Source of the DNA: an uncultured Eubacteriales bacterium
GTDB taxonomy: Bacteria; Acidobacteriota; Aminicenantia; Aminicenantales; Saccharicenantaceae
Length of the DNA stretch: 64,000 nt
Reading direction: 5' to 3'
Assembly: GCA_964523615.1 (NCBI GenBank)
Contig: CAZFZU010000002.1
Span: forward strand, 33,682-97,681
Shown here: positions 1-64,000 of the stretch, piece after piece
Layout: every line of letters starts with the position of its first letter
Position numbering within the stretch: the stretch's first letter is position 1
Notes under the pieces: generated by a model
What the model was told of the DNA's origin: nothing
What the model saw: the letters and a program-made list of their open reading frames with translations, nothing else
Databases searched by the model: none
Translations under genes and position numbers: made by a program

Positions 1-734
1 GGGGTCTCGTAGACCGGCACGTCGAGCGTGATCGATCCGGAGTAGTCCAGGGTGAAGCGGCTGCGGTAGCTCAGGCCGACGCGGAAGCCGGCGCCCCGGT
101 AGAGGGCCCCGGCGTTGAAGGCGAAAGCGGAGCCGTCGACGTCGGCCTCGGCCGGGACCTCGACGAGGGTCTCGCCCATGGGCATGAGCTGGACCTGGGA
201 TTGGGTCAGCTTCGAGAAGACGAACGAGACGCCGGCGCCGAGCGAGAAGCGCTCGGAGAGCTTCACGGCGACGGTGGGATTGACATTGAAAGTGACCATG
301 TCGCTCTTGGTGCCCAGAAAACGCCAGGGGAAGCTCTCCGGCTCGGGCCACTCGATGCCCAGGCCGAAGGGCGAAGTGACCCCGAGGCCGACCGCGACGC
401 GGTCCGAGACCTTGTGGGAGAGGTAGAGGTTGGGCGGATAGAAGAGCTTGTGGACCTGGTCGTATCTCGGCGCGCCGGGGTAATCGGGGAAGGCCGCCGA
501 GCCGGAGGGGACGATGAAAGTCGCCCCGCCCATGATCCGGGTCCCGTCGAGGAAGGCCAGGCCGGCCGGGTTGTGCCAGGCCGCCGAGGGGTCCTTGGCC
601 AGGCTGGTGAAGGCCCCGGCCATGGCCATGGCCGCCGCGCCGTGCTCGTAGATGAGGAACCCCGAGCTGCGGGCGGCCGGCGCCAGGACGAGCAGGGAGA
701 CGGCCAGCAGGGCGAAGACCCGTTTGCGGCTCAT
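1..734 (-). CDS. FadL/OMPP1/TodX-family outer membrane transport protein (C-terminus outside window)
   Basis: Reverse-strand ATG at 734-732 preceded by GGGAGGAGG. The reading frame stays open to the window edge, so it is absent from the ORF track. The N-terminus MSRKRVFALLAVSLLVLAPAARSSGFLIYEHGAAAMAMAGAFTS is a signal peptide followed by the conserved FadL-family N-terminal motif. The rest has a beta-barrel-like alternating pattern. Confidence 0.75.
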   Translation of the reverse strand, partial: MSRKRVFALLAVSLLVLAPAARSSGFLIYEHGAAAMAMAGAFTSLAKDPSAAWHNPAGLAFLDGTRIMGGATFIVPSGSAAFPDYPGAPRYDQVHKLFYPPNLYLSHKVSDRVAVGLGVTSPFGLGIEWPEPESFPWRFLGTKSDMVTFNVNPTVAVKLSERFSLGAGVSFVFSKLTQSQVQLMPMGETLVEVPAEADVDGSAFAFNAGALYRGAGFRVGLSYRSRFTLDYSGSITLDVPVYET

Positions 735-797
735 CTATACCTCCTCCCGACGACGGTTCCCGATGGACCTTTGCCCAGCGCTGAAAAGCCCAGTGAG

Positions 798-826
798 ATG
801 ATAATACTCCTGTCGATCTGGTTCAA
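798..826 (-). promoter_or_regulatory. sigma70-like promoter for the FadL-family gene
   Basis: On the minus strand: TTGAAC (826-821), 17-nt spacer, TATCAT (803-798). It lies about 60 nt upstream of the ATG. Confidence 0.4.
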
Positions 827-832
827 CTAATA

Positions 833-873
833 TAGAAATTCCCGCCTGATGTCAAGACCGCGACAGGCGGGAA
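833..873 (-). terminator. Rho-independent terminator after the DUF3467 gene
   Basis: The minus-strand RNA has a 10-bp stem, TTCCCGCCTG/CAGGCGGGAA (873-864 pairs with 848-839), with a 15-nt loop. It is followed by TTTCTATATT and begins 7 nt after the stop codon. Confidence 0.6.
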
Positions 874-880
874 CGCGGCG

Positions 881-1174
881 TCACTGGATGAAATCGACCG
901 TGGGCGGCAGGTCCGAGGGCACGATCGTCCCGTAGGCGTCCTCGTAGCGCTTGATGTTCGCCTGCAGGGCTTCGAGGAAGCGCTTGGCGTGGGCCGGGCT
1001 GACGATGACGCGGGAGACGAGCTTGCCGTAAGGCCCGTCCGGGAAGAGAAAGGCGAAATCGAACAGGAACTCCTCGCGCGAATGGCGGATGGCGGCGAGG
1101 CTGGCGTATTGGCCGAGAGCGACGGCCTCGTCGACCTTGATCTCGACCTTCTTGGCTTCGGCCTTGGGGTCCAT
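881..1174 (-). CDS. DUF3467 domain protein
   Basis: 97 aa. The segment GQYASLAAIRHSREEFLFDFAFLFP...SRVIVSPAHAKRFLEALQANIKRYEDAYG matches the conserved DUF3467 pattern (YSNL..I.HS..EF..DF....P......R......HAKR.L.AL..NI..YE). Confidence 0.75.
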   Translation of the reverse strand: MDPKAEAKKVEIKVDEAVALGQYASLAAIRHSREEFLFDFAFLFPDGPYGKLVSRVIVSPAHAKRFLEALQANIKRYEDAYGTIVPSDLPPTVDFIQ

Positions 1175-1257
1175 GGTCCCTCCGGGAGCGAATTGACGTC
1201 GTCTCCATTCTGTGCCTAAGGCGATGAAAGTTCAATAGCTTGGACGACGGCGGGAAG

Positions 1258-1275
1258 TTAAAAAAATTTTTTTAA
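1258..1275. repeat. Perfect AT-only palindrome TTAAAAAAATTTTTTTAA
   Basis: An A7T7 core at 1260-1273 sits in an otherwise GC-rich genome, inside the 289-bp gap between the DUF3467 gene and the agmatinase gene. Confidence 0.9.
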
Positions 1276-1463
1276 AATTTCGCTTTACATCGGCCCGCTG
1301 TATGATATACTGATGATGGCTTTCTTGAGCGGGCTGGGGAAAGCCCCCACCTTTTTGGTTCCCATCATCAACCCCCCTTTTGCTGACAACAGCCCGCACT
1401 TCCCCTCCCCGGGGAACATCTCATCAGGGATATCCGTCGCGGGCCGAGCCGGCGGTGGCGCGT

Positions 1464-2312
1464 TCAGGCCGCGCGGACGATGCGGCCGGCGGTCTCTTTG
1501 AAGATCTTGAAGGCGGCCGCCGCGGTGATGCCCGAAGGATCGCGCGAGGGATTGAGCTCGACGATGTCCAAGCCGACGATCCTCCCCTTCAGCGATTGGA
1601 TGATCTGGACGGCTTGGCGCGTCGACAGGCCGCCCGGCTCGTGGTGGGAGACGCCGGGGGCGAAGGCCGGGTCGAGGGCGTCCATGTCGAAGGAGATGTA
1701 GACGGGGTTGGCGAAGCGCAGATGGAGGGGGTCCTGGATGTCCTTCATCTCGATCATGCGGACGCCGTGCTTGAGGGCCCGGGCCCGGTGGTCGGCCGTG
1801 ACGGCCCGCACCCCGACCTGGACCACGCCGGCGGCCAGGCCGTCCTCGACGACGCGGGCGAAGGGGCAGGCGTGCGACAGGCGGTCGCCGTAGAGGTCGT
1901 CGTAGAGGTCCGGGTGGGCGTCGAAGTGGAGGACGTCGAGAGGCTTGAAGCGGCGGCCGAAGGCCTTGAGGACGGGATAGGTGATGGAGTGGTCGCCGCC
2001 GAGCACGACCGGCACGGCGCCTTTGTCCAGGATGGCCGCTACTCCCTTCTCGACGAGGGCGAAGGACTTGTCCATGTCGCCCGAGGTGTCGACGTCGCCG
2101 AGGTCGACGAGAACGGTGTCCTCCTCGAGGTTGACCCCGAGCTCCGTCCAGCCGCAATAGCACTTGCCTGTGGAGACGGCCCGGACGGCGGCCGGTCCGG
2201 CCGCGGCGCCGCGGAGATAGCTCGACTTCTCGTCGAACGGCACGCCCAGGACGGCGATCTTGTAGTCGGGATTCTCGGATAGCGGCTTGGCGGCCCCGCC
2301 GAAATCGGACAT
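1464..2312 (-). CDS. speB: Agmatinase (arginase/ureohydrolase family)
   Basis: Metal-binding motifs are present: GGDHSITYP, HFDAHPDLYDD and SFDMDALDP. I chose the ATG at 2312 (MSDFGG...), which is preceded by GAGGAGG. The 59 upstream residues of the track ORF are R/P-rich and look non-coding. Confidence 0.85.
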   Translation of the reverse strand: MSDFGGAAKPLSENPDYKIAVLGVPFDEKSSYLRGAAAGPAAVRAVSTGKCYCGWTELGVNLEEDTVLVDLGDVDTSGDMDKSFALVEKGVAAILDKGAVPVVLGGDHSITYPVLKAFGRRFKPLDVLHFDAHPDLYDDLYGDRLSHACPFARVVEDGLAAGVVQVGVRAVTADHRARALKHGVRMIEMKDIQDPLHLRFANPVYISFDMDALDPAFAPGVSHHEPGGLSTRQAVQIIQSLKGRIVGLDIVELNPSRDPSGITAAAAFKIFKETAGRIVRAA

Positions 2313-2342
2313 CGTCGACCTCCTCGTCGGTTGCTGACCCCG

Positions 2343-2348
2343 ATTATA
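2343..2348 (-). promoter_or_regulatory. -10 box (TATAAT) for the agmatinase gene
   Basis: Perfect TATAAT on the minus strand, 31 nt upstream of the ATG. The -35 element is weak. Confidence 0.4.
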
Positions 2349-2608
2349 CCCGAACAAGACTCGTCCCCAAAGAGGACGAGGGGGAAAAAGCCGGGGAGAG
2401 AGATCCTCCCTCTCCCTTTTCGGAACCTTGGCACCGCCTCTCGCGAGGCGGCCGCGGCGGCGAAGCCGCGACCGGGGCCATCGTCCCATGGGCCGCTCCC
2501 GGGGACAATCGCCGGGCGGGGTGATTCCGGGGATGAGATACCGGCCCGTTCCTCATCGCCCGGGGGGACCCGCCCCCGAGGACGGCGGCCCCCGGCCCGA
2601 GACGGCGG

Positions 2609-2636
2609 TTGACAATCCGTCCCCCTTCCATACAAT
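2609..2636 (+). promoter_or_regulatory. sigma70-like promoter for the ABC-2 transporter genes
   Basis: TTGACA (2609-2614), 16-nt spacer, TACAAT (2631-2636). Only 8 nt separate the -10 box from the ATG at 2645, which implies a very short leader or a leaderless mRNA. Confidence 0.5.
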
Positions 2637-2644
2637 AGGGAGCG

Positions 2645-3562
2645 ATGTCCGACGCCATCCGCATCCGGGACCTCGAGAAGAGCTTCCGGCTCGGTTTCAT
2701 CCCCAAGACCCGGCCCGTCCTCCGGGGCATCAGCCTGGCCGTGCGCGAGGGAGAGATCTTCGGCTACCTCGGCCCGAACGGCGCCGGCAAGACGACGACC
2801 ATCAAGTGCTTGCTCGGCCTGATCCGGCCCGACGCCGGGACGGCCGAGATCTTCGGCCGCTCTTCCCTGTCTCCCCGCTCCCGCGCGTCGCTCGGCTTCC
2901 TGCCCGAGAACCCCTATTTCTACGACTACCTGACGGCCCGCGAGTTCCTGGCCTTCACGGCCGACCTGTTCGGCCTGGCCCGCGGGACCAAGGAGGAGCG
3001 GATCGCCCGCCTGCTCGCGCTCGTCGGCCTCGAGCGGGCGGCCGACCTGCCCCTGCGCAAGTACTCCCGGGGCATGCTCCAGCGGGCCGGGCTGGCCCAG
3101 GCCCTCGTCAACGATCCCAAGCTGGTCATCCTCGACGAGCCCCTCGGCGGCATGGACCCGCTCGGGCGCAAGGAGATCCGGGACATCATCGTCCGCTTCA
3201 AGGACGAGGGCAAGACCGTCTTCTTCACCTCGCACATCCTCCAGGACATCGAGATGATCTGCGACCGCGTCGCCATCGTCGTCGGCGGCCGCATCGTCAA
3301 GGAGGGCCTCCTCAGCGACCTCGTCTCCGAGAAGGTCCTGTTCACCGAAGTGACCGTGGACGGGGTCCCGGCCGAGGCCTTCGCCGGCCTCGGCGAGAGC
3401 GTCTCCGCCCAGGGCGGCCGGGTCTGGCTCAGGGTCTTCGAGGAGGCCCGGATCGCCGCGGTCCTCGATCGCGTCCGCGAGCGCCGCGGCCGTCTCGTCG
3501 CCCTCAGCCCGCGGACAGAGACCCTGGAGGACATCTTCGTCGAAACGGTGACACGGACATGA
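2645..3562 (+). CDS. ABC transporter ATP-binding protein (ABC-2 exporter type)
   Basis: Walker A GPNGAGKTT, signature YSRGMLQR, Walker B LVILDEPLGGMD, H-loop TSHIL. Confidence 0.9.
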   Translation: MSDAIRIRDLEKSFRLGFIPKTRPVLRGISLAVREGEIFGYLGPNGAGKTTTIKCLLGLIRPDAGTAEIFGRSSLSPRSRASLGFLPENPYFYDYLTAREFLAFTADLFGLARGTKEERIARLLALVGLERAADLPLRKYSRGMLQRAGLAQALVNDPKLVILDEPLGGMDPLGRKEIRDIIVRFKDEGKTVFFTSHILQDIEMICDRVAIVVGGRIVKEGLLSDLVSEKVLFTEVTVDGVPAEAFAGLGESVSAQGGRVWLRVFEEARIAAVLDRVRERRGRLVALSPRTETLEDIFVETVTRT

Positions 3563-4323
3563 AGATCGCGGCCATCGCCGGCATCACCTTCAAGGAGGCC
3601 AAGCGGGACCGGGTCCTGTACCTCCTGTTCTTCTTCGCCGCGCTCGGCATCGCCGGCTCCCGGGTCCTGGCCGTGCTGACGGTCGGCGACCGGGCTAAGA
3701 TCGTCAAGGACGTCGGGCTGGCCTCGATCTCGGGCTTCGGCATCCTCATGGCCATCCTCATCGGGACCGGCCTGGTCTACAAGGAGATCGACAAGAAGAC
3801 CATCTTCACCCTGCTCGCCAAGCCGCTCCACCGGGCCGAGTTCATCCTGGGCAAGTTCCTGGGCCTGGTCCTGACCCTCCTGATCATGACCGCGGCCATG
3901 ACGGCCATCTTCCTGGCCCTCGTCTGGGCCCACACCGGCCGCGTCGAGGCCTCCCTCCTCGTGGCCGTGGCCTACATCTTCCTCGAGCTCGTCCTGATCA
4001 CGGCCGTGGCCGTCCTGTTCTCCTCCTTCTCGACGCCCATCCTGAGCTCGCTCTTCGCCCTGGCCTTCACCCTCATCGGGCACCTGTCCTGGGGCCTCGA
4101 GCTGATCCTCAAGAAGATGGGCCCGGGCGCCGGCCGGACGCTGGTCAAGGTCCTCTACGCGGTCCTGCCCGACCTCGAGAACTTCAACTTCAAGACGGAG
4201 GTCGTCCACGGCCTGCCCATCCCGCCGGCCATCTTCCTCTCGTCGTTCCTCTACGGCGTCTGCTACACGGCCTTCGTCCTCGGCCTGGCCGTCCTCGTTT
4301 TCCGACGCCGCGACTTCATCTAG
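3559..4323 (+). CDS. ABC-2 family transporter permease
   Basis: The ATG at 3559 overlaps the upstream stop codon (ATGA). 254 aa with about six hydrophobic helices. The start MKIAAIAGITFKEAKRDRVLY is typical of ABC-2/NosY-like permeases. Confidence 0.8.
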   Translation: MKIAAIAGITFKEAKRDRVLYLLFFFAALGIAGSRVLAVLTVGDRAKIVKDVGLASISGFGILMAILIGTGLVYKEIDKKTIFTLLAKPLHRAEFILGKFLGLVLTLLIMTAAMTAIFLALVWAHTGRVEASLLVAVAYIFLELVLITAVAVLFSSFSTPILSSLFALAFTLIGHLSWGLELILKKMGPGAGRTLVKVLYAVLPDLENFNFKTEVVHGLPIPPAIFLSSFLYGVCYTAFVLGLAVLVFRRRDFI

Positions 4324-4330
4324 GCATTCA

Positions 4331-4383
4331 TGAAAACGCCGCCGTCCTCCGCACGCCCAGAAAAGCCCAGAGCGGCGTTTTCA
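4331..4383 (+). terminator. Possible bidirectional intrinsic terminator after the ABC-2 genes
   Basis: TGAAAACGCCGC (4331-4342) pairs with GCGGCGTTTTCA (4372-4383). This gives a GC stem flanked by an A-run and a T-run. The loop is long (29 nt). Confidence 0.4.
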
Positions 4384-4526
4384 CCCTTCGGGCAAGCCGA
4401 TCCGGCCGCATCTGCTTCGTTGCAAAGGGCTCGCAGTACTCCGAGTACAGCTTCACCCTTTGACGCCTCGCATCTGCAGCCGCCTCGGCTCGTGAATGCC
4501 CCGGCGCAGGGCCGGCGGGCGCGTTC

Positions 4527-5429
4527 ATGAAAACGCCCCTGTTCCGGAAGGGATCGACGGCCCTGCTCCTGGCCCTTCTTCTGGCCTCGGGGGCCGGCCT
4601 GGCGGCCCTCAAGGGCGCGACCGACCGGGTCGTCCGGAGCCAGGTCCCCGGCTCGTCCATCATCTACGTGCCCTCGGGCAAGTTCCTGCGCTTCGCGACC
4701 TTCGGCTACCGGTCGCTGGCCGCCGACCTGCTCTATCTCTGGGCCATCCAATACTACAGCACGCCGACGATCGACGACCGCTTCGACCACCTCGACCACA
4801 TCTTCGCCATCATCAACGAGCTCGACCCCCGCTACCAGGACCCCTACGACATCGGCTCGCTCATCGCCGTCCAGGAGGCCCGGATCGCCCGCGACCGCCG
4901 CCGCGACGCCGTCCAGTCGTCGAACCTCGTCCGCTCGGCCTTCGCCATCCTCGACCGCGGCGCGGCCAACAATCCCGACCAGTGGATCTATCCCTTCAAC
5001 GCCGGCCACATCGCCCTGATGACCCTCAAGGATTACGCCCTGGCCGAGAGCTATTTCGAGCGGACGATGCGCATCCCCGGCGCCCCCGACTTCGTCGAGC
5101 GCCTGCGGGCCAACGCCATGTTCAAGCAGGGCGACCTCAAGACCGCCTGGGAGACCTGGCTCGACATCTACAAGCGGGCGCCCGACGAGCGGACCCGCAG
5201 GATCGCCTCGAACCACCTCTACAACGTCAAGTCGTCCATCGACAGCGCGGCCCTGGAGGCCGCGGCCGAGGCCTACCGCGGGCGCTTCGGCCGCTTCCCG
5301 GCCGACCTGGAGGCGCTCGTCCGGTCGGGGCTCGTCGCCGAGGTCCCCAAGGACCTCGACGGCCGGGACTACGTCTACGATCCGGCCGCCGGCCGGGTCC
5401 GGACCGCCATCAGCCCATGGAAACGCTGA
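4527..5429 (+). CDS. Signal-anchored TPR-like protein of unknown function
   Basis: 300 aa. N-terminal hydrophobic segment MKTPLFRKGSTALLLALLLASGAGLAAL. Helical-repeat-like C-terminal half (AESYFERTMRIP...KQGDLKTAWETWLDIYKRAP). GC3 codon bias is consistent with coding. It overlaps pilD by 13 nt. Confidence 0.6.
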   Translation: MKTPLFRKGSTALLLALLLASGAGLAALKGATDRVVRSQVPGSSIIYVPSGKFLRFATFGYRSLAADLLYLWAIQYYSTPTIDDRFDHLDHIFAIINELDPRYQDPYDIGSLIAVQEARIARDRRRDAVQSSNLVRSAFAILDRGAANNPDQWIYPFNAGHIALMTLKDYALAESYFERTMRIPGAPDFVERLRANAMFKQGDLKTAWETWLDIYKRAPDERTRRIASNHLYNVKSSIDSAALEAAAEAYRGRFGRFPADLEALVRSGLVAEVPKDLDGRDYVYDPAAGRVRTAISPWKR

Positions 5430-6196
5430 CCGTCGTCTTCGTGGCCGTGGCCGGGCTCGTCCTCGGCAGCTTCTTCAACGTCGTCATCTACCGCCTGCCG
5501 CGCGGCTTGAACCTGTCGCGCCCGCCCTCGGCCTGCCCCGGCTGCGGCGCCCGCATCAAGCCCTACGACAACGTCCCGGTCCTGTCGTACCTCTGGCTCG
5601 GCGGCAAGTGCCGCAGCTGCCGCCGGCCCATCTCCCCCGTCTATCCGGCCGTCGAGGCCCTGACCGCCGCCGGCTTCGTCCTGGTGTACTACCATTCCGG
5701 TCGCGAGCTGGGCCTGCCGTTCGTCGCCGGCTGCCTGTTCACGAGCGCCCTCGTCGTCCTCGGCTTCATCGATTATTACCACCAGGTGCTGCCCAACGCC
5801 GTGACCATGCCCGGGCTCGTCCTGGCCCTGGCCTACGCCTTCGTCCGTGACGACCTGACCTTTCGGAGCGCCCTGCTCGGTGCCGTCGTCGGCGCGGGAT
5901 TCCTCCTCATCGTCTACGGCGTTTATTACCTCGTCCGGAAGAAGGAGGGCTTGGGCATGGGCGACGTGACCATGATGCTCATGGTCGGCGCCTTCCTCGG
6001 GCCCCTGAGGACGCTGCTCGTCCTCATCCTGGGCTCGCTCATGGGCGCCCTGGTCGGCCTCTATCTCATCAGGCGCAAGGGCCGCGACCTCCAGTTCGCC
6101 CTGCCCTTCGGCACCTTCCTGGCCCCGGCCGCGTTCGTCGCCCTGCTCTGGGGCGAGCGCATCGTCGGGGCCTATCTGTCGCTCTACAAGCGCTAG
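5417..6196 (+). CDS. pilD: Prepilin peptidase / N-methyltransferase (peptidase A24)
   Basis: Start METLTVVFVAVAGLVLGSFFNVVIYRLP. Four-Cys motif CPGCG...CRSCRR. Catalytic Asp boxes GMGDVTMMLMVGAFLG and PFGTFLAP. Confidence 0.9.
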   Translation: METLTVVFVAVAGLVLGSFFNVVIYRLPRGLNLSRPPSACPGCGARIKPYDNVPVLSYLWLGGKCRSCRRPISPVYPAVEALTAAGFVLVYYHSGRELGLPFVAGCLFTSALVVLGFIDYYHQVLPNAVTMPGLVLALAYAFVRDDLTFRSALLGAVVGAGFLLIVYGVYYLVRKKEGLGMGDVTMMLMVGAFLGPLRTLLVLILGSLMGALVGLYLIRRKGRDLQFALPFGTFLAPAAFVALLWGERIVGAYLSLYKR

Positions 6197-7617
6197 CCCA
6201 GGGCGGCCCGCCGCTTTCTCACCCGGACGACGAAGATCTCCGTCGTGTCTCCCGTCACCTTGAACGCCTCCCCGACCGGCAATCCCGGCGCCCAGACGAT
6301 CCGGCCGCGGGACAGGAGGACGGGCAGCCGGTCGCGCTCGGCCGCCGGGACGGCCCTGGCCCGCAGGGCCTCCTTGAGCTTCTTGCGGCCCGGCGCGCCG
6401 AGCGGGCGGTAGGCGTCGCCCGGCCGCCGGCCGCGGACGACGAGGGGAAAGGTCAGCCGCCCGGCGTCGAAGCGGGCCAGGCGACGGTCGTCGCCGCGGA
6501 GGGAGCGGCGGACGAGAGCCCGCGTCTCGAACGCCCCCGACAGGACGAGGCCGGCGGGCCCGATCTCCAGGTCCGCGCGGCCGTCCCAGCGGAGCTCGTA
6601 GGAGCGGGCCGGGGCTGCGGACGGGCGCTTCAGCCCGAGCCTCCCCCTCTCGCGGCGCAGGACGAGTCCTTTGCGGAGGGAGATCTCCCGGCCCTCGCCG
6701 AGCGCGAGGGAGGCCGCGACGTCGTCGAATGAGACGTCCCGCAGGCCGCCGGCGACCCGGCCGAGGAACTCCCGGGCGACGCGCCGGGCCAAGGCCGGCC
6801 AGAGGAGGGGCAGGGTCTTGAGGTCGAGAGAGGCCTTTCTCCCGGCGCCGGCGATGAACTCGTCGGCGAGCTCGCGGACGAAGCCCTCGAGGAGGGCCTC
6901 GTCCTCCCGGGCCAGCCCGGCCAACCGGGCCAGGTGGGCGGCGACGCGCGGCTCGTAGCGGCGCTCGAGCTCGGGCAGGAGCTCGGCCCGGACGCGGTTG
7001 CGAAGGAAGCGGAGATCGCGGTTGGAAGCGTCCTCGCGGAAGGGCAGCCCTTCGACGGCCAACCAGTCCCTCAGATCGGGCCCGGCGATCCCCAAGAGCG
7101 GCCGCACGACCGGGCACGGCGGTCCGGGAGAGACGGGGGGGATGCCGCCCAGTCCGAGCAGTCCCGTGCCGCGCATCAGGCGCATGAGGACGGTCTCGGC
7201 CTGGTCGGTCAGGGTGTGGCCGGTGGCGATCTTGGTCGCCCCGGCCGCGGCGGCGGCCCGCCGCAAGAATCGATAGCGGAGGTCGCGGCCGGCCTCCTCC
7301 AGGTTGAGCTTCTTCCGGGCGGCTTGGGCCCGGACGTCGGCCGAGCCCGTCGCCAGCGGCACGGTCCAGCGGCGGGCCAGGCCTTCGACGAATCGAGCGT
7401 CCTCTCCGGACTCCGGCCGCAGGCGATGGTCGAAGTGGGCCAGCCGGACCTCGAGCGGCATCTCGTCGCGGAGCCTCAGGAGGAGCGCGGCCAGGGCCAC
7501 CGAGTCGGCGCCGCCCGACACGGCGGCCAGGACGCGGTCGCCGGGGACGACGAGCCCTCCCAGGGCGGCCGTCCGGAAGGCCCGGTAGACGCGGTCCGGC
7601 TTCCGGGGCGATGTCAT
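6193..7617 (-). CDS. tilS: tRNA(Ile)-lysidine synthetase
   Basis: PP-loop SGGADSV near the N-terminus. 474 aa, with the long C-terminal substrate-binding extension typical of TilS. Confidence 0.9.
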   Translation of the reverse strand: MTSPRKPDRVYRAFRTAALGGLVVPGDRVLAAVSGGADSVALAALLLRLRDEMPLEVRLAHFDHRLRPESGEDARFVEGLARRWTVPLATGSADVRAQAARKKLNLEEAGRDLRYRFLRRAAAAAGATKIATGHTLTDQAETVLMRLMRGTGLLGLGGIPPVSPGPPCPVVRPLLGIAGPDLRDWLAVEGLPFREDASNRDLRFLRNRVRAELLPELERRYEPRVAAHLARLAGLAREDEALLEGFVRELADEFIAGAGRKASLDLKTLPLLWPALARRVAREFLGRVAGGLRDVSFDDVAASLALGEGREISLRKGLVLRRERGRLGLKRPSAAPARSYELRWDGRADLEIGPAGLVLSGAFETRALVRRSLRGDDRRLARFDAGRLTFPLVVRGRRPGDAYRPLGAPGRKKLKEALRARAVPAAERDRLPVLLSRGRIVWAPGLPVGEAFKVTGDTTEIFVVRVRKRRAALG

Positions 7618-7655
7618 TGTCGGGCTCGGTTCATGGATCCAAGGGCCGGGAGAAA

Positions 7656-7729
7656 TGGCGGCGGAGGGATTTGAACCCCCGACACTGCGGATATGAGCCG
7701 CATGCTCTGACCAACTGAGCTACGCCGCC
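7656..7729 (-). tRNA. tRNA with CAU anticodon (elongator Met or lysidine-dependent Ile2; not an initiator)
   Basis: 74-nt cloverleaf built by hand: acceptor GGCGGCG/CGCCGCC, D arm GCTC-AGTTGGTCA-GAGC, anticodon arm TGCGG-CTCATAT-CCGCA, variable loop GTGTC, T arm GGGGG-TTCAAAT-CCCTC, discriminator A. CCA is not encoded. The 1-72 pair is G-C and there is no GGG/CCC anticodon stem, so it is not an initiator. Confidence 0.9.
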
Positions 7730-7740
7730 AGGGTGGAGAG

Positions 7741-7769
7741 ATTCTAGCCGAATAGACCCCCCAAGTCAA
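7741..7769 (-). promoter_or_regulatory. sigma70-like promoter for the tRNA (and probably tilS)
   Basis: On the minus strand: TTGACT (7769-7764), 17-nt spacer, TAGAAT (7746-7741). The tRNA 5' end (7729) lies 11 nt downstream of the -10 box. Confidence 0.6.
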
Positions 7770-7797
7770 CGAGCGGGGCGGCGGCCCGGCCGGGCCG

Positions 7798-9012
7798 TCA
7801 CTGGTACAGGGCCGTCTGCGGCTCCCTGCGGAAGGCGAACCGTCCGTCGCGGAAGACCTTGACGCAGGCGTCGACGACCCGGGCGTCGTAGCGGATGCCG
7901 CGGCCCTTGCGGACCTCGTCGAGGCCCTTTTCCAGGCCGAGGGCCGGCCGGTACGGCCGCAGCGAGCAGAGGGCCTCGACGACGTCGGCCACGGCCAGGA
8001 CCCGGGCCTCGACCATGATGGCGTCCCCGACGAGGCCGTCGGGATAGCCCGAGCCGTCCATCCGCTCGTGGTGCTGGAGGATGATGTGGGCGACGGGCCA
8101 GGGGAAGGCGATGTCCTTGATCATGTCGTAGCCGACCCGGGGATGGTCCTTGACCAGCTGGAACTCGGACTTGGTCAGCCGGCAGGGCTTGGCCATGATC
8201 TCGGCCGGGGCCGAGATCTTGCCGATGTCGTGGATGAGGCCGGCGAAGCGGAGCCCCTCGATCTTCTCCCAGGGCAGGTTCATCTCGCGGGCGATGGCCA
8301 CGGCCAGGCCCGAGACCCGGGTCTGGTGCCCGGCCATGTAGGGGTCCCGCAGCTCGAGCGTCATGGCCATGGCCTTGAACGTGCCCTCGAGAGAGCCCTC
8401 CATCCGGTCGAGCGTGCTCTGGAGGTGGTCCTCGGAGCGACGCGTCTCGAGGACCTTGCCGTGGAGCTCGTCGTTGGCCCGGGCCAGCTCTTCGGTCCGG
8501 CGGTCGACGAACTGGTCGATCTCGACCCGGGCCAGGCGCAGCTCCTTCTCGAGCCGGAGCCGCTCGGCGGCGTCCTTGTCCGCCTCGACGGCCTTCCGGG
8601 ACGCCTCCTCCTCGAGGGTCCGGACGCGCTCCTCGAGGCCCTGGCGCCGGCCCTCCAGGCTGTCGAGCATGCCGTTCAGGGTCCGGGCCAGCAGGCCGGC
8701 CTCGTCCCGCCCGTAGACGCGGGCCCGCTGGCTCAGGTCGCCCTCGGCGACGCGCTCCGCGGTCCGGGTCATCTGGACGAGGGGCCGGACGACCTCGCGG
8801 GACAGCCCGAAGGCGAAGAGCACGCCGAGGGCCAGCGCGGCCAGGCTGACGCCGACGATGGCGCCGTGGCGCCCATAGAGGAGGTGGGTCACGGCGACGT
8901 ACCCGAGCATGAGCAGGCCGAAGAGCAGGAGCATCTTCGTCCGGACCTTGCGCGGGCCGAACCGGCCGAGCGGTCCGGTCGGGCCGGGTTCGTCCTGGAG
9001 AGTGCGATTCAT
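7798..9012 (-). CDS. HAMP domain / coiled-coil / HD-GYP c-di-GMP phosphodiesterase-type protein
   Basis: HD-GYP signature HDIGK...HHERMDGSGYPDGL. One transmembrane segment and a HAMP-like segment (VVRPLVQMTRTAERVAEGDL). I chose the ATG at 9012 (MNRTLQ). The upstream 485 aa of the 889-aa track ORF are R/P/G-rich and overlap the aldolase gene in another frame. Confidence 0.85.
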   Translation of the reverse strand: MNRTLQDEPGPTGPLGRFGPRKVRTKMLLLFGLLMLGYVAVTHLLYGRHGAIVGVSLAALALGVLFAFGLSREVVRPLVQMTRTAERVAEGDLSQRARVYGRDEAGLLARTLNGMLDSLEGRRQGLEERVRTLEEEASRKAVEADKDAAERLRLEKELRLARVEIDQFVDRRTEELARANDELHGKVLETRRSEDHLQSTLDRMEGSLEGTFKAMAMTLELRDPYMAGHQTRVSGLAVAIAREMNLPWEKIEGLRFAGLIHDIGKISAPAEIMAKPCRLTKSEFQLVKDHPRVGYDMIKDIAFPWPVAHIILQHHERMDGSGYPDGLVGDAIMVEARVLAVADVVEALCSLRPYRPALGLEKGLDEVRKGRGIRYDARVVDACVKVFRDGRFAFRREPQTALYQ

Positions 9013-9158
9013 GGTCGTTCTATCCGCGGCGGAGCCTCGTTCGCGACCAGGATACTCCGGCCTCCGGCCGGGACAATGCCCTTTGGGGGTGATTTTGGAT
9101 GGTGACGCCTCGCCCCTCGAGGGGGGAAGGGGTGAGGGCGGCGCGGCGGGCCGCCCGG

Positions 9159-10481
9159 TCACCAGCGGCGGGCCTTGGCCGGCTCCATGCGCCGGAGGTC
9201 GAGGCCGCGGGCGACGGCCCCGACGCGGTAGAGGCAGATCTCCCGCAGCGAGGACGGGTGGTGGAGGACCTCCGACAGCGATTGGGCCCCGACCGCCCAG
9301 ACGCCGCCGCCTCTGACGACGACCATCTTGTAATCGTGGAGCCGCCGGACGATCTCCCCGACCCCGGCCTCGGGCGGCAGGACCGGGATGACCAGGTAGA
9401 GGAACGAGCCCTCGGCGTCGATGGGGATGATGCGGTCGGCCGGCGCGGTCTCGCCGGGATAGACGTAATGGGCGCAGGCCTCGGCCTCGGCCACATGGGC
9501 GTGCATGACGGTCTGGAAGTCGCTGGCTTCGTAAATGGCCTTGTGCATGGCGATCTCGGCGTCGTCGGCCGGGCCGGCCGCCAGGGGCACCCGCAGGAGG
9601 GGGCCACCGATGTCGCGGGGCATCGAGGCCTTGGGCGCGTAGAGCATGGCGTCGACGCCCCGGACCGACATCGACCCGGTGTGGAAGGGCGAGAGGCGTG
9701 ATTCGAAGACGCGGTGCCCGGCCTTGACGAACTCGCGCAGGATCTCCTCCTCCTCCCGGAAGTCCGAGCGGTCGTCGCCCTCGGCCTCGTAAGCCGGGGG
9801 CGGCGCGGCGAAGGCCCGGGCCGGGTCGGCCGCCACGGCCCGCCGGACCGCGGCGACGTCGACGCCGAGCCGCTCCATGGCCAGGACGACGCTGCCCGCG
9901 TAGTTGCCGACGCAGAGCCGGTGGAAGGCCTCGCGGAGCGTCCGGCCCTTGGCCATGGCCCCGTGCCCGAAGATGACCGTCAGGGGATGGACGGCCAGGC
10001 GCTCGGGGATGGTCCGGGTGAGCTCGGGCGAGCCGCTGGGCACGGCGAACCAGTCGACCGGCAGGGACGGGCCCAGCGCGTGGTAGGCCAGGGGGTCGAC
10101 GGGCGCGAAGTCCGGCGGCCGGGCCGGCTTGGGCGCGTCGTCGAGGGTGGCCAGGATGAGGTCCTTGAGGTGGGCGTGCATCGAGGCCCGGACGCCGGGC
10201 AGGGACAGGATGCGGGCGTGGATGTCGGTCTCCGAGGAGGCCTTGTAGTAGCCGTAGTCGGTCCCCGCGGCCGAGAGATGGCAGATCTGGCTCGGCTCGA
10301 GGTCGCCCTTCTGCGAGCCCGTGGCCGTGATGACGATCTCGTCCTCGCCGTCCTCGCCGTGAAGGCGGACGGCCATGTTGCCGCTGTGGCTGTCCTGGAG
10401 ATCGGCCGCGAGCGAGGCCCGGCCCAGGGCCCGGAACTCCCGGAAGAGGGCCTCGTCGGCCCGCCACTTCGGTCCGCTCAT
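9159..10481 (-). CDS. Tandem (two-domain) class II aldolase/adducin-family protein
   Basis: Domain 1 has SSETDIHARI, SMHAHL and FGHGAMAKG, the full Glu plus three-His metal set of FucA-type enzymes. Domain 2 has AEIAMHKAIY and VMHAHV, but VRGGGVWAVG sits where the HG motif is expected. The stop codon overlaps nothing. The start codon overlaps the AOR stop (ATGA). Confidence 0.8.
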   Translation of the reverse strand: MSGPKWRADEALFREFRALGRASLAADLQDSHSGNMAVRLHGEDGEDEIVITATGSQKGDLEPSQICHLSAAGTDYGYYKASSETDIHARILSLPGVRASMHAHLKDLILATLDDAPKPARPPDFAPVDPLAYHALGPSLPVDWFAVPSGSPELTRTIPERLAVHPLTVIFGHGAMAKGRTLREAFHRLCVGNYAGSVVLAMERLGVDVAAVRRAVAADPARAFAAPPPAYEAEGDDRSDFREEEEILREFVKAGHRVFESRLSPFHTGSMSVRGVDAMLYAPKASMPRDIGGPLLRVPLAAGPADDAEIAMHKAIYEASDFQTVMHAHVAEAEACAHYVYPGETAPADRIIPIDAEGSFLYLVIPVLPPEAGVGEIVRRLHDYKMVVVRGGGVWAVGAQSLSEVLHHPSSLREICLYRVGAVARGLDLRRMEPAKARRW

Positions 10482-12334
10482 CGCCGGGCCTCCTTGATCC
10501 GCAGGGCCCGGAGGAGCCCGGCCGAAGGCCGGCCGTCCTCGTCCCAGCCGCGGACCCGGTAGTAATCGCGCCTCATCCGCTCCTGGTCCGCGCGGGAGAC
10601 CGTCCGCTCTTTGCCCTCGACGACGATGGGGACGTCGGCGAAGCGGGCGGGCAGGGCGTCGTCAGCGGCCACCGCGCCGGCCTCGATGTTGAACAGGCGC
10701 TCGAGCGCGGCGACGCGGTTCTCGATCTCCTCGAGCCGGGCCACCGAGAAGTCCCGGCCGGTGACGCCGGCGACCATCCGGGCCCAGGGATCGGAGCCGA
10801 AGGCGTAGCCGGTGAAGCGGCAGACGCCGAGGCTGTCCTGGAGGATGCCCAGGTTCTGCATGTTGCGGATGGCGATCGGCGACTGCAGCAGGCTGAAGCG
10901 CGGGATCTCCTTGGCCCCTCCGAAGAAGGCCAGGGAGACGGCGTAGCCGCCGCGCAGATGGCAGGCCCCGGTCGGCGAGGTCATGTAGCCGAGGGCCTGG
11001 GTGTAGGAGGCCCGCGGATCGTAGGCGGGGATCTCGAGCTTCTTGACCGTCATAGCCAGCTCGGGCCGGCCGCGACGGGCGGCCAATCGCCAGGCGCCCT
11101 CGGCCAGCTCGGCCCCGATACCCTCCCGGCGCGCCGTCAGCGCCACCAGGGTCTCGAGGGCCTCGGCGTCCCCGAAGGTCAGGGCCAGGCCGCCGGTCTC
11201 GCCGGGGCCGATGGCGCCGGCCTGGCGCAGCTCCATGGCGCAGGCCAGCGTGCCGCCGTAGCTCATGGTGTCCAGCCCGTACTCGTTGGCCCGGTAGTTG
11301 GCCCGGGTGATGGCCGGCAGGTCGTAGATACCGCAGAGAGGCCCCATCAGAACGGTCGTTTCGTACTCGGGGCCCTCGCCACGCTCCTCGCGGCCGTCGC
11401 GGCCGGCGACCCGGGTATGCCGCTGGCAGCCGATGGGGCAGAGGTAGCAGGCCCCGGCCTTCTCGAGGAGCGTCCGGGCCAGGGTCTCGCCCGAGATGCG
11501 GTCGACGTCCTCGTCACGGTGGACGCAGTCCCTGAAGTTCTCGTGAGGCAGCATGGCGATGAGGTTGATGAGCTCGACCAGCCCGGCCGTGCCCAGGTCG
11601 CGCATGAGCCGCTTGGTCACCGGCGCCTGCTTCATGAGGTAGTGGGCCTGGTCGAAGCCGGACCGGTATTTCTCGGGGTCGGCGACGGCGATCTTCTCCC
11701 GGCCCCGGACGCGGACCGCCTTGAGCTTTTTGCTGCCCCACACGGCGCCCGGGCCGCAGCGGCCGTAGACGCGGTTGCGGTCGTTGGCGACGTCGGCGTA
11801 AAGGACCAGGTTCTCCCCCGCCGGTCCGATGCACAGGACCCGGGCCGGCTCGCCCGGCCGGGAGACGGCGGCCAGCTCGTCGTTCGTCTCGGGGATGGTC
11901 TTTCCCCAGAGCCCGTCGGCCGGCAGAAGCTCGGACTTTCCGGGCGAGATGTCGAGCATGACCGGGCTCGGCGAGGCGCCCTTGACGACCAGGGCGTCGT
12001 AGCCGGCCGACTTGAAGGCCGCCCCCCAGGTGCCGCCGGAATTCGAGGTCCCCAGCACGCCCGTGAGCGGGGACTTGAAGACCATGTGGCCGCGGCCGGC
12101 GGTCGGGGCGTTGGTGCCGACGAGGGGCGAGGCGGCGACGACGAAGGCGTTATCGGGGCCGAGCGGGTCGCAGGCGGGATCGACGGTATCGTAGAGGATG
12201 CGCGTGGCCAGGCCGCGGCCGCCGAGGTAGTCGAGGGCGTCCTCGGCGTCGAGCGGCACGGTCCGGACCTCGCCGCGCGTCAGGTCGGCGACGAGGACGC
12301 GGCCGTGGTAGCCCGGGATGGGGGATTCGCTCAT
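10478..12334 (-). CDS. aor: Aldehyde:ferredoxin oxidoreductase (tungstopterin AOR family)
   Basis: N-terminus GYHGRVLVADLTRGEV...LGGRGLATRILYD. Cluster motif CYLCPIGC. 618 aa, typical AOR length. Confidence 0.9.
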   Translation of the reverse strand: MSESPIPGYHGRVLVADLTRGEVRTVPLDAEDALDYLGGRGLATRILYDTVDPACDPLGPDNAFVVAASPLVGTNAPTAGRGHMVFKSPLTGVLGTSNSGGTWGAAFKSAGYDALVVKGASPSPVMLDISPGKSELLPADGLWGKTIPETNDELAAVSRPGEPARVLCIGPAGENLVLYADVANDRNRVYGRCGPGAVWGSKKLKAVRVRGREKIAVADPEKYRSGFDQAHYLMKQAPVTKRLMRDLGTAGLVELINLIAMLPHENFRDCVHRDEDVDRISGETLARTLLEKAGACYLCPIGCQRHTRVAGRDGREERGEGPEYETTVLMGPLCGIYDLPAITRANYRANEYGLDTMSYGGTLACAMELRQAGAIGPGETGGLALTFGDAEALETLVALTARREGIGAELAEGAWRLAARRGRPELAMTVKKLEIPAYDPRASYTQALGYMTSPTGACHLRGGYAVSLAFFGGAKEIPRFSLLQSPIAIRNMQNLGILQDSLGVCRFTGYAFGSDPWARMVAGVTGRDFSVARLEEIENRVAALERLFNIEAGAVAADDALPARFADVPIVVEGKERTVSRADQERMRRDYYRVRGWDEDGRPSAGLLRALRIKEARR

Positions 12335-12387
12335 GGTCAGCGCCTAAGATAGCAGAACGCCGGATAGCCCGCAACGCCTGCGGCGGC

Positions 12388-12663
12388 TCAACCGCCGCCG
12401 ACGAGCGGGAAGACGGCCAAGGTGTCGCCAGGCGAGAGCGGCGTCTCGGCTCCCCGCAGGGAGCCGATGGGCGCGCCGTTGAGCATGACGACGAGGTGGG
12501 GCTTGAGGACGGCGCCGTCGAAGAGCTCGCGGCGGCGGACGGGCGTGTCGGCGAGCCGGTCCAGCGCGTCGGCGACGGTGGCGGCCGGGGCCAGCTCGAG
12601 GTCCCGCTCGCGGCCGCCGAAGACCTCGCGGAAGTAGGCGAAGAGCTTGACCCGGACCGTCAC
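12388..12663 (-). CDS. MoaD/ThiS-family sulfur-carrier protein
   Basis: 91 aa ending in the diagnostic GG (FPLVGGG). The GTG start at 12663 overlaps the upstream stop codon (GTGA). The longer track ORF (151 aa) has an R/P/G-rich, non-coding-looking N-terminus. Confidence 0.8.
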   Translation of the reverse strand: MTVRVKLFAYFREVFGGRERDLELAPAATVADALDRLADTPVRRRELFDGAVLKPHLVVMLNGAPIGSLRGAETPLSPGDTLAVFPLVGGG

Positions 12664-13184
12664 GATGCGTTCCCCGGCCCGAAGAGAAGGCCGTCCAGGC
12701 GTTCCGCCGCCCCCGGCTCGCGGATGTCGACGACGGGGACCGGTGCGGGGCCGAGGGCCGCGGCGACGGCGGCCGCGCACTCTTCGCGGGCCACGACCAC
12801 GGTCGGCCCCGGCCGGGCCGCCGCTTCCTTCAAGGCCGGCCACAGGCCGCGGCCCTCGAGCTCGAGGGGACCGGCCTCGTCGACGACGAGAAGCCCGGCC
12901 GGCACGGCGCCGCGGAGGATGGCCCGGGCCCGTTCGAGGGCCTCGGGGACGAAGACGTAGGGGCCGACGCGTTCGGCATCCGGGTCGCCGCCCCGGCGCA
13001 GGTAGGCTCGCCGGCGGCCGCCGGCGATCTCGACCAGGTCGTAGGCCCGGGCACCGTCCGCGCCCGCGGCGGCGACGCTGAGGAAGCCGTCGCAGGCCCG
13101 GCCGCGGGCCCGCCAGCGCGACAGGGCCCGTTCGAGAAAGGTCGTCTTGCCGCCGTGGACCGGCCCGGACAGGACGACGACCAT
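12660..13184 (-). CDS. P-loop NTPase (THEP1/DUF2478-like)
   Basis: Walker A GPVHGGKTT at the N-terminus and Walker B LLVVDEAGPLE. 174 aa. It starts 4 nt after the pilQ stop codon. Confidence 0.7.
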   Translation of the reverse strand: MVVVLSGPVHGGKTTFLERALSRWRARGRACDGFLSVAAAGADGARAYDLVEIAGGRRRAYLRRGGDPDAERVGPYVFVPEALERARAILRGAVPAGLLVVDEAGPLELEGRGLWPALKEAAARPGPTVVVAREECAAAVAAALGPAPVPVVDIREPGAAERLDGLLFGPGNAS

Positions 13185-13188
13185 GGGG

Positions 13189-15318
13189 CTAGCGGACGTT
13201 GACGCTGGCCTCGCCCGTCTGCAGCAGGACGGCCTGGCCCATCGGGCCTCCGGCCGTCGCGCTGGTGAAGCCCAGCGAGGCCTGGCCCGGCTCGAGCGAC
13301 GAGAACACCAGGACGGCGACGACGCCGCGGCCCTTGAAGCCCCGCCCGCCGGGCGGCGTGGAGAAGCCGATGGTGCACGTGCCGCCGCTGATGTACTTGG
13401 AGAAGGGGGCCTTGTCGCCCATCTGCCGCAGCCCGGTGCCCTCGAGGACGTCCTTGAGCTGGAGGATGCGGGGATCGAAGGACAGGACGAGCGAGGCGTT
13501 GCCGATCTCGGCGTCGCTCTGGAGCTCGACGTTCATGCGGAACTCGCGGCCCCGCGGGGCCTCGAAGCTGGCCGGGGACAGGAAGATCGAGCTGGCCCCG
13601 GTGTCTTCGGGCTCGGCCGCCTCCCCGCCCGCGCCGGCCTCGTCCCGCAGGTCGGACCGGACCGCCCCGGCCGCCCCGCCCGCTCCGGTCACGCCGGACA
13701 GGTTGTCGGGATCGACCCACAGGGGCTTGAGGTCCTCCTCGCTGATCTCGACCGGGCGGATGATGTGCGGGGTGATGGTCATGACCAGGTCGGTCTGCTC
13801 GATCTGCTTCTTGGTCGCGGAGAAGAGCTGGCCCAAGAGCGGCAGGTCCTTGAGGCCGGTGATGCCGCCGACCGAGCGCCGCTCCTCGTCGCGCAGGAGC
13901 CCGGCCAGGAGGTTCGTCTCGCCGTCCTTGAGCCGGACCGTGTTCTTGACCGAGCGGTTGGCGATGATGGGGATGCCGGCCGTGCCCTCTCCGGCGATCG
14001 ACGAGACCTCGAGCTCGATCTCGAGCGTCACCTCGCCCTCGAGGTGGACGCGGGGGGTCATCTTGATGGTGATGCCGATGTCCTGGAGGTTGTAATTGAC
14101 GATGGGCTGGGTCGACAGGCCGCCGGCGGCGATGGCCGCGAAGGTCGAATTGACGATGGGCACCTTCTGGCCGACGACGTACTCCAGCTTCTCGCCGGCC
14201 ACCCCGCGGATCTTGGGCTGGGCGATGATCTTGGTGTCGGAGTCCGTGGCCAGGATGGCGGCGATGGCCGTCGGCACGGTGATCTGGTAATTGGCCAGGT
14301 TCCCGAGATCGAGCCCCTGGAGCTTGAAGAAGCCGTCGCTGTCGACGCCGCTCTCGGGGATGAGGGCCCCGGCCAGGGCGCCCTGGCTGAGGTCGATGCC
14401 CAGGTTCTTCTCCCGGATCCGGTCGACCTCCATGATCTCGATGTCGATGAGGACCTCGCCCTTGGCCTTGTCCCACTGGCGGAGGATCTTCTCGGCCAGG
14501 GCCACGGCCTGGGGCGTGTCCCGGATGGTGACCGTGTTGAGGTTCTTGTCGACCTGGATGGTCGGGACCTTGTACTGGGTCTTGACGAGCGAGGTCAGGC
14601 GCATCTGGACGTCGGCCGCGTCGATGTTGGAGAGGTAGAAGGTCTTGATGGCGTTGAGCTCGTACTGCATCCGCTTCTGGACGTTGTCGGGAACGATGAT
14701 GACCGTCCGCTCGTCGATGACGCGGGAGAAGTTCTTGCTGGCCACGCACAGGAAGTTGACGGCCTGCTGGAGGTCCTTGCCGGTCAGGTCGATGGCCAGG
14801 TTGGTGTCGCGGAAGGTGTCGTCGTAGAGGAAGTTGACGCCGGCCAGGCGGCCCAGGGTCTGGAAGATGGAGCGCAGGGAGACCTCGTTGCGGAAGCTCA
14901 GGTTGAGCGGCTCGGCCGTGCCCTTGAGCCGGACCGGCCCCTCGAGCTTGTCCCCGTTCTTGTCCTTCTTCTCCGGCGGGGACAGCAGGGCCTGGAGCTC
15001 GCGGGAGGCCTGGAAGTTCTGGGGATCGAACAGGAGGGCCTTGCGGTAATTGACCTCGGCCTCCTTGCGCTTGTTCTGGGCGACCAGGGTCCGGGCCTGC
15101 TGGAGGAAGTACAGGGTGGCCGAGGCCCGGGCCCGGAACAGGGCCAGGCGGTAGGCGGAGTCGTTGGGATGGGACAGGGCCGCCTTCTGGTAGGCCTGGA
15201 TGGCCTCGTCGTAGTTCTTGTTCAGCTCGGCCTTGAGGCCCTGCTGGTAGTCGAGGCTGATCGTCCGGCAGGCGCCGACGGCCAGGGCCAGGACGAGGAT
15301 GAAGGCGGTCTTCTTCAT
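13189..15318 (-). CDS. pilQ: Type IV pilus secretin with N-terminal lipoprotein/TPR module and C-terminal cohesin-like domain
   Basis: Lipobox LALAVGAC. TPR-like repeats (YDEAIQAYQKAALSHPND..., AEVNYRKALLFDPQN). Secretin core (IIAQPKIRGVAGEKLEYVVGQKVP, GGITGLKDLPLLGQLF). After an acidic/Gly linker there is an extra beta-rich tail of about 130 aa. Confidence 0.9.
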   Translation of the reverse strand: MKKTAFILVLALAVGACRTISLDYQQGLKAELNKNYDEAIQAYQKAALSHPNDSAYRLALFRARASATLYFLQQARTLVAQNKRKEAEVNYRKALLFDPQNFQASRELQALLSPPEKKDKNGDKLEGPVRLKGTAEPLNLSFRNEVSLRSIFQTLGRLAGVNFLYDDTFRDTNLAIDLTGKDLQQAVNFLCVASKNFSRVIDERTVIIVPDNVQKRMQYELNAIKTFYLSNIDAADVQMRLTSLVKTQYKVPTIQVDKNLNTVTIRDTPQAVALAEKILRQWDKAKGEVLIDIEIMEVDRIREKNLGIDLSQGALAGALIPESGVDSDGFFKLQGLDLGNLANYQITVPTAIAAILATDSDTKIIAQPKIRGVAGEKLEYVVGQKVPIVNSTFAAIAAGGLSTQPIVNYNLQDIGITIKMTPRVHLEGEVTLEIELEVSSIAGEGTAGIPIIANRSVKNTVRLKDGETNLLAGLLRDEERRSVGGITGLKDLPLLGQLFSATKKQIEQTDLVMTITPHIIRPVEISEEDLKPLWVDPDNLSGVTGAGGAAGAVRSDLRDEAGAGGEAAEPEDTGASSIFLSPASFEAPRGREFRMNVELQSDAEIGNASLVLSFDPRILQLKDVLEGTGLRQMGDKAPFSKYISGGTCTIGFSTPPGGRGFKGRGVVAVLVFSSLEPGQASLGFTSATAGGPMGQAVLLQTGEASVNVR

Positions 15319-15782
15319 GGCCGGTCTCCTTGCTTGGCGAACGTCTTTCTCTCGCCGTTCGGTCCCTCGACGACGATGGCTTCGGCCGTGACGCCCACGA
15401 CCTTGTAACCGGGCGCGATCTCGTCGCCCTCGCCGACGTCCAGCGTCTGTCCGCCGCGCAGGACCAGGCCGATGACGCGGCCGCCGGACTTGATCGATCC
15501 GAGGTAGGAGATGTTCAGGGCGAAGGCCGGGGCCGGCGCGGCGGCCGGGCCGCCGGGAGCGGGACGGACGGACGGCCCGCCGGTCCGGACGGCGGCCGCG
15601 GCGGCGGCGGCCCGGGGCCGGAAGATGTCGCGCACGGGGGGCGGGACCTCGCCGGGGCCGAGGACGAGGAGGTCCAGCCGGACGAGCGGCTTCGGGGCCG
15701 GGGCGTCCTGGCCCGCCGCGAGGACGGCCAGGCCGCCGCAGAGGACGGCCGCCGCGAGCCGCGTCATCGTTCTATATCCCAT
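15315..15782 (-). CDS. PilP-like pilus assembly protein (called by position)
   Basis: Signal-like N-terminus, a Pro/Ala-rich linker, then a small beta domain (GGRVIGLVLRGGQTLDVGEGDEIAPGYKVVGVT). It lies between the pilO-like gene and pilQ, with an ATGA overlap with pilQ. The start may instead be the ATG at 15767. Confidence 0.5.
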   Translation of the reverse strand: MGYRTMTRLAAAVLCGGLAVLAAGQDAPAPKPLVRLDLLVLGPGEVPPPVRDIFRPRAAAAAAAVRTGGPSVRPAPGGPAAAPAPAFALNISYLGSIKSGGRVIGLVLRGGQTLDVGEGDEIAPGYKVVGVTAEAIVVEGPNGERKTFAKQGDRP

Positions 15783-16332
15783 AGTAGCCCGCCAGGGTGA
15801 GCTTGGCGCTCAGGCGCTCGCCGCCCGAGCCCGTCCGGGGGAACTCGACCTTCTCGATGACCAGGAACTTGGGAAAGGCCTCGAGGACGGCCAGGAGCTT
15901 CTTCAGCCCCGCGTACGTCCCGGTGTAGGTGAAGGAGACGAGGGTCTTGCGGACCTTCTCCTTCTCCATGTCGGAGTAGCCGTAGTCGAGGTCGGTGATG
16001 GACGTGCCGGCCTGGGCGAAGATCTTCTGGAGGTCCTGGCGCAGGACCTGGACGCCGGCGGCCTCGTCGTAGAAGGCGCCCGTCCGCAGCTGGGCCAGGT
16101 CCCGCCCGGCGTCCTCCCAGCGCTTCCACTCGGCCCGGGCCTCGTCGCGCGACTTGACGGCCCGCTGGGCGGATTCGCGGGCGTGCACGGAGGCGGTCCG
16201 CTCCCGCTCCAGGCCGCCCCGGAGGCGCACGAACAGGACGAGGGCCACGGCCACGGCCGCGACGGCGGCCACGGCCAGGCGGACGAGCGCCCGCCGCTCC
16301 GCGTCGTCGAACAGGTCAAAGAGCGCGTTCAT
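15772..16332 (-). CDS. pilO: PilO/GspM-like pilus assembly protein
   Basis: 186 aa, bitopic: one transmembrane segment (LAVAAVAAVAVALVLFV), a coiled coil, then an alpha/beta domain. It occupies the canonical position after pilN. Confidence 0.6.
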   Translation of the reverse strand: MNALFDLFDDAERRALVRLAVAAVAAVAVALVLFVRLRGGLERERTASVHARESAQRAVKSRDEARAEWKRWEDAGRDLAQLRTGAFYDEAAGVQVLRQDLQKIFAQAGTSITDLDYGYSDMEKEKVRKTLVSFTYTGTYAGLKKLLAVLEAFPKFLVIEKVEFPRTGSGGERLSAKLTLAGYYGI

Positions 16333-16879
16333 GGGTCAGCGATATCTCCGTGATGAGCCGGCCGTCATCGCTCCGGGTCTCGCCGAAGACCTGGATGTCC
16401 TTGAAGCCGCGGCCCGCCAGACCGTCGATGAAGGCCAGCAGGTCCTCCAGGCTCCGCGAGGTCACCCGCAGGTTCATGGCCACGGCCCCGTCGGACTTGA
16501 AGCTCGGGGTCAGGGCCGTGAGGTAGCTGGGCCCCGGCAGGGCCTTCTCGAGCTCGGTCAGCAGCCCGGTCCAGGAGTAGGATTTCCTGAAGATGATGCC
16601 GTTGACGAGGTCGATGCGGGCCCGGTTGGTCCGCTCGGCCTGGCGGATATCGGCCGTCAGGCGCTTGTCCTCGCGGGCGGCCTCGTCCTGGGCCCGGGCG
16701 CTCTCGGCCCGGACGGCCCGGAGCCGCGAGGCCTCCGCGCCGTACTTGAGGAACGAGAATGCCGCCAGGGCGGCCGCGGCGACGGCCAGACCGGCCAGGA
16801 CGCGGACGGCCGCGGCGTAAAGGCGCCGGTTGCGGAGCGGCCGCGTGGCCAGGTTCAGGTCGAGCGCGCCGCCGCTCAT
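16316..16879 (-). CDS. pilN: PilN-like pilus assembly protein
   Basis: I chose the ATG at 16879 (MSGGALDLNLATRP, the conserved PilN-type N-terminal peptide). One transmembrane segment and a coiled coil. ATGA overlap with the pilM stop codon. Confidence 0.65.
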   Translation of the reverse strand: MSGGALDLNLATRPLRNRRLYAAAVRVLAGLAVAAAALAAFSFLKYGAEASRLRAVRAESARAQDEAAREDKRLTADIRQAERTNRARIDLVNGIIFRKSYSWTGLLTELEKALPGPSYLTALTPSFKSDGAVAMNLRVTSRSLEDLLAFIDGLAGRGFKDIQVFGETRSDDGRLITEISLTHERAL

Positions 16880-17808
16880 CGCTGCACCTGTCCCACGAGC
16901 GGGGCCAGGACGGCCCGGTGGGCCTCCGTCCAGACCTCGGGGGCGTCGTATTCGACGGGCATGACCGGCAGGGGGATCCGTTCCTTCAGCCGCGCGGCCA
17001 GGGCCGGCCATTCCGCGGCCAGGGACGATCGGAACCAGATCCGGTCGACGCCCGCCCGCTCCTTGTCCTCGAGGAAACGGAGGGTGTTCTCCGCTTCACG
17101 GACGATGGTCTCGGCCCGCTCGTCCGCGCCCGTCCCGGCGGGCGAGCCGACGTCCTTCTGGCGGTAGAGCGTCCAGCCGGCGCCGGACAGGGCCAGCAGG
17201 GTCAGCGTCTCCTCCTCGAGGTTGAGGAGCAGGCCGGAGGCCGGACCGCCGCGCCGGACGACGTTGGCCAGGGCCAGCGAGGGCGCGGTGACGGCCACGG
17301 GCCTGAGCCCGGCCTTCTCGAACAGGGCCTCGTACTCCCAGACGACGACCTGCCGGGCCATGGCCACGATGACCTGGCGGGGGCCCCGGCCGGCGGTGGC
17401 GGCGTAGTCGATCCGGGCGTCATCGGGGATGACCGGCATCATCTTGCCGACGCGCCAGCGGATGAAGGCGTCGCGCTCCTTGCCCGAGCCGGGGAAGGAG
17501 TCGACGTTCAGGACGAAGACCCGGACCGAGGCCTCGGGGACGAGCAGGGCGGCCGTCCCGGAGGACAGGCGGAGGCTCTTCTTGGCCTGGGCGATGGCCT
17601 CCTCGAGGGCGGCCGGGTCGGACACGTTGGGGCGGTCGAACGACGGGGCCACGGGGCGGGCGCGGAAGGGCAGGACGAAGCCGGCCTTGACCGAGCCGTC
17701 GGCCCGGGAGACGCGCAGGCCGCTGAGGTGGCCGGGGGCGACCTGGAAGACGGCGTCGGCGAGGAGGCGCTCCGTGTAGTGGTCCCGGATCCGTTCGGCG
17801 AGGCTCAC
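16876..17808 (-). CDS. pilM: PilM-like actin-fold pilus assembly protein
   Basis: 310 aa, cytoplasmic, GTG start 3 nt after the pilB stop codon. Position and size fit pilM. Sequence motifs are weak. Confidence 0.65.
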   Translation of the reverse strand: MSLAERIRDHYTERLLADAVFQVAPGHLSGLRVSRADGSVKAGFVLPFRARPVAPSFDRPNVSDPAALEEAIAQAKKSLRLSSGTAALLVPEASVRVFVLNVDSFPGSGKERDAFIRWRVGKMMPVIPDDARIDYAATAGRGPRQVIVAMARQVVVWEYEALFEKAGLRPVAVTAPSLALANVVRRGGPASGLLLNLEEETLTLLALSGAGWTLYRQKDVGSPAGTGADERAETIVREAENTLRFLEDKERAGVDRIWFRSSLAAEWPALAARLKERIPLPVMPVEYDAPEVWTEAHRAVLAPLVGQVQR

Positions 17809-17811
17809 GCG

Positions 17812-19440
17812 TCACTCCACGAAGGTCACTTTGTTGAGGTCCTTGAGCCCGGTCACCCCGGCCAGGACCTTGTCCATGCCGACCTGGCGCAGGAAGACCA
17901 TGCCTTCGGCCTTGGCCCGCTTCTTGACCTCGGACAGGGGCCGCTTCTCGAGGATGAGCTCGCGGATGGGATCGGAGAGCTCGAGGATCTCGGCGATGGC
18001 CGTCCGTCCCTGATAGCCGGTGAAATTGCAGTCGGCGCAGCCCTTGGGCTCGTAGAAGACGGTCTCGGCGTGGCGGGCCGGGTCGAGCCCCGACTCGGCC
18101 AGGACGGGGGGGGCGTAGCGGACGGGGACCTTGCAGACCGGGCAGAGGACCCGGACCAGCCGCTGGGCCAGGATGCAGTTGAGGGCCGAGATGAAGCTGT
18201 AGGGGTCGACCTGCATGTGCAGGAAGCGCCCGATGACGTCGAAGACGTTGTTGGCGTGGACCGTGGTGAAGACGAGATGGCCGGTCAGGGCCGACTGGAT
18301 GGCGATCTGGGCCGTCTCGGGGTCGCGGATCTCGCCGACCATGATCTTGTCCGGGTCGTGGCGGAGGATGGAGCGCAGGCCGCGGGCGAAGGTCAGGCCC
18401 TTCTTCTCGTTGACCGGGATCTGGGTGATGCCGTCGACCTGGTACTCGACGGGGTCCTCGATGGTCACGATCTTGTCCTCGGGCGAACGGATCTCGGTCA
18501 GGGCGGCGTAGAGCGAGGTCGTCTTGCCGCTGCCCGTCGGCCCCGTGACCAGGACCATGCCGTAGGGCTGGGCGATGTACTTGCGGAACTTCCGCAGGAT
18601 CTCGTCCGAGAAGCCCAGGACGTCGAGCCGGAGCTCGCGGATGGCCTGGGTGATCATCTCCTTGTCGAGGATGCGGATGACGGCGTCCTCGCCGTAGATG
18701 CAGGGCATGATGGAGACGCGGAAGTCGATGGTCTTGTCCTTGATCTTGAGCCGGAAGCGGCCGTCCTGGGGGACGCGGCGCTCGGCGATGTCGAGGTCGG
18801 ACATGACCTTGATGCGGGAGATGATGGGCGACTGGAACTTCTTGTCGATGGCCTCCATGGCCTCGCCGAGGACGCCGTCGATGCGGAACTTGATCTTGAC
18901 ATCGTCGTCCTTGGACTCGATGTGGACGTCGCTGGCCCGCTTCTGGACGGCCGTGAAGATGATGGTGTTGACGAGCTTGATGATCGAGCCGTCCTGGTCG
19001 GCCAGCTTCTCGATGGAGATGACGTCCTCTTCCTCGCCGCTCTCGCGCTCGACGACCTGGGTGACGAAGCCCTCGGTCGCGTCCCGCAGGACCTGCATGG
19101 CCGTCTCGCTCTTGCGCAGGGCCTCCAGGATGGCCCGCTTCGAGGCGGCGTAGACCTTGACCTTCCGGCCGAGGAAGGCCTCGACGGCGTCGATGGAGGC
19201 GATGTCGGAGGGATCGGCCACGGCGATCTTCATGACCCCGCCGGACTCGCCCAGGGGGACGAAGGACAGGCGATGGATGAACTCGACGGGAAAGGACTGG
19301 ATGAGCTCGCGGTCGAGGTGCTCGGCCTCGAGGTCGATGTAGGGCACGCGGTAGCGCTCGGCCAGGGCCCGGACGTCCCGGTCCTCGCCGCCCGCCGCGC
19401 CGCGTTCCCTGCTCACGTCTCTCGCCTCCCCCGCCCTCAC
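17812..19440 (-). CDS. pilB: Type IV pilus assembly ATPase (GspE/PilB family)
   Basis: N-terminal T2SSE_N-like region, Walker A GPTGSGKTT, Asp box, Walker B, and the tetracysteine CPVC...CADC. The GTG start overlaps the pilC stop codon (GTGA). Confidence 0.9.
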   Translation of the reverse strand: MRAGEARDVSRERGAAGGEDRDVRALAERYRVPYIDLEAEHLDRELIQSFPVEFIHRLSFVPLGESGGVMKIAVADPSDIASIDAVEAFLGRKVKVYAASKRAILEALRKSETAMQVLRDATEGFVTQVVERESGEEEDVISIEKLADQDGSIIKLVNTIIFTAVQKRASDVHIESKDDDVKIKFRIDGVLGEAMEAIDKKFQSPIISRIKVMSDLDIAERRVPQDGRFRLKIKDKTIDFRVSIMPCIYGEDAVIRILDKEMITQAIRELRLDVLGFSDEILRKFRKYIAQPYGMVLVTGPTGSGKTTSLYAALTEIRSPEDKIVTIEDPVEYQVDGITQIPVNEKKGLTFARGLRSILRHDPDKIMVGEIRDPETAQIAIQSALTGHLVFTTVHANNVFDVIGRFLHMQVDPYSFISALNCILAQRLVRVLCPVCKVPVRYAPPVLAESGLDPARHAETVFYEPKGCADCNFTGYQGRTAIAEILELSDPIRELILEKRPLSEVKKRAKAEGMVFLRQVGMDKVLAGVTGLKDLNKVTFVE

Positions 19441-20645
19441 CGGGCGATCCGGATGATGTTGAAGATCGGAATGTACACCGACAGGAGCATCGCCGCCACC
19501 ACCAGTCCCATCACGATGATGACCACGGGCTCGATGAGGGTGACCAGTGTCTCGATTTTACCACGAACCCTCTCGTCGTAGAAGTCGGCCATGTCGCCGA
19601 GCATGCCCTGGAGGTTGGCCGAGCTCTCGCCGATGCGGACCATGTCCAGGGCCAGGGGCGGGAAGGCGCCCGTCCCGGCCAGGGAGTCCGACAGCCCTTC
19701 GCCGTTGCGGATGTGGTCGGGGACGTCCGCCATGCGCCGGACCAGCCAGGCGTTGGGCACGGCCTGGATGGCGATGCCGATGGCCTGGATGAGGGAGATG
19801 CCGGCCTCGAGCAGCAGTCCTAGGGTCCGGCTGAAGAGGCTGACGCCCGACTCGTGCCAGACCGTCCGGCCGAACGGGACCTTGAGCTTGAGCCGGTCCG
19901 CGTGGTAGCGGAAGTCCGGGCGGCGCCTCAGGCGGAGGAAGGCCAGGACCGCCGCGGCCAGGAGCGCCGCGAAGACGAACCAGTAGCGGGACAGTCCGGT
20001 GGCCAGGCCCATGATGATCCGGGTGATCCGCGGCAGCTCGGTCGCGTAGCTCTGGTAGAACTCGGCGAACTTGGGGATGACGAAGTTGATGAGGATGCCG
20101 ACGAGAATGAAGGAGAAGACGATGAGGACCGTCGGGTAGGTCATGGCCGAGCGGATCCGGGCCCGGGTCTGGGTGACCATTTTGGTGTACTGGATGTAGC
20201 GGCCGAGCGAGGCCGCCAGGTTGCCGCCCTTCTCCCCGGCCATCAGGCTGGCCGTGTAGACCGGCGAGAAGACGGCCTCGTAGGGCTGGAAGGCCTCCGA
20301 CAGGGCCTTGCCCCGCTTGACCTCGGCGGCGACGTCGATGAGGATCTCGCGCAGATGGACGTTCTTGACCCGGCCGGAAATGGACTCGAGGCTCTTGAGG
20401 ATCGGGTAGCCGGCCTTGATCATGGCCACGAGCTCCTGGTTGAACAGGATGACGTCCCGGTCCTTGACCTTGCGCCCGATCTTCAGCCCCAGGTTGCCGA
20501 GCCGGTTCCAGTCCCTGTGGACGGATAGGACCAGGACGCCTTCGCCTTCGAAGGTCTTCCGGCACTCGGCCGCCGATTGGGCCAGGACGGACCGGCGTTG
20601 GACCCGGCCGTCCTCGCCGGCGAGCCGGCAGAGGTAGTACGGCAT
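19437..20645 (-). CDS. pilC: Type IV pilus inner-membrane platform protein (GspF/PilC family)
   Basis: 402 aa with two repeats of the GspF domain and three transmembrane blocks. The C-terminus LLSVYIPIFNI is typical. Confidence 0.9.
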   Translation of the reverse strand: MPYYLCRLAGEDGRVQRRSVLAQSAAECRKTFEGEGVLVLSVHRDWNRLGNLGLKIGRKVKDRDVILFNQELVAMIKAGYPILKSLESISGRVKNVHLREILIDVAAEVKRGKALSEAFQPYEAVFSPVYTASLMAGEKGGNLAASLGRYIQYTKMVTQTRARIRSAMTYPTVLIVFSFILVGILINFVIPKFAEFYQSYATELPRITRIIMGLATGLSRYWFVFAALLAAAVLAFLRLRRRPDFRYHADRLKLKVPFGRTVWHESGVSLFSRTLGLLLEAGISLIQAIGIAIQAVPNAWLVRRMADVPDHIRNGEGLSDSLAGTGAFPPLALDMVRIGESSANLQGMLGDMADFYDERVRGKIETLVTLIEPVVIIVMGLVVAAMLLSVYIPIFNIIRIAR

Positions 20646-20679
20646 TTTGGCGATTTTCCGCTAGATTTAGTCGGTCCTA

Positions 20680-20708
20680 ATCTATTCCAGGGCGCAAATA
20701 TTGTCAAT
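20680..20708 (-). promoter_or_regulatory. sigma70-like promoter of the pilC-led operon
   Basis: On the minus strand: TTGACA (20708-20703), 17-nt spacer, TAGATT (20685-20680). It lies about 35 nt upstream of the pilC ATG in an AT-rich island. Confidence 0.55.
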
Positions 20709-20812
20709 CGTCCGGTGGCCCGCCGCGCTCCCGCGGCGCCCCGCGGCCCGGCCCGGCCCGGAGGCCCCTGGCCGTATTGACAAACCGGGGCAGAAAGAAT
20801 AACTATGGGGCC

Positions 20813-21085
20813 GTGACGAGAAGCGCGAAGGCTTTTTCGGGGGCGCTGGCCGGGGTGGCCCTGATGCTCCTCAGCGGCGCCGGCGCCGCCCAGACCGGCC
20901 CCTCTCCCGCTGCGCAGGAACCGCCTCCCCAGGACGTCCAACGGCCCAGCTTCGACTACATGAGCACGTTCTTCCGCGGTACCGACCCGCTGGGCATCAA
21001 GGAAGACCCGGCGGCGCGGCGGATCCTCAACCAGGGTCCCGTGCCCTGGGCGGTCAGGGCCGGCTCCCGGCACATCCTCGACTAG
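20813..21085 (+). CDS. Small secreted protein of unknown function
   Basis: GC3-biased frame. The GTG at 20813 gives VTRSAKAFSGALAGVALMLLSGAGAAQ, a signal peptide. The track start (TTG at 20777) coincides with a TTGACA box, so I moved the start downstream. No recognisable family. Confidence 0.45.
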   Translation: MTRSAKAFSGALAGVALMLLSGAGAAQTGPSPAAQEPPPQDVQRPSFDYMSTFFRGTDPLGIKEDPAARRILNQGPVPWAVRAGSRHILD

Positions 21086-21121
21086 GGGTATTTTTTTTAT
21101 GGTCCGGATTCAATTTTTTGG

Positions 21122-23971
21122 ATGAAGATGAAGAAGTCCTACGCCCTCGTGCTCGCCGCGGCCCTGGTCCTGCTGGCCCTCGGCGCCGCCAACGTCGCCC
21201 GCAAGGCGACCTGGCGCGACGTCACCGACGGCATCACCTGGAAGGCCGCGGAGGGCGGCCTGCGGGCCATCCGGGTCGACCCCTCGAGCGAGGCCTTCCT
21301 CCGGGCCGGCATCCGCAAGGGGGACGTTCTCACGGCCATCAACAAGGTCCCCGTCCGGACGCAGACCGACGTCCTCCGCAGCCTGTGGCAGGCTGCGGCC
21401 ACCGACCAGAGCGTCACCTACCAGATCAGCAAGGAAGGGATGCAGATCTACCCGACCTTCTACCCCCGCAAGAAGGCCGTCAATCCCGTCTATTACTATC
21501 TCGTCGCCGTCGGCGTCATGACCCTGACCCTGGCCCTCATCGTCCTGTTCAACTCGCGGGGCCAGATGTCCCTGCCGTACGTCTTCTTCTACCTCCTGGC
21601 CCTGGCCTTTTCCGGCTTCATGATGCTCTCGCCGACGGGGGAGATGCGGGGCTTCGACCTGGCCTTCTACGGGCTCGACAAGCTGGGCTTCCTGGCCTTC
21701 CCCCCCCTGCTCCTGCATTTCTTCATGATCTTCCCCCTGCGCAAGGCCTTCCTCAAGCGCCGCTCCGACACGCTGCCGCTCCTGTACGCCCCGGCCGCGT
21801 TCCTCCTGCTGGCCCGCGTCCGCCTCCACCTCCCCTTCCCGGACGGGCGGACCGAGGCCTCCGTCCTGCGCATGCACGACGGCCTCGAACGCCTCGACCT
21901 CCTGCACTTCGCCGTCTTCGCCCTGGTCACCCTGGCCATCCTGGCCCACAGCACCCGCCGGGCCCCGAACGTCCTGGTCAAGAAGCAGCTGCGCATCATC
22001 GTCTACGGGCTGGGCTTCGGCGTCCTGCCGTTCACGGCTTTTTACGTCGTGCCATTCGTCCTCGGCGGGCGGCCGTCCTCGGGGGCCGAGCTGACGGTCC
22101 TCCTGCAGACGCTCATCCCCCTGGTCTTCTCCTACTCCATCTCCCGCTACCGGCTGGTCGACATCGAGGTCTTCCTCAAAAAAGCGGCCACGCTGACCTT
22201 CTCCTTCTTCGTCCTCGCGTCCGTCTATCTCTTCGTCAGCTCGCGGACCCGGCTGTTCTCGGAGAACCGGCTCAACGCCGTGGTCCTCGGCACGGTGGCC
22301 ATCGTCCTGGGGGCGACGCTGTTCACGCCGCTGAAACGCCTCTTCCAAGGGCTGCTCGACCGGGCCATCTATAAGAGGAGCTACGAGTACCGCAAGACGC
22401 TGCTCTCGATCACTCGCGACCTCAGCCGGGAGCGGGACCTGGAGAAGCTGGCCGCCTCCCTCCTCGAGGCCATCTCCAACGCCCTGAGCTTGAAGCGCCT
22501 GGCCCTCCTCCTGGCCGACGAGTCCGGCCGGATGTCCTTCCGGGTCCTCAAGGCCCGGGGGGACGGGCCGGACCTGCCCCGGGCGATCGAGCTCGACGAT
22601 TGGCTGGCCGCGGCGGTCCAGGGCCGCGATACCCTGGCCTTCGTCACGGCCTCGGAATCGGAGCCGGCCCGGGCCGCCTGGGAGCGCCTGGGCGAGCTCG
22701 GGTTCTCCCACATCCTGCCCCTCCGCATCGAGGACAAGGTCATCGGCTGCCTGGCCATGGGCCGGAAGGTGGACGGGTCCTTCCTGTCGCGCGAGGACTG
22801 GGAGCTGCTGACGACGATCTCCGGCTCGGCCGCCCTGGCCCTGGAGAACGCCGACCTGTACGGCCGCGAGACCGTCCGGGCCATGGAGATGCAGCGGCTC
22901 AAGGACTACAGCGAGAACATCATCGAGAGCCTGACCGTCGGGGTCTCGGTCGTCGACGAGCAGGGCGTCGTCACGGGCTGGAACCGGATCCTCGAGGACC
23001 AGGTCCTGGTCCGCCGGGAGGCGGCCCTGGGTCGCAAGCTGCGGGACGTCCTCGGTCCGGCCACCTACGAGGCCGTCTTCCCCCAGGAGGGCGAGCCCGA
23101 TTTCCGCCTCCTCAGCGAGATCGCCGTCGAGGTCGGCGGCGGCCAGAAGCGGGTCTTCGACATCGCCCGCACGCCGCTGTTCGACAACGCCCTGCGGGCC
23201 TACGGCACGATCATCGTCTTCGAGGACGTCACGGACAAGATCCGCCTCCAGCAGCAGCTGCTGACGTCGGAGAAGCTGGCCTCCATCGGCCTGCTCTCGG
23301 CCGGCGTGGCCCACGAGATCAACACCCCGCTGACGGGCATCTCGAGCTACATCCAGATGCTCCAGAAGAAGCTGGCCGACCCCCACTACGCCCAGATCCT
23401 GGAGAAGGTCGAGGCCCAGACGGACCGGGTGGCCAAGATCGTCAAGAACCTCCTGACCTTCGCCCGCAGCCCGTCGGACGCCTCCTTCCAGCGCGTCGAC
23501 CTCAAGCAGAGCCTGGAGGAGATCCTGTCGCTCATCGACTACAAGCTCAAGACCATGAACATCCGCCTGGCCCTCGACCTGGCGCCCGTCCCCGGCGTGT
23601 ACGCCCAGGGCGAGCGGCTCCAACAGGTCTTCATCAACGTCATCCTCAACGCCCTCGACGCCATGCCCAAGGGCGGCGAGCTGGGCATCCGCCTGGCCTC
23701 CGAGGACGGGGCCGCGGTCGTCCGCATCTCGGACACGGGCACGGGCATCCGGCCGGAGCACCTGTCGCGCATCTTCGATCCCTTCTTCACGACCAAGGGC
23801 GTCGGCAAGGGCACCGGGCTGGGGCTGTCGATCAGCTACGCCATCGTCAAGGAGCACGACGGCCACATCGAGGTCCACAGCGAGCCCGGGCGGGGCTCGA
23901 CCTTCACCATCACCCTGCCGGCGGGCCGCGACGGCTCGCGCGGCGCCGCGACGCCGGCCCCGAGGACGTGA
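21122..23971 (+). CDS. Sensor histidine kinase: periplasmic PDZ, polytopic membrane region, GAF, PAS, HisKA, HATPase
   Basis: PDZ-like segment (FLRAGIRKGDVLTAINKVPV), about 8 transmembrane segments, H-box HEINTPLTGI, N-box and G-boxes (DTGTGI, GTGLGLSISY). Confidence 0.9.
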   Translation: MKMKKSYALVLAAALVLLALGAANVARKATWRDVTDGITWKAAEGGLRAIRVDPSSEAFLRAGIRKGDVLTAINKVPVRTQTDVLRSLWQAAATDQSVTYQISKEGMQIYPTFYPRKKAVNPVYYYLVAVGVMTLTLALIVLFNSRGQMSLPYVFFYLLALAFSGFMMLSPTGEMRGFDLAFYGLDKLGFLAFPPLLLHFFMIFPLRKAFLKRRSDTLPLLYAPAAFLLLARVRLHLPFPDGRTEASVLRMHDGLERLDLLHFAVFALVTLAILAHSTRRAPNVLVKKQLRIIVYGLGFGVLPFTAFYVVPFVLGGRPSSGAELTVLLQTLIPLVFSYSISRYRLVDIEVFLKKAATLTFSFFVLASVYLFVSSRTRLFSENRLNAVVLGTVAIVLGATLFTPLKRLFQGLLDRAIYKRSYEYRKTLLSITRDLSRERDLEKLAASLLEAISNALSLKRLALLLADESGRMSFRVLKARGDGPDLPRAIELDDWLAAAVQGRDTLAFVTASESEPARAAWERLGELGFSHILPLRIEDKVIGCLAMGRKVDGSFLSREDWELLTTISGSAALALENADLYGRETVRAMEMQRLKDYSENIIESLTVGVSVVDEQGVVTGWNRILEDQVLVRREAALGRKLRDVLGPATYEAVFPQEGEPDFRLLSEIAVEVGGGQKRVFDIARTPLFDNALRAYGTIIVFEDVTDKIRLQQQLLTSEKLASIGLLSAGVAHEINTPLTGISSYIQMLQKKLADPHYAQILEKVEAQTDRVAKIVKNLLTFARSPSDASFQRVDLKQSLEEILSLIDYKLKTMNIRLALDLAPVPGVYAQGERLQQVFINVILNALDAMPKGGELGIRLASEDGAAVVRISDTGTGIRPEHLSRIFDPFFTTKGVGKGTGLGLSISYAIVKEHDGHIEVHSEPGRGSTFTITLPAGRDGSRGAATPAPRT

Positions 23972-23973
23972 CC

Positions 23974-25365
23974 ATGGACAGCAAGGGCATCATCCACATC
24001 ATCGACGACGAGCCGGTCATCCGCGACGTCCTGGGCCAGCTGCTGGCCTCGGAGGGCTACGAGGTCGAGCTCTCGGCCTCGGGCGAGGAGGCCCTGGAGA
24101 AGTACCCCTCCCGCTCGTTCGACACGACCCTGCTCGACCTGCTCATGCCGGGCCTGGACGGCCTCGAGGTCCTGCGGCGCATCAAGCGCGTCGATCCTCT
24201 GGCCCCGGTCATCATCATCACGGCCTACGGCTCTGTCGACTCGGCCATCCAGGCCATGAAGATCGGGGCCCTGGACTACGTCCAGAAGCCGTTCAAGCAC
24301 GACGACCTGCTCATGGCCCTCGAGAAGGCCGTCGAGCGCAAGCGCCTCCAGGACGAGAACGCCCGGCTCAAGGACGAGCTCCGCCAGCGCTTCGACTTCG
24401 CCCGCATCATCGGCAAGAGCGAGGCCATGCGCCGGGTCTTCGACCTCGTCCGGGCCGCCGCGCCGACGCGCAGCACCATCCTCCTCCAGGGCGAGAGCGG
24501 CACCGGCAAGGAGCTCGTGGCCCGGGCCATCCACTCCAGCTCGAACCGGGCCGAGGCCCCGTTCGTCACGGTCAACAGCGGCTCGCTGCCGCCCGATCTC
24601 CTCGAGAGCCACCTGTTCGGCCACGTCAAGGGCGCCTTCACCGGCGCCGTGGCCCTGAAGAAAGGGCTGTTCGAGGCGGCCGACAAGGGGACCATCTTCT
24701 TCGACGAGATCTCCTCCGTCAACCTGGAGACCCAGGCCAAGCTCCTGCGGGTCATGCAGGAGAAGGAGTTCATGCGCCTCGGCGGGACCCAGACGATCAA
24801 GGTCGACGTCCGCATCCTGGCCGCCACGAACACGGACATCGAGGAGCTCATCGCCCAGAAGACCTTCCGCAAGGACCTCTTCTACCGCCTCAACGTCATC
24901 AAGATCGAGATCCCGCCCCTGCGCGAGCGCAAGGAGGACATCCCCCCGCTCGTCCGCCACTTCGTCGAGGTCTACGCCCGGGAGAACCGCAAGGAGGTCG
25001 AGGGGGTCAGCGACGACGTCTACGGCATCCTCGACGCCCACTCCTGGCCGGGCAACGTCCGCGAGCTCGAGAACCTCGTCGAGCGGGCCGTCGTCCTGTC
25101 CCGCTCCAAGGTCATCACCCGGGACGCCCTGCCGCCGTTCCTGCTGCGCGAGGGGGCCGTCGACGACGAGGCCCTCATCGCCTCCGAGGAATCGCTGGAC
25201 CTGCGCGAGCGGACCCAGGCCTTCCAGAAGAAGGTCATCCTGGCCGCCCTGCGGAAGACGAAGGGCGTCCAGAACAAGGCCGCCCACCTTCTCGGGGTCA
25301 AGCCGACGACGCTCAACGAGATGATCAAGCGCCTGAAGATCGATACGGGCGCCTTCCCGTCCTAG
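23974..25365 (+). CDS. sigma54-dependent response regulator (NtrC/PilR type)
   Basis: Receiver domain (IIDDEP...LLDLLMPGLDG). AAA+ domain with GESGTGKE and the sigma54-contact motif GAFTGA. C-terminal Fis-type HTH. The ATG lies 3 nt after the kinase stop codon. Confidence 0.9.
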   Translation: MDSKGIIHIIDDEPVIRDVLGQLLASEGYEVELSASGEEALEKYPSRSFDTTLLDLLMPGLDGLEVLRRIKRVDPLAPVIIITAYGSVDSAIQAMKIGALDYVQKPFKHDDLLMALEKAVERKRLQDENARLKDELRQRFDFARIIGKSEAMRRVFDLVRAAAPTRSTILLQGESGTGKELVARAIHSSSNRAEAPFVTVNSGSLPPDLLESHLFGHVKGAFTGAVALKKGLFEAADKGTIFFDEISSVNLETQAKLLRVMQEKEFMRLGGTQTIKVDVRILAATNTDIEELIAQKTFRKDLFYRLNVIKIEIPPLRERKEDIPPLVRHFVEVYARENRKEVEGVSDDVYGILDAHSWPGNVRELENLVERAVVLSRSKVITRDALPPFLLREGAVDDEALIASEESLDLRERTQAFQKKVILAALRKTKGVQNKAAHLLGVKPTTLNEMIKRLKIDTGAFPS

Positions 25366-27983
25366 TCGAATTTGCCGGGCACGGCCCGCTCGGGGTTGAC
25401 GACGACGCGGTCCGGCTTGCGCGGCAGGACCAGGGAGAAGCGCTCGACCGTCTCGTCGACGACGACCAGGTGCCGGCGCGTCTCGGTCCCTCGGCGCGTC
25501 TCGATCCAGAGGGGGAAGACGAACGTCCCGGCGAGCTGGGTGACCCGGAAGTCGACGCGGACGCCCTCCGGGACGGTCGTCTCCGTCCAGGACGTCCGGA
25601 CGTCGGGCAGCCGCCAGTCCTCGAACCAGCCGGCGAAGAAGGGGCGCAGGTCGCGGCCCGAGGCCGACTCCATGGCCGCGACGAAGTCGGCCGTGCGGGC
25701 CGGGCCGAACTTCTTCCTCTCGAAGAACGCCCGCAGCCCGGCCTCGAAGGCCTCCCGGCCGAGGAGGTCCTGGAGCATGAACAGGGCCAGGGCGGCCTTG
25801 TCGTAGACGACGGCCTGGTAGGCCTCGTAATCGAAGTAGCTCAGCCGCGAGCCCATCAGGATGGGGCCGCGGCCGGACTTGCGGGCCGTCCAGCGGGAGA
25901 ACTTCCGCAGGATGGCCGCGTAGGCCGCCTCCCCGTAGCGGTGGCGCAGGTAGGACGCCGAGGCGAACTGGGCCAGGCCTTCGCTCAGCCACTGGTCCTT
26001 GTGCGTGCCGAACGACACGCCCTGCCCCCACCACTGGTGGGCGATCTCGTGGGCCAAAAAGTACTCGTCCCAGCCCGAGAGGTCGACGGGCGTGTCGACA
26101 GGCGAGGGGAAGCCCGAGTCGCCGAACCAGGGCAGGTCGTTGATGACGATGAACGAGGCCGGGCTGTGCCCGCCGGCGGCCGGCCACAGCCGGAGGACGA
26201 CGCCCAGCTTCTCGTAGGGGTAGGGGCCGAAGGCCCGGCCGTAGAAATCCAGGATGTCGGCGGCTTGGTCGAGCAGGCCGGGCCGGGTGTCCATGACCTC
26301 GGTCGAGACGAAGGCGGACAGGGGCACGGCCCCGGGCCGCTTCCGTTCCGGGCCGAACTTGCCGACGATGAACGACATGTACTTCAGGGGCGCCCGGGAG
26401 ACGAAGGTGAAGACGGAGCTGCCGGCCTTCTCGATGGCCACGGCGTCGTCCAGGTCCTCGCGCCGGCCCCGGGCGACGAGTTCGCCGTTGGCCACGCATT
26501 CGTAGCCGGGCGGGACGACCAGGGTCAGCCGGGCCAGGAAGTAGTCCTCCTCGATCGGGCCGGGATACCAGTGGCCGGCGTGGGAATAGAAGTAGGTCTC
26601 GTACCGGGGGCGGACGCGGATGCTGCCGCCTCCGGCCCCCGTCTGGGCGACGACGTCGGTCGTCGGGCTGGCCGGCTTCATAACGCCGCGGTAGAAGACC
26701 TCGACGGGCACCGGATCCCGCCCCGCGGGCGGCTCGACCAGATGGATGTAGAGCGTCCGGCGGACCCGGTCCTGGGTGTAGAACAGCTCCCGGTCCAGGG
26801 CGTCGGTGATCTTGAGGATCTCGAGGTCGGGATTGAAGCGGAGCTTGAGCGTGTCCAGGGCGTCGACCCGGGGCACGACCTCGATCCGGGCCCGGGCCGA
26901 GAGGTAGGAGCTGGACGGGGTGTAGCTCAGGTCGAGCGAATAGGTCGCGACGTCGAACTTCTCGTCGAAGGTCAGGACCATCCGCTTGAGCGGCGGGCCC
27001 TCGTCCGGCTCCCGCGGGGTGTAGAGGCAGACGATGCGCTCTTTAGCCTGGTCGTAGAGGCTGACCTCGTCGTCGGCGAAGGGCGAGAAGATGTAAGCCA
27101 TCTCGGCGCCCCGCCGGAGCTTGAAGCTCAGGCCGGCCTCGTCCCCCTGGGGCAGGAAGGACAGGAGGCCGCCGCCGATGGAGCTCTCGATGGTGAAGGC
27201 CCGGGGATAGTTGCGGGCGAAGACCGCGGCGGCCTTGTCCCGCTCGGCCGCGGAGACGTCCGGGCCCCCGGGCGCGGCCTCGATCCGGAGCCGCGAGGCG
27301 AAGAAGCTGGGGGAGCAGCGGACGTACAGGGATTCGATCTCGCTCTCGATGCGGTCCCGTTTGTAGAGGAGCTCGAGCTGATGCTTCTCGTTGGCGTCGC
27401 TGGGCGTGAAGGAGACCCGGCCCCGGCCGACGACGACGAGGGCGGTGTCGAGCCCGGGGATGTTGTCGTAAAAGACGGCGGCGTCCTCGAAGACGGCCCG
27501 GATATCGGCGTGGCCGATCTCCACCCGCCGGGCCCGCGCGGCCCGTTCGCCGGGGACGCGGACCTTGAACAGGCGGGTCGGGTTGCCCGTGACCTCGCGG
27601 CCGGACACCCGCCAGGCGCCGCCGCGGCGCTCGAGGGAGAGCGTCCAGGCCTCGATGAGGGCCGAGTAGTCGTTCTCGAAGTAGGCCTGGACGAAGGCCC
27701 GGGCGGCGTCCGCGCCGTCCGTCCGGACCCCGACCGTCCGCAGGATCAGCCCCGTCATGGCCAGCTCGCCCGAGTAAACATCCAAACGGGCGCTCTCGCC
27801 GGCCCTGTCCTCCTCGGGGAATCCCCCCAGATAGGCGGGGCGGTCGCCCGACTGCAGGGCGGCCCGGAGGCGCTCGACGAAGACGGCGGCGGACTCCGTG
27901 GGGTTATCCGCGACCGCCTGCCCCGAGACGGGGCCGGCCACCACGGTGAGGCTGAGGAGGATCCCGATGAGCGCTGTTCTCAC
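25362..27983 (-). CDS. M1-family zinc aminopeptidase-like protein with long N-terminal extension
   Basis: HEIAHQWWG followed by WLSEGLAQF (HExxH-x18-E). I chose the GTG at 27983 (VRTALIGILLSLTVVAGPVSG, a signal peptide), which is preceded by AAGGAG. Confidence 0.85.
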   Translation of the reverse strand: MRTALIGILLSLTVVAGPVSGQAVADNPTESAAVFVERLRAALQSGDRPAYLGGFPEEDRAGESARLDVYSGELAMTGLILRTVGVRTDGADAARAFVQAYFENDYSALIEAWTLSLERRGGAWRVSGREVTGNPTRLFKVRVPGERAARARRVEIGHADIRAVFEDAAVFYDNIPGLDTALVVVGRGRVSFTPSDANEKHQLELLYKRDRIESEIESLYVRCSPSFFASRLRIEAAPGGPDVSAAERDKAAAVFARNYPRAFTIESSIGGGLLSFLPQGDEAGLSFKLRRGAEMAYIFSPFADDEVSLYDQAKERIVCLYTPREPDEGPPLKRMVLTFDEKFDVATYSLDLSYTPSSSYLSARARIEVVPRVDALDTLKLRFNPDLEILKITDALDRELFYTQDRVRRTLYIHLVEPPAGRDPVPVEVFYRGVMKPASPTTDVVAQTGAGGGSIRVRPRYETYFYSHAGHWYPGPIEEDYFLARLTLVVPPGYECVANGELVARGRREDLDDAVAIEKAGSSVFTFVSRAPLKYMSFIVGKFGPERKRPGAVPLSAFVSTEVMDTRPGLLDQAADILDFYGRAFGPYPYEKLGVVLRLWPAAGGHSPASFIVINDLPWFGDSGFPSPVDTPVDLSGWDEYFLAHEIAHQWWGQGVSFGTHKDQWLSEGLAQFASASYLRHRYGEAAYAAILRKFSRWTARKSGRGPILMGSRLSYFDYEAYQAVVYDKAALALFMLQDLLGREAFEAGLRAFFERKKFGPARTADFVAAMESASGRDLRPFFAGWFEDWRLPDVRTSWTETTVPEGVRVDFRVTQLAGTFVFPLWIETRRGTETRRHLVVVDETVERFSLVLPRKPDRVVVNPERAVPGKFD

Positions 27984-28028
27984 GGCTCTCCTTATTATAG
28001 CATCACGATCATCCCTGCCCCCGTTAAA

Positions 28029-28043
28029 GCCGATTTCATGCCA
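28029..28043 (-). promoter_or_regulatory. Possible sigma54 (-24/-12) promoter for the M1 peptidase gene
   Basis: The minus strand reads TGGCATGAAATCGGC. GG and GC are separated by exactly 10 nt as in TGGCAC-N5-TTGC, but the -12 region is CGGC rather than TTGC. It lies 46 nt upstream of the GTG. Confidence 0.3.
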
Positions 28044-28126
28044 AGGGCCGGCGCCGGTCGTCCCTGTCGGAAGGACGGACGGAGAGCGTCGGGGCAAGGG
28101 TGTAAAATTGCTTTACGCCGGGATGA

Positions 28127-28432
28127 TCAGGTCTTGAGACGCCGGCCCAGGACGGCCTCGACGTCGCGGACCTTGCCCTCGATGCGGCCGGCGGCCGACG
28201 GCCGGTCGTCGATGGCGATGTGGGTCAGGACGCGGGTCTTCTCGCCGCGCACGGTCTCGTGGCACAGCCGGACCAGGCCGAGGACCTCGTCCCAGCTCCC
28301 CTCGACGATGGTCCCCATGGCCGTCAGCCGGTAGGGCAGGCCCGAGCGGTCGACGAGGTCGAGGATGCGGGCGATCGGCCCGGCCAGCTCCTCCGCCCCG
28401 CCGACGGGAACGACGCTGAACTCGACGACCAC
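28127..28432 (-). CDS. MTH1187/YkoF-family (UPF0045) thiamine-binding-like protein
   Basis: 101 aa. The segment MVVEFSVVPVG....L...IARILDLVDRSGLPYRLTAMGTIVEGSWDEVLGLVRLCHE matches the family pattern. Confidence 0.75.
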   Translation of the reverse strand: MVVEFSVVPVGGAEELAGPIARILDLVDRSGLPYRLTAMGTIVEGSWDEVLGLVRLCHETVRGEKTRVLTHIAIDDRPSAAGRIEGKVRDVEAVLGRRLKT

Positions 28433-28441
28433 GGACGGCCC

Positions 28442-28897
28442 CTAGTCCTTGTCCTTGTCGCGGTCCTTCTTCGGACCGGGCTTCTTGAGCCGCTCCTCCC
28501 AGGTGATGAAGCTGTGGTAGAAGACGGCGTCCCCCTCGTCGATGCCGCGGGTGATCTCGGTGATGTGCGAGGTCTCGGCCCCGAACTCCTCGATGGCGTA
28601 GATGACGGCCTTGTCGGGCTTGGTCGTGGCCCCGCAGGTGTAGATGTCCAGGGCGGCGTAGCCCTGTTCCGGCCAGGTGTGGGTCGAGATGTGCGACTCG
28701 GAGATGACGACGACCCCGCTGACCCCGGCGGGGGGGAACTTGCTGAAGGAGATGGACCAGACGTGGGCGCCGGCGATCTCGGCGGCCCGGACGAGGATCT
28801 GCTGGACCTTCTCGACGCTGCCGATGATCTTGGGGTCGCAGCCCGAGGCCTCGACGATGTAATGGCGGCCGACGGGGGAATGAGCTGTCTTGACCAT
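28442..28897 (-). CDS. speH: S-adenosylmethionine decarboxylase proenzyme (pyruvoyl, class 1)
   Basis: Self-cleavage motif VVVISESHISTHTWPE, followed by DIYTCG. Confidence 0.9.
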   Translation of the reverse strand: MVKTAHSPVGRHYIVEASGCDPKIIGSVEKVQQILVRAAEIAGAHVWSISFSKFPPAGVSGVVVISESHISTHTWPEQGYAALDIYTCGATTKPDKAVIYAIEEFGAETSHITEITRGIDEGDAVFYHSFITWEERLKKPGPKKDRDKDKD

Positions 28898-28928
28898 CGC
28901 CTTCTCCTTCGCGCGTAACGGGAGTCCG

Positions 28929-28956
28929 ATTATGGCACAACCGGCGATTCTGTCAA
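28929..28956 (-). promoter_or_regulatory. sigma70-like promoter for speH
   Basis: On the minus strand: TTGACA (28956-28951), 16-nt spacer, CATAAT (28934-28929). GAAGGAGAAGG lies in front of the ATG. Confidence 0.55.
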
Positions 28957-28969
28957 GAACGGGAACGGC

Positions 28970-29413
28970 TCAGAGGGGCAGGCGGGGCTCCTCCTTGACC
29001 ACGTTGAGGACCAGGTGGGTGACGGTCCGGTCGACGTGCGGGATGGCCAGGAGGCCCTTGACGAAGCCGTTGAGGTCCTCGCGCCCGGTGAAACGGCCGA
29101 CGATGAAGGCGTCCCAGTCGCCGGTGACGTCGTAGACGGCGGCCACGTGGGGGTCCTGGGCGATCCGCTTCTGGGTCTCGATGAGCCGGCCCTTGGAGAT
29201 GCGCACGGCGACGACGGCGGCCAGGCCGAAGCCGAAGTGCTCCGGGTCGACGACGGGGACGTAGCCCCGGATGGCCCCGGCGGCCTCGAGCTTCTTGACC
29301 GTGTGGATGACCGCCGTGACCGAGGTGCCGACCTCCTTGGCCACCTCGCGGAAGCTCTTGCGGGCGTTGGCGTTGAGGACCCGGATGATCTTCCTGTCCA
29401 GCTCGTCGATCAT
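28970..29413 (-). CDS. Lrp/AsnC-family transcriptional regulator
   Basis: HTH region MIDELDRKIIRVLNANARKSFREVAKEVGTSVTAVIHTVKKLEAAGAI plus a RAM/ACT-like C-terminal domain. The ATG at 29413 is preceded by GGAGG. Confidence 0.85.
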   Translation of the reverse strand: MIDELDRKIIRVLNANARKSFREVAKEVGTSVTAVIHTVKKLEAAGAIRGYVPVVDPEHFGFGLAAVVAVRISKGRLIETQKRIAQDPHVAAVYDVTGDWDAFIVGRFTGREDLNGFVKGLLAIPHVDRTVTHLVLNVVKEEPRLPL

Positions 29414-29483
29414 GGGCGGCGCCTCCAATTATCCTATTTATTACAACAATTAGTTCCATATGTAAATATATTTTTTTTATATA

Positions 29484-29512
29484 TTGACAATCGTCGTCTT
29501 TTGGTCTTAATT
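29484..29512 (+). promoter_or_regulatory. sigma70-like promoter for glnA in an AT-rich divergent control region
   Basis: TTGACA (29484-29489), 17-nt spacer, TTAATT (29507-29512). The 130-bp gap (29414-29559) is the most AT-rich stretch of the window. Confidence 0.5.
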
Positions 29513-29559
29513 ATCTGACATCATAGCGTGCCCGGCCGCCCGGGCGGCGAGGAGGGACC

Positions 29560-30969
29560 ATGGCCCCAGAGGCGAGAACCAAGACCTTCAAGGCGTTCGG
29601 GACGAGGGACGAGAAGGACGTCCTGGCCGTCATCCGCGACCCGGCCAACGAGATCCCCTTCGTCCGGCTGATCTTCCCCGACATCCTGGGCCGGCAGATG
29701 GACTTCACCATCCCGGCTTCGGAGCTCGAGGCCGCCTTCAACGAGGGCAAGGGCTTCGACGGCTCCTCCATCGCCGGCTTCGTCCGCATCGAGGAGTCCG
29801 ACCTCGTCATCAAGCCCGATCCCCGGACCTTCCGGGTCCTGCCCTGGACCTACCAGGGCTTCTCCCCCGACGTCCGCTGGCGCGAGGCCGTCATGTTCGG
29901 CGACATCCTGACGCCCGGCGGCTCGGTCTACGCCGGAGACAGCCGGGCCGCCCTGAAGCGGGTCCTGGGCCGGGCCCGCCGGGAGATGGGCGTCGACGAC
30001 CTCAAATGCGGGCCCGAGCTCGAGTTCTTCATCTTCCCCTCGAGCGAGGCCCCGGTCCCGACCGACACCGGCGGATACTTCTTCAGCGGCCGCCACGGCG
30101 AGGTCCGCAAGGAGATCCAGCTCCTCCTCCACCGCATGGGCATCGCCACGGAGTACGACCACCACGAGGCCGCCCACAGCCAGCACGAGATCGACCTCCG
30201 TTACCTCGACGCCGTCGATATGGCCGACACGGCCATGATCTTCCGCTACATGGTCAAGAAGGTCTGCCGCATGCACGGCCTTTACGCGACGTTCATGCCC
30301 AAACCCGTCAACGGCCAGAACGGCAGCGGCATGCACGTCCACCAATCCCTCTGGCGGGGGGGCCGGAACCTGTTCTTCGACAAGAACGGGCCGTACCACC
30401 TGTCGCTCCTGGCCCAGCGCTACATGGCCGGACTGATGACCCACGCCCGGGAGATCTCGGCCGTCCTCAGCCAATGGGTCAACTCCTACAAGCGCCTCAT
30501 CGAGGGCTACGAGGCCCCCGTCTACGTCGCCTGGGGCCAGAAGAACCGCTCGGCCTACATCCGCGTCCCCGAGTACCAGCCGGGCAAGGAGCGGGCCACG
30601 CGCATCGAGCTCCGGGCCGCCGACCCGGCCTGCAACATCTATCTGGCCTTCGCGGTCATGCTGGCCGCCGGGGCCGAGGGCATTCGGAAAAAGTACGAGC
30701 TCGTCGACCCGGTCGAAGAGAACATCTACCGCATGAGCGGCTCCCGGCAGAAGAAGTTCGAGATCCGGGTCCTGCCCCGCGACCTCGAAGAAGCCGTCCG
30801 GGTCATGGAGAAGAGCGCCGTGGTCAAGGAGGCGCTGGGGGACCACATCTTCGACACGCTCGTCGCCAACAAGCTCAAAGAGGTCGAAGAGTACGCCCGC
30901 AACGTCTCGGGCGAGTTCGAGAAGCAGGTCAGCGACCACGAGATCCGCCGCTACCTGCCCGTGCTCTGA
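29560..30969 (+). CDS. glnA: Glutamine synthetase type I
   Basis: Motifs DGSSIAGF, GSGMHVHQSLW and NRSAYIRVP. 469 aa. Confidence 0.92.
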   Translation: MAPEARTKTFKAFGTRDEKDVLAVIRDPANEIPFVRLIFPDILGRQMDFTIPASELEAAFNEGKGFDGSSIAGFVRIEESDLVIKPDPRTFRVLPWTYQGFSPDVRWREAVMFGDILTPGGSVYAGDSRAALKRVLGRARREMGVDDLKCGPELEFFIFPSSEAPVPTDTGGYFFSGRHGEVRKEIQLLLHRMGIATEYDHHEAAHSQHEIDLRYLDAVDMADTAMIFRYMVKKVCRMHGLYATFMPKPVNGQNGSGMHVHQSLWRGGRNLFFDKNGPYHLSLLAQRYMAGLMTHAREISAVLSQWVNSYKRLIEGYEAPVYVAWGQKNRSAYIRVPEYQPGKERATRIELRAADPACNIYLAFAVMLAAGAEGIRKKYELVDPVEENIYRMSGSRQKKFEIRVLPRDLEEAVRVMEKSAVVKEALGDHIFDTLVANKLKEVEEYARNVSGEFEKQVSDHEIRRYLPVL

Positions 30970-31018
30970 AGCCCGGCGCCGCCTTGCGCCCGGCGGACCG
31001 AAAGCATAAAATGCCGCC

Positions 31019-31492
31019 GTGCGGCCAAACGCGAGCGAACTCGAGGCCCTGACCGGCGCGGTCCGGGGGCAGAGACGGGCCCTGATCCGCGTCCTCCAGG
31101 AGATCCAGGAGCGCTCCGGCTGGCTCCCCCCCGAAGCCCTCGAGCACGTCTCCGCCGCGCTCGGCGTACCGCTGGCCCGCGTCTATGGCGTGGCTACCTT
31201 CTACCGCTCTTTTCGCCTCGCGCCCCGGGGCCGGCACACCTGCACGGTCTGTCTGGGCACGGCCTGCCACGTCCGGGGAGCCGCGGCCGTCCTGGAGCAG
31301 CTCGAGCGGACGCTCGGCGTCCCCGCGGGCGGGACGACGGCGGACGGGCGCTTCACCCTCGAGCGGGTCAACTGTCTTGGCGCCTGCGCCTTGGCTCCCC
31401 TGGCCGTCGTCGACGGGCGTTTCCACGGCCGAATGACCGAGGCCAAAGCCGTGGCCATGCTGGACGCCGTCGAAGAGGACGAGGCCGCTTGA
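31019..31492 (+). CDS. NuoE/HydC-like [2Fe-2S] thioredoxin-fold subunit
   Basis: Motifs CTVCLGTACHVRG and VNCLGACALAP. GTG start. Confidence 0.85.
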   Translation: MRPNASELEALTGAVRGQRRALIRVLQEIQERSGWLPPEALEHVSAALGVPLARVYGVATFYRSFRLAPRGRHTCTVCLGTACHVRGAAAVLEQLERTLGVPAGGTTADGRFTLERVNCLGACALAPLAVVDGRFHGRMTEAKAVAMLDAVEEDEAA

Positions 31493-33318
31493 CGACCGCC
31501 CGGGCCCACATCCTCGTCTGCGCCGGGACGGGTTGCGTCTCCGGCGGCTCTTTCGAGGTCCGCCGCGCCCTCGAGGCCGAGGTCCGCCGCCGCGGGCTCG
31601 AAGGCCAGGTCGAGGTCGTCGCCACGGGCTGCCAGGGCTTCTGCGAGCGGGGTCCGGTCGTCCTCGTCCGGCCCGACGGCGTCTTCTACCAGCGCCTGGC
31701 CCCGGCCGACGTCCCCGAGCTCGTCGAGGAGCACTTCGTCAAAGGCCGTCCGGTCCGGCGGCTGATGTACACGCCGCCCGGGGAGGCCGAGCCGGTCCCC
31801 CTGATGAAGGACATCGGGTTCTTCAAGCACCAGCGGCTCGTCGTCCTGCGCAACCGGGGGCGCATCGACCCGGAGCGGATCGACGAGGCCATCGCCGCGG
31901 ACGGCTACGCCGCCGCGGCCAAAGCCCTGTCCGAAATGACCCCGGACGGCATCATCGCCGAGATCGCGGCCGCGGGCCTGCGCGGCCGGGGCGGGGCGGG
32001 CTTTCCCACCGGCATCAAGTGGCAGGCCACGCGCCGCGCCCCGGGCGACCCCAAATATGTCGTCTGCAACGGCGACGAGGGGGATCCCGGGGCTTTCATG
32101 GACCGCTCCGTGCTCGAGTCCGATCCCCACGCCGTCATCGAGGGCATGATCATCGGAGCCCGGGCCGTCGGCGCCTCCCACGGCTTCCTCTATATCCGCA
32201 ACGAGTATCCTTTGGCCGTCGAGCGCGTCGGACGGGCCCTCGACCAGGCCCGGGCCTACGGTCTCCTGGGCACGGACATCCTCGGCACGGGCTTCGACTT
32301 CGACCTCGAGATCGTCCGCGGCGCCGGGGCCTTCGTTTCGGGCGAGGAGACGGCCCTGATGGCCTCCATCGAGGGCGGCCGGGCCTACCCCCGCCAACGT
32401 CCGCCCTATCCCGCCCAGCGGGGCCTCTGGGGCCTGCCCACGGTCATCAACAACGTCGAGACCTGGGCCAACGTGCCCTCGATCGTCCGCCGCGGGGCGG
32501 CTTGGTTCGCCGGCCTCGGCACGGCCGGGAGCAAGGGCACGAAGATCTTCTCGCTCGTCGGCAAGATCGCCCACACGGGGCTGGTCGAGGTCCCGATGGG
32601 CATCACCTTGCGGGAGATCGTCTACGGCATCGGCGGCGGCGTTCCCGGCGGGCGGGACTTCAAAGCCGTCCAGATCGGCGGGCCTTCCGGCGGCTGCGTT
32701 CCCAAGGCCCTGCTCGACCTGCCCGTCGATTACGAGAGCCTGAAGGCGGCCGGGAGCATGATGGGCTCGGGCGGCATGATCGTCATGGACGAGGACACCT
32801 GCATGGTGGACATCGCCCTGTACTTCCTCCGCTTCGCCGAGGAGGAATCCTGCGGCAAGTGCTCCCCCTGCCGGGTCGGGACGGGCGAGATGGCCCGCCT
32901 CCTGGCCAAGATCACGTCCGGCCGCGGCGAGCCGGCCGACATCGCCCGCCTCGAGGACCTGGCCGGCACGGTCCGGCGGGGCTCCCTCTGCGGGCTCGGC
33001 CAGACGGCGCCCAACCCCGTCCTGACGACCCTGCGCTATTTCCGCGACGAGTACGAGGCCCACGTCCGCGACAAGCGCTGCCCGGCCCTCGTCTGCAAGG
33101 ACCTCATCGCCTTCGCCATCGACCCGGCCAAGTGCGTCGGCTGCCTCCTCTGCAAGAAGGCCTGCCCGGCGGGGGCCATCGCCGGGGAGCTCAAGAAGAC
33201 CCACGTCATCGACGAGGCCGCCTGCATCAAGTGCGGCCTGTGCCTGTCCGTCTGCCCGGCCAAGGTCAGGGCCGTCGTCAAGACCTCGCCGGATCCCGGC
33301 ACCGGAGCGGGACGATGA
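31489..33318 (+). CDS. NuoF/HydB-like NAD(H)-binding flavoprotein with extra N-terminal [2Fe-2S] and C-terminal 2x[4Fe-4S] domains
   Basis: N-terminal ILVCAGTGC...GCQGFCERGP. FMN/NADH site GLRGRGGAGFPTGIKW. N3 cluster ESCGKCSPCRVG. C-terminal CVGCLLCKKACP and CIKCGLCLSVCP. The TTG start overlaps the upstream stop codon (TTGA). Confidence 0.9.
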   Translation: MTTARAHILVCAGTGCVSGGSFEVRRALEAEVRRRGLEGQVEVVATGCQGFCERGPVVLVRPDGVFYQRLAPADVPELVEEHFVKGRPVRRLMYTPPGEAEPVPLMKDIGFFKHQRLVVLRNRGRIDPERIDEAIAADGYAAAAKALSEMTPDGIIAEIAAAGLRGRGGAGFPTGIKWQATRRAPGDPKYVVCNGDEGDPGAFMDRSVLESDPHAVIEGMIIGARAVGASHGFLYIRNEYPLAVERVGRALDQARAYGLLGTDILGTGFDFDLEIVRGAGAFVSGEETALMASIEGGRAYPRQRPPYPAQRGLWGLPTVINNVETWANVPSIVRRGAAWFAGLGTAGSKGTKIFSLVGKIAHTGLVEVPMGITLREIVYGIGGGVPGGRDFKAVQIGGPSGGCVPKALLDLPVDYESLKAAGSMMGSGGMIVMDEDTCMVDIALYFLRFAEEESCGKCSPCRVGTGEMARLLAKITSGRGEPADIARLEDLAGTVRRGSLCGLGQTAPNPVLTTLRYFRDEYEAHVRDKRCPALVCKDLIAFAIDPAKCVGCLLCKKACPAGAIAGELKKTHVIDEAACIKCGLCLSVCPAKVRAVVKTSPDPGTGAGR

Positions 33319-35432
33319 AGCTCCTCATCGACGAGCGCGAGGTCGTTTGCCGGGAGGGGCAGACCGTGCTCGAGGCCGCGCGCGGCGCGGGCATCGCCAT
33401 CCCGTCGCTCTGCGACCACCGGGACCTCGTCCCCTTCGCCGGCTGCCGCGTCTGCCTCGTCGAGGTCGATGGCCGCCGCGATCCGGTCCCGTCCTGCGCC
33501 ACTCCCGCCGAGGACGGCCAGGTCGTCCGGACCCGGACTCCCGAGGTCCTGGCCCTGCGCAGGAAGGTCCTCGAGCTCATCCTGGCCTCCCACCCCTACG
33601 CGTGCCTGGTCTGCGCCGAGAAGCCGTCCTGCGAGGACCTCAAATCGACCATCCGCAAGGTCGGCGAGGTCACCGGTTGCGTCCTCTGTCCCGCGAACGG
33701 CGACTGCGAGCTGCAGCGAGTGGTCGAAGAGGTCGGCTTGGACCGTATCGACGTCCCCGCCGTCTACCGGGGCCGCGAGGTCCGGCGCGACGATCCCTTC
33801 TTCGACCGGGACGACAACCTCTGCATCCTCTGCGGCCGGTGCGTCCGGATCTGCGAGGAGGTCCGCGGCGCCGCCGTCCTGTCCTTCGTCCATCGCGGCG
33901 ACCGGACGCTGGTCGGCACCCCGTTCGACCGCTCGCTCCTCGACTCGGGCTGCCGGTTCTGCGGGGCCTGCGTCGACGCCTGCCCCACGGCGGCCCTGGT
34001 CGAACGGGCGGCCCGGGCCCTGCCCCGGCCCACAGGCGCCGCGACGGTCGTCTGCCCGTTCTGCGGCCAGGGCTGCCGCCTCGAGCTCCGGACGAGGGAC
34101 GGCGAAGTGCTGGCCGCGCGGCCCGCCGAAGGGCCGCCCAACGGCGGGCAGGGCTGCGTCAAGGGCCGCTTCCTGGTCCGCGGCGCGCTATCGGGCCCCG
34201 GCCGGATCCGGGAGGCCCACGTCCGCGAGGACGGCCGGCTCGCGCCTGTCCCCTTTGAAGAGGCCGTCGACCGGGCCGCGCGGGGGCTCTCGGCCGCCGC
34301 CCCGGAGAAACGGGCGCTCCTCTACCCGTCGCAGGCGGCCCTCGAGGACGCCTTCGCCTATCTCGAGTTCGGGCGGCGGACGCTCTCGACGGAGGCCGTC
34401 GAAGCCTCGCCGGCCGCGGCCATCTGGCAGCGGCTCGATGCCCTCGAAGCCGAGCGGGGCCTGCGCATCCCGGCGACCGGGCGGCTGTCCTCGATCGGCG
34501 CCGCAAAAGCCGTCCTGGCCTGGCGGCTCAATCTTCCGGACGACCATCCCCTCGCTTGGCTCGAGGTCGTCCGGGCCGTCCGCGCCGGCGCCCGCTTATT
34601 CGCGGCCGGACGGGTCCCCGCCGGCCCCGTCGGCGCGGCGGCCACGGTCCTCGATCCCGAGGCGGGACCGGACAGGATCGCCCGGGCCCTGCCGGCCGAC
34701 GGACCGACGATCATCCTGTTCGACGCCGCGGCGGCCGCCGGCCCCCGAGGCCTGGACGCCCTCGAGGATCTCTGGACGATCGCCGGACGGACGGGCGCCC
34801 GGCTTTTCCCTCTCGGCCGCACGGCCAATGGCCGCGGCGTCCACGAGCTCGAGCGCGCTCTCGGACGTCCCCCGTACGGGACGGATGGCTCGAGCGTCCG
34901 GGCCCGGCTCGCCGCAGGCGCCTTCGACGCTCTCGTCCTGGCCGCGCCCGCCCCCGACCTCGGGCGGGGAGGCCCGGGTTTCCTCGTCTGCGTGGACACC
35001 CATTGGACGCCCCAAGCGGAAAAGGCCGACGTCGTCCTGCCCGCGGCCGCGTTCGCCGAGGCCGGCGGGACCTGGGTCAGCACGGAAGGCCGGGTCCGGA
35101 CCTACGGCCCGGCCGTCCCCGCTCCCGGCTCGGCCCGTCCCGACCGGGACGTCCTGGCCGCGCTGGCCGACAGGATGGGCCTCCCCGGCCGGATGCCCCG
35201 GGACTGCGACGCCCTGCTGGCGGAGATCCGCCGCCGCGTCCCCGCCCTGGAGGGGTACGATCCGGCCGCGTCCGGGGACGAGTTCTTCCTCCGCGAGGTC
35301 CGTCCGAACAAGCCGCCGCGGACGCCGGCCGGGGCCCGGCCGGCGCCCGACGCGGGGAGGGCGGACGTCCTCCGCGGCTACGATCCGCTCACCGCGAGCC
35401 GGAGCTACGCCAAGATGAGGAGGGCCCGGTAA
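33315..35432 (+). CDS. NuoG-like polyferredoxin subunit with degenerate molybdopterin-oxidoreductase-like C-terminal domain
   Basis: [2Fe-2S] CDHRD..CRVC..C. His-ligated cluster HPYACLVCAEKPSC. Extra CVLCPANGDCELQ. CILCGRCVRIC and CRFCGACVDACP. MopB-type CPFCGQGC...GCVKGRF. No H-cluster motifs and no in-frame TGA. ATGA overlap with the upstream gene. Confidence 0.8.
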   Translation: MKLLIDEREVVCREGQTVLEAARGAGIAIPSLCDHRDLVPFAGCRVCLVEVDGRRDPVPSCATPAEDGQVVRTRTPEVLALRRKVLELILASHPYACLVCAEKPSCEDLKSTIRKVGEVTGCVLCPANGDCELQRVVEEVGLDRIDVPAVYRGREVRRDDPFFDRDDNLCILCGRCVRICEEVRGAAVLSFVHRGDRTLVGTPFDRSLLDSGCRFCGACVDACPTAALVERAARALPRPTGAATVVCPFCGQGCRLELRTRDGEVLAARPAEGPPNGGQGCVKGRFLVRGALSGPGRIREAHVREDGRLAPVPFEEAVDRAARGLSAAAPEKRALLYPSQAALEDAFAYLEFGRRTLSTEAVEASPAAAIWQRLDALEAERGLRIPATGRLSSIGAAKAVLAWRLNLPDDHPLAWLEVVRAVRAGARLFAAGRVPAGPVGAAATVLDPEAGPDRIARALPADGPTIILFDAAAAAGPRGLDALEDLWTIAGRTGARLFPLGRTANGRGVHELERALGRPPYGTDGSSVRARLAAGAFDALVLAAPAPDLGRGGPGFLVCVDTHWTPQAEKADVVLPAAAFAEAGGTWVSTEGRVRTYGPAVPAPGSARPDRDVLAALADRMGLPGRMPRDCDALLAEIRRRVPALEGYDPAASGDEFFLREVRPNKPPRTPAGARPAPDAGRADVLRGYDPLTASRSYAKMRRAR

Positions 35433-36262
35433 TGCCCCGCGTCGTGCGCCGGGAACGGCTGGTCCCCAACATCCACCTCCTCGAGGTCGAGGCCCCGGAG
35501 ATCGCTCGCAAGTGCCGGCCGGGGCAGTTCGTCATCGTCATGCCCGACGCCCGGGGCGAGCGCGTCCCCCTGACCATCGCCGACTGGGACCCCGGCCGCG
35601 GCACGGTCACGGTCGTGTTCATGGCCGTGGGCACGTCGACCCGCAAGCTGGCCCTGCTCGGGAGCGGCGACAGCCTGCCCATCTTCGCCGGTCCTCTCGG
35701 CCGGCCCTCGGACCTGGGCGGCTCCGGCACCGTCCTGTCCGTCGGCGGGTGCTACGGCATCGCCGCCATCCATCCCCTGGCCAGGGCCTATAAGGAAGCC
35801 GGCCGCCGCGTCATCGTCCTCGTCGACGTCAAGGCCGACTACCTCTTCTACTGGCGCGACCGGCTCGCCGCCGTCGCCGACGAGATCCTCGTCTCCTCGC
35901 GGGACGGGCTCAGCGGCGACTGCGCCTTCGTCCCCCGGCAGGTCCGGGAGGTCCTGGAGCGGGAACCGGTGGCCCGGGTCGTCGCCGCCGGCTGCACCTA
36001 CCTCATGTCCAGCGTCGCCGAGGCGACGCGGCCGGCGGGCGTCCCCACGGTCGTCAGCCTCAATCCCGTCATGGTCGACGGGACGGGCATGTGCGGCGCC
36101 TGCCGGGTCACCGTGGGCGGCAAAACCCGGTTCGCCTGCGTCGACGGCCCGGATTTCGACGGCCACCTCGTCGACTGGAACGAGCTCTACGCCCGCCGCA
36201 AGGCCTACTTCGACGACGAGATCCGGTCCGTCTGCGCTTGGGAAGAGGAGAGGTTCCCGTGA
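35432..36262 (+). CDS. nfnA: NfnA/SudB-type FAD, [2Fe-2S] small subunit (PyrK-like)
   Basis: Ferredoxin-reductase fold (RVPLTIADWD, GPLG) and C-terminal GTGMCGACRV...FACVDGP. The start overlaps the upstream stop codon (TAATG). Confidence 0.85.
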   Translation: MPRVVRRERLVPNIHLLEVEAPEIARKCRPGQFVIVMPDARGERVPLTIADWDPGRGTVTVVFMAVGTSTRKLALLGSGDSLPIFAGPLGRPSDLGGSGTVLSVGGCYGIAAIHPLARAYKEAGRRVIVLVDVKADYLFYWRDRLAAVADEILVSSRDGLSGDCAFVPRQVREVLEREPVARVVAAGCTYLMSSVAEATRPAGVPTVVSLNPVMVDGTGMCGACRVTVGGKTRFACVDGPDFDGHLVDWNELYARRKAYFDDEIRSVCAWEEERFP

Positions 36263-37776
36263 GCGACCGCCCGCCCCTCCCTCCCGCCCTGGCGGCCGAG
36301 ATCCTGGCCGAGTTCGAGAAGGGCTGGCGTAAGGAGCTCCGCCGCGCGGTCCCGGTCAAGGACCGCATGAAGATCGGGCGCCGGACGATGCCCGAGCGCG
36401 CGGCCGGCGAACGCAACAAGGACTTCGCCGAGGTCAACCTCGGGCTCGGCCCCGAAGAGGCCATGCTCGAGGCCCGGCGCTGCCTGGACTGCGCCAAGCC
36501 CGCCTGCGTCACCGGCTGCCCCGTGCGCATCGACATCCCCAGCTTCGTCAAGCTCGTGGAGAGGGGCGAGTTCGCGGCCGCGGCGGCCAAGGTCCGCGAG
36601 GCCAACAGCCTGCCGGCCGTCTGCGGCCGGGTCTGCCCGCAGGAGACGCAGTGCGAGGAGACCTGCCACCTCCGCAAGGCCACGGGCGTGGCCGTGGCCA
36701 TCGGCAACCTGGAGCGTTTCGTCTCCGACTTCGAGCGTCTCGAGGGCGGCTCGGTCTTCCCCGCCTGCGCCCCGCCCTCGGGCCGCAAGGCCGCCGTCGT
36801 CGGCGCCGGCCCGGCCGGCCTGACCGTGGCCGGGGAGCTGGCCCGCCGCGGCCACGAGGTCACGGTCTTCGAGGCCCTGCACGAGCCCGGCGGCGTGCTC
36901 GTCTACGGCATCCCCGAGTTCCGCCTGCCCAAGAGCATCCTGGTGGCCGAGGTGGCCTACCTCGAGCGGCTCGGCGTCGCGTTCCGGATGAACTTCATCG
37001 TCGGCAAGACGGCCACCGTCGAGGACCTCTTCGCCGACGGTTACGGGGCCGTGTTCATCGGGACCGGGGCCGGCCTGCCCAACTTCATGGACATCCCCGG
37101 CGAGAACCTGGTCGGCGTCTATTCGGCCAACGAGTACCTGACCCGCGTCAACCTCATGCGGGCCTACGACTTTCCCCGCTACGACACCCCGGTGTCGCCG
37201 GGCCGCCGGGCCGTGGTCGTCGGCGGCGGCAACGTGGCCATGGACTCCGTCCGCACGGCCAAACGCCTGGGGGCCGAGGAGGCCCTCATCGTCTACCGCC
37301 GCTCCCGGGCCGAGATGCCGGCCCGCATCGAGGAGGTCCACCACGCCGAGGAGGAGGGCATCCGGTTCCACTTCCTGACGGTGCCGACGCGCTACATCGG
37401 CGACGAGCGCGGCCGGGTCCGGGCCATGGAGTGCCTGCGCATGGAGCTCGGCGAGCCCGACGCCTCGGGCCGCCGCCGGCCCGTGCCCGTCCCCGGTTCG
37501 GAATTCACGACCGAGGTCGACCTCGTCGTCTGCGCCATCGGCCAGAGCCCCAATCCGCTCATCCCCCAGACGACCCCCGGCCTGGAGGTCGGCAAATGGG
37601 GCACGATCGTGGTCGACGCGCGGACGATGGCCACCTCCCTGCCGGGCGTCTATGCCGGCGGCGACATCGTCCGGGGCGGGGCGACCGTCATCCTGGCCAT
37701 GGGCGACGCCCGGGTCGCCGCGGCCGCCATGGACCGCCGCCTGCGCGGCGTACCGGAACCCGAGCCCGGGACCTGA
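36259..37776 (+). CDS. nfnB: NfnB/GltD-type FAD, 2x[4Fe-4S], NADPH-binding large subunit
   Basis: Cluster motifs CLDCAKPACVTGCP and CGRVCPQETQCEETC. Dinucleotide folds VVGAGPAGLTVAGELARRGHEVTVFE and VVVGGGNVAMDSVRTA. The GTG start overlaps the upstream stop codon (GTGA). Confidence 0.9.
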   Translation: MSDRPPLPPALAAEILAEFEKGWRKELRRAVPVKDRMKIGRRTMPERAAGERNKDFAEVNLGLGPEEAMLEARRCLDCAKPACVTGCPVRIDIPSFVKLVERGEFAAAAAKVREANSLPAVCGRVCPQETQCEETCHLRKATGVAVAIGNLERFVSDFERLEGGSVFPACAPPSGRKAAVVGAGPAGLTVAGELARRGHEVTVFEALHEPGGVLVYGIPEFRLPKSILVAEVAYLERLGVAFRMNFIVGKTATVEDLFADGYGAVFIGTGAGLPNFMDIPGENLVGVYSANEYLTRVNLMRAYDFPRYDTPVSPGRRAVVVGGGNVAMDSVRTAKRLGAEEALIVYRRSRAEMPARIEEVHHAEEEGIRFHFLTVPTRYIGDERGRVRAMECLRMELGEPDASGRRRPVPVPGSEFTTEVDLVVCAIGQSPNPLIPQTTPGLEVGKWGTIVVDARTMATSLPGVYAGGDIVRGGATVILAMGDARVAAAAMDRRLRGVPEPEPGT

Positions 37777-37794
37777 GCCCCGACGGAGACGCCG

Positions 37795-39501
37795 ATGAAA
37801 AAGCCCCTCGCCCTCGTAACGCTCGCCGCCGCCCTGCTGGCCGCCCTCGCCTGCGGCGGCCGTCCGGGGGACTCCCCGGCCGACCTCGTCCTGACCGGCG
37901 GCACGGTCCGCACCCTGTCGGCGGCCCGGCCGAGGGCCGAGGCCCTCGCCGTGGCCGGCGGACGCGTCGTCTACGTCGGCGACGCCGCGGGCGTCCGCCG
38001 CTTCCAAGGGCCGGCGACACGGGTCGTGGACCTCGGCGGACGGGCGGTCCTGCCGGCCTTCCGGGACTCCCACATCCACCTGGTCACGGGCGGCGTCGAG
38101 CTTCTGGCCTGCAACGTCGCCGGGCTGGCCACGAAAGAGGCGGTCTTCGGCCGCGTCCGGGAATACGCTTCGGCCCATCCGGAGCTGCCCTGGGTGACCG
38201 GCGGCGGCTGGGACCTGCCCCTCTTCCCCCAGGCCAACCCGAGGAAGGAGGACCTCGACGCCCTGGTCCCCGACCGCCCGGCCGTCCTCGATTCGGCCGA
38301 CGGCCATTCGGCCTGGGCCAACTCGCGGGCCCTGGCCCTGGCCGGCGTCACCCGGGCCACCCCCGACCCTGAGGGCGGCCGCATCGAGCGCGACCCGGCC
38401 ACGGGCGAGCCGACGGGAACGCTCCGGGAGAGCGCCGCCGGCCTGGTCGAACGCCTCGTCCCCCCGCTGCGCCCTGAAGACTATATTAGAGGATTGCGGG
38501 CCGGCCTCGCCCTCGCCAACCGCCACGGCATCGTCGCCATCGTCGAGGCCAGCGCCGGGCCCGACCTGCTCGACGCCTACGCCGCCCTGGACCGGTCCGG
38601 GGAGCTCTCCGTCCGGGTCCTGGCCTCCCTCCACGTCGATACCGGCCGAGGAACTTCGGAAGCGGCGCGCCTGACGGGGCTGCGCCGGCGATACGCCGGG
38701 ACGCGGCTCAAGGCCACCGCGGCCAAGATCTTCGCCGACGGGGTCATGGAGCCCCACACGGCCGCTCTCCTCGAGCCCTACGTCGACCGTCCGGGCGACC
38801 GGGGCACGCCCCTCCTCGAGCCCGAGGCCTTCGACCGCCTGGCCGTGGCCCTCGACCGGGCCGGCTTCCAGGTCCACGTCCACGCCATCGGCGACCGGGC
38901 CGTGCGCATGTCCCTCGACGCCTTCGAGGCGGCCGGGCGGGCCAACGGCTTCCGGGACATGCGCCATCACATCGCCCACCTCGAGCTCGTCGACCCGGCC
39001 GACATCCCGCGCTTCCGGAAGCTCGGCGCGGCGGCCAACTTCCAGGCCCTGTGGGCCTACGCCGATCCCTACATCACGGACCTGACCCTGCCCATCCTCG
39101 GGCCGGCCCGCTCGCGCTGGCTCTACCCGATCGCGAGCGTCGCCGCGACCGGGGCCGCCCTCGTCGGCGGCAGCGACTGGTCCGTGTCGTCCCTGGACCC
39201 CTTGGAGGCCATCGAGGTCGCCCTGACCCGGCGCTCGCCGGACGACCCGCCCGGCGAGCCCTGGATCCCCGAGGAGCGGGCCGATCTCGAGACCATGCTC
39301 CGGGCCTACACCGTGAACGGGGCCTGGCTGGCCCGCGAGGAGGCGGCGCGCGGCCCGCTCGAGCCCGGCAAAGCCGCCGACCTCGTCGTCCTCGACCGCG
39401 ATCCCTTCGCCGTGCCGCCCCAGGGCCTTTCGGAGATCCGGGTCCTCCTGACCCTCCTCGACGGCCGCGAGGTCTACCGCGAACCGTCCTTCGCTCGCTG
39501 A
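37795..39501 (+). CDS. Amidohydrolase-3 (YtcJ-like) metal-dependent hydrolase, lipoprotein
   Basis: Lipobox LAALAC. Metal motif FRDSHIHL near the N-terminus. HVHAIGD. C-terminal DLVVLDRDP. Confidence 0.8.
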   Translation: MKKPLALVTLAAALLAALACGGRPGDSPADLVLTGGTVRTLSAARPRAEALAVAGGRVVYVGDAAGVRRFQGPATRVVDLGGRAVLPAFRDSHIHLVTGGVELLACNVAGLATKEAVFGRVREYASAHPELPWVTGGGWDLPLFPQANPRKEDLDALVPDRPAVLDSADGHSAWANSRALALAGVTRATPDPEGGRIERDPATGEPTGTLRESAAGLVERLVPPLRPEDYIRGLRAGLALANRHGIVAIVEASAGPDLLDAYAALDRSGELSVRVLASLHVDTGRGTSEAARLTGLRRRYAGTRLKATAAKIFADGVMEPHTAALLEPYVDRPGDRGTPLLEPEAFDRLAVALDRAGFQVHVHAIGDRAVRMSLDAFEAAGRANGFRDMRHHIAHLELVDPADIPRFRKLGAAANFQALWAYADPYITDLTLPILGPARSRWLYPIASVAATGAALVGGSDWSVSSLDPLEAIEVALTRRSPDDPPGEPWIPEERADLETMLRAYTVNGAWLAREEAARGPLEPGKAADLVVLDRDPFAVPPQGLSEIRVLLTLLDGREVYREPSFAR

Positions 39502-39536
39502 ACGGCCGGGCGGCTGTTTACGGCCGGCCCGATCTG

Positions 39537-39545
39537 TGCTATAAA
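39537..39545 (+). promoter_or_regulatory. Extended -10 promoter element for the M50 protease/scpAB genes
   Basis: TGcTATAAA lies 16 nt upstream of the ATG at 39562. Confidence 0.4.
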
Positions 39546-39561
39546 TGATGCTCTTTTACCC

Positions 39562-40206
39562 ATGGATATCCGTCTGATCCTCGTCCAGGTCTTCGTCATC
39601 CTCTTCGCCATCACCGTGCACGAAGCCGCCCACGCCTGGACGGCGAACAGGATGGGCGATCCCACGGCCGCCGCCCTGGGCCGGGCCTCCCTCAACCCGC
39701 TGGTCCACATCGACCCCATCGGCACGGTCATCTTCCCGCTCATCCTCATCCTGTTCAAGATGCCCGTGTTCGGCTGGGCCAAGCCCGTCCCCTACAATCC
39801 CTACAACCTTCGGCACGCGAAAAAAGGCGGCCTGTGGATCTCTTTCGCCGGGCCCATCGCCAACATCCTGACGGCGGGGGCCGCCGTCCTCCTGTTCCGC
39901 GTCCTGCGGCTCTTCGGGGCCCGCGTCACGGACCTGGCCGCCCTCTCGAAGCCGCTCGAAGGATTGAGCGTCATCCTGCTGTTCACGGCCCTGATCAACA
40001 TCTCCCTGGCGGTCTTCAACCTCATCCCCGTTCCGCCCCTCGACGGCAGCGGCATCCTGGCCGGCCTGCTGAGCGGTCGGGCCGCGGAGCAGTACGAGCG
40101 GCTGAGGCCCTACGGCTTCCTCATCCTCCTGGCCATCATGTACAGCGGCGTCCTGAACCTGATCTTCTCGCCGGTCCAGAACCTCATCCTCAGGCTTTTC
40201 AGCTAG
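39562..40206 (+). CDS. Site-2 protease family (peptidase M50) membrane metalloprotease
   Basis: HEAAHAW in the first transmembrane helix, followed by NLIPVPPLDG. 214 aa, polytopic. Confidence 0.8.
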   Translation: MDIRLILVQVFVILFAITVHEAAHAWTANRMGDPTAAALGRASLNPLVHIDPIGTVIFPLILILFKMPVFGWAKPVPYNPYNLRHAKKGGLWISFAGPIANILTAGAAVLLFRVLRLFGARVTDLAALSKPLEGLSVILLFTALINISLAVFNLIPVPPLDGSGILAGLLSGRAAEQYERLRPYGFLILLAIMYSGVLNLIFSPVQNLILRLFS

Positions 40207-40207
40207 C

Positions 40208-41008
40208 ATGACCGAGACCGTCCCCGACGTCACTCCCGCCGACGAGGCCCCCGTCCCGCCTGTCGCGGCCGAGCCCGGCGACGGCTACCAGGTCCGCCTG
40301 GACGTCTTCGAGGGCCCGCTCGACCTCCTCCTGTTCCTCATCCGCAAGAAGAAGATCGACATCCACGACATCCCCATCGCCGCCATCACCCGGGACTACC
40401 TCGGCTACCTCGAGCGCAAGTCCGAGATCAACCTCGACCGCGAGGCCGAGTTCCTGTTCATCGCGGCCCTGCTGATCTACATCAAGTCCCAGATGCTCCT
40501 GCCCCGGGAGACCGACCTGGCCGAGGGCGAGGACCCCCGCCGGGTCCTGGTCGACCGGCTCGTCGAGTACGAGAAGGTCAAGGCGGCCTGCTCTCTGCTC
40601 CGCGAGCGCGAGGACGTCCAGATCCTGCAGTGGAAGCGGGACTTCATCCCGCCCCTGTCGGGCGAGAGCGACCTCGAGCCGGTCGAACTGTCCCTGTTCG
40701 ACCTGGCCGAATCCTTCTTCCGGATGATGCGGCGCCGGGCCGCCGACGACACCCGGATCATCCGCGGCCGGGACGTCTCGGTCGAGGTCAAGATGAAGGA
40801 GCTGGTGACGCTCCTCCACGACAAGGGGATGTTCGATTTCCTCGCCTACTTCGAGGCCCACGAAACGCTCGAGGAGGCCCTGGTCTCCTTCTTCTGCGTC
40901 CTCGAGCTGGTCAAGTCCCGGGTGGCCGTGGCCGTCCAGGACGAGCTCTTCCAGACCATCCGGGTCTGGCTCCGCAAGGACGCCCGCAGGACGGAAAGCC
41001 ATGACTGA
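40208..41008 (+). CDS. scpA: Segregation and condensation protein A
   Basis: FEGPLDLLLFLIRKKKIDIHDIPIAAIT is the hallmark ScpA N-terminus. Confidence 0.9.
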   Translation: MTETVPDVTPADEAPVPPVAAEPGDGYQVRLDVFEGPLDLLLFLIRKKKIDIHDIPIAAITRDYLGYLERKSEINLDREAEFLFIAALLIYIKSQMLLPRETDLAEGEDPRRVLVDRLVEYEKVKAACSLLREREDVQILQWKRDFIPPLSGESDLEPVELSLFDLAESFFRMMRRRAADDTRIIRGRDVSVEVKMKELVTLLHDKGMFDFLAYFEAHETLEEALVSFFCVLELVKSRVAVAVQDELFQTIRVWLRKDARRTESHD

Positions 41009-41546
41009 CCTCAAGACCCTCGTCGAAGCCCTCATCTTCGTCTCCCAGGAGCCGGCCACCCCGGCCGCCCTCCAGGCCGTCCTCGAAGGCGTCCCCGCGG
41101 CCGACATCGAGGCCGCCGTCGAGGCCCTGGTCGCCGACTACGCCTCCGGCGGCCGGGGCATCCAGATCGTCCGCACCGGCGGCGGCTGGCTGTTCAAGAC
41201 CAAGCCGGACCACGACCGCGAGGTCCGCAAGCTCCTCCAGATCGAGCGCAAGAACCGCCTGTCGTCGGCCGGCCTCGAGACCCTGGCCGCCATCGCCTAC
41301 CGCCAGCCCGTGACCCAGGCCGAGATCTCGGCCATCCGGGGCGTCGACTCGACGGGGGCGCTGAAGACCCTGCTCGAGAAGAAGCTCATCAAGATCGTCG
41401 GCCGCAAGAAGGCCCCCGGCAATCCCCTCGTCTACCGGACCTCCGAGGAGTTCCTGCTCTACCTCGGCCTCGACAGCCTCGAGGACCTGCCTTCCGAGAC
41501 GGAGATCGCCAAGATCCTCGAGGAGGAGAAGGCCGTCGACGCCTGA
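41001..41546 (+). CDS. scpB: Segregation and condensation protein B
   Basis: Motifs LVEALIFVSQEP, LETLAIIAYRQPVTQAEISAIRGV and GRKKAPGNPLVYRTS. It overlaps scpA by 8 nt. Confidence 0.9.
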   Translation: MTDLKTLVEALIFVSQEPATPAALQAVLEGVPAADIEAAVEALVADYASGGRGIQIVRTGGGWLFKTKPDHDREVRKLLQIERKNRLSSAGLETLAAIAYRQPVTQAEISAIRGVDSTGALKTLLEKKLIKIVGRKKAPGNPLVYRTSEEFLLYLGLDSLEDLPSETEIAKILEEEKAVDA

Positions 41547-41578
41547 CCGCTAAGTGTAGACGGGACCTCGACTTAGAG

Positions 41579-41607
41579 TTGACACGGAGGACATTCTCGG
41601 ATAGTAT
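41579..41607 (+). promoter_or_regulatory. Strong sigma70-like promoter for rpsA
   Basis: TTGACA (41579-41584), 17-nt spacer, TAGTAT (41602-41607). The leader before the ATG at 41674 is about 60 nt. Confidence 0.7.
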
Positions 41608-41673
41608 GAAGCGTCTTTTCCGGCCCCCTGAGGACGGGACGTCTCCGAATCACCTTTTCAGGAGCATTGCGCC

Positions 41674-43422
41674 ATGACCGAGCCGACCAAGCAGCCCGAA
41701 CGCGACAACCCCATGTCGTCGGAGGACTACGAACAGCTTCTCGACCGCTACGAGTACAGCACCAAGGACATCTCGATGGGGAAGGTCCTCAAGGGGCGCG
41801 TCATCAAGCGGACCCCGACCCACGTCCTCGTCGACGTCGGGTTCAAGACCGAGGGCATGATCGCCAACGAGGAGTTCACCGATCCCGAGGCCCTCGAGGC
41901 CCTGGAGCCGGGCGCCGAGATCGACACCATGCTCGAAAAGACCGATCTCAAGGACGGCTACCTCGTCCTGTCCAAGAAGCGGGCCGACGGCCTGCGCGCC
42001 ATCGAGGACCTGGACCGGGCCTTCGCCCACGGCCTGACCGTGACCGGCCGGGTCGTCGAGCGGACCAAGGGCGGCTTCAACGTCGACGTCGGCCTGCCGG
42101 CCTTCCTGCCCGAGTCCCACGTCGACATCCGCCCGGTCAAGGACGCCTCCGGCCTCATCGGCCAGACCCTCGACTTCCGGGTCATCAAGTTCGACCGCAA
42201 GACCGAGAACGCCGTCCTGTCGCGCAAGCTCGTCCTCCATGAAGAGCGGGAGAAGACCAAGAAGCGGGTCTTCGGCAACCTGGCCAAGGGGGCCAGGGTC
42301 TCCGGCCACGTCAAGTCCCTGACCAACTTCGGCGCCTTCGTCGACCTCGGCGGCATCGAGGGCCTCCTCCACGTCTCCGACATCTCCTGGGGCAAGAACG
42401 TCCACCCCTCCGAGCACCTGGCCGTCGGCCAGGAGGTCGAGGTCGTCGTCCTCGATTTCAACGAGCGCGAGGGGCGCATCTCGCTCGGCCTCAAGCAGCT
42501 CTCGCCCGACCCCTGGGCCAACATCGCCGAGAAGTACCAGGCCGGCCAGCGGATCGAGGGCAAGGTCACCAGCCTGACCGACTTCGGCGCCTTCGTCGAG
42601 CTCGAGAAGGGCGTCGAGGGCCTGGTCCACATCTCCGACCTGACCTGGTCGCGCAAGCTCGTCCACCCCAAGAAGGTCCTCAGCCCCGGGCAGGAGGTCG
42701 TCGTCAACATCCTGGACGTCAATCCGACGACCAAGCGCATCTCCCTCGGCCTCAAGCAGGCCTCGGCCCATCCCCTGGAGACCTTCCGCCAGAAGCACGG
42801 CATCGGCTCCCGGGTCGCCGGCGTCGTCACCAGCCTGACCGATTTCGGCGCCTTCGTCGAGGTCGAGAAGGGCATCGAGGGCCTCGTCCACATCTCCGAC
42901 ATCAGCTGGGAGAAGGTCAAGCACCCGTCCGAGAAGCTCCAGGTCGGCCAGGAGGTCGAGGTCCTGGTCCTCAACATCGACGTCGACAAGCAGAAGGTCT
43001 CCCTGGGCATGAAGCAGCTCGAGGGCGACATCTGGGAGGAGTTCTTCACCCGCCAGAAGACCGGCGACGTGGTCAAGGTCAAGATCGTCCGCCTGACCGA
43101 CTTCGGCGCCTTCGTCGAGATCGTCCCGGGCATCGAGGGCGTCGTCTTCACGGCCGAGCTCGACGAGAAGAAGCTCGAGAAGCCGTCGGACGCTTTCGCC
43201 GTCGGCGACGAGCGCAACGCCAAGATCGTCAAGATGAACCCCAAGGCCAAGAAGATCTCCCTGAGCTTCAAGCAGGCCGTCTACGACCTGGAGAAGCAGG
43301 ACTTCCAGCGCTTCATGGAGTCGCAGAACGACCGCATGACCCTCGGCGACATCATGAAGGACCAGCTCAAGGGCCTCAAGGCCCCGAAGAAGGGAACCCG
43401 GAAGGAGGACCCCCGTGATTAA
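41674..43422 (+). CDS. rpsA: 30S ribosomal protein S1 (six S1 domains)
   Basis: Six repeats of the G.V..(L|I)T.FGAFV(D|E)(L|I)..G(I|V)EGL(V|L)H(I|V)S(D|E) pattern. Confidence 0.93.
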   Translation: MTEPTKQPERDNPMSSEDYEQLLDRYEYSTKDISMGKVLKGRVIKRTPTHVLVDVGFKTEGMIANEEFTDPEALEALEPGAEIDTMLEKTDLKDGYLVLSKKRADGLRAIEDLDRAFAHGLTVTGRVVERTKGGFNVDVGLPAFLPESHVDIRPVKDASGLIGQTLDFRVIKFDRKTENAVLSRKLVLHEEREKTKKRVFGNLAKGARVSGHVKSLTNFGAFVDLGGIEGLLHVSDISWGKNVHPSEHLAVGQEVEVVVLDFNEREGRISLGLKQLSPDPWANIAEKYQAGQRIEGKVTSLTDFGAFVELEKGVEGLVHISDLTWSRKLVHPKKVLSPGQEVVVNILDVNPTTKRISLGLKQASAHPLETFRQKHGIGSRVAGVVTSLTDFGAFVEVEKGIEGLVHISDISWEKVKHPSEKLQVGQEVEVLVLNIDVDKQKVSLGMKQLEGDIWEEFFTRQKTGDVVKVKIVRLTDFGAFVEIVPGIEGVVFTAELDEKKLEKPSDAFAVGDERNAKIVKMNPKAKKISLSFKQAVYDLEKQDFQRFMESQNDRMTLGDIMKDQLKGLKAPKKGTRKEDPRD

Positions 43423-43690
43423 AGCCGACCTGATCAACAAGATCTCCCAGGAGCTGAGCATCCCGAAGCAGGAAGCCGAGGAAGGCGTCAACCTGTTCTT
43501 CGAGACCATCCGCGAGGCCATCCTCCGGGGCGAGGAGATCGAGATCCGCGGCTTCGGCAGCTTCCGTTTCCGCAAGCGGACCTCGCGGGCCGGCCGCAAC
43601 CCGCGGACGGGCGAGCCGGTCAAGGTCCCGCCGAAGAAGGTCCTGTACTTCAAGCCCAGCAAGCTCCTCAAGGAGCTGATCAACTCGTAA
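43415..43690 (+). CDS. Integration host factor / HU-family DNA-binding protein
   Basis: 91 aa with EIRGFGSFRFRKRTSRAGRNPRTGEPVKVPPKKVLYFKPSK. The GTG start overlaps the end of rpsA by 8 nt. Confidence 0.88.
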   Translation: MIKADLINKISQELSIPKQEAEEGVNLFFETIREAILRGEEIEIRGFGSFRFRKRTSRAGRNPRTGEPVKVPPKKVLYFKPSKLLKELINS

Positions 43691-44193
43691 TGCGCTACCT
43701 CGCCGCCCCCTGGAGGGCCGACTACGTCCGGCGGGCCGGAGCGGAGGACGGCTGCGTCTTCTGCCGGGCCGCCCGGGGCCGCGACGACCGCGGCGCCGGC
43801 GTCCTCTACCGCGGCCGGGCCAACATCGTCATGCTCAACAAGTACCCCTACACGCCGGGCCACCTGATGATCGCTCCGCGGCGCCACGTGGCCGACTTCG
43901 TCGCCTCCCGCCCCGGCGAGAGGGGCGAGCTGGCCGACCTCCTGCGGACGGCCCTGGCGGTCCTGGGCGCCGCCTACGGCCCCCAGGGCTTCAACGCCGG
44001 GATGAACCTCGGCCGCAGCGCCGGGGCCGGCGTCGCCGGGCACTACCATCTCCACGTCGTCCCCCGCTGGACGGGCGACGCCAACTTCATGCCCCTCGTC
44101 GGGGCCACCCGGGTCTTCATCGAGGACCTGGAGACGACCTACAACAGACTGCGTCCCCTTTTCGACGAAGAGCGGCGACGCCGTTCGAGGTGA
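43690..44193 (+). CDS. HIT-family nucleotide hydrolase/transferase
   Basis: Histidine triad GHYHLHVVPRW. TAATG overlap with the upstream gene. Confidence 0.85.
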   Translation: MRYLAAPWRADYVRRAGAEDGCVFCRAARGRDDRGAGVLYRGRANIVMLNKYPYTPGHLMIAPRRHVADFVASRPGERGELADLLRTALAVLGAAYGPQGFNAGMNLGRSAGAGVAGHYHLHVVPRWTGDANFMPLVGATRVFIEDLETTYNRLRPLFDEERRRRSR

Positions 44194-44197
44194 ACCC

Positions 44198-46126
44198 ATG
44201 CTGAAATCCCTGAGACGGAACGTCAAGTCGCTCAAGCCCATCCTGTGGCTCATCGTCGCCACCTTCATCATCGCCATCTTCGCCATCTGGGGCGCCGGCG
44301 GCGGCGGCATCGGCGGGGCCGACCGGGCCGACACCCTGGCCACGGTCGGCGGGGACCGCATCGTGGCCGACGAATACTTCCAGGACCTCCGCGACCAGCT
44401 CGAGGCCATCAAGAAGCAGTTCGGCGGCGAGATCAACGCCGACCTCATCCAGCAGCTGGGCCTGCCCCAGCAGGTCCTGGAGCGGATCGTCCAGCGCCAC
44501 CTGCTCCTCAAGATCGCCGCGGACATGGGCCTGAAGGCGACCGACGCCGAGGTCCGGGACCGCATCCTGTCGTACCCGGCCTTCCAGATCGACGGCAAGT
44601 TCGTCGGTTTCGAGCTCTACAAGCGGGTCCTCGACGACAACCGCATCCCCCTGGCCGATTTCGAGCGCCGGCTGCGCCAGGACGTCGTCGTCGGCAAGGT
44701 CGTCCGGCTCCTGACGGCGGGCATCTTCGTCACCGACGAGGAGGTCTGGGAGGCCTACCGGAAGCAGAACGACTCGGCCAAGGTCGAGTACCTGGTCGCC
44801 GAGACGGCCAAGACCGAGGTCGCCGCGACGCCCTCCGAGGCGGACCTGCGGGCCCGCTTCGACAAGGACCCCGCCGCCTACCGCGTCCCCGAGAAGCGGA
44901 CGGCCGATTACGTCGTCGTCCGGACCGAGGACCTCAAGAAGGAGATCGCGGTCAAGGACGCCGAGATCGAGACCTACTACCGCGACAACCAGGCCCAGTT
45001 CCAGGAGCCCGACAAGGTCCGGGTCAGCCGGGTCTGGCTCCCCTACACCGCGGCCGACAAGGACGCCGTCCTGGCCGAGGCCCGCGACATCCAAGCGCGG
45101 GCGGCCGGCGGGGAGGACTTCGCGGCCCTGGCCCGGGCCAAGTCCAAGGACGACAAGGCCGCCACGGGCGGCGACTGGGGCCTGTTCGACTGGCGGTCCC
45201 TGACGGCCGAAGAGACCGGGGCCGTGGCCGGCCTCGAGGCGGGCGGCGTCTCCGGCGTCGTCGAGACCGAGACCGGCGCGGCCGTGCTCAAGGTCACCGA
45301 GAAGGCCGCGGCCGAGATCAAGCCCCTGGCCGAGGTCAGCGCCACCATCAAGGGCCTGCTCACGGACGAGAAGGCCCGGGCCCTGGTGGCCGAGAAGGTC
45401 CAGCGGCTGGAGAAGCTGGCCCGCCGCGAGAAGAGCCTCGACGTGGCCGCCCAGAAGGAGGGCCTCAAGCCCGCCTCGACGGGGGCCGTGAAGAAGGGCG
45501 ACCCGCTCGGCGACGTCGACACGTCCGGCGCCGTCAGCGAGGCCCTTTTCGGCCTCGAGGTCAAGGGCCTATCGGCGCCCATCTTCGTTTTCGCCGGCCA
45601 GGCCCTGGCCGAGCTCAAGGCCGTCGAGCCCGAGCGGCCGGCCAAGTTCGAGGAGGTCCGGGCCGAGGTCGAGAAGGACGCCCTCGACGCCCTCAAGAAG
45701 GACCGGGCCCGGGCCCGGTTGGTCGAGGCCGTCGCCGCGCTCAAGGCCGACTGGAACGCCGAGGCCGCCAAGCACGGGCTCGAGTACAAGCTCGTCGAGA
45801 CCCACAAGAAGGAGCAGTACCTGAGCCTCGTCGGCGAGCGGCCCGAGATCGACGCCCTCGTCTTCGGGGCGCCGCTCCAGCAGGTCAGCGCACCCGCGGC
45901 CGTCGACGAGGGCTTCGCCGTCTTCCGCGTCCTCGAGCGCAAAGAAGCCTCCCGCGAGGAGTTCGACAAGGTCAAGGCCGCGGAGCGGGACAGCCTGCTC
46001 GAGCAGAAGCAGAACAAGTTCCTGAGCTCCTACATGGCCAAGGCCCGCGAGGACAAGAAGGTCCGCATCGATTACGACGCCTTCGTCCGGATCAACAACG
46101 ACATCCTGGCGAGGTACGGGAAATAG
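44198..46126 (+). CDS. PpiD/SurA-like periplasmic chaperone with parvulin domain
   Basis: N-terminal membrane anchor (ILWLIVATFIIAIFAIWG), a SurA_N-like region, and a parvulin-like block (GEDFAALARAKSKDDKAATGGDWGLF). Confidence 0.75.
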   Translation: MLKSLRRNVKSLKPILWLIVATFIIAIFAIWGAGGGGIGGADRADTLATVGGDRIVADEYFQDLRDQLEAIKKQFGGEINADLIQQLGLPQQVLERIVQRHLLLKIAADMGLKATDAEVRDRILSYPAFQIDGKFVGFELYKRVLDDNRIPLADFERRLRQDVVVGKVVRLLTAGIFVTDEEVWEAYRKQNDSAKVEYLVAETAKTEVAATPSEADLRARFDKDPAAYRVPEKRTADYVVVRTEDLKKEIAVKDAEIETYYRDNQAQFQEPDKVRVSRVWLPYTAADKDAVLAEARDIQARAAGGEDFAALARAKSKDDKAATGGDWGLFDWRSLTAEETGAVAGLEAGGVSGVVETETGAAVLKVTEKAAAEIKPLAEVSATIKGLLTDEKARALVAEKVQRLEKLARREKSLDVAAQKEGLKPASTGAVKKGDPLGDVDTSGAVSEALFGLEVKGLSAPIFVFAGQALAELKAVEPERPAKFEEVRAEVEKDALDALKKDRARARLVEAVAALKADWNAEAAKHGLEYKLVETHKKEQYLSLVGERPEIDALVFGAPLQQVSAPAAVDEGFAVFRVLERKEASREEFDKVKAAERDSLLEQKQNKFLSSYMAKAREDKKVRIDYDAFVRINNDILARYGK

Positions 46127-46182
46127 CCGAGTCTCTCAGCCCGCGTTCCGTCCGATAGAACCGACCGCGAAAGGAGACGTCG

Positions 46183-48186
46183 ATGGAGACGACCCGGACC
46201 TCTCTGCCCCCCGAAGCGTATCAGGAGCTCCCGCCCGGCAAGACCTACACGCCCTACGTCCCGGCCGGGGCCGACGTGCCCGAAGCGACCGTCCGCTCGG
46301 TCGTCTGGGGTCTGGTCATGTCCGTGTTCTTCACTTTCTCCATCGCCTACCTGGGCCTCAAGGTCGGCACCGTGCCCGAGGCGGCCATTCCCGTGGCCAT
46401 CCTGGCCGTGGGCATCGGCTATCTCTACAAGCGCAAGAGCACCATCCTCGAGAACGTCATCCTGCAGTCCATCGGAGCCGCTTCCGGGGCCCTGGTGGCC
46501 GGGGCCATCTTCACCATCCCGGCCCTCTACATCCTCGGCCTGCCCACGGACGTCGTCAAGATCTTCCTGTCGACCTTCCTCGGCGGCGCCCTGGGCGTCC
46601 TGTTCCTGACGCCGCTCCGGCGCTACTTCTGCGTCGAGCAGCACGGCAAGCTGCCCTTCCCCGAGGCCACGGCCACGACCGAGATCCTGGTCTCGGGCGA
46701 GTCGGGCGGCCGCCAGGCCGGGGCCCTCATCCTGGGCCTCGTCGTCAGCGGCGCCTACGAGTTCCTGGCCATCGGCGTCCGCCTGTGGAACGAGCTCATC
46801 GACTTCCGCTTCCTGCCCTTCATGGACAGCCTGGCCGTCAAGACCAAGATGGTCCTCAAGCTCGACGCCCTGTCGGCCTTCCTCGGCCTCGGCTACGTCA
46901 TCGGCCTGCGCTACAACGCCGTCATCGTCGCCGGCGGCCTGCTGTCCCATTTCGCCTTCATCCCGGCCATCTGGTTCCTCGGCCGGCACGTCCCCGGCCT
47001 GGTCTATCCGGGCACGGTGCCCATCGTAGAGATGAGCGAGACGCAGATCTTCGCCACCTACGTCCGCAACATCGGCATCGGGGCCATCTTCATGGCCGGC
47101 GTCCTGGGCATCATCAAGTCCATGCCGGTCATGGTCCGGTCGTTCTCGCTCGGCTTCCGGCAGATCTTCAAGGGCCGGCGGGAGGGCGCCGCGGCGGCGC
47201 CCCGGACCGACCGCGACCTCGACATGCGGACCATCATCCTGGGCCTCCTGGCCGTGTCCGCGGGCCTGTTCCTCTATTTCCTGTGGATCTCCAACGTCAA
47301 GCTGGCCGTCATCGGCGTCCTGGTCTGCCTGCTCCTGTCGTTCCTGTTCACCACGGTCGCCGCCAACGCCATCGCCATCGTCGGGACCAATCCCGTCTCG
47401 GGCATGACCCTGATCACGATCATCCTGTCGAGCGTCCTGCTGCTCGGGGCCGGGCTGTCGGGCACGGACGGCATGGCCGTGGCCCTGCTCATCGGGGCCG
47501 TCGTCTGCACGGCCCTGTCGGTCTCGGGCTCGTTCATCACCGACCTCAAGATCGGCTACTGGCTCGGGGCGACGCCGCGCAACCAGGAGCGCTTCAAGTT
47601 CGCCGGCATCCTGGTCTCGGCCCTGACCGTCGGCGTGGCCATCGCCATCCTCGACAAGGCCTTCTCCTTCCAGAGCGGGGCCCTGGCCGCCCCGCAGGCC
47701 AATCTCATGGCCACGGTCATCAAGTCGATGATGTCGCGCGAGCCCGTGACCTGGCTCCTGTACGCCATCGGGGCCTCGGTCGCCCTGACGGCCGAGCTGG
47801 CCAAGGTCCCTCCGCTGGCCTTCGCCCTGGGCATGTACCTGCCCCTGCCCCTGACGACGCCGCTCCTCGTCGGCGGCTTCCTGTCGCACCTCGTCCGGAA
47901 GTCGACCAAGGACAAGGACCTGGCCGAGCGGCGGGTCAACCGCGGCACGCTCATCTCTTCCGGGTTCATCGCCGGCGGGGCCCTCATGGGCATCGTCCTG
48001 GCCCTGCTCAAGCTGGCCGGCCTCGACCGCCACATCAGCCTCGGCGTGTCCATGGTCCTGGAGAACGGGCGCTGGGTCGACGGGGCCGCGGCGGGCTGGT
48101 TCTCGGGCCTCGGCCAGGTCGTCAGCCTCGTCGCCTTCATCCTGCTCGGGGCGTTCGTCTACTTCGACGCCCGGCGGACGAAATAA
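46183..48186 (+). CDS. OPT-family oligopeptide transporter
   Basis: 667 aa with about 16 transmembrane segments. The N-terminal region (T.R..V.G...S..F......YLGLKVG....A.IP.AIL) is typical of bacterial OPT proteins. Confidence 0.85.
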   Translation: METTRTSLPPEAYQELPPGKTYTPYVPAGADVPEATVRSVVWGLVMSVFFTFSIAYLGLKVGTVPEAAIPVAILAVGIGYLYKRKSTILENVILQSIGAASGALVAGAIFTIPALYILGLPTDVVKIFLSTFLGGALGVLFLTPLRRYFCVEQHGKLPFPEATATTEILVSGESGGRQAGALILGLVVSGAYEFLAIGVRLWNELIDFRFLPFMDSLAVKTKMVLKLDALSAFLGLGYVIGLRYNAVIVAGGLLSHFAFIPAIWFLGRHVPGLVYPGTVPIVEMSETQIFATYVRNIGIGAIFMAGVLGIIKSMPVMVRSFSLGFRQIFKGRREGAAAAPRTDRDLDMRTIILGLLAVSAGLFLYFLWISNVKLAVIGVLVCLLLSFLFTTVAANAIAIVGTNPVSGMTLITIILSSVLLLGAGLSGTDGMAVALLIGAVVCTALSVSGSFITDLKIGYWLGATPRNQERFKFAGILVSALTVGVAIAILDKAFSFQSGALAAPQANLMATVIKSMMSREPVTWLLYAIGASVALTAELAKVPPLAFALGMYLPLPLTTPLLVGGFLSHLVRKSTKDKDLAERRVNRGTLISSGFIAGGALMGIVLALLKLAGLDRHISLGVSMVLENGRWVDGAAAGWFSGLGQVVSLVAFILLGAFVYFDARRTK

Positions 48187-48204
48187 GGACACGGAGGGAA
48201 GACC

Positions 48205-49152
48205 ATGAAAGCCAACAAGCTCTACGCCGCCGCCGACCGGGCCGTCAACCAGGCCCTCCGGCTCAAACCCGGCGAGAAGTACCTTCTCGTGACCGACACG
48301 CCCAAGCTGGAGATCGCCGAGGCCCTGGCTTTCCACGCCAAGAAGGCCGGCGCCGAGGTCACGACCTACCTGATGACCGAGACCCTGCGGCCGATCACGG
48401 AGCCGACCCGGCAGTTCAAGGAGCTCATCGCCGGGGCCTCGGCCACGACCTACCTCCTCGAGGGCCGCTTCCCCGAGAAGCCCTTCCGCGGCTTCATGGT
48501 CGCCGAGGGCCAGAAGCACGGCCGCATCTGCATGATGCCCGGCATCACCCGGGACATGATGGAGCGGCTGGTGGCCATCGACTTCTCGGAGATGGCCGCC
48601 TTCACCAGGAAGGTCGTCCGGGCCGTCAAGGACGCCGGCGAGATCGTCGTCACCAACGCGGCCGGGACCGAGATCGCCTTCAGCGTCGCGGGCCGCGACT
48701 GGCACGAGGACGTCGGCGACATCGCCAAGAAGGGCGTCCACGGCAACCTGCCGGCCGGCGAATGCTTCACCTGCCCGGTCGAGGAGACCTTCACGGGCAA
48801 GGTCGTCATCGGCCTCATCGACGACAAGCTGGGCCCCGGCGAGATGGTCTTCGAGAAGGGCCGCCTCGTCGCCCACAAGGGCGCCGGCATCGCCGAGGTC
48901 ATCAAAACGGTCGGCGACGACCCGACGGCCCGGATGATCGGCGAGTTCGGCATCGGCACCAACAAGGGCGCCCGCATCTCGCCCAACATGCTCGAGGCCG
49001 AGAAGGCCTTCGGCACGGTCCACTTCGCCATCGGCGACTCGTACGGCATCGGCCGGAACAAGAGCAGGTTCCACTTCGACGCCCTGGTCGACAAGGTCAC
49101 CATCACGGCCAAGGGCAAGGTCATCGCCAGGAACGGCAAGTTCCTCATTTAA
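48205..49152 (+). CDS. M29-family (aminopeptidase T-like) aminopeptidase
   Basis: The C-terminal block EFGIGTN...LEAEKAFGTVHFAIGDSYG is characteristic of peptidase M29. Confidence 0.8.
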   Translation: MKANKLYAAADRAVNQALRLKPGEKYLLVTDTPKLEIAEALAFHAKKAGAEVTTYLMTETLRPITEPTRQFKELIAGASATTYLLEGRFPEKPFRGFMVAEGQKHGRICMMPGITRDMMERLVAIDFSEMAAFTRKVVRAVKDAGEIVVTNAAGTEIAFSVAGRDWHEDVGDIAKKGVHGNLPAGECFTCPVEETFTGKVVIGLIDDKLGPGEMVFEKGRLVAHKGAGIAEVIKTVGDDPTARMIGEFGIGTNKGARISPNMLEAEKAFGTVHFAIGDSYGIGRNKSRFHFDALVDKVTITAKGKVIARNGKFLI

Positions 49153-49296
49153 TGGGGGACATGATACCTATTTCCCTATTTCCCGGGACCCCGGCAGGGA
49201 CGCGGGCGGAACGAGAGAACTGAGATGACGAGGTACTGACGTGCGTGAACCCAAAGAGATCATGGGAAATGGGGAAATAGGTATCATGTCCCCATT
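49151..49296. repeat. 146-bp element with 33/34-nt terminal inverted repeats (long-stem hairpin or MITE-like)
   Basis: The left arm is AATGGGGGACATGATACCTATTTCCCTATTTCCC (49151-49184). The right arm is GGGAAATGGGGAAATAGGTATCATGTCCCCATT (49264-49296). They differ by one G indel and one T/C difference that becomes a G-U pair in RNA. The loop is 79 nt. Confidence 0.85.
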
Positions 49297-50455
49297 TGAC
49301 AAGATCATCGACCGGACCGCGACAGAGTCCATGAAGTGGGTCCATCCCCGCCGGGACCTCGGTGTCCCCGACGCCATCCCCATGTGGGTGGCCGACATGG
49401 ACTTCGAGGCCCCGCCGGCCGTCGTCGAGGCCCTGGCGCGCCGCGTCGGGCACGGCGTCTTCGGCTATCCGGAGACGCCGCCGTCGTTCTTCGAGGCCGC
49501 GGCCGGATGGCTGCGACGGCGCCACGGCTGGCCCGCCGAGCCGGGCTGGCTGACCATGACGCCGGGCCTGGTGCCGGCCCTGAACTTCATCGTCCGGGCC
49601 CTGACGAAGCCGGGCGACCCGGTCATCGTCCAGCCGCCGGTCTATCATCCCTTCTACTACGCCATCGAGAACAACGGGCGCCGCGTCGTCCGCAACCCGC
49701 TCCGCTTCGACGGCCGGCGCTATACGATGGACCTCGACGACCTGCGGACCAAGATCGACGCCGCCGGCCGGCTGCTCATCCTGTGCTCCCCCCACAATCC
49801 CGTCGGCCGGGTCTGGGACCGCGAGGAGCTCGAGGCCCTCGGCCGCATCGCCGTCGAGCGCGACCTCGTCGTCGTCTCCGACGAGATCCACCACGATCTC
49901 GTCTACCCCGGCCGCCGCCACCACGTCTTCGCCGCGCTCCAGCCGGAGCTGGCCCAGCAGACGATCACCTGTCTCGCGCCGAGCAAGACCTTCAACATCG
50001 CCGGGCTGAGCACGGCCGTCGTGGCCGTCCCCAATCCCGACCTGCTGAAGAAATTCGAGGATGAGAAGGAGCGCTCGGGCTTCGACCTGGGGAACGCCCT
50101 CGGCATCGTCGCTTTCGAGGCCGCCTACCGCTACGGCGAGGCCTGGCTCGACGAGCTCCTGCCCTACCTCGCGGCCAACGTCGACCTCATCGAGCGCTTC
50201 CTGGCCGAGCGCCTGCCCGAGATCAAGCTCGTCCGGCCCGAGGGGACCTACCTGGCCCTCCTCGACTGCCGCGGCCTGGGCCTCGCGCCCGAGGCCCTCG
50301 GCGACTTCTTCCTCAAGCGCGCCCGGGTCTTCTTCAGCGACGGGCGGATGTTCGGCGAGGAAGCGGCCGGCTTCGTCCGCGTCAATTTCGGCTGTCCCCG
50401 GTCCGTCCTCCGCGAAGCCTTGGAGCGCGTCGAGCGGGCCGTCCGCGCCCGTTAG
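49286..50455 (+). CDS. PatB/MalY-type PLP-dependent C-S lyase (aminotransferase class I/II fold)
   Basis: The N-terminus MSPFDKIIDRTATESMKW is the conserved FD..IDR..T.S.KW motif. It also has LCSPHNPVGRVW and a PSKTFNIAGL lysine motif. The start could alternatively be the ATG at 49262. Confidence 0.85.
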   Translation: MSPFDKIIDRTATESMKWVHPRRDLGVPDAIPMWVADMDFEAPPAVVEALARRVGHGVFGYPETPPSFFEAAAGWLRRRHGWPAEPGWLTMTPGLVPALNFIVRALTKPGDPVIVQPPVYHPFYYAIENNGRRVVRNPLRFDGRRYTMDLDDLRTKIDAAGRLLILCSPHNPVGRVWDREELEALGRIAVERDLVVVSDEIHHDLVYPGRRHHVFAALQPELAQQTITCLAPSKTFNIAGLSTAVVAVPNPDLLKKFEDEKERSGFDLGNALGIVAFEAAYRYGEAWLDELLPYLAANVDLIERFLAERLPEIKLVRPEGTYLALLDCRGLGLAPEALGDFFLKRARVFFSDGRMFGEEAAGFVRVNFGCPRSVLREALERVERAVRAR

Positions 50456-50464
50456 AGGGACGCC

Positions 50465-53400
50465 ATGGACATCGGCGGGCACCCCCGGACCCGGGCCGCC
50501 GCGACCGACGCCGTCCGGCTGGCCCGCGACCTCTTCGGCCTCGAGGCGACGGCCCGCCCCCTTCCCAGCGAATACGACGACAACTTCCGGCTCGACACCG
50601 CGGCGGGCGAGGTCCGGGTCCTCAAGGTCATGCACCCAATGCGCGACCCCGGCTTCGTCGACATGCAGTGCGCGGCCCTGGCGGCCATCGCCGAGCGCGC
50701 GCCCGGGCTGCCGGTCCCGCGCGTCGTCCCCGGCCTCGACGGGCGCCCCTCCGCGACTGCCGCGCTCGCCGACGGCGCGCCGCGCTTCGTCTGGATGCTC
50801 TCCTACCTCGACGGGCGCCCGCTGGCCGGCCTGCGGCCGGTGACGCCGGAGCTTCTCGCCGAGCTCGGCGCCGCCCTGGCCCGCCTCGACCTGGCCCTGG
50901 CCGGTTTCGCCCACCCCGCCGCCCGCCGCGAGCTCAAATGGGACCTGGCCAAGGCCGGATGGGTTCGCGGCCATATCGGCCTCATCGCCGACCCGCGGCG
51001 CCGGGCCCTGGTCGAAAGGGTCCTGGACCGCTACGACGCCGAGGCCGCGCCGGCCCTGCCCCGCCTGCGGCGGAGCGTCGTCTACGGCGACGCCAACGAG
51101 CACAACGTCCTCGTCAGGGTCGAGCCGGGGCGGCCGGCCCGCCTGTCCGGCCTCATCGACTTCGGCGACATGATCGAGACCGTGACCGTCGCGGAGGCCG
51201 CCGTGGCCGCGGCCTACGTCTCGTTCGGCGACCCTGACCCGCTCGAGGCCGTCCGGCCGCTCGTCGGGGCCTATCACCGCGTCCTCCCGCTCATGGACGA
51301 GGAATTGGCCGTCCTCGACGTCCTGATCCGGACGCGCCTTGCGGTCAGCGTCGTCAACTCCGCCTGCCGCTCCGCCGCCGAGCCGGACGACCCCTACCTC
51401 ACGGTCAGCGAAGCCCCGGCATGGGCCGCAATGGAGGCCTTCGACCGGGTCCCGCCCCGCCTGGCCCATTGCGCCTATCGCGACGCCTGCGGCCTGCCGC
51501 CCGCGCCCCACGGGCCGGCCGTCGTCCGCTGGCTCGGGGAGCGGCGCGGTTCCTTCGCGCCCGTCCTCGACCGCGATCCGCGGACGGCCCCCGTCGCCGT
51601 CCTGGACCTCTCGGTCGGCAGCCGGACGCTCGGCGCCGATCCAGCAGGGCTCGAGACACCGCGCCTCACGGAAACGGTCTCCCGCGTCCTGGCCGAGGCC
51701 GGGGCCGTCATCGGCGTCGGCCGCTACGACGAGGCCCGGGCCGTCTACACGACCGGCGCGTTCGCGGCCGGCGCGGGCCGTGCCGCGGAGAGGCGGACCG
51801 TCCATCTCGGCATCGACTTGAGCGTCCCGCCGGGGAGCGCCGTGCGCGCCCCCCTCGACGGCGCGGTCCATGTCGTCGCCGAGAACGCCGCGCCCAAGGA
51901 CTATGGGCCGCTCGTCATCCTGCGCCACGAGACCCCGGCCGGCGAGCCCTTCTTCACGCTCTACGGACACCTCGATGCGGCGTCGGTCGCCGGTCTGGCG
52001 CCGGGGCGGACGATCCGGGCCGGCGAGGCCTTCGCCGCCGTCGGCGCCCCGCCGCGGAACGGTGACTGGTGGCCGCACGTCCACGTCCAGATCGTTCTCG
52101 ACCTCCTGGGCCTCGACGCGGGCTTCCCCGGCGTCGCCGCGCCCGGCCGGCGATCGCTCTGGACGGGCCTCTCCCCCGACCCCAACCTCATTCTCGGCAT
52201 CCCGGCCGACCGCTTCCCCCGGCCCGAGCCGGACATATCCGAGACCCTGGCCGCGCGGCGCGCCCACATCGGGCCGAGTCTCAGCGTCTCCTACAGCGAG
52301 CCCCTCAAGATCGTCCGCGGCTGGATGCGGCATCTCTATGACGACATGGGGCGGGCCTACCTCGACGCCTACAACAACGTCCCCCTCGTCGGCCACAGCC
52401 ATCCCCGCGTCGTCCGGGCCGTGCAGGAGCAGATGGGCCTGCTCAACACGAACACCCGCTATCTCCACGACAACCTCGTCCGCTACGCGGCCCGGCTCAC
52501 GGCCCTGATGCCCGGGCCCCTCCGTGTCGCCTACATCCTCAACTCGGCCAGCGAGGCCAACGAGCTGTCCCTGCGCCTGGCCCGGACGCACGCCGGCCGC
52601 GAGGACGTCGTCGTCCTGGAGTCGGCCTACCACGGCCACACGACCGGTCTCGTCGACCTCAGCCCTTACAAGTTCGACGGGCCCGGCGGGCGCGGCCGCA
52701 AGCCCTGGGTCCACGTCGCGCCTCTCCCCGACGACTACCGCGGCCCGTTCAAGCGCGACGATCCCGAGGCCGGGCCGAAATACGCCGCGGCCGTCGGTCG
52801 GCTCCTGGCCGAAGAGGTCGCCCCCCGGGGCGGGCCGGCCGCCTTCATCGCCGAGACCCTGCCCAGCGTCGCCGGGCAGATCGTCCTGCCGCCCGGCTAC
52901 CTCCGCGAGGCCTACCGCCACGTCCGGGCGGCCGGGGGCCTGTGCATCGCGGATGAGGTCCAGGTCGGCTTCGGCCGCCTGGGCACGCGGTTCTGGGGCT
53001 TCGAGACGCAGGACGTCGTCCCGGACATCGTCGTCCTCGGCAAGCCCATCGGCAACGGCTTCCCGCTGGCGGCCGTCGTGACGACCGAGGCCGTCGCGGC
53101 CTCCTTCGCCAACGGCATGGAGTTCTTCAGCACCTTCGGCGGCAATCCCGTGGCCTGCGCCGCGGGCCTGGCCGTTCTCGACGTCATGGCCGAAGAGGGC
53201 CTTCAGGAGCGGGCCCTGCGGGTCGGCGAACACTTCATCGCCGGGCTCCGGCGGCTGGCGGAACGGCACCTCATCGTCGGCGACGTCCGCGGCTCGGGCC
53301 TGTTCCTGGGGATCGAGCTCGTCCGCGACCGCCGGACCCTCGAGCCGGCGGCGGCGGAAGCCGCTTATGTCGTCGAGCGCCTGCGCGAGCGGGGCATCCT

Positions 53401-53551
53401 GACCGGCACGGACGGCCCCCTCCACAACGTCCTCAAGGTCCGCCCGCCCCTCTGCTTCACGGACGAGGACGCGGATCTCTTCGTTTCCGTCCTGGACGAG
53501 ATCCTGGCCGAGGACCCGGCCCGGGCCGGCCTCGCCCCCGCCGCCCGCTAA
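50465..53551 (+). CDS. Three-domain fusion: APH-fold kinase, M23/LytM-like domain, class III aminotransferase-fold (phospho-lyase-like) domain
   Basis: The kinase domain has [13 protein letters not shown] and LIDFGDM. The M23 domain has HLGID (HxxxD) and PHVHVQ (HxH). The aminotransferase-III domain has [18 protein letters not shown] and [11 protein letters not shown] (PLP lysine). 1028 aa. Confidence 0.85.
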
Positions 53552-53560
53552 GGAGAGCCC

Positions 53561-54907
53561 ATGTCCATCAAGGCCAAGCTGACCACCTTCGACGCGACCA
53601 TGATCGTCGTCAGCCTCATCATCGGCATCGGCATCTTCCGGACCCCGGCCATGGTCGCCGCGGCCGCCAAGACGCCGACGCTCTTTTACGCCGCCTGGGG
53701 CCTCGGCGGACTGGTCAGCCTGATCGGGGCCCTGACCTTCGCCGAGATCGGCGGCCGCTTCGCCAAGCCGGGCAGCTATTACAAGGTCGTGGCCGAGAGC
53801 TACGGCTCCGGCCTGGCCTTCATGCTCAACTGGACCAACGTCGTCATCCTCAACGGGGCGGGCGCGGCCGGCGTGGCCCTCATCGGGGCCGAGTACCTGA
53901 CGCCCGTCCTGTTCCCCGGCGCCGCGCCGACGGTGCTGCGGACCGAGCTCACCGCCGTCGTGCTCATCCTCGGGCTCCTGGCCGTCAACTACCTCGGCAT
54001 CAAGACGGGCGCCTGGGCCCAGAACGTCCTCAGCGTCCTCAAGGTCGTCATGATCGGCGTCCTGGCCGCGGCGGCCTTCCTGTCGAAGCGGGCCCCGGAA
54101 GGCCCGGCTGCCCTGCCGCTCGACCGGCCCTGGTTCTTCGCCCTCGGCGTGGCCTTCATCTACGTGTTCTACGCCTACGGCGGCTACCAGAACACGATCA
54201 ACTTCGGGGCCGACGTCCGCGACGCCCGGCGCAACGTGCCGCGAGCCGTGTTCTTCGGCATCCTCGTCGTCCTGGCCTGCTACCTGACCATCAACGCCGC
54301 CTACGTCAAGGTCTTGGGCGTGCCCGGCATCGCCGCGGCCAAGCTCGTGGCCGCCGAGACGGCCCGGGCGACCATGGGCGGGACGGGGCACCTGGTCGTC
54401 TCCCTGGCCATCTTCCTCTCGGCCATGGGCTTCCTCAACGTCACCCTGATGCAGATCCCGCGCGTCTACTACTCGATGGCCGAGGACCGGACCCTGCCGG
54501 CCGTCTTCCGCAAGGTCAACGCCAGGACCCAGACCCAGGAGTTCGGGCTGCTCTTCCTGGGGGCCATCATCCTGGTCTCCATCTTCCTGCTGCGGCAGTT
54601 CGAGAACATCGTCAACTACGTCATGTTCCTCGACACCATCACCCTGGCCATCGTCTCGTCCTCGGTCTTCGTCCTGCGGCGCAAGGCCCGGCTCGCGGGC
54701 GAGGCCTACGACGGCTACCGGGTCCCCCTCTACCCCGTCCTGCCGCTCGTCTTCATCGCCGTCATGCTGGCCGTGGCCGGGAACGTCCTGGCCACCCAGA
54801 CCCGCGAGGCCCTCTACGGGGCGGTCTTCTTCGCCGTGGGCTTCCCCGTGTTCCTGCTCATGCGCGGCGTCAGCCGCCGCGGCGGCGACGGCCCGCCGGC
54901 CGTCTAG
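53561..54907 (+). CDS. APC-superfamily amino acid/amine permease
   Basis: 448 aa with 12 transmembrane segments. The N-terminal L..FD...IV....IG.GIF..P motif is present. AAGGAG lies in front of the ATG. Confidence 0.85.
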   Translation: MSIKAKLTTFDATMIVVSLIIGIGIFRTPAMVAAAAKTPTLFYAAWGLGGLVSLIGALTFAEIGGRFAKPGSYYKVVAESYGSGLAFMLNWTNVVILNGAGAAGVALIGAEYLTPVLFPGAAPTVLRTELTAVVLILGLLAVNYLGIKTGAWAQNVLSVLKVVMIGVLAAAAFLSKRAPEGPAALPLDRPWFFALGVAFIYVFYAYGGYQNTINFGADVRDARRNVPRAVFFGILVVLACYLTINAAYVKVLGVPGIAAAKLVAAETARATMGGTGHLVVSLAIFLSAMGFLNVTLMQIPRVYYSMAEDRTLPAVFRKVNARTQTQEFGLLFLGAIILVSIFLLRQFENIVNYVMFLDTITLAIVSSSVFVLRRKARLAGEAYDGYRVPLYPVLPLVFIAVMLAVAGNVLATQTREALYGAVFFAVGFPVFLLMRGVSRRGGDGPPAV

Positions 54908-54909
54908 GC

Positions 54910-54979
54910 GGGGGACGACGAGGGGGACATGTCCCCGGGGGTCGCAGCCCCCGTGTCCCGTGGTAGAATACGGGGGACA
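54910..54979. repeat. Cluster of GGGGGAC / GGGGACATGTCCCC palindrome units around the pirin promoter
   Basis: GGGGGAC at 54910-54916. Perfect palindrome GGGGACATGTCCCC at 54923-54936. GTGTCCCG (54953-54960) and GGGGGACA (54972-54979) bracket TGgTAGAAT, an extended -10 element at 54961-54969. Confidence 0.8.
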
Positions 54980-54989
54980 GGAGGGGCCC

Positions 54990-55898
54990 ATGGACAAGAC
55001 CCGCGCCATCCGTAAGGTCCTCGTCAGCCAGCCGACGCTCGAAGGGGCCGGTGTCCACCTGCGCCGCGGCTTCGGCTTCCGCGAGGTCCCGCTCTTCGAT
55101 CCCTTTTTGATGTTCGACGACTTCCGCCAGGACGACCCGGACAAGTACCTGCCCGGCTTCCCCTGGCACCCCCACCGCGGCATCGAGACCATCACCTACA
55201 TGGTCCGCGGCACGGCCGAGCACGGCGACAGCATGGGCAACAGCGGCGTCATCGGCCCGGGCGACGTCCAATGGATGACGGCCGGCAGCGGCATCGTCCA
55301 CCAGGAGATGCCCAAGGGCGGTCCGGACGGCCGCATGGGCGGCTTTCAGCTCTGGGCCAACCTGCCCGCCTCGCAGAAGATGATGGCCCCGCGCTACCGC
55401 GACGTGAAGGAAGCCGACATCCCCGAAGCCGCCCTGCCCGGAGGCGTCACGGCCAAGGTCATCTGCGGCACGGTCGCCGGCGTCAGCGGCCCGGTCCGCG
55501 ACATCGTCATCGAGCCCGAGTACCTCGACGTGGCCATGCCCGCGGGGACGGCGTTCGTCCACCCGACGGCGCCCGGTCACACCGTCATCGCTTACGTCTT
55601 CGAGGGCGAGGGCTGCTTCTCGGACGCCGCCGGGCCCTCGTCCTACGACGTCGAGCCGGCCAGCTACTTCGACCTGGAGACCCGGCCCGTCCAGGGCGAG
55701 CACGCGATCATCCTGTTCGGCGACGGCGGGCGGGTCCGGGTGACCACCGCGGCCTCGCCGGTCCGCTTCCTGCTCGTGTCGGGCCGCCCACTCGGCGAGC
55801 CCATCGCCTGGCGCGGCCCCATCGTCATGAACACCCAGGAGGAGCTCCAGACGGCCTTCCGCGAGTACCGGGCCGGGACGTTCATCAAGTCGGAATAA
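54990..55898 (+). CDS. Pirin-family (bicupin) protein
   Basis: GFPWHPHRGIETITYMVRG...HGDS...G.GDVQWMTAGSGIVHQE is the pirin metal-site signature. The ATG is preceded by GGAGGGG. Confidence 0.9.
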   Translation: MDKTRAIRKVLVSQPTLEGAGVHLRRGFGFREVPLFDPFLMFDDFRQDDPDKYLPGFPWHPHRGIETITYMVRGTAEHGDSMGNSGVIGPGDVQWMTAGSGIVHQEMPKGGPDGRMGGFQLWANLPASQKMMAPRYRDVKEADIPEAALPGGVTAKVICGTVAGVSGPVRDIVIEPEYLDVAMPAGTAFVHPTAPGHTVIAYVFEGEGCFSDAAGPSSYDVEPASYFDLETRPVQGEHAIILFGDGGRVRVTTAASPVRFLLVSGRPLGEPIAWRGPIVMNTQEELQTAFREYRAGTFIKSE

Positions 55899-55930
55899 GG
55901 GGGGACACGTCCCTGAGGGACATGTCCCCC
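55899..55930. repeat. Inverted pair of the palindrome unit (13 of 14 bp stem, TGA loop) immediately after the pirin stop codon
   Basis: GGGGGGACACGTCCC-TGA-GGGACATGTCCCCC. Confidence 0.85.
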
Positions 55931-55990
55931 TTCAGGTTGCATTGGCCCGGTGAAACGGGTAATCTGGGGGCCGACACGAGGAGGCCCGCC

Positions 55991-57256
55991 ATGCCGATGA
56001 CCGGCCGAGAACGCCTGGCCGCCGCGCTCGCCCACCGGGCGCCCGATCGCGTCCCCGTCGACTTCAACGGCACGGCCGTGACCGGCATGCACGTCAAGTG
56101 CGTCATCGGCCTGCGGCGCCATTACGGGCTCGAGGAGCGCCTGGTCAAGGTCCACGAGCCCTACCAGATGCTGGGCTGGCTCGACGACGACCTCCAGACC
56201 GTTCTCGGCATCGACGTCGAGGGCGCCTACGGCCCCAACACCATGTTCGGCTACCGCAACGAGAACTGGACGCCCTGGCGCATGGACGACGGGACCGAGG
56301 TCCTCATGTCGGGGAATTTCGTGACGACCAAGGACGCGAACGGCGATACGCTGGTCTTCCCCGAAGGCGACCGCTCCGCCCGACCGTCCGGGCGCCTGCC
56401 CAAGAATGGCTTCTTCTTCGACACCATCGTCCGCCAGGACCCCATCGACGAGGCGAAGCTCGATCCCGCCGACAACCTCCAGGAGTTCGGGCCCATCGAC
56501 GAGGCCACCCTGGACCACTGGGAGCGGGAGAGCCGCCGGGCCGGCGCGACCGGCCGCGGCGTCATCGCCAGCTTCGGCGGCACGGCCCTCGGCGACATCG
56601 CCCTCGTCCCCGGCCCCCAGCTCAAGCACCCCAGGGGCATCCGCGACATCGAGGAGTGGTACGTCTCCACCCTGACCCGCCGCCCCTATGTCCACAAGGT
56701 CTTCGAGGGCCAGACCGAGATGGCCCTCCGCAACCTGGCCAGGATCCACGAGCGGGTCGGCGACCAGGTCCAGGCCGCCTTCGTCTGCGGCACGGACTTC
56801 GGGACCCAACAGTCGACCTTCTGCTCGGTGGACGCCTTCCGCGAGCTCTACTTGCCCTATTACAGGCGTATCAACGACTGGATCCACGCGCACACCGGCT
56901 GGAAGTCGTTCAAGCACTCCTGCGGCGCCGTGGCCGCCCTGATCCCCTCCTTCATCGACAGCGGCTTCGACATCCTCAATCCCGTCCAGCTCTCGGCCGC
57001 CGGGATGGACGCCCGCCGGCTCAAGGCGGAGTTCGGCCGGGACCTCGTCTTCTGGGGCGGCGGCGTCGACACCCAGAGGACCCTGGCTTTCGGGACGCCG
57101 GAGGCGGTCCGGGCCGAGGTCCTGGAGCGCTGCGAGGTCCTCGGCCGCGACGGCGGCTTCGTCTTCAACACCGTCCACAACATCCAGGCCAACGTCCCCA
57201 TCGCCAATATCGCGGCCATGTTCGAGGCCGTGGGCGAATTCAACGGACGGGGCTAG
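55991..57256 (+). CDS. Uroporphyrinogen-decarboxylase (URO-D) family protein, MtaA/CmuA-like fold, function unknown
   Basis: 421 aa. The N-terminus MTGRERLAAALAHRAPDRVPVDF and the C-terminal block ILNPVQ...MD...LK..FG..L.FWGG.D...L..GTPE.V are typical of the URO-D family. Confidence 0.75.
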   Translation: MPMTGRERLAAALAHRAPDRVPVDFNGTAVTGMHVKCVIGLRRHYGLEERLVKVHEPYQMLGWLDDDLQTVLGIDVEGAYGPNTMFGYRNENWTPWRMDDGTEVLMSGNFVTTKDANGDTLVFPEGDRSARPSGRLPKNGFFFDTIVRQDPIDEAKLDPADNLQEFGPIDEATLDHWERESRRAGATGRGVIASFGGTALGDIALVPGPQLKHPRGIRDIEEWYVSTLTRRPYVHKVFEGQTEMALRNLARIHERVGDQVQAAFVCGTDFGTQQSTFCSVDAFRELYLPYYRRINDWIHAHTGWKSFKHSCGAVAALIPSFIDSGFDILNPVQLSAAGMDARRLKAEFGRDLVFWGGGVDTQRTLAFGTPEAVRAEVLERCEVLGRDGGFVFNTVHNIQANVPIANIAAMFEAVGEFNGRG

Positions 57257-57296
57257 GCCCCTGTGCCCAGACGAGGGAAGCGTGACATATGGGAAA

Positions 57297-57366
57297 GGGG
57301 GACATGTCCGCACAACAGGGGGACACGTACCCGGTACATGTCCCCATCGCGCGAGTACGTGTCCCC
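57297..57366. repeat. Four palindrome units upstream of the MFS transporter gene
   Basis: GGGGGACATGTCCG (57297-57310). GGGGGACACGTACCC (57318-57332) abuts GGTACATGTCCCC (57333-57345). GAGTACGTGTCCCC (57353-57366). Confidence 0.85.
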
Positions 57367-57380
57367 GTTTTAGGGGGCGA

Positions 57381-58715
57381 ATGAAAAAAACGACCTTCTA
57401 CGTCGTCTCCGTCACGTTGATCGCCGCCCTCGGCGGCCTCATCTTCGGCTTCGACACGGCCATCGTCGCCGGTGCGACCCGCTATATGAAGGAGCGTTTC
57501 GCCCTCGACGCGCTCCAGGAGGGCTGGACGGTGGCCGTCGTCCTCATCGGCTGCATGTTCGGCGCCGGGCTGGCCGGGCCGGTCAGCGACCGCATCGGCC
57601 GGCGCCGCTTCATGCTCGTCTCGGCCGTCCTCTTCCTCATCTCGGCGGCCGGCTGCGCCCTGCCCCGGACGCTGGCCCAGTTCATGGCCTTCCGCTTCGT
57701 CGGCGGCCTGGGCATCGGCTCGGCGGCCGTCCTGTCGCCTCTCTACATCGCCGAGATCGCCCCGGCCCGGGCCCGCGGCGCCCTCGTCTCGGTCAACCAG
57801 CTGGCCATCGTCACCGGCATCCTGCTGGCCTACTTCGTCAACTGGGCTTTCGCCGGGGCCGGCCCCGACAACTGGCGCTGGATGTACGCCATGGGCGCCG
57901 TCCCTTCCGTGGCCTTCTTCCTGCTCCTCCTCGGCGTGCCGGAGAGCCCGCGCTGGCTGGTCAAGAACGGGCGCGAGGCCGAGGCCCGGACCGTTCTGGC
58001 CCGGGCCGACACGCCCGAGGCCGCCGAGGCGGGCATCCGCGATATCCGGGCGGCTCTGGCCCTGGAGTCGGGCTCCTTCCGCGAGGTCTTCCGGCCGGCC
58101 TTCCGGCGGCCCCTCGTCCTGGCCGTGGTCCTGGCCGTCTTTCAGCAGGTCACCGGCATCAACGCCATCCTCTACTACGCGCCGCGGATCTTCGAGGGCG
58201 CCGGCTTCGAGCGGATGTCGGCCATCGGGCAGTCCACGGTCGTCGGGCTGGTCAACCTGCTGTTCACGGTCGTGGCCATCCTGCTCGCCGACCGGGTCGG
58301 GCGTCGGCCGCTCCTGCTCGCGGCCACGGCCGGCATGGGCGTCTCCCTCGTCCTCATCGGGGCCGCCTTCCGCTTCCCCGTCCTGCCGGCCTCGGCCCTG
58401 CTCGTCGTCATCCTGTTCTACATCGCCTTCTTCGCCTCGGCCATGGGCCCGCTCGTCTGGGTGGTCATGGCCGAGATCTTCCCCATCAAGGTCCGCGGCG
58501 CGGCCATGGGCCTGGCCACGGTCGTCCTGTGGCTGGCCGACTTCGCCGTGACCCTGACCTTCCCGGTCCTCTCGGACCGCTCCCATCCCTCGACGGCCTT
58601 CTGGCTGTACGCGGCCATGTGCGCCCTGGCCTTCGTGTTCATGGCCTTCCGGCTGCCGGAGACCAAAGGACGGACGCTCGAGGAGATCGAGCGGGGCTGG
58701 CTGACGGCGTCCTAG
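57381..58715 (+). CDS. MFS sugar porter family transporter
   Basis: Motifs GGLIFGFDT, DRIGRRR, VPESPRWL and PETKGRTLEEIE. 444 aa. Confidence 0.9.
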   Translation: MKKTTFYVVSVTLIAALGGLIFGFDTAIVAGATRYMKERFALDALQEGWTVAVVLIGCMFGAGLAGPVSDRIGRRRFMLVSAVLFLISAAGCALPRTLAQFMAFRFVGGLGIGSAAVLSPLYIAEIAPARARGALVSVNQLAIVTGILLAYFVNWAFAGAGPDNWRWMYAMGAVPSVAFFLLLLGVPESPRWLVKNGREAEARTVLARADTPEAAEAGIRDIRAALALESGSFREVFRPAFRRPLVLAVVLAVFQQVTGINAILYYAPRIFEGAGFERMSAIGQSTVVGLVNLLFTVVAILLADRVGRRPLLLAATAGMGVSLVLIGAAFRFPVLPASALLVVILFYIAFFASAMGPLVWVVMAEIFPIKVRGAAMGLATVVLWLADFAVTLTFPVLSDRSHPSTAFWLYAAMCALAFVFMAFRLPETKGRTLEEIERGWLTAS

Positions 58716-58727
58716 GGACGGTCCGAC

Positions 58728-59321
58728 CTAGTTCCCGGCCAGGGCCCCGGCCAGCTTGCCCATGACGACGTCGAGCTCCTCGACCAGGATGCTGGACAGG
58801 ACCGCCGGCAGGAACTGGACCTTGCGCGCGCCCAGGGCTTTGCGCCGGTCGAAGGTGTGCTTGAGAAGGCTCCGGCCGGTCTTGAACTCGAGGAACTCCA
58901 AGTCCATGGCCAGCCGGCCGAACCAGGCGTTGGGCTCGTCGATCTCCTCGAGCAGCCGGACGCTGGCGCGCAGGACGACCTGGGGATCGCCCTGGAGAAC
59001 GTCCATCGTGACCCGGGGGAAGCCCTCCTTGCGGCCGAGGTAGTCGCTGATGGCCTCGCGGAAGAGGGCATCGGGCTTCTTGGCCCAAAAGGCATGGGAG
59101 TAGTACTTGAGCTCGAAGGGCGAGACCCGGTAGATGACCCGGAAGTCGTCGTAGAGGGGATCGACGCGGACGGGCTCGATGTACAGCATCCGTTCCACCC
59201 GGGCGTGCGGCTCGGGGCTGCGGTCGATGGGGACGATCTGGAAATAACGCTTGGCCGGCGTCGAGAAGCAGCCGGCGATCAGGATGACGGCCGCCAGGGC
59301 CAGGGCGTGTTTCCTCATCAT
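58728..59321 (-). CDS. ABC-transport auxiliary lipoprotein (DUF330/YmbA-PqiC-like)
   Basis: Lipobox LIAGC. 197 aa. It lies immediately downstream of an MCE-domain gene and overlaps it by 4 nt. Confidence 0.75.
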   Translation of the reverse strand: MMRKHALALAAVILIAGCFSTPAKRYFQIVPIDRSPEPHARVERMLYIEPVRVDPLYDDFRVIYRVSPFELKYYSHAFWAKKPDALFREAISDYLGRKEGFPRVTMDVLQGDPQVVLRASVRLLEEIDEPNAWFGRLAMDLEFLEFKTGRSLLKHTFDRRKALGARKVQFLPAVLSSILVEELDVVMGKLAGALAGN

Positions 59322-60262
59322 TTCTTGTCCTTTCGTGTCCGCAGAATGGCCGACGGCTCCTCGGCGATCTCGCGCGAGAAGCGGGCCAGGTTCTCGATGG
59401 CCACGCCGAGACTGGCGAAGGTCCGGGTGAGCTCCGTCTGCTGTTCGAGGAGGACGCCCTCGACCTTCTTCATGGTCACCGAGGCCGTGTCGAGGAAGGA
59501 CCGGACGTCCTTGAGGACCTGTCCCAGCTCCTCGGCCGAGAAGCGGTCGGCGACGTTGCCCAGGGTCCGCTCGGAGTTGGCCTCGACCGTCCGGACGAGG
59601 CGGCTCAGGTCGTCCGTCAGAGGCACGAACTTCTCGGTCGCCCGGGCGAACTCGGCCGAGGCCTTTTCCAGGCTGAGCAGGGTGTTCTCGAGCGAGGCCC
59701 GGCGGGACTCGAGCAGGCCCGAGACCGAGGCCGAGCTCTTCTCGGCGTTCTCCAGGAAGGCCGAGAAGCGCTCGATGTTCTCGGGCGCCAGCAACTCCGT
59801 GATGCGCTTGGCCGTCGTCTCGACGTTGTTGACGATATCGTCGGCCCTCTCGCCCAGGCCCCGGCCGGTCGGGATCTCGCCGTGGGCCTTGAGGTTGGCG
59901 GCCCCGGGCGTGCCGCCGCTGAGCTCGATGTACTTCTGGCCGGTCAGCCCGATGTAGACGAGGACGGCTTGCATGTCGGTCTTGACGACCAGCTCGGGCC
60001 GGATCTTGAGCCCGACGTCGACGCTGTCGAGGTCCGTCCGGGTGACCTCGATGAACGTCACCCGCCCGACCTCGACGCCGCGGTACTTGACGGGCGAGCC
60101 GACGGCCAGCCCGTGGACCGAGGTGTCCTTGAACCGGACCATGAATTCCGTCCCGGGATCGCGCAGCTTGGGCAGGATGAAGAAGCCGGCCACGGCGATG
60201 AAGACGACCGTGGCGATCGACAGGAAGATCCCCAGCCGGGTCTTTTGCTCATGCGTCATCAT
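59318..60262 (-). CDS. MlaD/MCE-domain substrate-binding protein
   Basis: I chose the start MMTHEQKTRLGIFLSIATVVFIAVAGFFIL (transmembrane anchor). MCE block FKDTSVHGLAVGSPVKYRGVEVGRV, followed by a long helical tail. Confidence 0.8.
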   Translation of the reverse strand: MMTHEQKTRLGIFLSIATVVFIAVAGFFILPKLRDPGTEFMVRFKDTSVHGLAVGSPVKYRGVEVGRVTFIEVTRTDLDSVDVGLKIRPELVVKTDMQAVLVYIGLTGQKYIELSGGTPGAANLKAHGEIPTGRGLGERADDIVNNVETTAKRITELLAPENIERFSAFLENAEKSSASVSGLLESRRASLENTLLSLEKASAEFARATEKFVPLTDDLSRLVRTVEANSERTLGNVADRFSAEELGQVLKDVRSFLDTASVTMKKVEGVLLEQQTELTRTFASLGVAIENLARFSREIAEEPSAILRTRKDKK

Positions 60263-60998
60263 GGCTGTCCCTCTTGAGGAAGAATGTCCGGATGAAGGGG
60301 TCGGCCGAGCCGGCCAGCCCGGCGGCCGCGCCGGCGTGGTGGAGACGGCCCTCGTGGAGGACCAGGACCCGGTCGGCGATGCGCTCGATGGAGCGCAGCT
60401 CGTGGGTGACGACGACCAGGGTCGTCCCGAAGGTCTCCTTGAGCCGCAGGAGGAGGTCGTCGAGGAGCGACGACGTGATGGGGTCCAGCCCCGACGACGG
60501 CTCGTCGCAGAAGACGACGTCCGGGTCCATGGCCAGGGCCCGGGCCAGGGCGCCGCGCTTGCGCATGCCCCCGGAGAGCTCGGCGGGGGTTTTCGCCGCG
60601 GCGTCGGCCATCTCGACCTGGGCCAGTCCGGCATAGACCATGTCGCGGACCACGGCTTCGGGGATCCCCGGATAGTGCATGCGGATGGGCAGGGCGACGT
60701 TCTCGTAGAGGCTCAGCCCGTTGAGCAGGGCCCCGCCCTGGTAGAGGACGCCGATGCGCTCGTAGAGGGTCCCCAGGGACCGTTCGGAACGGTAATCGAC
60801 CGGCGCTCCGGCGAAGTCGAACGCGCCGCCGAGGGGCGGCAGGAGCCCGGCCAGGGTCTTGAGCAGGGTCGACTTGCCCGAGCCGCTGACGCCCAGGACG
60901 ACCGTGATCAGCCCCTCCGGGACGCCGAAGTCCAGCCCTTCGAGGACGGGCTCCTTCCCGTAGCCGACCGTGAGACCGTGCGCGCGGATGATGTCCAT
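60249..60998 (-). CDS. MlaF-like ABC transporter ATP-binding protein
   Basis: I chose the start MDIIRAHGL. Walker A GVSGSGKST, signature LSGGMRKR, Walker B VVFCDEPSSGLD. Confidence 0.9.
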   Translation of the reverse strand: MDIIRAHGLTVGYGKEPVLEGLDFGVPEGLITVVLGVSGSGKSTLLKTLAGLLPPLGGAFDFAGAPVDYRSERSLGTLYERIGVLYQGGALLNGLSLYENVALPIRMHYPGIPEAVVRDMVYAGLAQVEMADAAAKTPAELSGGMRKRGALARALAMDPDVVFCDEPSSGLDPITSSLLDDLLLRLKETFGTTLVVVTHELRSIERIADRVLVLHEGRLHHAGAAAGLAGSADPFIRTFFLKRDSHDDA

Positions 60999-61000
60999 GG

Positions 61001-62074
61001 TCAATAGATCACGAAAGCGAAGATGCAGTCGAGGACGATGATCAGGGTGATGGACAGGACGACGGATTCCGTCGTGGCCCGGCCGACCTCCTCGGCGCTG
61101 CGGCCGACGGTCAGGCCCTTGAAGCCGGCCCCCACGACCACGGCCCAGCCGAAGACGACCGTCTTGACGAGCCCCCAGGCGAAATCGACCCAGCCGACCG
61201 TGTTGACCATCTGGTCCAGGAAGGCCGCCGGCAGCATGCCGAAGGTGATCCGGGCCACGACCATGCCGCCGAGGATGCCGGCCACGTCGGCCATGGCCAC
61301 CAGGAGCGGCACGACCAGGGTGATGGCCAGGAGCCGGGGCACCATGAGGAACTTCTCCGGGACCAGGCCCATCGTCCGCAGGGCGTCGACCTCCTCGAGC
61401 ACGGTCATGCTGGCCAATTCGGCGGTCACGGCCGCGCCGACCTTGCCGGCCAGGATGACCCCGGCCATGAGCGGCACGAGCTCCCGGAGCATGGCGTAGC
61501 CGATGATGTCGGCGATGAAGACGTCGGCCCCGAAGACCCGGAGCTGCTCGGCCGAGGTGATGGAGATGGTCACGCCGACCAGGAACAGGAGCAGGCAGAC
61601 GATGGGGTACGACTGGTAGCCCATGAAGTACATCTGGTTCCAGGTCTCGCCCGGATAGACGCCCTTGCGCTCGCGCAGATAGACGCCGATGTGGAAGACC
61701 TCGTCGCCGAGCATGGCCAGGAACCGGCCCAGGTCGCGGGCGTGACCGAGGAAGCGCTCGGCGTAGGCCCGGAAGAAGCGGCCGGGGCGGCCCGGGCCGG
61801 CCGGCGCGGCGGGCTTGGCCGGCCAGACCGTGTCGGGCGGGCACGCGAGCGCCTCGCGGGCCCGGACGAGGGGCTCGGGAACGCCGGTGACGGAGACCCC
61901 GGGGACCTCTTTGCCGACATAGCCAAGAAAAGCTAAGGTCGAGCCGTCGAACTCTTCGACCTGGTCGAAGTCGAGGACAAGGGTCTCCCCGACCTCCAGG
62001 CGCCGGACCTCGTCGAGGACGCCGACGACCTCCGGGGCCCGGAACCTCTTGGGAAGGGAGACGGTCCGGCTCAT
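61001..62074 (-). CDS. MlaE-like ABC permease with N-terminal STAS-like domain
   Basis: An N-terminal segment of about 90 aa (VLDFDQVEEFDGSTLAFLGYV) resembles STAS/MlaB. The MlaE core contains ELVPLMAGVILAGKVGAAVTAELASMTV.EEVDALRTMG. Confidence 0.85.
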   Translation of the reverse strand: MSRTVSLPKRFRAPEVVGVLDEVRRLEVGETLVLDFDQVEEFDGSTLAFLGYVGKEVPGVSVTGVPEPLVRAREALACPPDTVWPAKPAAPAGPGRPGRFFRAYAERFLGHARDLGRFLAMLGDEVFHIGVYLRERKGVYPGETWNQMYFMGYQSYPIVCLLLFLVGVTISITSAEQLRVFGADVFIADIIGYAMLRELVPLMAGVILAGKVGAAVTAELASMTVLEEVDALRTMGLVPEKFLMVPRLLAITLVVPLLVAMADVAGILGGMVVARITFGMLPAAFLDQMVNTVGWVDFAWGLVKTVVFGWAVVVGAGFKGLTVGRSAEEVGRATTESVVLSITLIIVLDCIFAFVIY

Positions 62075-64000
62075 TTCACCCCCGGCAGGACGACGACGGT
62101 CTGGGCCCGCTCGGGGGCCGTGACGGGGAAGCGGACGGTCCGGCCGTCCGCGGCGGCCTCGACGTAGTACTCGATGTCGCCCGCCGGGGCCGGCAGGCGG
62201 ACCTCGTAGACGCCCCGGGCGACGTGCCCGAAGGGGACCCGGGCGAACTCGCCCCGGCCCATCTCTCGCCAGAACAGGGCGACTTCGCCGGCCTCGGCCC
62301 GGGCCAAGACCAGGGCTTTGAGCGAGAGGGCCTCGCCGGCCTCGAGCGAGGTCCGCACGGCCGGCACGACGAGCCGCGGAGGCCCGTCGTAGTCCTGCGA
62401 CAGCCGGGCTTCGGCCGGGAGCTCGGTCCCGAGCAGGGCGGCCAGCTCCGCCTCCGGCCGCTCCCAGGAGCCGGGCAGAAGGTGCTGTTCCCAGTTGGCG
62501 ACGGTCCCGAGCTCGCCCGTCGTGCTCACGGTAGCCAGGAGATCGGCGAAGACGCGCTTGAGCGAGGCGGCCATCTCGATCCGCACCGGCAGGGCCTCGG
62601 ACGTCAGAACCTCGCGGCGGGCGGCCTCGCTCCCGGCCGCCTTGGCCTTGGCCACGGAGGTGTTATAGACGGCCCACAGGCCGTTGAAGCGGGCCACCTC
62701 GCGCATGTAGCGGAACTGGGCCAACCAGTATTCGAACCGCTCCCGGTTGGCCGGGCCGGCGACCTTGGCCCCGACGGCGGCCAGGGCGTCGACGAAGGCG
62801 TAGGACGGGGCGACCTCGTCCCACGGCCGGGGATCCGGCTGGATGTTGCCGGGCCCGCCGATCCAGGTGACCGGCACGGGATGGCGGCCGTCGGCCGCGG
62901 CGAAGACGGCGGCGGCCTCGGGTCCGGCCTCGGGGCCGAACTGGGCCCGGGCCCAGTCCTCGTAGAGGTCGAGGGCCGGGAGGTGGCGGGCCGTCGGCGG
63001 CGCGTCGGCCTCGTAATCGAGCACGGCCGGCCCGCCGCAGTTGATCTTGCGGACGAAGCCCGGTCCCTCGACGACGAGCCCGGCCAGGGCCGGGTAATGG
63101 ATGCGGTCGGCGAAGTCGATCGTGAGACGTCCGTCGGCGACGGCGACGCCCTCGACGCGCCGCTCGAGGGCCCGGAACCGGCCGGCCGCGGCGAAGATGT
63201 CGACGTTCTCGAGAACGCGGCGGCCCTGGACGAGGACGTCGAAGACCCGGCCGCGGGCCCGGTCGATCTGGCCCTCGACGAACTGCAGGGTCACCGCGTA
63301 GGTCCCGTTGGGCACCTCGAGGCGGTAGCCGAAGACACGGTCGCGGACGTCGGCGAAGACGGGGGCCAGGCGCCCGGCCCCGGCGACGGCGCGTCCGGCG
63401 AAGCTCACGGGCTCGCCGGTGACGGGCCCGGTCTCCTCGGCCAGGCTCTTGGCAAGCGTGTTCCAGGGCTGCTCCCAGGCCGCTCTGGCCAAGGCCAGGA
63501 CGTTGGCCGAGAGAGCGCGCGTCCGCCAGTGGATGCCGAGCAGGCCGTCGCAGCCGTAGCGGAGGGCGTCGGCGGCGTCCCGGCGCATCCGGCCGGCCCA
63601 GAGCTGGGGTGAGGTCAGGGCCGGGTCGTCCTCCATCCAGGGGATGGCCCACAGGGAGCGGCCGGCGACGCGGGCGAAGCCCGGGTCGACGGGGGCCTTG
63701 CCGACCTCGCGGTTGATCGTGCTCAGGGCCACGTCCTTGGGCAGGACCTGGTCGAAGAGGGTCCGGTTGGAGGGCGGGCCGAGGACCCAGCCGCAGGTGG
63801 CCAGGCGAAAGGGCGGCGTGGCCTCGCGCCAGGCCTCGACGGCCATGGCCAGGTCGGTGGTCACGGCGGCGACGGCCTCCGGCGAGGCGTCGTCCCAAGT
63901 CCAGCCCTCGGTCGTCCAGAACCAGTAGTAGTCGACGGGATAGGCCGCGGCGATGCGGCCGAACATGGCCTTGTAGAGGTCCTTGACCACGGCCGGGTCC
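62071..64000 (-). CDS. Malectin-domain protein, putative glycoside hydrolase (N-terminus outside window)
   Basis: The frame is open to the window edge. A central block (WIGGPGN..., GIHWRTRA, WMEDDP) resembles a carbohydrate-active enzyme. The FVRKINCGGPAVLDYEADA region resembles a malectin/di-glucose-binding domain. The stop codon overlaps the mlaE-like start (ATGA). Confidence 0.55.
   Translation of the reverse strand, partial: DPAVVKDLYKAMFGRIAAAYPVDYYWFWTTEGWTWDDASPEAVAAVTTDLAMAVEAWREATPPFRLATCGWVLGPPSNRTLFDQVLPKDVALSTINREVGKAPVDPGFARVAGRSLWAIPWMEDDPALTSPQLWAGRMRRDAADALRYGCDGLLGIHWRTRALSANVLALARAAWEQPWNTLAKSLAEETGPVTGEPVSFAGRAVAGAGRLAPVFADVRDRVFGYRLEVPNGTYAVTLQFVEGQIDRARGRVFDVLVQGRRVLENVDIFAAAGRFRALERRVEGVAVADGRLTIDFADRIHYPALAGLVVEGPGFVRKINCGGPAVLDYEADAPPTARHLPALDLYEDWARAQFGPEAGPEAAAVFAAADGRHPVPVTWIGGPGNIQPDPRPWDEVAPSYAFVDALAAVGAKVAGPANRERFEYWLAQFRYMREVARFNGLWAVYNTSVAKAKAAGSEAARREVLTSEALPVRIEMAASLKRVFADLLATVSTTGELGTVANWEQHLLPGSWERPEAELAALLGTELPAEARLSQDYDGPPRLVVPAVRTSLEAGEALSLKALVLARAEAGEVALFWREMGRGEFARVPFGHVARGVYEVRLPAPAGDIEYYVEAAADGRTVRFPVTAPERAQTVVVLPGVK

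Follow-up and report, generated by a model that had tools for sequence, protein, structure and literature searches.

We propose, at a probability of roughly 0.6, that five consecutive plus-strand genes of an uncultured Aminicenantes bacterium (positions 31019–37776 of the 64,000-nucleotide stretch analysed here, the window) encode one soluble iron-sulfur flavoprotein complex, in which NfnSL acts as the NADP(H) module and two flavin sites may work in series. As the sequence-only reading had recognised, a Bfu-type BfuBC module, a NuoG-like linker without a catalytic site and a full, canonical NfnAB are brought together here in a single gene string. The literature that we searched holds no description of this five-subunit set, in keeping with that reading's view that it is not a characterised enzyme, and treats the HydBC/Bfu-type core and complete NfnAB as separate alternatives; most likely we are dealing with an undescribed variant of the Bfu family.

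The five genes form one overlapping string: gene 1 (31019–31492, 157 aa, GTG start), gene 2 (31489–33318, 609 aa, TTG start), gene 3 (33315–35432, 705 aa, ATG start), gene 4 (35432–36262, 276 aa, ATG start) and gene 5 (36259–37776, 505 aa, GTG start). Their junctions are TTGA at 31489–31492, ATGA at 33315–33318, TAATG at 35430–35434 and GTGA at 36259–36262, all as first read from the letters, and genes 2, 4 and 5 are preceded by GAGG-like Shine-Dalgarno strings, 4–7 nt 5' of the start codon. Each start was taken as that of the longest ORF, a choice backed by agreement with homologue lengths: residue 3 of gene 2 pairs with residue 3 of HydB from Acetomicrobium mobile, and genes 1 and 5 agree with full-length genes called in a related locus (L005). 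The flanks are indeed glnA and an amidohydrolase; genes from glnA to scpB are co-directional with short gaps, and a search for promoters and terminators in these gaps gave none. The claim that neither a hydrogenase nor a formate dehydrogenase has its catalytic subunit encoded nearby can be extended to the whole 64 kb.

Genes 1 and 2 supply the putative bifurcation core. Gene 1 is a NuoE-like BfuC/HydC with a thioredoxin-like [2Fe-2S] (C1) domain (Pfam PF01257, 2Fe-2S_thioredx, E 2e-49), scoring under, or barely over, the cut-offs of the NCBIfam HoxE/NuoE models. Gene 2 is a NuoF-like BfuB/HydB (Complex1_51K and NADH_4Fe-4S in Pfam/NCBIfam) with the FMN/NADH site, the B1 cluster and an RCPALVC (B2/Zn) site; the two additions already read from the letters, an N-terminal thioredoxin-like [2Fe-2S] (B5) domain and a C-terminal 2x[4Fe-4S] (B3/B4) domain predicted to bind ferredoxin, are both borne out by the domain models. 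Its best solved match is A. mobile NiFe-HydB (7t2r_B, 855 bits, residues 3–591 to 3–591), with all Cys motifs and the GGPSGG loop kept, against 710–733 bits for the StnB/NfnB chains of Stn/NfnABC.

Gene 3 is predicted to be BfuA, the NuoG-like electron-wire subunit, from its domain matches (Fer2_4, NADH-G_4Fe-4S_3, Fer4_Nqo3, Molybdop_Fe4S4 and a partial Molybdopterin domain), from PDB sequence matches to NfnA of Caldicellulosiruptor saccharolyticus (Csac), FdsA and NiFe-HydA, and from an AF2 model (pLDDT 84.5) with TM scores of 0.72–0.81 to the NuoG, FdsA and NiFe-HydA folds. Its motifs indicate a [2Fe-2S], a His-ligated, two [4Fe-4S] and a MopB-type [4Fe-4S] cluster. The judgement that it is catalytically empty stands: the MopB domain is degenerate, with neither a Mo ligand nor a C-terminal Molydop_binding domain, Pfam and NCBIfam find no hydrogenase domain, no in-frame stop interrupts the gene, and neither Cys nor His occurs in the stretch that pairs with the Mo-ligand (Cys-His) region of the formate dehydrogenase FdsA.

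Gene 3 is more than just a wire: exactly at the Stn/NfnABC insertion site it bears an additional Cys3 motif, which is conserved. Residues 93–131 (33591–33707, plus strand) carry a duplicated cluster motif, H93-x3-C97-x2-C100-x5-C106 followed after 15 residues by C122-x2-C125-x5-C131, in which three Cys are surplus to the normal His-cluster motif of NuoG. H93, C97, C100, C106, C125 and C131 are invariant in alignments A1, A2 and A3, as is C122 in A1 and A3 (at least 90% in A2, which holds 114 sequences), and the exact 39-residue pattern is present in 216 of 238 homologues. At this very motif the AF2 model cannot be relied on (pLDDT 44–58). In the alignment with Csac NfnA the motif falls between the blocks on either side of that protein's NfnL-like insert, and the point at which Stn/NfnABC takes up its GltD/NfnB-like domain lies between the equivalents of gene 3 residues 98 and 115.

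Genes 4 and 5 are, as had been proposed, a canonical NfnA/NfnS and NfnB/NfnL with complete cofactor motifs. Gene 4 combines a PyrK-like domain for FAD and NAD(H) with the Asp(Cys)3 motif of a [2Fe-2S] cluster (D-G-T-G-M-C221-G-A-C224...C236), and matches Pyrococcus furiosus NfnS (5jca_S, E 3e-83), 4ylf_A (E 2e-60) and NCBIfam PRK06222 (336 bits, cut-off 220). Gene 5, with FAD and NADP(H) Rossmann folds, keeps both [4Fe-4S] motifs, including the Glu ligand motif CPQE, and the Arg of GIPEFRLPK; it scores 538 bits against Thermotoga maritima NfnB (4ylf_B, E 1e-160), E 9e-156 against 5jca_L and 615 bits against the NfnB-type model TIGR01316 (cut-off 472), whereas the NfnL-like domains of NfnABC/Stn match it much more weakly (297–350 bits). 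Full-length identity to the T. maritima and P. furiosus proteins is 39–47% for gene 4 and 55–57% for gene 5. Cluster-linked NfnL proteins are 59–62% identical across phyla, hardly above the 57% that they share with T. maritima NfnB, and so give no clear sign of adaptation to a partner; the NfnS proteins of these clusters are strongly conserved (55–86% identity).

Strong support for one complex comes from relatives. A search of GTDB species genomes with a motif taken from gene 3 matched at least 599 stretches, 587 of which encode a relative, and wherever enough sequence followed gene 3 (83 loci, mostly Aminicenantes) an NfnA gene lay next to it, downstream on the same strand (83 of 83). The gene 3/gene 4 (BfuA/NfnA) junction overlaps in 71 of these 83 loci, as TAATG or TGATG, and the gene 2/gene 3 junction in 68 of 87. 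All six distant homologues that were looked up (four of them labelled Anaerolineae, 'Bathyarchaeia' MAG, bacterium I07 and Acidobacteriota) have all five genes, in differing genomic contexts. The arrangement is not a chance juxtaposition, for all related loci with sufficient sequence have it. In the 'Bathyarchaeia' MAG (L091) the order is BfuB-BfuA-NfnA-NfnB-BfuC, with the nfn genes sandwiched by bfu genes, an arrangement used as an argument in the same way for Codh-Bfu and Mbh-Bfu (Schut 2022). In seven Aminicenantes loci an additional GltD-like module is interposed between gene 3 and the BfuB core, and in one of them (L041) it is joined in frame to BfuB. The cluster's neighbours, glnA or alaDH in Aminicenantes and plsX-fabH-fabD-fabG in other lineages, hint at NADPH supply.

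Among 1.84 billion representatives, the best match of gene 4 is an 838-aa single chain in which BfuA and NfnS are fused. At least eight distinct clusters at 50% identity have this architecture, copies of equal length recur across independent assemblies, and the duplicated Cys motif is kept; relatives at E<=1e-50 number at least 1621, and include cultured Desulfonatronum and Desulfogranum. In the cultured Desulfonatronum lacustre, BfuC and BfuB lie upstream of the fused gene and NfnL/NfnB downstream. Such fusions amount to Rosetta-stone evidence for one functional unit and, because the set recurs across many phyla, sometimes compressed into fewer proteins, its products probably make up a single redox complex, as yet uncharacterised. 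The guess of a single complex therefore gains strong independent support from cross-phylum conservation, the sandwiched order and the fusions; the complex itself, which we infer, seems to us quite probable.

Synthesising these findings, we suggest the following model. Genes 1 and 2 would form the BfuBC (HydBC-type) bifurcation core, with NAD(H) reacting at FMN and ferredoxin at B3/B4; gene 3 would be the BfuA wire, its molybdopterin-like domain a mere scaffold; and genes 4 and 5 would replace the hydrogenase, formate dehydrogenase or fused GltD domain of other Bfu enzymes, as the module reactive with NADP(H), the 'third substrate'. By definition, a BfuABC core uses a third substrate, usually via a catalytic domain or extra subunits, and Bfu enzymes with an inert BfuA and separate catalytic subunits are known, NiFe-HydABCSL being one. 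The net chemistry would be an NADP(H) transhydrogenation coupled to ferredoxin and NAD(H), a reaction class that we consider likely, if less so than the complex. Every subunit appears intact and of the bifurcating type. Because NfnS has all its cofactor motifs intact, is highly conserved and is even fused to BfuA in many lineages, we place both flavin sites in series, albeit more tentatively: NADH and reduced ferredoxin would be confurcated at the BfuBC flavobicluster, mid-potential electrons would pass via BfuA into the [4Fe-4S] branch of NfnL, and at the NfnL FAD they would combine with electrons that NfnS draws from NADH, giving NADPH; the whole might equally run backwards. By our own bookkeeping, such a scheme would consume 3 NADH and 1 Fd(2e-) per 4 NADPH, as against 2 NADH and 2 Fd(2e-). 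NADPH is usually assumed to stand at roughly -380 mV. The average donor potential of the serial scheme, by our own arithmetic from physiological potentials quoted in Schut 2022, is about -335 mV, which is weaker, so that direction, here only presumed, and benefit would hinge on cellular ratios.

The same linkage and fusions could also be accommodated by one five-protein complex working exactly like Stn/NfnABC, a reading that we regard as unlikely, though the best placed of the alternatives. Electrons would pass from NADPH to the NfnL FAD and on, by way of FeS clusters and BfuA, to the flavobicluster of BfuBC, the sole bifurcating site, at the ordinary 1 NADH : 1 Fd(2e-) : 2 NADPH, with NfnS a structural partner or side entry of no energy-coupling role. 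It is encouraged by the non-bifurcating NADPH entry that the NfnL-type FAD domain on BfuA provides in Stn/NfnABC, and by the pairing of gene 3 with the parts of Csac NfnA on both sides of the NfnL-like insert. Stn, however, has no NfnA homologue according to the literature, whereas NfnS is always present here, well conserved with its [2Fe-2S] ligand motif, matched at full length to crystallised NfnS and, in the fusions, itself the partner of BfuA; gene 5, moreover, has the NfnL-type Glu cluster ligand and not the Lys of NfnABC. With no GltD domain fused to gene 3, and NfnA present, the label of an Stn-like variant, which the sequence-only reading had offered, does not hold.

Closeness to stand-alone NfnSL (55–57% identity for NfnL) means that genes 4 and 5 could function on their own, as such a pair does in T. 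maritima and P. furiosus. It is nevertheless improbable that the transcription unit holds two independent enzymes, a free NfnAB and a BfuABC whose partner (a hydrogenase or formate dehydrogenase, for example) is encoded elsewhere, with the genes staying linked solely so that redox balance is co-regulated. DRTGG, HATPase, PHP and HydS-like sensory/regulatory genes stand beside the cluster in some lineages, and would fit a co-regulated redox regulon; against this stand the single-polypeptide BfuA-NfnS of many lineages, the placement of nfn genes between bfu genes, a linkage that is universal though the flanks change, the want of any alternative catalytic partner for BfuABC in about 95 loci or in the 64-kb window, and the core's own use, by family definition, of a third substrate. 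Least probable is a complex whose NfnSL-like pair behaves as P. furiosus NfnII/Xfn does, or as a GltD enzyme of the sulfide- or iron-reductase type, linking the Bfu core to a non-NADP(H) acceptor or feeding a glutamate-synthase-like partner (considered because glnA adjoins): GltD-family proteins do have many partners (SudA, SfrB and GltD among them), NfnII appears non-bifurcating and, in Aminicenantes, the gene immediately upstream is glnA or alaDH, but gene 5 exceeds the curated TIGR01316 cut-off and closely resembles proven NfnL enzymes, a GltB-like gene is absent from every locus, and the nitrogen-assimilation neighbours are lineage-specific.

The preferred reading, one complex with NfnSL as its NADP(H) module, finds its nearest counterparts in several known systems. 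SfrAB, the NADPH:Fe(III)/ferredoxin oxidoreductase of Geobacter sulfurreducens, is similar by description in having a separate NuoG/Fdh-like SfrA and a GltD-like NADPH subunit, SfrB, but is not known to have a BfuBC core or an NfnS; both SfrA and SfrB have been given as relatives of StnC (Kremp 2020). The class II benzoyl-CoA reductase Bam[(BC)2DEFGHI]2 (Bam-Bfu) of Geobacter metallireducens is a precedent for two coupled bifurcation modules: within one complex, a confurcating input module of the HydBC/Bfu type is wired to another module for flavin-based bifurcation, giving hierarchical two-site coupling; its second module, however, is HdrA-type, its product is an aromatic ring reduced at a tungsten cofactor, and its high-potential acceptor is ETF.

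Stn, or Nfn-Bfu (NfnABC), from Sporomusa ovata, C. saccharolyticus and Thermococcus sibiricus (PDB 8oh5, 9bov, 9n5u), shares the BfuBC (HydBC-like) core, a NuoG-like BfuA wire with an inert formate-dehydrogenase-like domain, and an NADP(H) site of the NfnL/GltD FAD type. There, however, BfuA has the NfnL-like domain built into it, this domain no longer bifurcates and has Lys as a cluster ligand, and NfnA/NfnS is missing, whereas the window has a separate, fully canonical NfnL with its Glu ligand, and a complete NfnS. Characterised NfnAB/NfnSL (T. maritima, P. furiosus; 4ylf, 5jca) resembles genes 4 and 5 over their full length, down to the Asp(Cys)3 [2Fe-2S], the Arg close to FAD N5 and the two [4Fe-4S] with their single Glu ligand, but is a free heterodimer, whereas the pair described here is overlap-coupled to BfuABC and, in relatives, fused to it. 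Nfn is reported to lack a HydBC homologue, and Bfu or Nuo parts figure in none of the four patterns that a review of Nfn architectures distinguishes.

Finally, NiFe-HydABCSL of A. mobile (Type 3 Bfu, 7t2r/7t30) offers the closest solved BfuB, a NuoG-like BfuA wire with a cofactor-less MopB-like domain, and two extra, separately encoded subunits that handle the third substrate. Those subunits are a NiFe hydrogenase and not NfnSL, the third module is no bifurcating enzyme in its own right, and HydA has one His-cluster motif without the extra Cys3 repeat. A better label for the five-gene set would thus be a Bfu enzyme that uses extra subunits (Type 3 in the sense of Schut 2022), those subunits being NfnSL.

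Five consecutive genes on the plus strand encode the parts of a Bfu-type core followed by those of an NfnSL pair. Gene 1 (BfuC; 31019-31492) specifies a NuoE-type thioredoxin-like [2Fe-2S] protein; gene 2 (BfuB; 31489-33318) a NuoF core extended at its N-terminus by a thioredoxin-like [2Fe-2S] domain and at its C-terminus by a 2x[4Fe-4S] domain; gene 3 (BfuA; 33315-35432) the NuoG/HydA N-terminal clusters, together with a MopB-type [4Fe-4S] and only part of a molybdopterin domain; gene 4 (NfnS; 35432-36262) a PyrK-like protein with a DHODB Fe-S domain; and gene 5 (NfnL; 36259-37776) a GltD-like protein that combines Fer4_20 with two dinucleotide folds. The domain claims of a sequence-only reading were all confirmed by Pfam and NCBIfam, and the four overlapping junctions it had described (TTGA, ATGA, TAATG and GTGA) were found at the claimed positions when checked in the sequence; genes 2, 4 and 5 each have a GAGG-like ribosome-binding string 4-7 nt 5' of the start. 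The reported flanks, glnA (29560-30969) and an amidohydrolase (37795-39501), are likewise as described, and no gene for a hydrogenase or formate dehydrogenase catalytic subunit lies nearby or anywhere in the 64 kb, which elsewhere holds genes for an aldehyde:ferredoxin oxidoreductase, peptidases, transporters, aminotransferases and type II secretion/type IV pilus-type proteins.

The cluster is part of a longer co-directional string (29560-41546; glnA, the five genes, the amidohydrolase, a peptidase M50, scpA and scpB) with gaps of 61 nt or less, and a scan of 28800-41700 revealed no promoter or convincing terminator between its genes. The G+C content of the window is about 70%. The frame of gene 3 stays open for a further 1.8 kb in the 5' direction, across gene 2, to give a spurious 1299-aa ORF (31533-35432, plus strand), and the gene 4 frame, too, is open from 34556; both are artefacts of high G+C content, which could mislead gene callers. 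ARAGORN also called a tRNA-Gly inside gene 3 (33991-34077, plus strand) and a tRNA-Ser inside scpA (40615-40708, minus strand), neither with Rfam support at the gathering score, and both are probably false positives in G+C-rich coding sequence; the sole tRNA backed by ARAGORN and Rfam alike is a tRNA-Met (7655-7730, minus strand). Some 20 kb from the cluster is another ferredoxin-dependent enzyme, a tungsten-type aldehyde:ferredoxin oxidoreductase (10478-12334, minus strand; AFOR_N and AFOR_C), whose gene overlaps that of a class II aldolase-like protein (9159-10481, minus strand). A 1028-aa ORF (50465-53551, plus strand) joins Peptidase_M23 (residues 446-543) to a class III aminotransferase (616-1014), an unusual combination. 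A secretin (13189-15318, minus strand; Secretin_N and Secretin domains), within a type II secretion/type IV pilus-like set at 13189-20645 (T2SSE, T2SSF, T2SSM_b), carries a cohesin domain at its C-terminus.

Genes 1 and 2 have the hallmarks of a bifurcating core. In the Bfu family, BfuC is a NuoE-like protein with the C1 [2Fe-2S] cluster, BfuA a NuoG-like FeS subunit, and BfuB a NuoF core, with the FMN/NADH site and B1, to which are added the B5, B2 (Zn) and B3/B4 sites that non-bifurcating NuoF does not have (Schut 2022). Gene 1 matches PF01257 (E 2e-49, residues 14-151) and holds the four C1 cysteines in CTVCLGTAC...CLGAC. Gene 2 aligns from residues 3-591 with residues 3-591 of HydB from A. 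mobile NiFe-HydABCSL (855 bits), and at 710-815 bits with HydB, NfnB and StnB of other solved Bfu enzymes; it keeps every Cys of B1, B2 (Zn), B3, B4 and B5, together with the GGPSGG loop, which has been called typical of bifurcating members. Genes 1-3 are thus not the N-module of respiratory complex I, which would combine a plain NuoF with membrane and Q-module nuo genes, since gene 2 carries the Bfu-specific B2-B5 sites and the window contains no other nuo genes; the NCBIfam NuoE and NuoF models score below or just above their cut-offs, and those for NuoG below.

Genes 4 and 5, for their part, carry all the NfnA/NfnB motifs attributed to them. NfnS belongs to the PyrK-like FAD/NAD(H) proteins and holds a [2Fe-2S] cluster ligated by Asp(Cys)3, and gene 4, which matches P. 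furiosus NfnS (5jca_S; E 3e-83) and also T. maritima NfnA, has the same DGTGMC221GAC224...C236 motif as both crystallised enzymes and a PRK06222 score above the cut-off. NfnL is GltD-like; it has two [4Fe-4S] clusters, of which one is Cys3Glu, an Arg close to its bifurcating FAD, and a fold for NADP(H). Gene 5 has both cluster motifs (C75/78/83/87, and C122/126/132/136 with the Glu-ligand CPQE), retains the Arg of GIPEFRLPK and exceeds the TIGR01316 cut-off; its score is 538 bits (E 1e-160) with T. maritima NfnB (4ylf_B) and 522 with P. furiosus NfnL, whereas the NfnL-like domains within Stn/NfnABC reach only 297-350 bits. In a small identity matrix, of sequences too few for phylogeny, cluster-linked NfnL showed only a marginal sign of forming a clade of its own, and NfnS a clearer one.

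Gene 3 holds the ligands of the [2Fe-2S] cluster, of the His-cluster, of the two ferredoxin-like [4Fe-4S] clusters and of the MopB [4Fe-4S], as expected of a Type 3 enzyme, in which the A3 cluster is present in BfuA and additional subunits take the third substrate (Schut 2022). Its best solved relatives are the BfuA chain of Caldicellulosiruptor saccharolyticus NfnABC (Csac NfnA), FdsA and NiFe-HydA, and its AlphaFold2 model, built with 114 sequences (pLDDT 84.5, pTM 0.87), superposes on FdsA, NuoG and NiFe-HydA with TM-scores of 0.72-0.81. The stretch aligned to the catalytic region of FdsA, which we take to be the position of the Mo-ligand Cys-His, contains neither Cys nor His in gene 3, and Pfam finds no C-terminal Molydop_binding domain (PF01568) and only a partial match to the Molybdopterin domain. 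On these grounds gene 3 is predicted to be a wire and scaffold, like NuoG, NiFe-HydA and StnC, in line with the sequence-only reading, which had seen no obvious catalytic site. NAD-dependent formate dehydrogenases of the FdsABG type, and molybdopterin oxidoreductases in general, have a Mo/W-ligating Cys or Sec, a neighbouring His and complete MGD-binding domains; we rejected both formate dehydrogenase and hydrogenase as identities for gene 3, which has neither the Mo ligand nor an H-cluster domain, and for which the curated models fall far below their cut-offs (TIGR01591, 112 bits against 666). At 705 aa, gene 3 is among the most reduced versions of such a BfuA: a segment of about 60 residues present in close relatives (about 762 aa) is missing (alignment A1, columns 455-511 and 780-867 compared), as is the C-terminal Molydop_binding domain of relatives of 830-880 aa.

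Gene 3 also has a tandemly duplicated His-cluster motif, which the sequence-only reading had not noted and in which H93-x3-C97-x2-C100-x5-C106 is followed, after 15 residues, by C122-x2-C125-x5-C131. H93, C97, C100, C106, C125 and C131 are invariant in all three of our alignments, with C122 invariant in two and at least 90% conserved in the third, of 114 sequences; the exact 39-residue pattern recurs in 216 of 238 homologues, the remainder being spacing variants. None of the solved relatives aligns across the duplicated motif. Residues 3-98 of gene 3 align with residues 6-101 of Csac NfnA and residues 115-330 with 556-772, while residues 76-501 of gene 5 align with 98-504 of the same chain, so that the NfnL-like domain of Stn/NfnABC occupies the exact place of the Cys repeat; the GltD part has been placed at residues 102-565 (Kumar 2023). 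At this position gene 3 has a Cys-rich repeat of 25 residues. With 15 sequences, AlphaFold2 gave a pLDDT below 50 over residues 92-236, and even in the otherwise good 114-sequence model residues 91-130 stay at 44-58.

A search of 1.84 billion representative proteins with gene 4 returned, as its best match, an 838-aa protein with NfnS at residues 550-813. By Pfam and BLAST, this protein and at least seven other clusters, mutually less than 50% identical, are single polypeptides in which the BfuA part resembles gene 3, double Cys motif included, and the NfnS part that follows it resembles gene 4 (proteins P0239, P0247, P0253, P0312, P0267, P0287, P0309 and P0243; about 835-1080 aa). Fused copies of equal length occur in independent assemblies, one of them a Promethearchaeia MAG. 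The family, with at least 1621 members at E<=1e-50, extends to cultured sulfate reducers; among the cultured species are Desulfonatronum lacustre, D. thiodismutans, D. thioautotrophicum, D. parangueonense and Desulfogranum japonicum, and there are also MAGs of Phycisphaerales, Omnitrophica, Vicinamibacteria and Desulfobulbus. NCBI labels the proteins solely as ‘sulfide/dihydroorotate dehydrogenase-like FAD/NAD-binding protein’. The D. lacustre locus (L096; KI912608.1) reads BfuC, BfuB, a HicAB pair, BfuA-NfnS (7001-9526) and NfnL, its BfuC, BfuB, BfuA, NfnS and NfnL parts being 44, 55, 40, 48 and 60% identical to the five proteins of the window, and this four-gene version in a cultured organism makes the finding directly testable. 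The HicA/HicB-type toxin-antitoxin pair (PF07927, PF21748; 6446-6912) breaks an otherwise tight cluster.

A different elaboration, a second GltD/NfnB-like module between the BfuB core and gene 3, was seen in seven of 91 related loci, all of them from Aminicenantes (L041, at 4850-8005, and L047, L057, L064, L070, L083 and L087), and is 33-48% identical to gene 5. In L041 the module is joined in frame to BfuB (1051 aa), in place of the ferredoxin-like C-terminal 2x[4Fe-4S] domain, and nfnA and nfnB still follow on the 3' side; such a variant would have two GltD-type flavin sites and perhaps no ferredoxin site.

The sequence-only reading had called for a neighbourhood survey; this found the same five genes well beyond the source lineage. 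Named gene 3 homologues belong to Candidatus Aminicenantes, and a motif derived from the repeat matched at least 599 stretches in GTDB species genomes, 587 of which encode a relative; the best 80 of these at least 587 confirmed loci, which we examined, are nearly all from Aminicenantes. Among 89 related loci, an NfnA gene lies 3' of gene 3 on the same strand in all 83 with enough downstream sequence, and the remaining genes of the five are absent solely where a contig ends. Genes 2 and 3 overlap in 68 of 87 loci, genes 3 and 4 (through TAATG or TGATG) in 71 of 83, and the spacing from gene 4 to gene 5 is mostly 18-28 nt. Gene 3 is the most divergent (32-75% identity to relatives, against 55-89% for genes 4 and 5), and the Aminicenantes flanks vary by lineage, being either glnA and amidohydrolase or alaDH and acetyl-CoA hydrolase; in several loci glnA (or alaDH) lies directly 5' of the cluster and the amidohydrolase 3'. 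Starting a second homologue search from the most distant locus extended the set to other lineages, and the full five-gene set was present, in new contexts, in all six distant homologues looked up, labelled among others as an Anaerolineae MAG, a ‘Bathyarchaeia’ MAG, ‘bacterium I07’ and an Acidobacteriota MAG. On the ‘Bathyarchaeia’ contig (L091) the order is BfuB-BfuA-NfnA-NfnB-BfuC, the nfn genes being enclosed by bfu genes; the same kind of gene-order argument was made for Codh-Bfu and Mbh-Bfu as single enzymes (Schut 2022). In the loci examined, NfnSL is always encoded with BfuC, BfuB and BfuA, and is mostly overlap-coupled to BfuA. The five-gene arrangement is real and non-random.

Some of these loci show further peculiarities. 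The nfnB homologue of ‘bacterium I07’ (L092, 10464-11817) is split over two frames near 10965, with no gene called, through either a frameshift error or pseudogenisation. DRTGG, HATPase_c and PHP genes adjoin the cluster in L006 (3411-6035, between bfuC and bfuB), L092 (885-4617) and L095 (1-3201), the last two also having a Fe_hyd_lg_C (HydS-like sensory hydrogenase) gene beside it; their resemblance to the regulatory sets of HydABC operons suggests, by analogy, redox or H2 sensing.

Two proteins fused in one gene are classical evidence that their unfused homologues interact, and for the view that the five proteins of the window make up one complex, which we consider likely, the fusions are our strongest argument. 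From the same fusions we infer that NfnSL would bind BfuA; it would take the place of the extra catalytic subunits of Type 3 enzymes such as NiFe-HydABCSL and supply an NADP(H) site, giving a net reaction in the class of NAD(H)/ferredoxin/NADP(H) transhydrogenases. We tentatively suggest, at somewhat less than even odds, that its two bifurcation sites operate in series. BfuBC would first confurcate NADH and reduced ferredoxin; electrons would then pass via BfuA to the [4Fe-4S] branch of NfnL, whose FAD would merge them with NADH-derived electrons from NfnS to yield NADPH. By our own bookkeeping this would consume 3 NADH and 1 Fd(2e-) per 4 NADPH, at half the ferredoxin cost of NfnSL or Stn; at the physiological potentials of Schut 2022, the mean donor would lie at about -335 mV, and the reverse reaction could drive ferredoxin to about -680 mV. 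A mechanism with a single site, as in Stn, and with NfnS in a passive role has the precedent of Stn itself, which has no NfnA homologue (Kumar 2023); we regard it as rather unlikely, and favour serial operation because NfnS is kept, is conserved and is even fused to BfuA. That two independent enzymes are merely co-transcribed is more doubtful again: NfnAB enzymes are free pairs, or NfnA-NfnB fusions, without HydBC/Nuo-like partners; genes 4 and 5 have every sequence feature of NfnSL, but in the genetic sense they are no free heterodimer, being linked to, overlapped with and, in relatives, fused to BfuA. Bfu enzymes couple NAD(H), ferredoxin and a third substrate tightly (Schut 2022), and a different acceptor for this one is very improbable.

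In its full form, to which we assign a probability of roughly 0.35, our proposal is that the cluster encodes a hierarchical ‘NfnSL-Bfu’ transhydrogenase: the NfnL FAD and the BfuBC flavobicluster, which bifurcate by different mechanisms, would act in series via BfuA, using 1 Fd(2e-) per 4 NADPH and, in reverse, taking ferredoxin to potentials far below -500 mV. On this view the split form with five genes, whose duplicated Cys motif lies where the NfnL-like domain was later inserted, would be an evolutionary link from free NfnSL to fused Stn/NfnABC, at present described in the field as unrelated alternatives. The neighbouring glnA or alaDH, and plsX-fabH-fabD-fabG in other lineages, weakly suggest a role in NADPH supply. 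If correct, the proposal bears on the balance of NADH, NADPH and ferredoxin in abundant uncultured anaerobes (Aminicenantes and others), and would be of clear interest to the electron-bifurcation field.

Set against known systems, the window's proteins show each sequence-testable feature of the Bfu family, their BfuA being of the kind that depends on additional subunits. Schut 2022 lists FeFe, NiFe, Fdh, Nfn (fused), F420, Wor, Bam, Codh, Por, Mbh, Nuo and Rub types and no NfnSL type, and a review of Nfn gives four architectures, none with Bfu parts; in the literature we found neither a BfuABC+NfnSL cluster nor a BfuA-NfnS fusion described, the spreadsheet supplement of Schut 2022 aside. The joining of NfnSL to a Bfu core would be a new class in the family. 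The sequence-only reading has largely held, and is strengthened by conservation across phyla and by natural fusions and refined by the motif at the insertion site, but its suggestion of an Stn-like variant gives way to a Bfu enzyme with NfnSL as third module: Stn/NfnABC has three subunits, with a GltD/NfnL-like FAD domain within BfuA, after the N-terminal [2Fe-2S], and no NfnS, whereas here no GltD domain is fused into gene 3, NfnL is the separate gene 5 and a full NfnS is present as gene 4. Class II benzoyl-CoA reductase, where a HydBC-type module is coupled to a second bifurcating flavin, offers a structural precedent for the coupling that we propose, and the present enzyme would be the second example of two bifurcation modules in one enzyme. 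Recent structural papers note that Nfn lacks a HydBC homologue and that species mostly have either NfnSL or Stn/NfnABC, and treat these as two separate solutions to the same problem; the five-gene form would offer a concrete intermediate for the arrival of the NfnL domain inside BfuA.

Follow-up and report, generated by a model that had tools for sequence, protein, structure and literature searches.

The TIR families and "TIRtrons" described by Di Nocera et al. (2013, PMC3733652) go together with TIRYT tyrosine transposases, a class that corresponds to TnpA-Y1 subclass 2.1 in the scheme of Quentin et al. (2018, PMC6006769) and to RAYT group 1 in that of Bertels et al. (2017, PMC5581495). The TIRs assigned to subclass 2.1 start with GGGG[AT][CG]A[CG], that is, GGGGWSAS (PMC6006769), and the proteins, with a median length of 238 aa, carry the HuH signature NHVH, W[EQ] or FQ, and YIELNP or Y[IV]HLNP (PMC6006769, Table 1). 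The link between TIRYT and TIRs was proposed from genomics, with binding and cleavage assays named as future work, and no biochemical activity of TIRYT on TIRs is reported in either study (PMC6006769, PMC3733652). In the REPIN-RAYT systems of Pseudomonas and Enterobacteria (Bertels & Rainey 2011, PMC3116915; PMC3337134), two inverted units and a spacer form a long hairpin; the units are REPs, each a short imperfect palindrome that bears a GTAG tag, and the proteins belong to RAYT groups 2 and 3. The REP/BIME repeats of E. coli, where the corresponding protein is TnpA-REP (PDB 4ER8; PMC3479197), are found immediately 3' of genes, and their transcripts form hairpins. Miniature inverted-repeat elements (MITEs) that form mRNA hairpins, such as Correia/NEMIS, ERIC and RUP (PMC3733652), are 70-300 bp long, with TIRs of 15-30 bp and no coding capacity; they insert beside genes, can change the expression of their neighbors via RNA structure, derive from DDE-type insertion sequences and are flanked by target duplications.

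The element described here lies in a 64-kb stretch of DNA (hereafter, the window), at the junction between the genes for an M29-like aminopeptidase and a PatB/MalY-type, C-S lyase-like enzyme (Table 1). The repeat search identified 49155-49184 and 49264-49293 as an inverted pair of 30 nt each, 97% complementary and 79 nt apart, and the pairing reaches 49151-49296 once one extra G is allowed in the left arm, in full agreement with the near-perfect reverse complementarity that the initial annotation had reported. When the window was queried with the 30-mer, allowing up to 3 mismatches, these two arms were the sole matches, compared to none in 100 shuffled sequences; the window contains only one copy of the long repeat family delineated below. 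The predicted RNA fold of 49140-49310 has an energy of -77 kcal/mol vs -49 +/- 4 kcal/mol for the shuffles (z -6.8), and the minus strand of this region folds about as well as the plus strand. The tandem octamer thought to occur twice in each arm is indeed repeated exactly in the left arm (CCTATTTC, 49167-49174 and 49175-49182), but the second copy in the right arm is imperfect (GAAATGGG). Reading of the sequence bears out that the left arm starts within the peptidase stop codon and that the right arm holds both the lyase ATG and, ahead of it, the purine-rich run GGGAAATGGGGAAATAGG. This ATG is likely the true start because, in the orthologous locus L115, an in-frame TAA is located two codons ahead of the same ATG-TCC-C, and because most of the distant lyase homologues align from residue 4; the gene callers also place the start here. 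In the spacer, we found no open reading frame, Rfam family or promoter match. Searches of 48900-49600 with Rfam covariance models (E up to 10) returned only chance miRNA- or snoRNA-like matches of at most 18 bits, compared to gathering scores of 40-90, and a promoter and terminator scan found neither at the hairpin.

Table 1. Positions in the window of the M29/lyase junction element, the adjoining codons and the short repeats farther downstream
Feature	Positions	Strand	Remarks
Left terminal inverted repeat (arm), AATGGGGGACATGATACCTATTTCCCTATTTCCC	49151..49184	.	Starts at the second base of the M29 TAA; fits the family consensus
Spacer (interior), 79 nt	49185..49263	.	Variable, G+C-rich
Right terminal inverted repeat (arm), GGGAAATGGGGAAATAGGTATCATGTCCCCATT	49264..49296	.	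Carries the lyase ATG, preceded by an SD-like purine run
TAA stop of the M29-like aminopeptidase gene (48205-49152)	49150..49152	+	At the stem foot; overlaps the first two left-arm bases
ATG start of the PatB/MalY-type aminotransferase class I/II (C-S lyase-like) gene (49286-50455)	49286..49288	+	Paired with 49160-49162
Solo 14-nt palindrome, GGGGACATGTCCCC	54923..54936	.	Equals the outer arm feet joined
Short hairpin repeat, GGGGACACGTCCC-TGA-GGGACATGTCCCC	55901..55929	.	DNA fold -12.8 kcal/mol, z -4.1
Short-family cluster: GGGGACATGTCCGC; GGGGACACGTACC-C-GGTACATGTCCCC (57319-57345); AGTACGTGTCCCC (57354-57366)	57298..57366	.	

Sequence comparisons indicate that the segment 49151-49296 is very probably one copy of a dispersed, non-coding palindromic family, a REPIN-like TIR dimer tied to TIRYT. 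The 146-bp element belongs to an already known kind of miniature repeat and is unusual only in that the lyase start lies inside its right arm. A search for further copies of the arm had been proposed in the initial annotation, and such copies are numerous: among the matches listed, more than 104 genome stretches contain the arm 20-mer GGGACATGATACCTATTTCC, mostly metagenome-assembled genomes (MAGs) of Candidatus Aminicenantes. The range of the family covers many Candidatus Aminicenantes/Acidobacteriota MAGs and some Caulobacterales, and at least 28 arms were detected in the sampled part of one MAG, demonstrating multiple copies within a genome. The 20-mer usually occurs in inverted pairs separated by a variable spacer (13-320 nt over all copies); among the matches listed, there are at least 199 distinct arms and at least 56 complete elements, the latter with spacers of 13-196 nt. 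The consensus built from 199 distinct arms is ~34 nt long (aAAATGG-GGGACATGATACCTATTTCC-cATTTTt); because every copy was selected through an exact 20-mer match in one arm, counts of covariation between the arms are uninformative. Nearly all complete copies (46/49) are located outside long open reading frames, and about half of the copies in the family touch a stop codon. A minimal consensus dimer folds stably as DNA (-30.9 kcal/mol, z -12); a single arm alone folds no better than shuffles (z -1.0 and +1.4). The literature searched contains no description of this repeat in Aminicenantes.

The repetitive nature of the arms is also apparent in metagenomes. In four sludge metagenomes, the depth of left-arm words exceeds that of the flanks about 10-fold, contigs break off at positions 49151/49154 and 49179, and many contigs link 49175-80 to 49272-3 via differing short AT-rich loops. 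The lyase-bearing Logan contigs all begin at 49152/49154. Other copies of the family are present in metatranscriptome contigs; the four RNA runs yielded sparse contigs of both genes together with such copies, and none of these contigs spans the copy at 49151-49296.

The connection to TIRYT comes from loci in which the same arms, in inverted orientation, bracket Y1/HUH genes. There are at least 7 such loci (L045, L092, L081, L090 with two genes, L014, L052 and L093), with the arms 17-80 nt from the gene ends or overlapping them. The protein encoded by the ORF at 3179-3847 of L045 matches Y1_Tnp in Pfam (E 2e-13), the NCBIfam model that fits it best is that of the REP-associated tyrosine transposase (score 62.8, below the curated cut-off of 80), and its best PDB match, E. 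coli TnpA-REP (4ER8, E 1.4e-4), is the closest solved structure. Of the 104 loci retrieved, 13 have a homologue of this protein next to arms. The associated proteins consist of 222-242 aa and contain NHVH, LWQ or LFQ, and YIEQNP or YVSLNP, motifs that are close, albeit not identical, to the subclass 2.1 signatures. Pfam searches with E values up to 10 detected only Y1_Tnp in these proteins and not the C-terminal HTH-like domain (similar to Bac_DnaA_C, HTH_23 or HTH_28) reported for subclass 2.1; a conserved C-terminal stretch, GRPLG...LE...GR...PGRP, is visible. The arm start, GGGGACA(T/C), fits or nearly fits GGGGWSAS: the variant subtype GGGGACAC (L116, L093, L081) matches at 8 of 8 positions and the main type GGGGACAT, which includes the window copy, at 7 of 8. 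By these sequence features, the arm-flanked IS200-like Y1/HUH protein of 220-240 aa matches the TIRYT class, that is, RAYT group 1 or TnpA-Y1 subclass 2.1. No Y1/TIRYT gene was found in the 64-kb window with tblastn, the metagenome contigs matched the TIRYT gene of L077 only in 50-nt pieces of conserved motifs, on contigs of similar depth, and a search of plasmids with the TIRYT protein retrieved only "transposase" genes with ~35% identity. By analogy with proposals for REP/REPIN-RAYT systems and TIRtrons, TIRYT would act in trans on single-stranded DNA hairpins, whereby the repeats would be made, spread or maintained. The arms, which are constant across species while the spacer drifts, could be the recognition sequence of TIRYT or could be homogenized against other copies.

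The family shares with TIRtrons a Y1/HUH gene of ~230 aa located between long inverted repeats, each of which is not self-complementary, and the occurrence of moderately abundant families as monomers, dimers and clusters; furthermore, the most sharply defined TIRYT group was from Acidobacteria. It differs in its presence in uncultured Aminicenantes, in the much longer conserved repeat (~34 nt), with a 20-nt core that is identical in Acidobacteriota and Caulobacterales, and in the dominance of variable-spacer dimers. Like REPINs, the copies consist of two inverted units with a spacer that form a long hairpin, are non-coding and mostly extragenic, are tied to a RAYT gene that lies between repeats of the same kind, and are long-lived at orthologous sites. 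In contrast to REPs, the arm is not palindromic and the GTAG/CGTC end is absent from both the window copy and the consensus, the protein is of the group 1 type, and the copies shown here are in the tens (lower bounds) rather than in the hundreds. The position just 3' of genes and the transcription as hairpins resemble the E. coli REP/BIME repeats, but the likeness to TnpA-REP is distant, and the repeat sequence and architecture are different. The size, the long TIRs, the lack of coding capacity and the location beside genes are shared with Correia/NEMIS, ERIC and RUP, unlike the derivation from DDE elements and the target duplications, neither of which was observed here.

Orthologous junctions, the comparison of which had been suggested as an empty-site check, differ in occupancy. 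In L115, the junction reads TAA-AAC-ATG and is empty, and in L117, the arms are absent. In contrast, L082 contains the same arm type as the window, and L116 has an arm subtype that has co-varied, together with a GTG start in frame. The arms of the window copy and L082 are identical, although the lyases share only 69% identity and the spacers can hardly be aligned. Spacer homology between orthologous copies is weak or absent (for the window spacer, z 2.1 with L082 and 3.0 with L116), so that a single ancient insertion and repeated insertions are inseparable. Because ACATGTCCC, which nearly matches the arm foot, is retained at the empty site of L115, this site may be what a deletion left behind, or a target that was there beforehand, rather than a naive site. 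One possibility is that TIRYT homes to sites that already resemble the foot of its own repeat, that is, CATGTCCC-like sites such as that of L115, which would explain the two arm subtypes at the same site. The element is present in each of the 20 metagenomes in which the locus was found, with no within-species polymorphism seen. Given this fixation and the occupancy of the same site in lineages ~25-30% diverged at the protein level, the window copy is, on comparative grounds, old and not recently mobile.

If the two genes are transcribed into a polycistronic mRNA, the ~30-bp stem would pair the SD-like run and the AUG of the lyase with the region just 3' of the peptidase stop. Translation of the lyase would then hinge on the opening or processing of the stem by a terminating ribosome, RNase III or a helicase. 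The partner of the AUG lies 8-11 nt 3' of the stop, a distance at or beyond the reach of the ribosomal helicase, which weakens the possibility that a ribosome terminating at the TAA alone uncovers the AUG. A hairpin so near the stop might also alter the expression of the upstream gene or the stability of its mRNA. In terms of the folding model, sequestration of the lyase start would plausibly be a side effect of the repeat or a co-opted function. The more specific proposal, that this copy was co-opted such that the lyase draws its SD-like run and its start from the right arm, the left arm abuts the stop, and lyase translation is tied to peptidase termination or processing, is tentative and, in our assessment, rather unlikely.

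It is even less probable, although the stem is very stable and both the SD-like run and the AUG are paired, that the hairpin is a dedicated cis-regulatory RNA of the lyase operon (a thermometer, an RNase III site or a protein-dependent switch) that exists to control translation initiation. The helix over the lyase start that the initial annotation noted does hold up: the start codon, ATG or GTG, is paired in all three element-bearing orthologues (window, L082 and L116), with the stop at the stem foot and the start paired to bases 8-11 nt beyond the stop. Furthermore, the indels in the outer right arm between the window and L082 add up to 3 nt, which keeps the reading frame, and L116, despite its different arm subtype, has the in-frame GTG at the same position. 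However, dozens of unrelated loci across many genomes share these arms, for the most part immediately 3' of genes and with loops down to 13 nt, and the arms also flank transposase-like genes; the element is missing from the L115 and L117 junctions, there is no Rfam match, and the minus strand folds equally well, as expected of a DNA palindrome. The presence of the same hairpin beside unrelated genes implies that it is not a dedicated riboregulator, so that any regulation would be secondary to the origin of the repeat. The suggestion of a miniature inverted-repeat element holds in substance, as the repeat is present in multiple copies and genomes and has an empty orthologous site, and these features, along with the long terminal inverted repeats and the variable non-coding interior, would be compatible with a classical MITE, that is, an internally deleted DDE-transposase insertion sequence that moves by cut-and-paste and generates target-site duplications. 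Such an origin is nevertheless very improbable. None of the 56 complete copies among the matches listed is flanked by direct repeats, and the outer flanks are themselves inverted (AAAATGG...CCATTTT). The genes between arms spaced 0.6-0.8 kb apart are always Y1/HUH and never a DDE transposase, and a 1.7-kb arm-to-arm interval in L079 contains only unrelated ORFs, one of which enters from outside. The lack of target-site duplications and of a DDE transposase, with Y1/HUH as the only gene between the arms, points to a REPIN-like TIR dimer instead.

The short palindromes downstream of the element, which had been noticed in the next three intergenic gaps, are a genuine enrichment: there are 6 matches to GGGGACATGTCCCC with up to 2 mismatches (at 54923, 55901/55916 and 57298/57319/57332) compared to 0.76 expected, and all six are located in the next three sizeable intergenic gaps. 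Conceivably, the half-sites GGGGACA/TGTCCCC (GGGGACAYGTCCCC), which are concentrated in four successive intergenic gaps within one gene cluster and of which some, as read by eye, are positioned just upstream of promoter-like hexamers, could form an operator array that binds a regulator of peptide and amino acid uptake genes. We give this explanation only a slim chance because the motifs recur elsewhere in unrelated contexts, including between convergent genes, and are not retained at the orthologous spot in L082. Moreover, the motifs form hairpins with a strand-specific G.T/A.C asymmetry and occur in both orientations, as is typical of REP-type repeats, and the long arms extend 20 nt past the half-site and are tied to TIRYT genes. 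The earlier interpretation of the short palindromes as the element with its interior deleted is borne out to the extent that the outer 13 nt of the long arms, minus one base, recur in them. However, they constitute a hairpin family of their own (GGGGACAYGTACC), 27-31 nt long, recurrent in several genomes and with the asymmetry conserved; the unit of the 57298..57366 cluster recurs in L022, L038, L056 and L101. The GGGGACAYGT(A/C)CC palindromes are a related short hairpin family and not simple deletion products of the 146-bp element. Finally, a short segment between inverted repeats just upstream of a gene is reminiscent of an inverton, in which the 79-nt segment would flip and switch the lyase operon on and off. 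This explanation is rejected, with next to no probability left to it: in four metagenomes, there were no strand-changing joints or contigs in the opposite orientation, the region contains no promoter-like site, the loops of many copies (13-16 nt) are too short for a promoter, and there is no recombinase gene near the element, between 41.7 and 58.7 kb.

Thus, the candidate "new riboregulator" drops out, and its place is taken by an element of a documented class, TIR/REPIN-like repeats with IS200-like tyrosine transposases. Earlier work credited RAYT group 1 with at most modest repeat families; the present analysis adds, from an uncultured phylum, a long and highly conserved repeat family that belongs to this little-studied TIRYT (RAYT group 1) type. 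In practical terms, such repeats break short-read assemblies of Aminicenantes exactly at gene junctions. The M29/lyase junction is a natural series that includes an empty site, two arm subtypes and a decayed site, with the start of a metabolic gene inside the repeat, and can be used to probe the effect of the hairpin on translational coupling as well as the target choice of the transposase. Homing to foot-like sites, if true, would be the first handle on target choice in the TIRYT transposase class.

The 146-bp inverted repeat between the aminopeptidase and C-S lyase genes reads TAA-TGGGGGACATGATACCTATTTCCCTATTTCCC, 79 nt and GGGAAATGGGGAAATAGGTATCATGTCCCCATT. The inverted-repeat search returned two 30-nt arms, 49155-49184 and 49264-49293, that are 97% complementary and separated by 79 nt; with one extra G in the left arm, the pairing extends from 49151 to 49296. 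This agrees with the near-complementary arms and 79-nt loop of the initial annotation, and the predicted open reading frames likewise bear out its placement of the peptidase stop codon at the left arm and of the lyase start codon within the right arm. The A+T-rich arms are conspicuous because the window has a G+C content of ~70%. No second site for the arm 30-mer was found in the window (0/100 shuffles). As RNA, the element region folds at -77 kcal/mol, compared to -49 ± 4 kcal/mol for shuffles (z -6.8), and the complementary strand folds equally strongly, as expected of a DNA palindrome.

Coordinates of the features discussed in the text
Feature	Locus	Positions	Remarks
Peptidase_M29 gene	window	48205-49152	stop TAA 49150-49152
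Aminotran_1_2 (PatB/MalY-like lyase) gene	window	49286-50455	ATG at 49286, within right arm
1028-aa ORF, M23 peptidase and class-III aminotransferase domains	window	50465-53551	missing from otherwise syntenic L082 locus
Place of extra ~1.2 kb in some same-species strains	window	~53517-53551	L001-L003, 4366-5557
Short-family hairpins	window	55901-55929, 57319-57345	
Further short-family palindromes	window	54923-54936, 57298-57311, 57354-57366	
Short-family copies	L038	219-247, 874-902, 967-995	both orientations
Short-family copy	L022	1771-1801	
Short-family copy	L056	2422-2450	
Short-family copy	L101	5138-5166	
Two tandem TIRYT genes	L090	5654-7723	Acidobacteriaceae MAG, arms around each gene
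Tandem array of ATGATACCTATTTCCC, part of arm	L090	3100-3200	minus strand
TIRYT-like gene	L077	3077-3763	Phe at catalytic Tyr motif (FVENNP), no flanking arms
TIRYT copy	L093	5941-6579	apparently frameshifted
Inverted arm pair	L105	3098-3166	Caulobacterales
G+C-rich stretch, ~130 nt	L117	770-900	GGGACATGAC at start codon

The arm search in other genomes demonstrated a multi-copy family rather than a private leader: in an exact scan with one genome per species, the arm 20-mer GGGACATGATACCTATTTCC was found in at least 104 genome stretches. Among the matches listed, the carriers are mostly Candidatus Aminicenantes/Aminicenantales MAGs, together with Acidobacteriaceae MAGs, a few Eubacteriales-labelled MAGs and some Caulobacterales (Phenylobacterium, Caulobacter), and the typical element is (A)AAATGG-GGGACATGATACCTATTTCC-YATTTT, a spacer of 13 to ~320 nt, and AAAATRG-GGAAATAGGTATCATGTCCC-CCATTT(T). 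At least 199 distinct arms delineate a conserved block of ~34 nt, up to at least 28 arms occur in the sampled part of a single MAG, and at least 56 complete elements were recovered. Taken alone, an arm shows no self-complementarity (z -1.0, DNA fold against shuffles), and a dimer of minimal length folds into a nearly perfect hairpin (-30.9 kcal/mol as DNA, z -12). About half of the 49 complete copies listed, in G+C-rich loci (L012-L113), lie 13 nt or less from a stop codon and, in ~15 of the 49, the A-rich outer end overlaps a TAA, as in the window copy. In genomes this rich in G+C, TAA is expected to be uncommon as a stop codon, and the element may either provide stops or favour TAAA-like targets. 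The Caulobacterales copies (L105, L019, L043, L074, L100 and L106; Phenylobacterium aquaticum, Caulobacter) form inverted pairs with an identical 20-nt core and lack the outer AAAATGG part; L043 also contains TIRYT fragments. The identity of the core points to horizontal spread or to an extremely constrained recognition sequence.

Metagenomes gave the same picture of a dispersed repeat. All sampled words of 48900-49600 are present in 20 public metagenomes (sludge, digesters, wastewater, sediment, soil), and contigs of four of these were aligned onto window positions 47500-50500. In these four, word depth at 49116-49216 is ~10-fold higher than in the flanks, contigs terminate at 49151/49154 and 49179, and the sequences beyond 49151 and 49297 differ from contig to contig. 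In many contigs, 49175-49180 is connected to 49272-49273 by a different loop, usually short and A+T-rich (for example, ATTTATTAATTA, AATTAAATA or CCGAGGGTCCGAAAAAATA), and all 10 Logan contigs encoding exactly the lyase of the window start at 49152 or 49154. Short-read assemblies break at the repeat. No inversion joints occur in the four metagenomes and many family copies have 13-nt loops, both of which contradict flipping of the spacer as in an inverton.

The family is linked to an IS200-like tyrosine (HUH) protein. Two inverted arms in L045, 0.76 kb apart, enclose a 222-aa ORF that matches Pfam Y1_Tnp (E 2e-13); among NCBIfam models, it scores highest with the REP-associated tyrosine transposase, at 62.8 bits and short of the cut-off of 80, compared to 17 bits for the IS200 model, and its closest solved structure is E. 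coli TnpA-REP (4ER8). Inverted arms likewise bracket Y1 genes in L092, L081, L090 (two tandem genes), L014, L052 and L093, at 17-80 nt from the gene ends or overlapping them. Of the 104 8-kb stretches listed, 13 contain, by tblastn, a homologue of the L045 protein next to an arm match; by our estimate, a gene present at 1-2 per genome would fall by chance in far fewer than 1% of random 8-kb stretches. This link comes from the genomes of these loci, and any TIRYT gene of the window genome itself is putative. The L077 and L093 copies (see table) may be decayed or domesticated, or reflect assembly errors.

RAYT-like genes flanked by terminal inverted repeats (TIRs) that are long and share GGGGWSAS, and not by REPs, were described by Di Nocera et al. 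2013 (PMC3733652), who coined the names TIRYT and TIRtrons, found the TIR families to be moderately abundant and often arranged in dimers or clusters, and delineated the sharpest TIRYT group in Acidobacteria. TIRYT corresponds to TnpA-Y1 subclass 2.1 of Quentin et al. 2018 (PMC6006769), that is, group 1 of Bertels, for which flanking 16-mers of only modest frequency were reported (Bertels et al. 2017, PMC5581495). Subclass 2.1 is characterized by NHVH, W[EQ] or FQ, YIELNP/Y[IV]HLNP, a median length of 238 aa and a C-terminal HTH-like domain (PMC6006769). The Y1 proteins detected here (222-242 aa; NHVH, LWQ or LFQ, YIEQNP or YVSLNP) and the arm starts (GGGGACAT; variant subtype, GGGGACAC) fit these descriptions, placing the element in the TIRYT/TIR kind, although the HTH-like domain had no Pfam match. 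Because the arms lack the palindromic unit and the GTAG tag of classic REPs, "REPIN-like TIR dimer" is the accurate label, and, judged by sequence, the element is such a dimer. Under this name, the suggestion of a miniature inverted-repeat element was essentially right. A DDE-type MITE is contradicted because no DDE gene was found between arms and none of the 56 complete elements listed has flanking direct repeats. No description of this repeat in Aminicenantes was found in the literature searched.

Orthologous peptidase-lyase junctions were compared in L082 (Aminicenantes, syntenic, ~79% nucleotide identity) and in three metagenome loci with lyases 74-77% identical, providing the empty-site test called for by the initial annotation. 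The window lyase begins with MSPFDK. L082 (lyase 69%; MSPIFDK) has the same arm type with a 97-nt spacer, ATGTCCCCCATTTTTGAC, and its outer right arm differs by three bases, so that the lyase reading frame is kept. L116 (74%) carries a co-varied subtype, GGGGACACAATACTCATTTCC ... GGAAATGAGTATTGTGTCCCC, with an in-frame GTG in place of the ATG. L115 (77%; MSRFDK) lacks the element, reading CTCATTTAA-AAC-ATGTCCCGCTTTGACAAG; an in-frame TAA lies two codons 5' of its ATG, which therefore must be the start, and, on this comparison, the matching ATG within the right arm is the real lyase start, as originally proposed. The sequence still present at the "empty" site of L115, ACATGTCCC, is similar to the arm foot TCATGTCCCC; the site may be what is left of an element, or a target that existed beforehand and resembles the repeat. 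L117 (74%) has no arms; its G+C-rich ~130 nt include a 20-residue N-terminal extension, still ending ...SPFD, and may be a decayed copy absorbed into the coding sequence. The arms of the window and L082 are identical and the spacers barely alignable (z 2.1); spacer similarity is z 3.0 for window/L116 and none for L082/L116. From this series, the arms, unlike the spacer, are subject to constraint or homogenisation. The element would be either ancient at this junction, with losses, or the product of more than one entry into the same site.

In the same neighbourhood, the extra ~1.2 kb of some same-species strains is flanked by the M23/aminotransferase fusion gene and an amino-acid permease gene. 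It encodes a Peptidase_C1 on the opposite strand, and its borders are free of repeats.

The short palindromes with a GGGGACA foot in the next three intergenic gaps (14-mers at 54923, 55901/55916 and 57298-57345) are enriched in, and restricted to, this part of the window. In other genomes, the unit is a 27-31-nt hairpin, GGGGACAYGTACC-N1-3-GGTACRTGTCCCC, present in three copies in L038. It always pairs a CATG arm with a CACG/CGTG arm, so that one strand has a G.T pair and the other an A.C mismatch. The initial annotation took these palindromes for the element with its interior deleted; the unit indeed corresponds to the outermost 13 nt of a long arm with one base removed, and a CATG-to-CATG deletion of a long element would yield exactly GGGGACATGTCCCC, but the recurrent hairpins with unlike arms form a family of their own. 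An operator array for a regulator is contradicted by the contexts in other genomes and by non-conservation at L082, where the palindrome of 54923 is missing from the orthologous place. The best interpretation of the palindromes is a short repeat family akin to that of the long arms, as opposed to conserved operators or products of simple deletion from the 146-bp copy.

At the RNA level, the start codon is predicted to pair, in each of the three loci that carry the element, with a segment 8-11 nt 3' of the stop codon; the stem also takes in an SD-like purine run and, in the window, the stop codon lies at its foot. To this extent, the proposed sequestration of the lyase start stands as a predicted structure, but a dedicated riboregulator for the lyase is unlikely considering the distribution of the family across loci and its link to a transposase-like gene. 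Metatranscriptome contigs (sparse RNA runs) contain other copies of the family. The empty-site TAA-AAC-ATG looks like tight translational coupling, which, with the element present, would require opening or cutting of the stem. The ribosomal helicase reaches ~11 nt from the P site, so a terminating ribosome would open only the first few base pairs, making RNase III cleavage or another helicase at least as likely. Liang, Rudd and Deutscher (Mol Cell 2015) reportedly found that REP hairpins located no more than ~15 nt from a stop codon can reduce upstream gene expression via ribosome stalling and, by analogy, the peptidase gene could be so affected. The interest of the element lies in the size and cross-phylum conservation of its family, in its assembly-breaking behaviour, and in a start codon located inside a repeat at a junction for which empty and variant states occur naturally.
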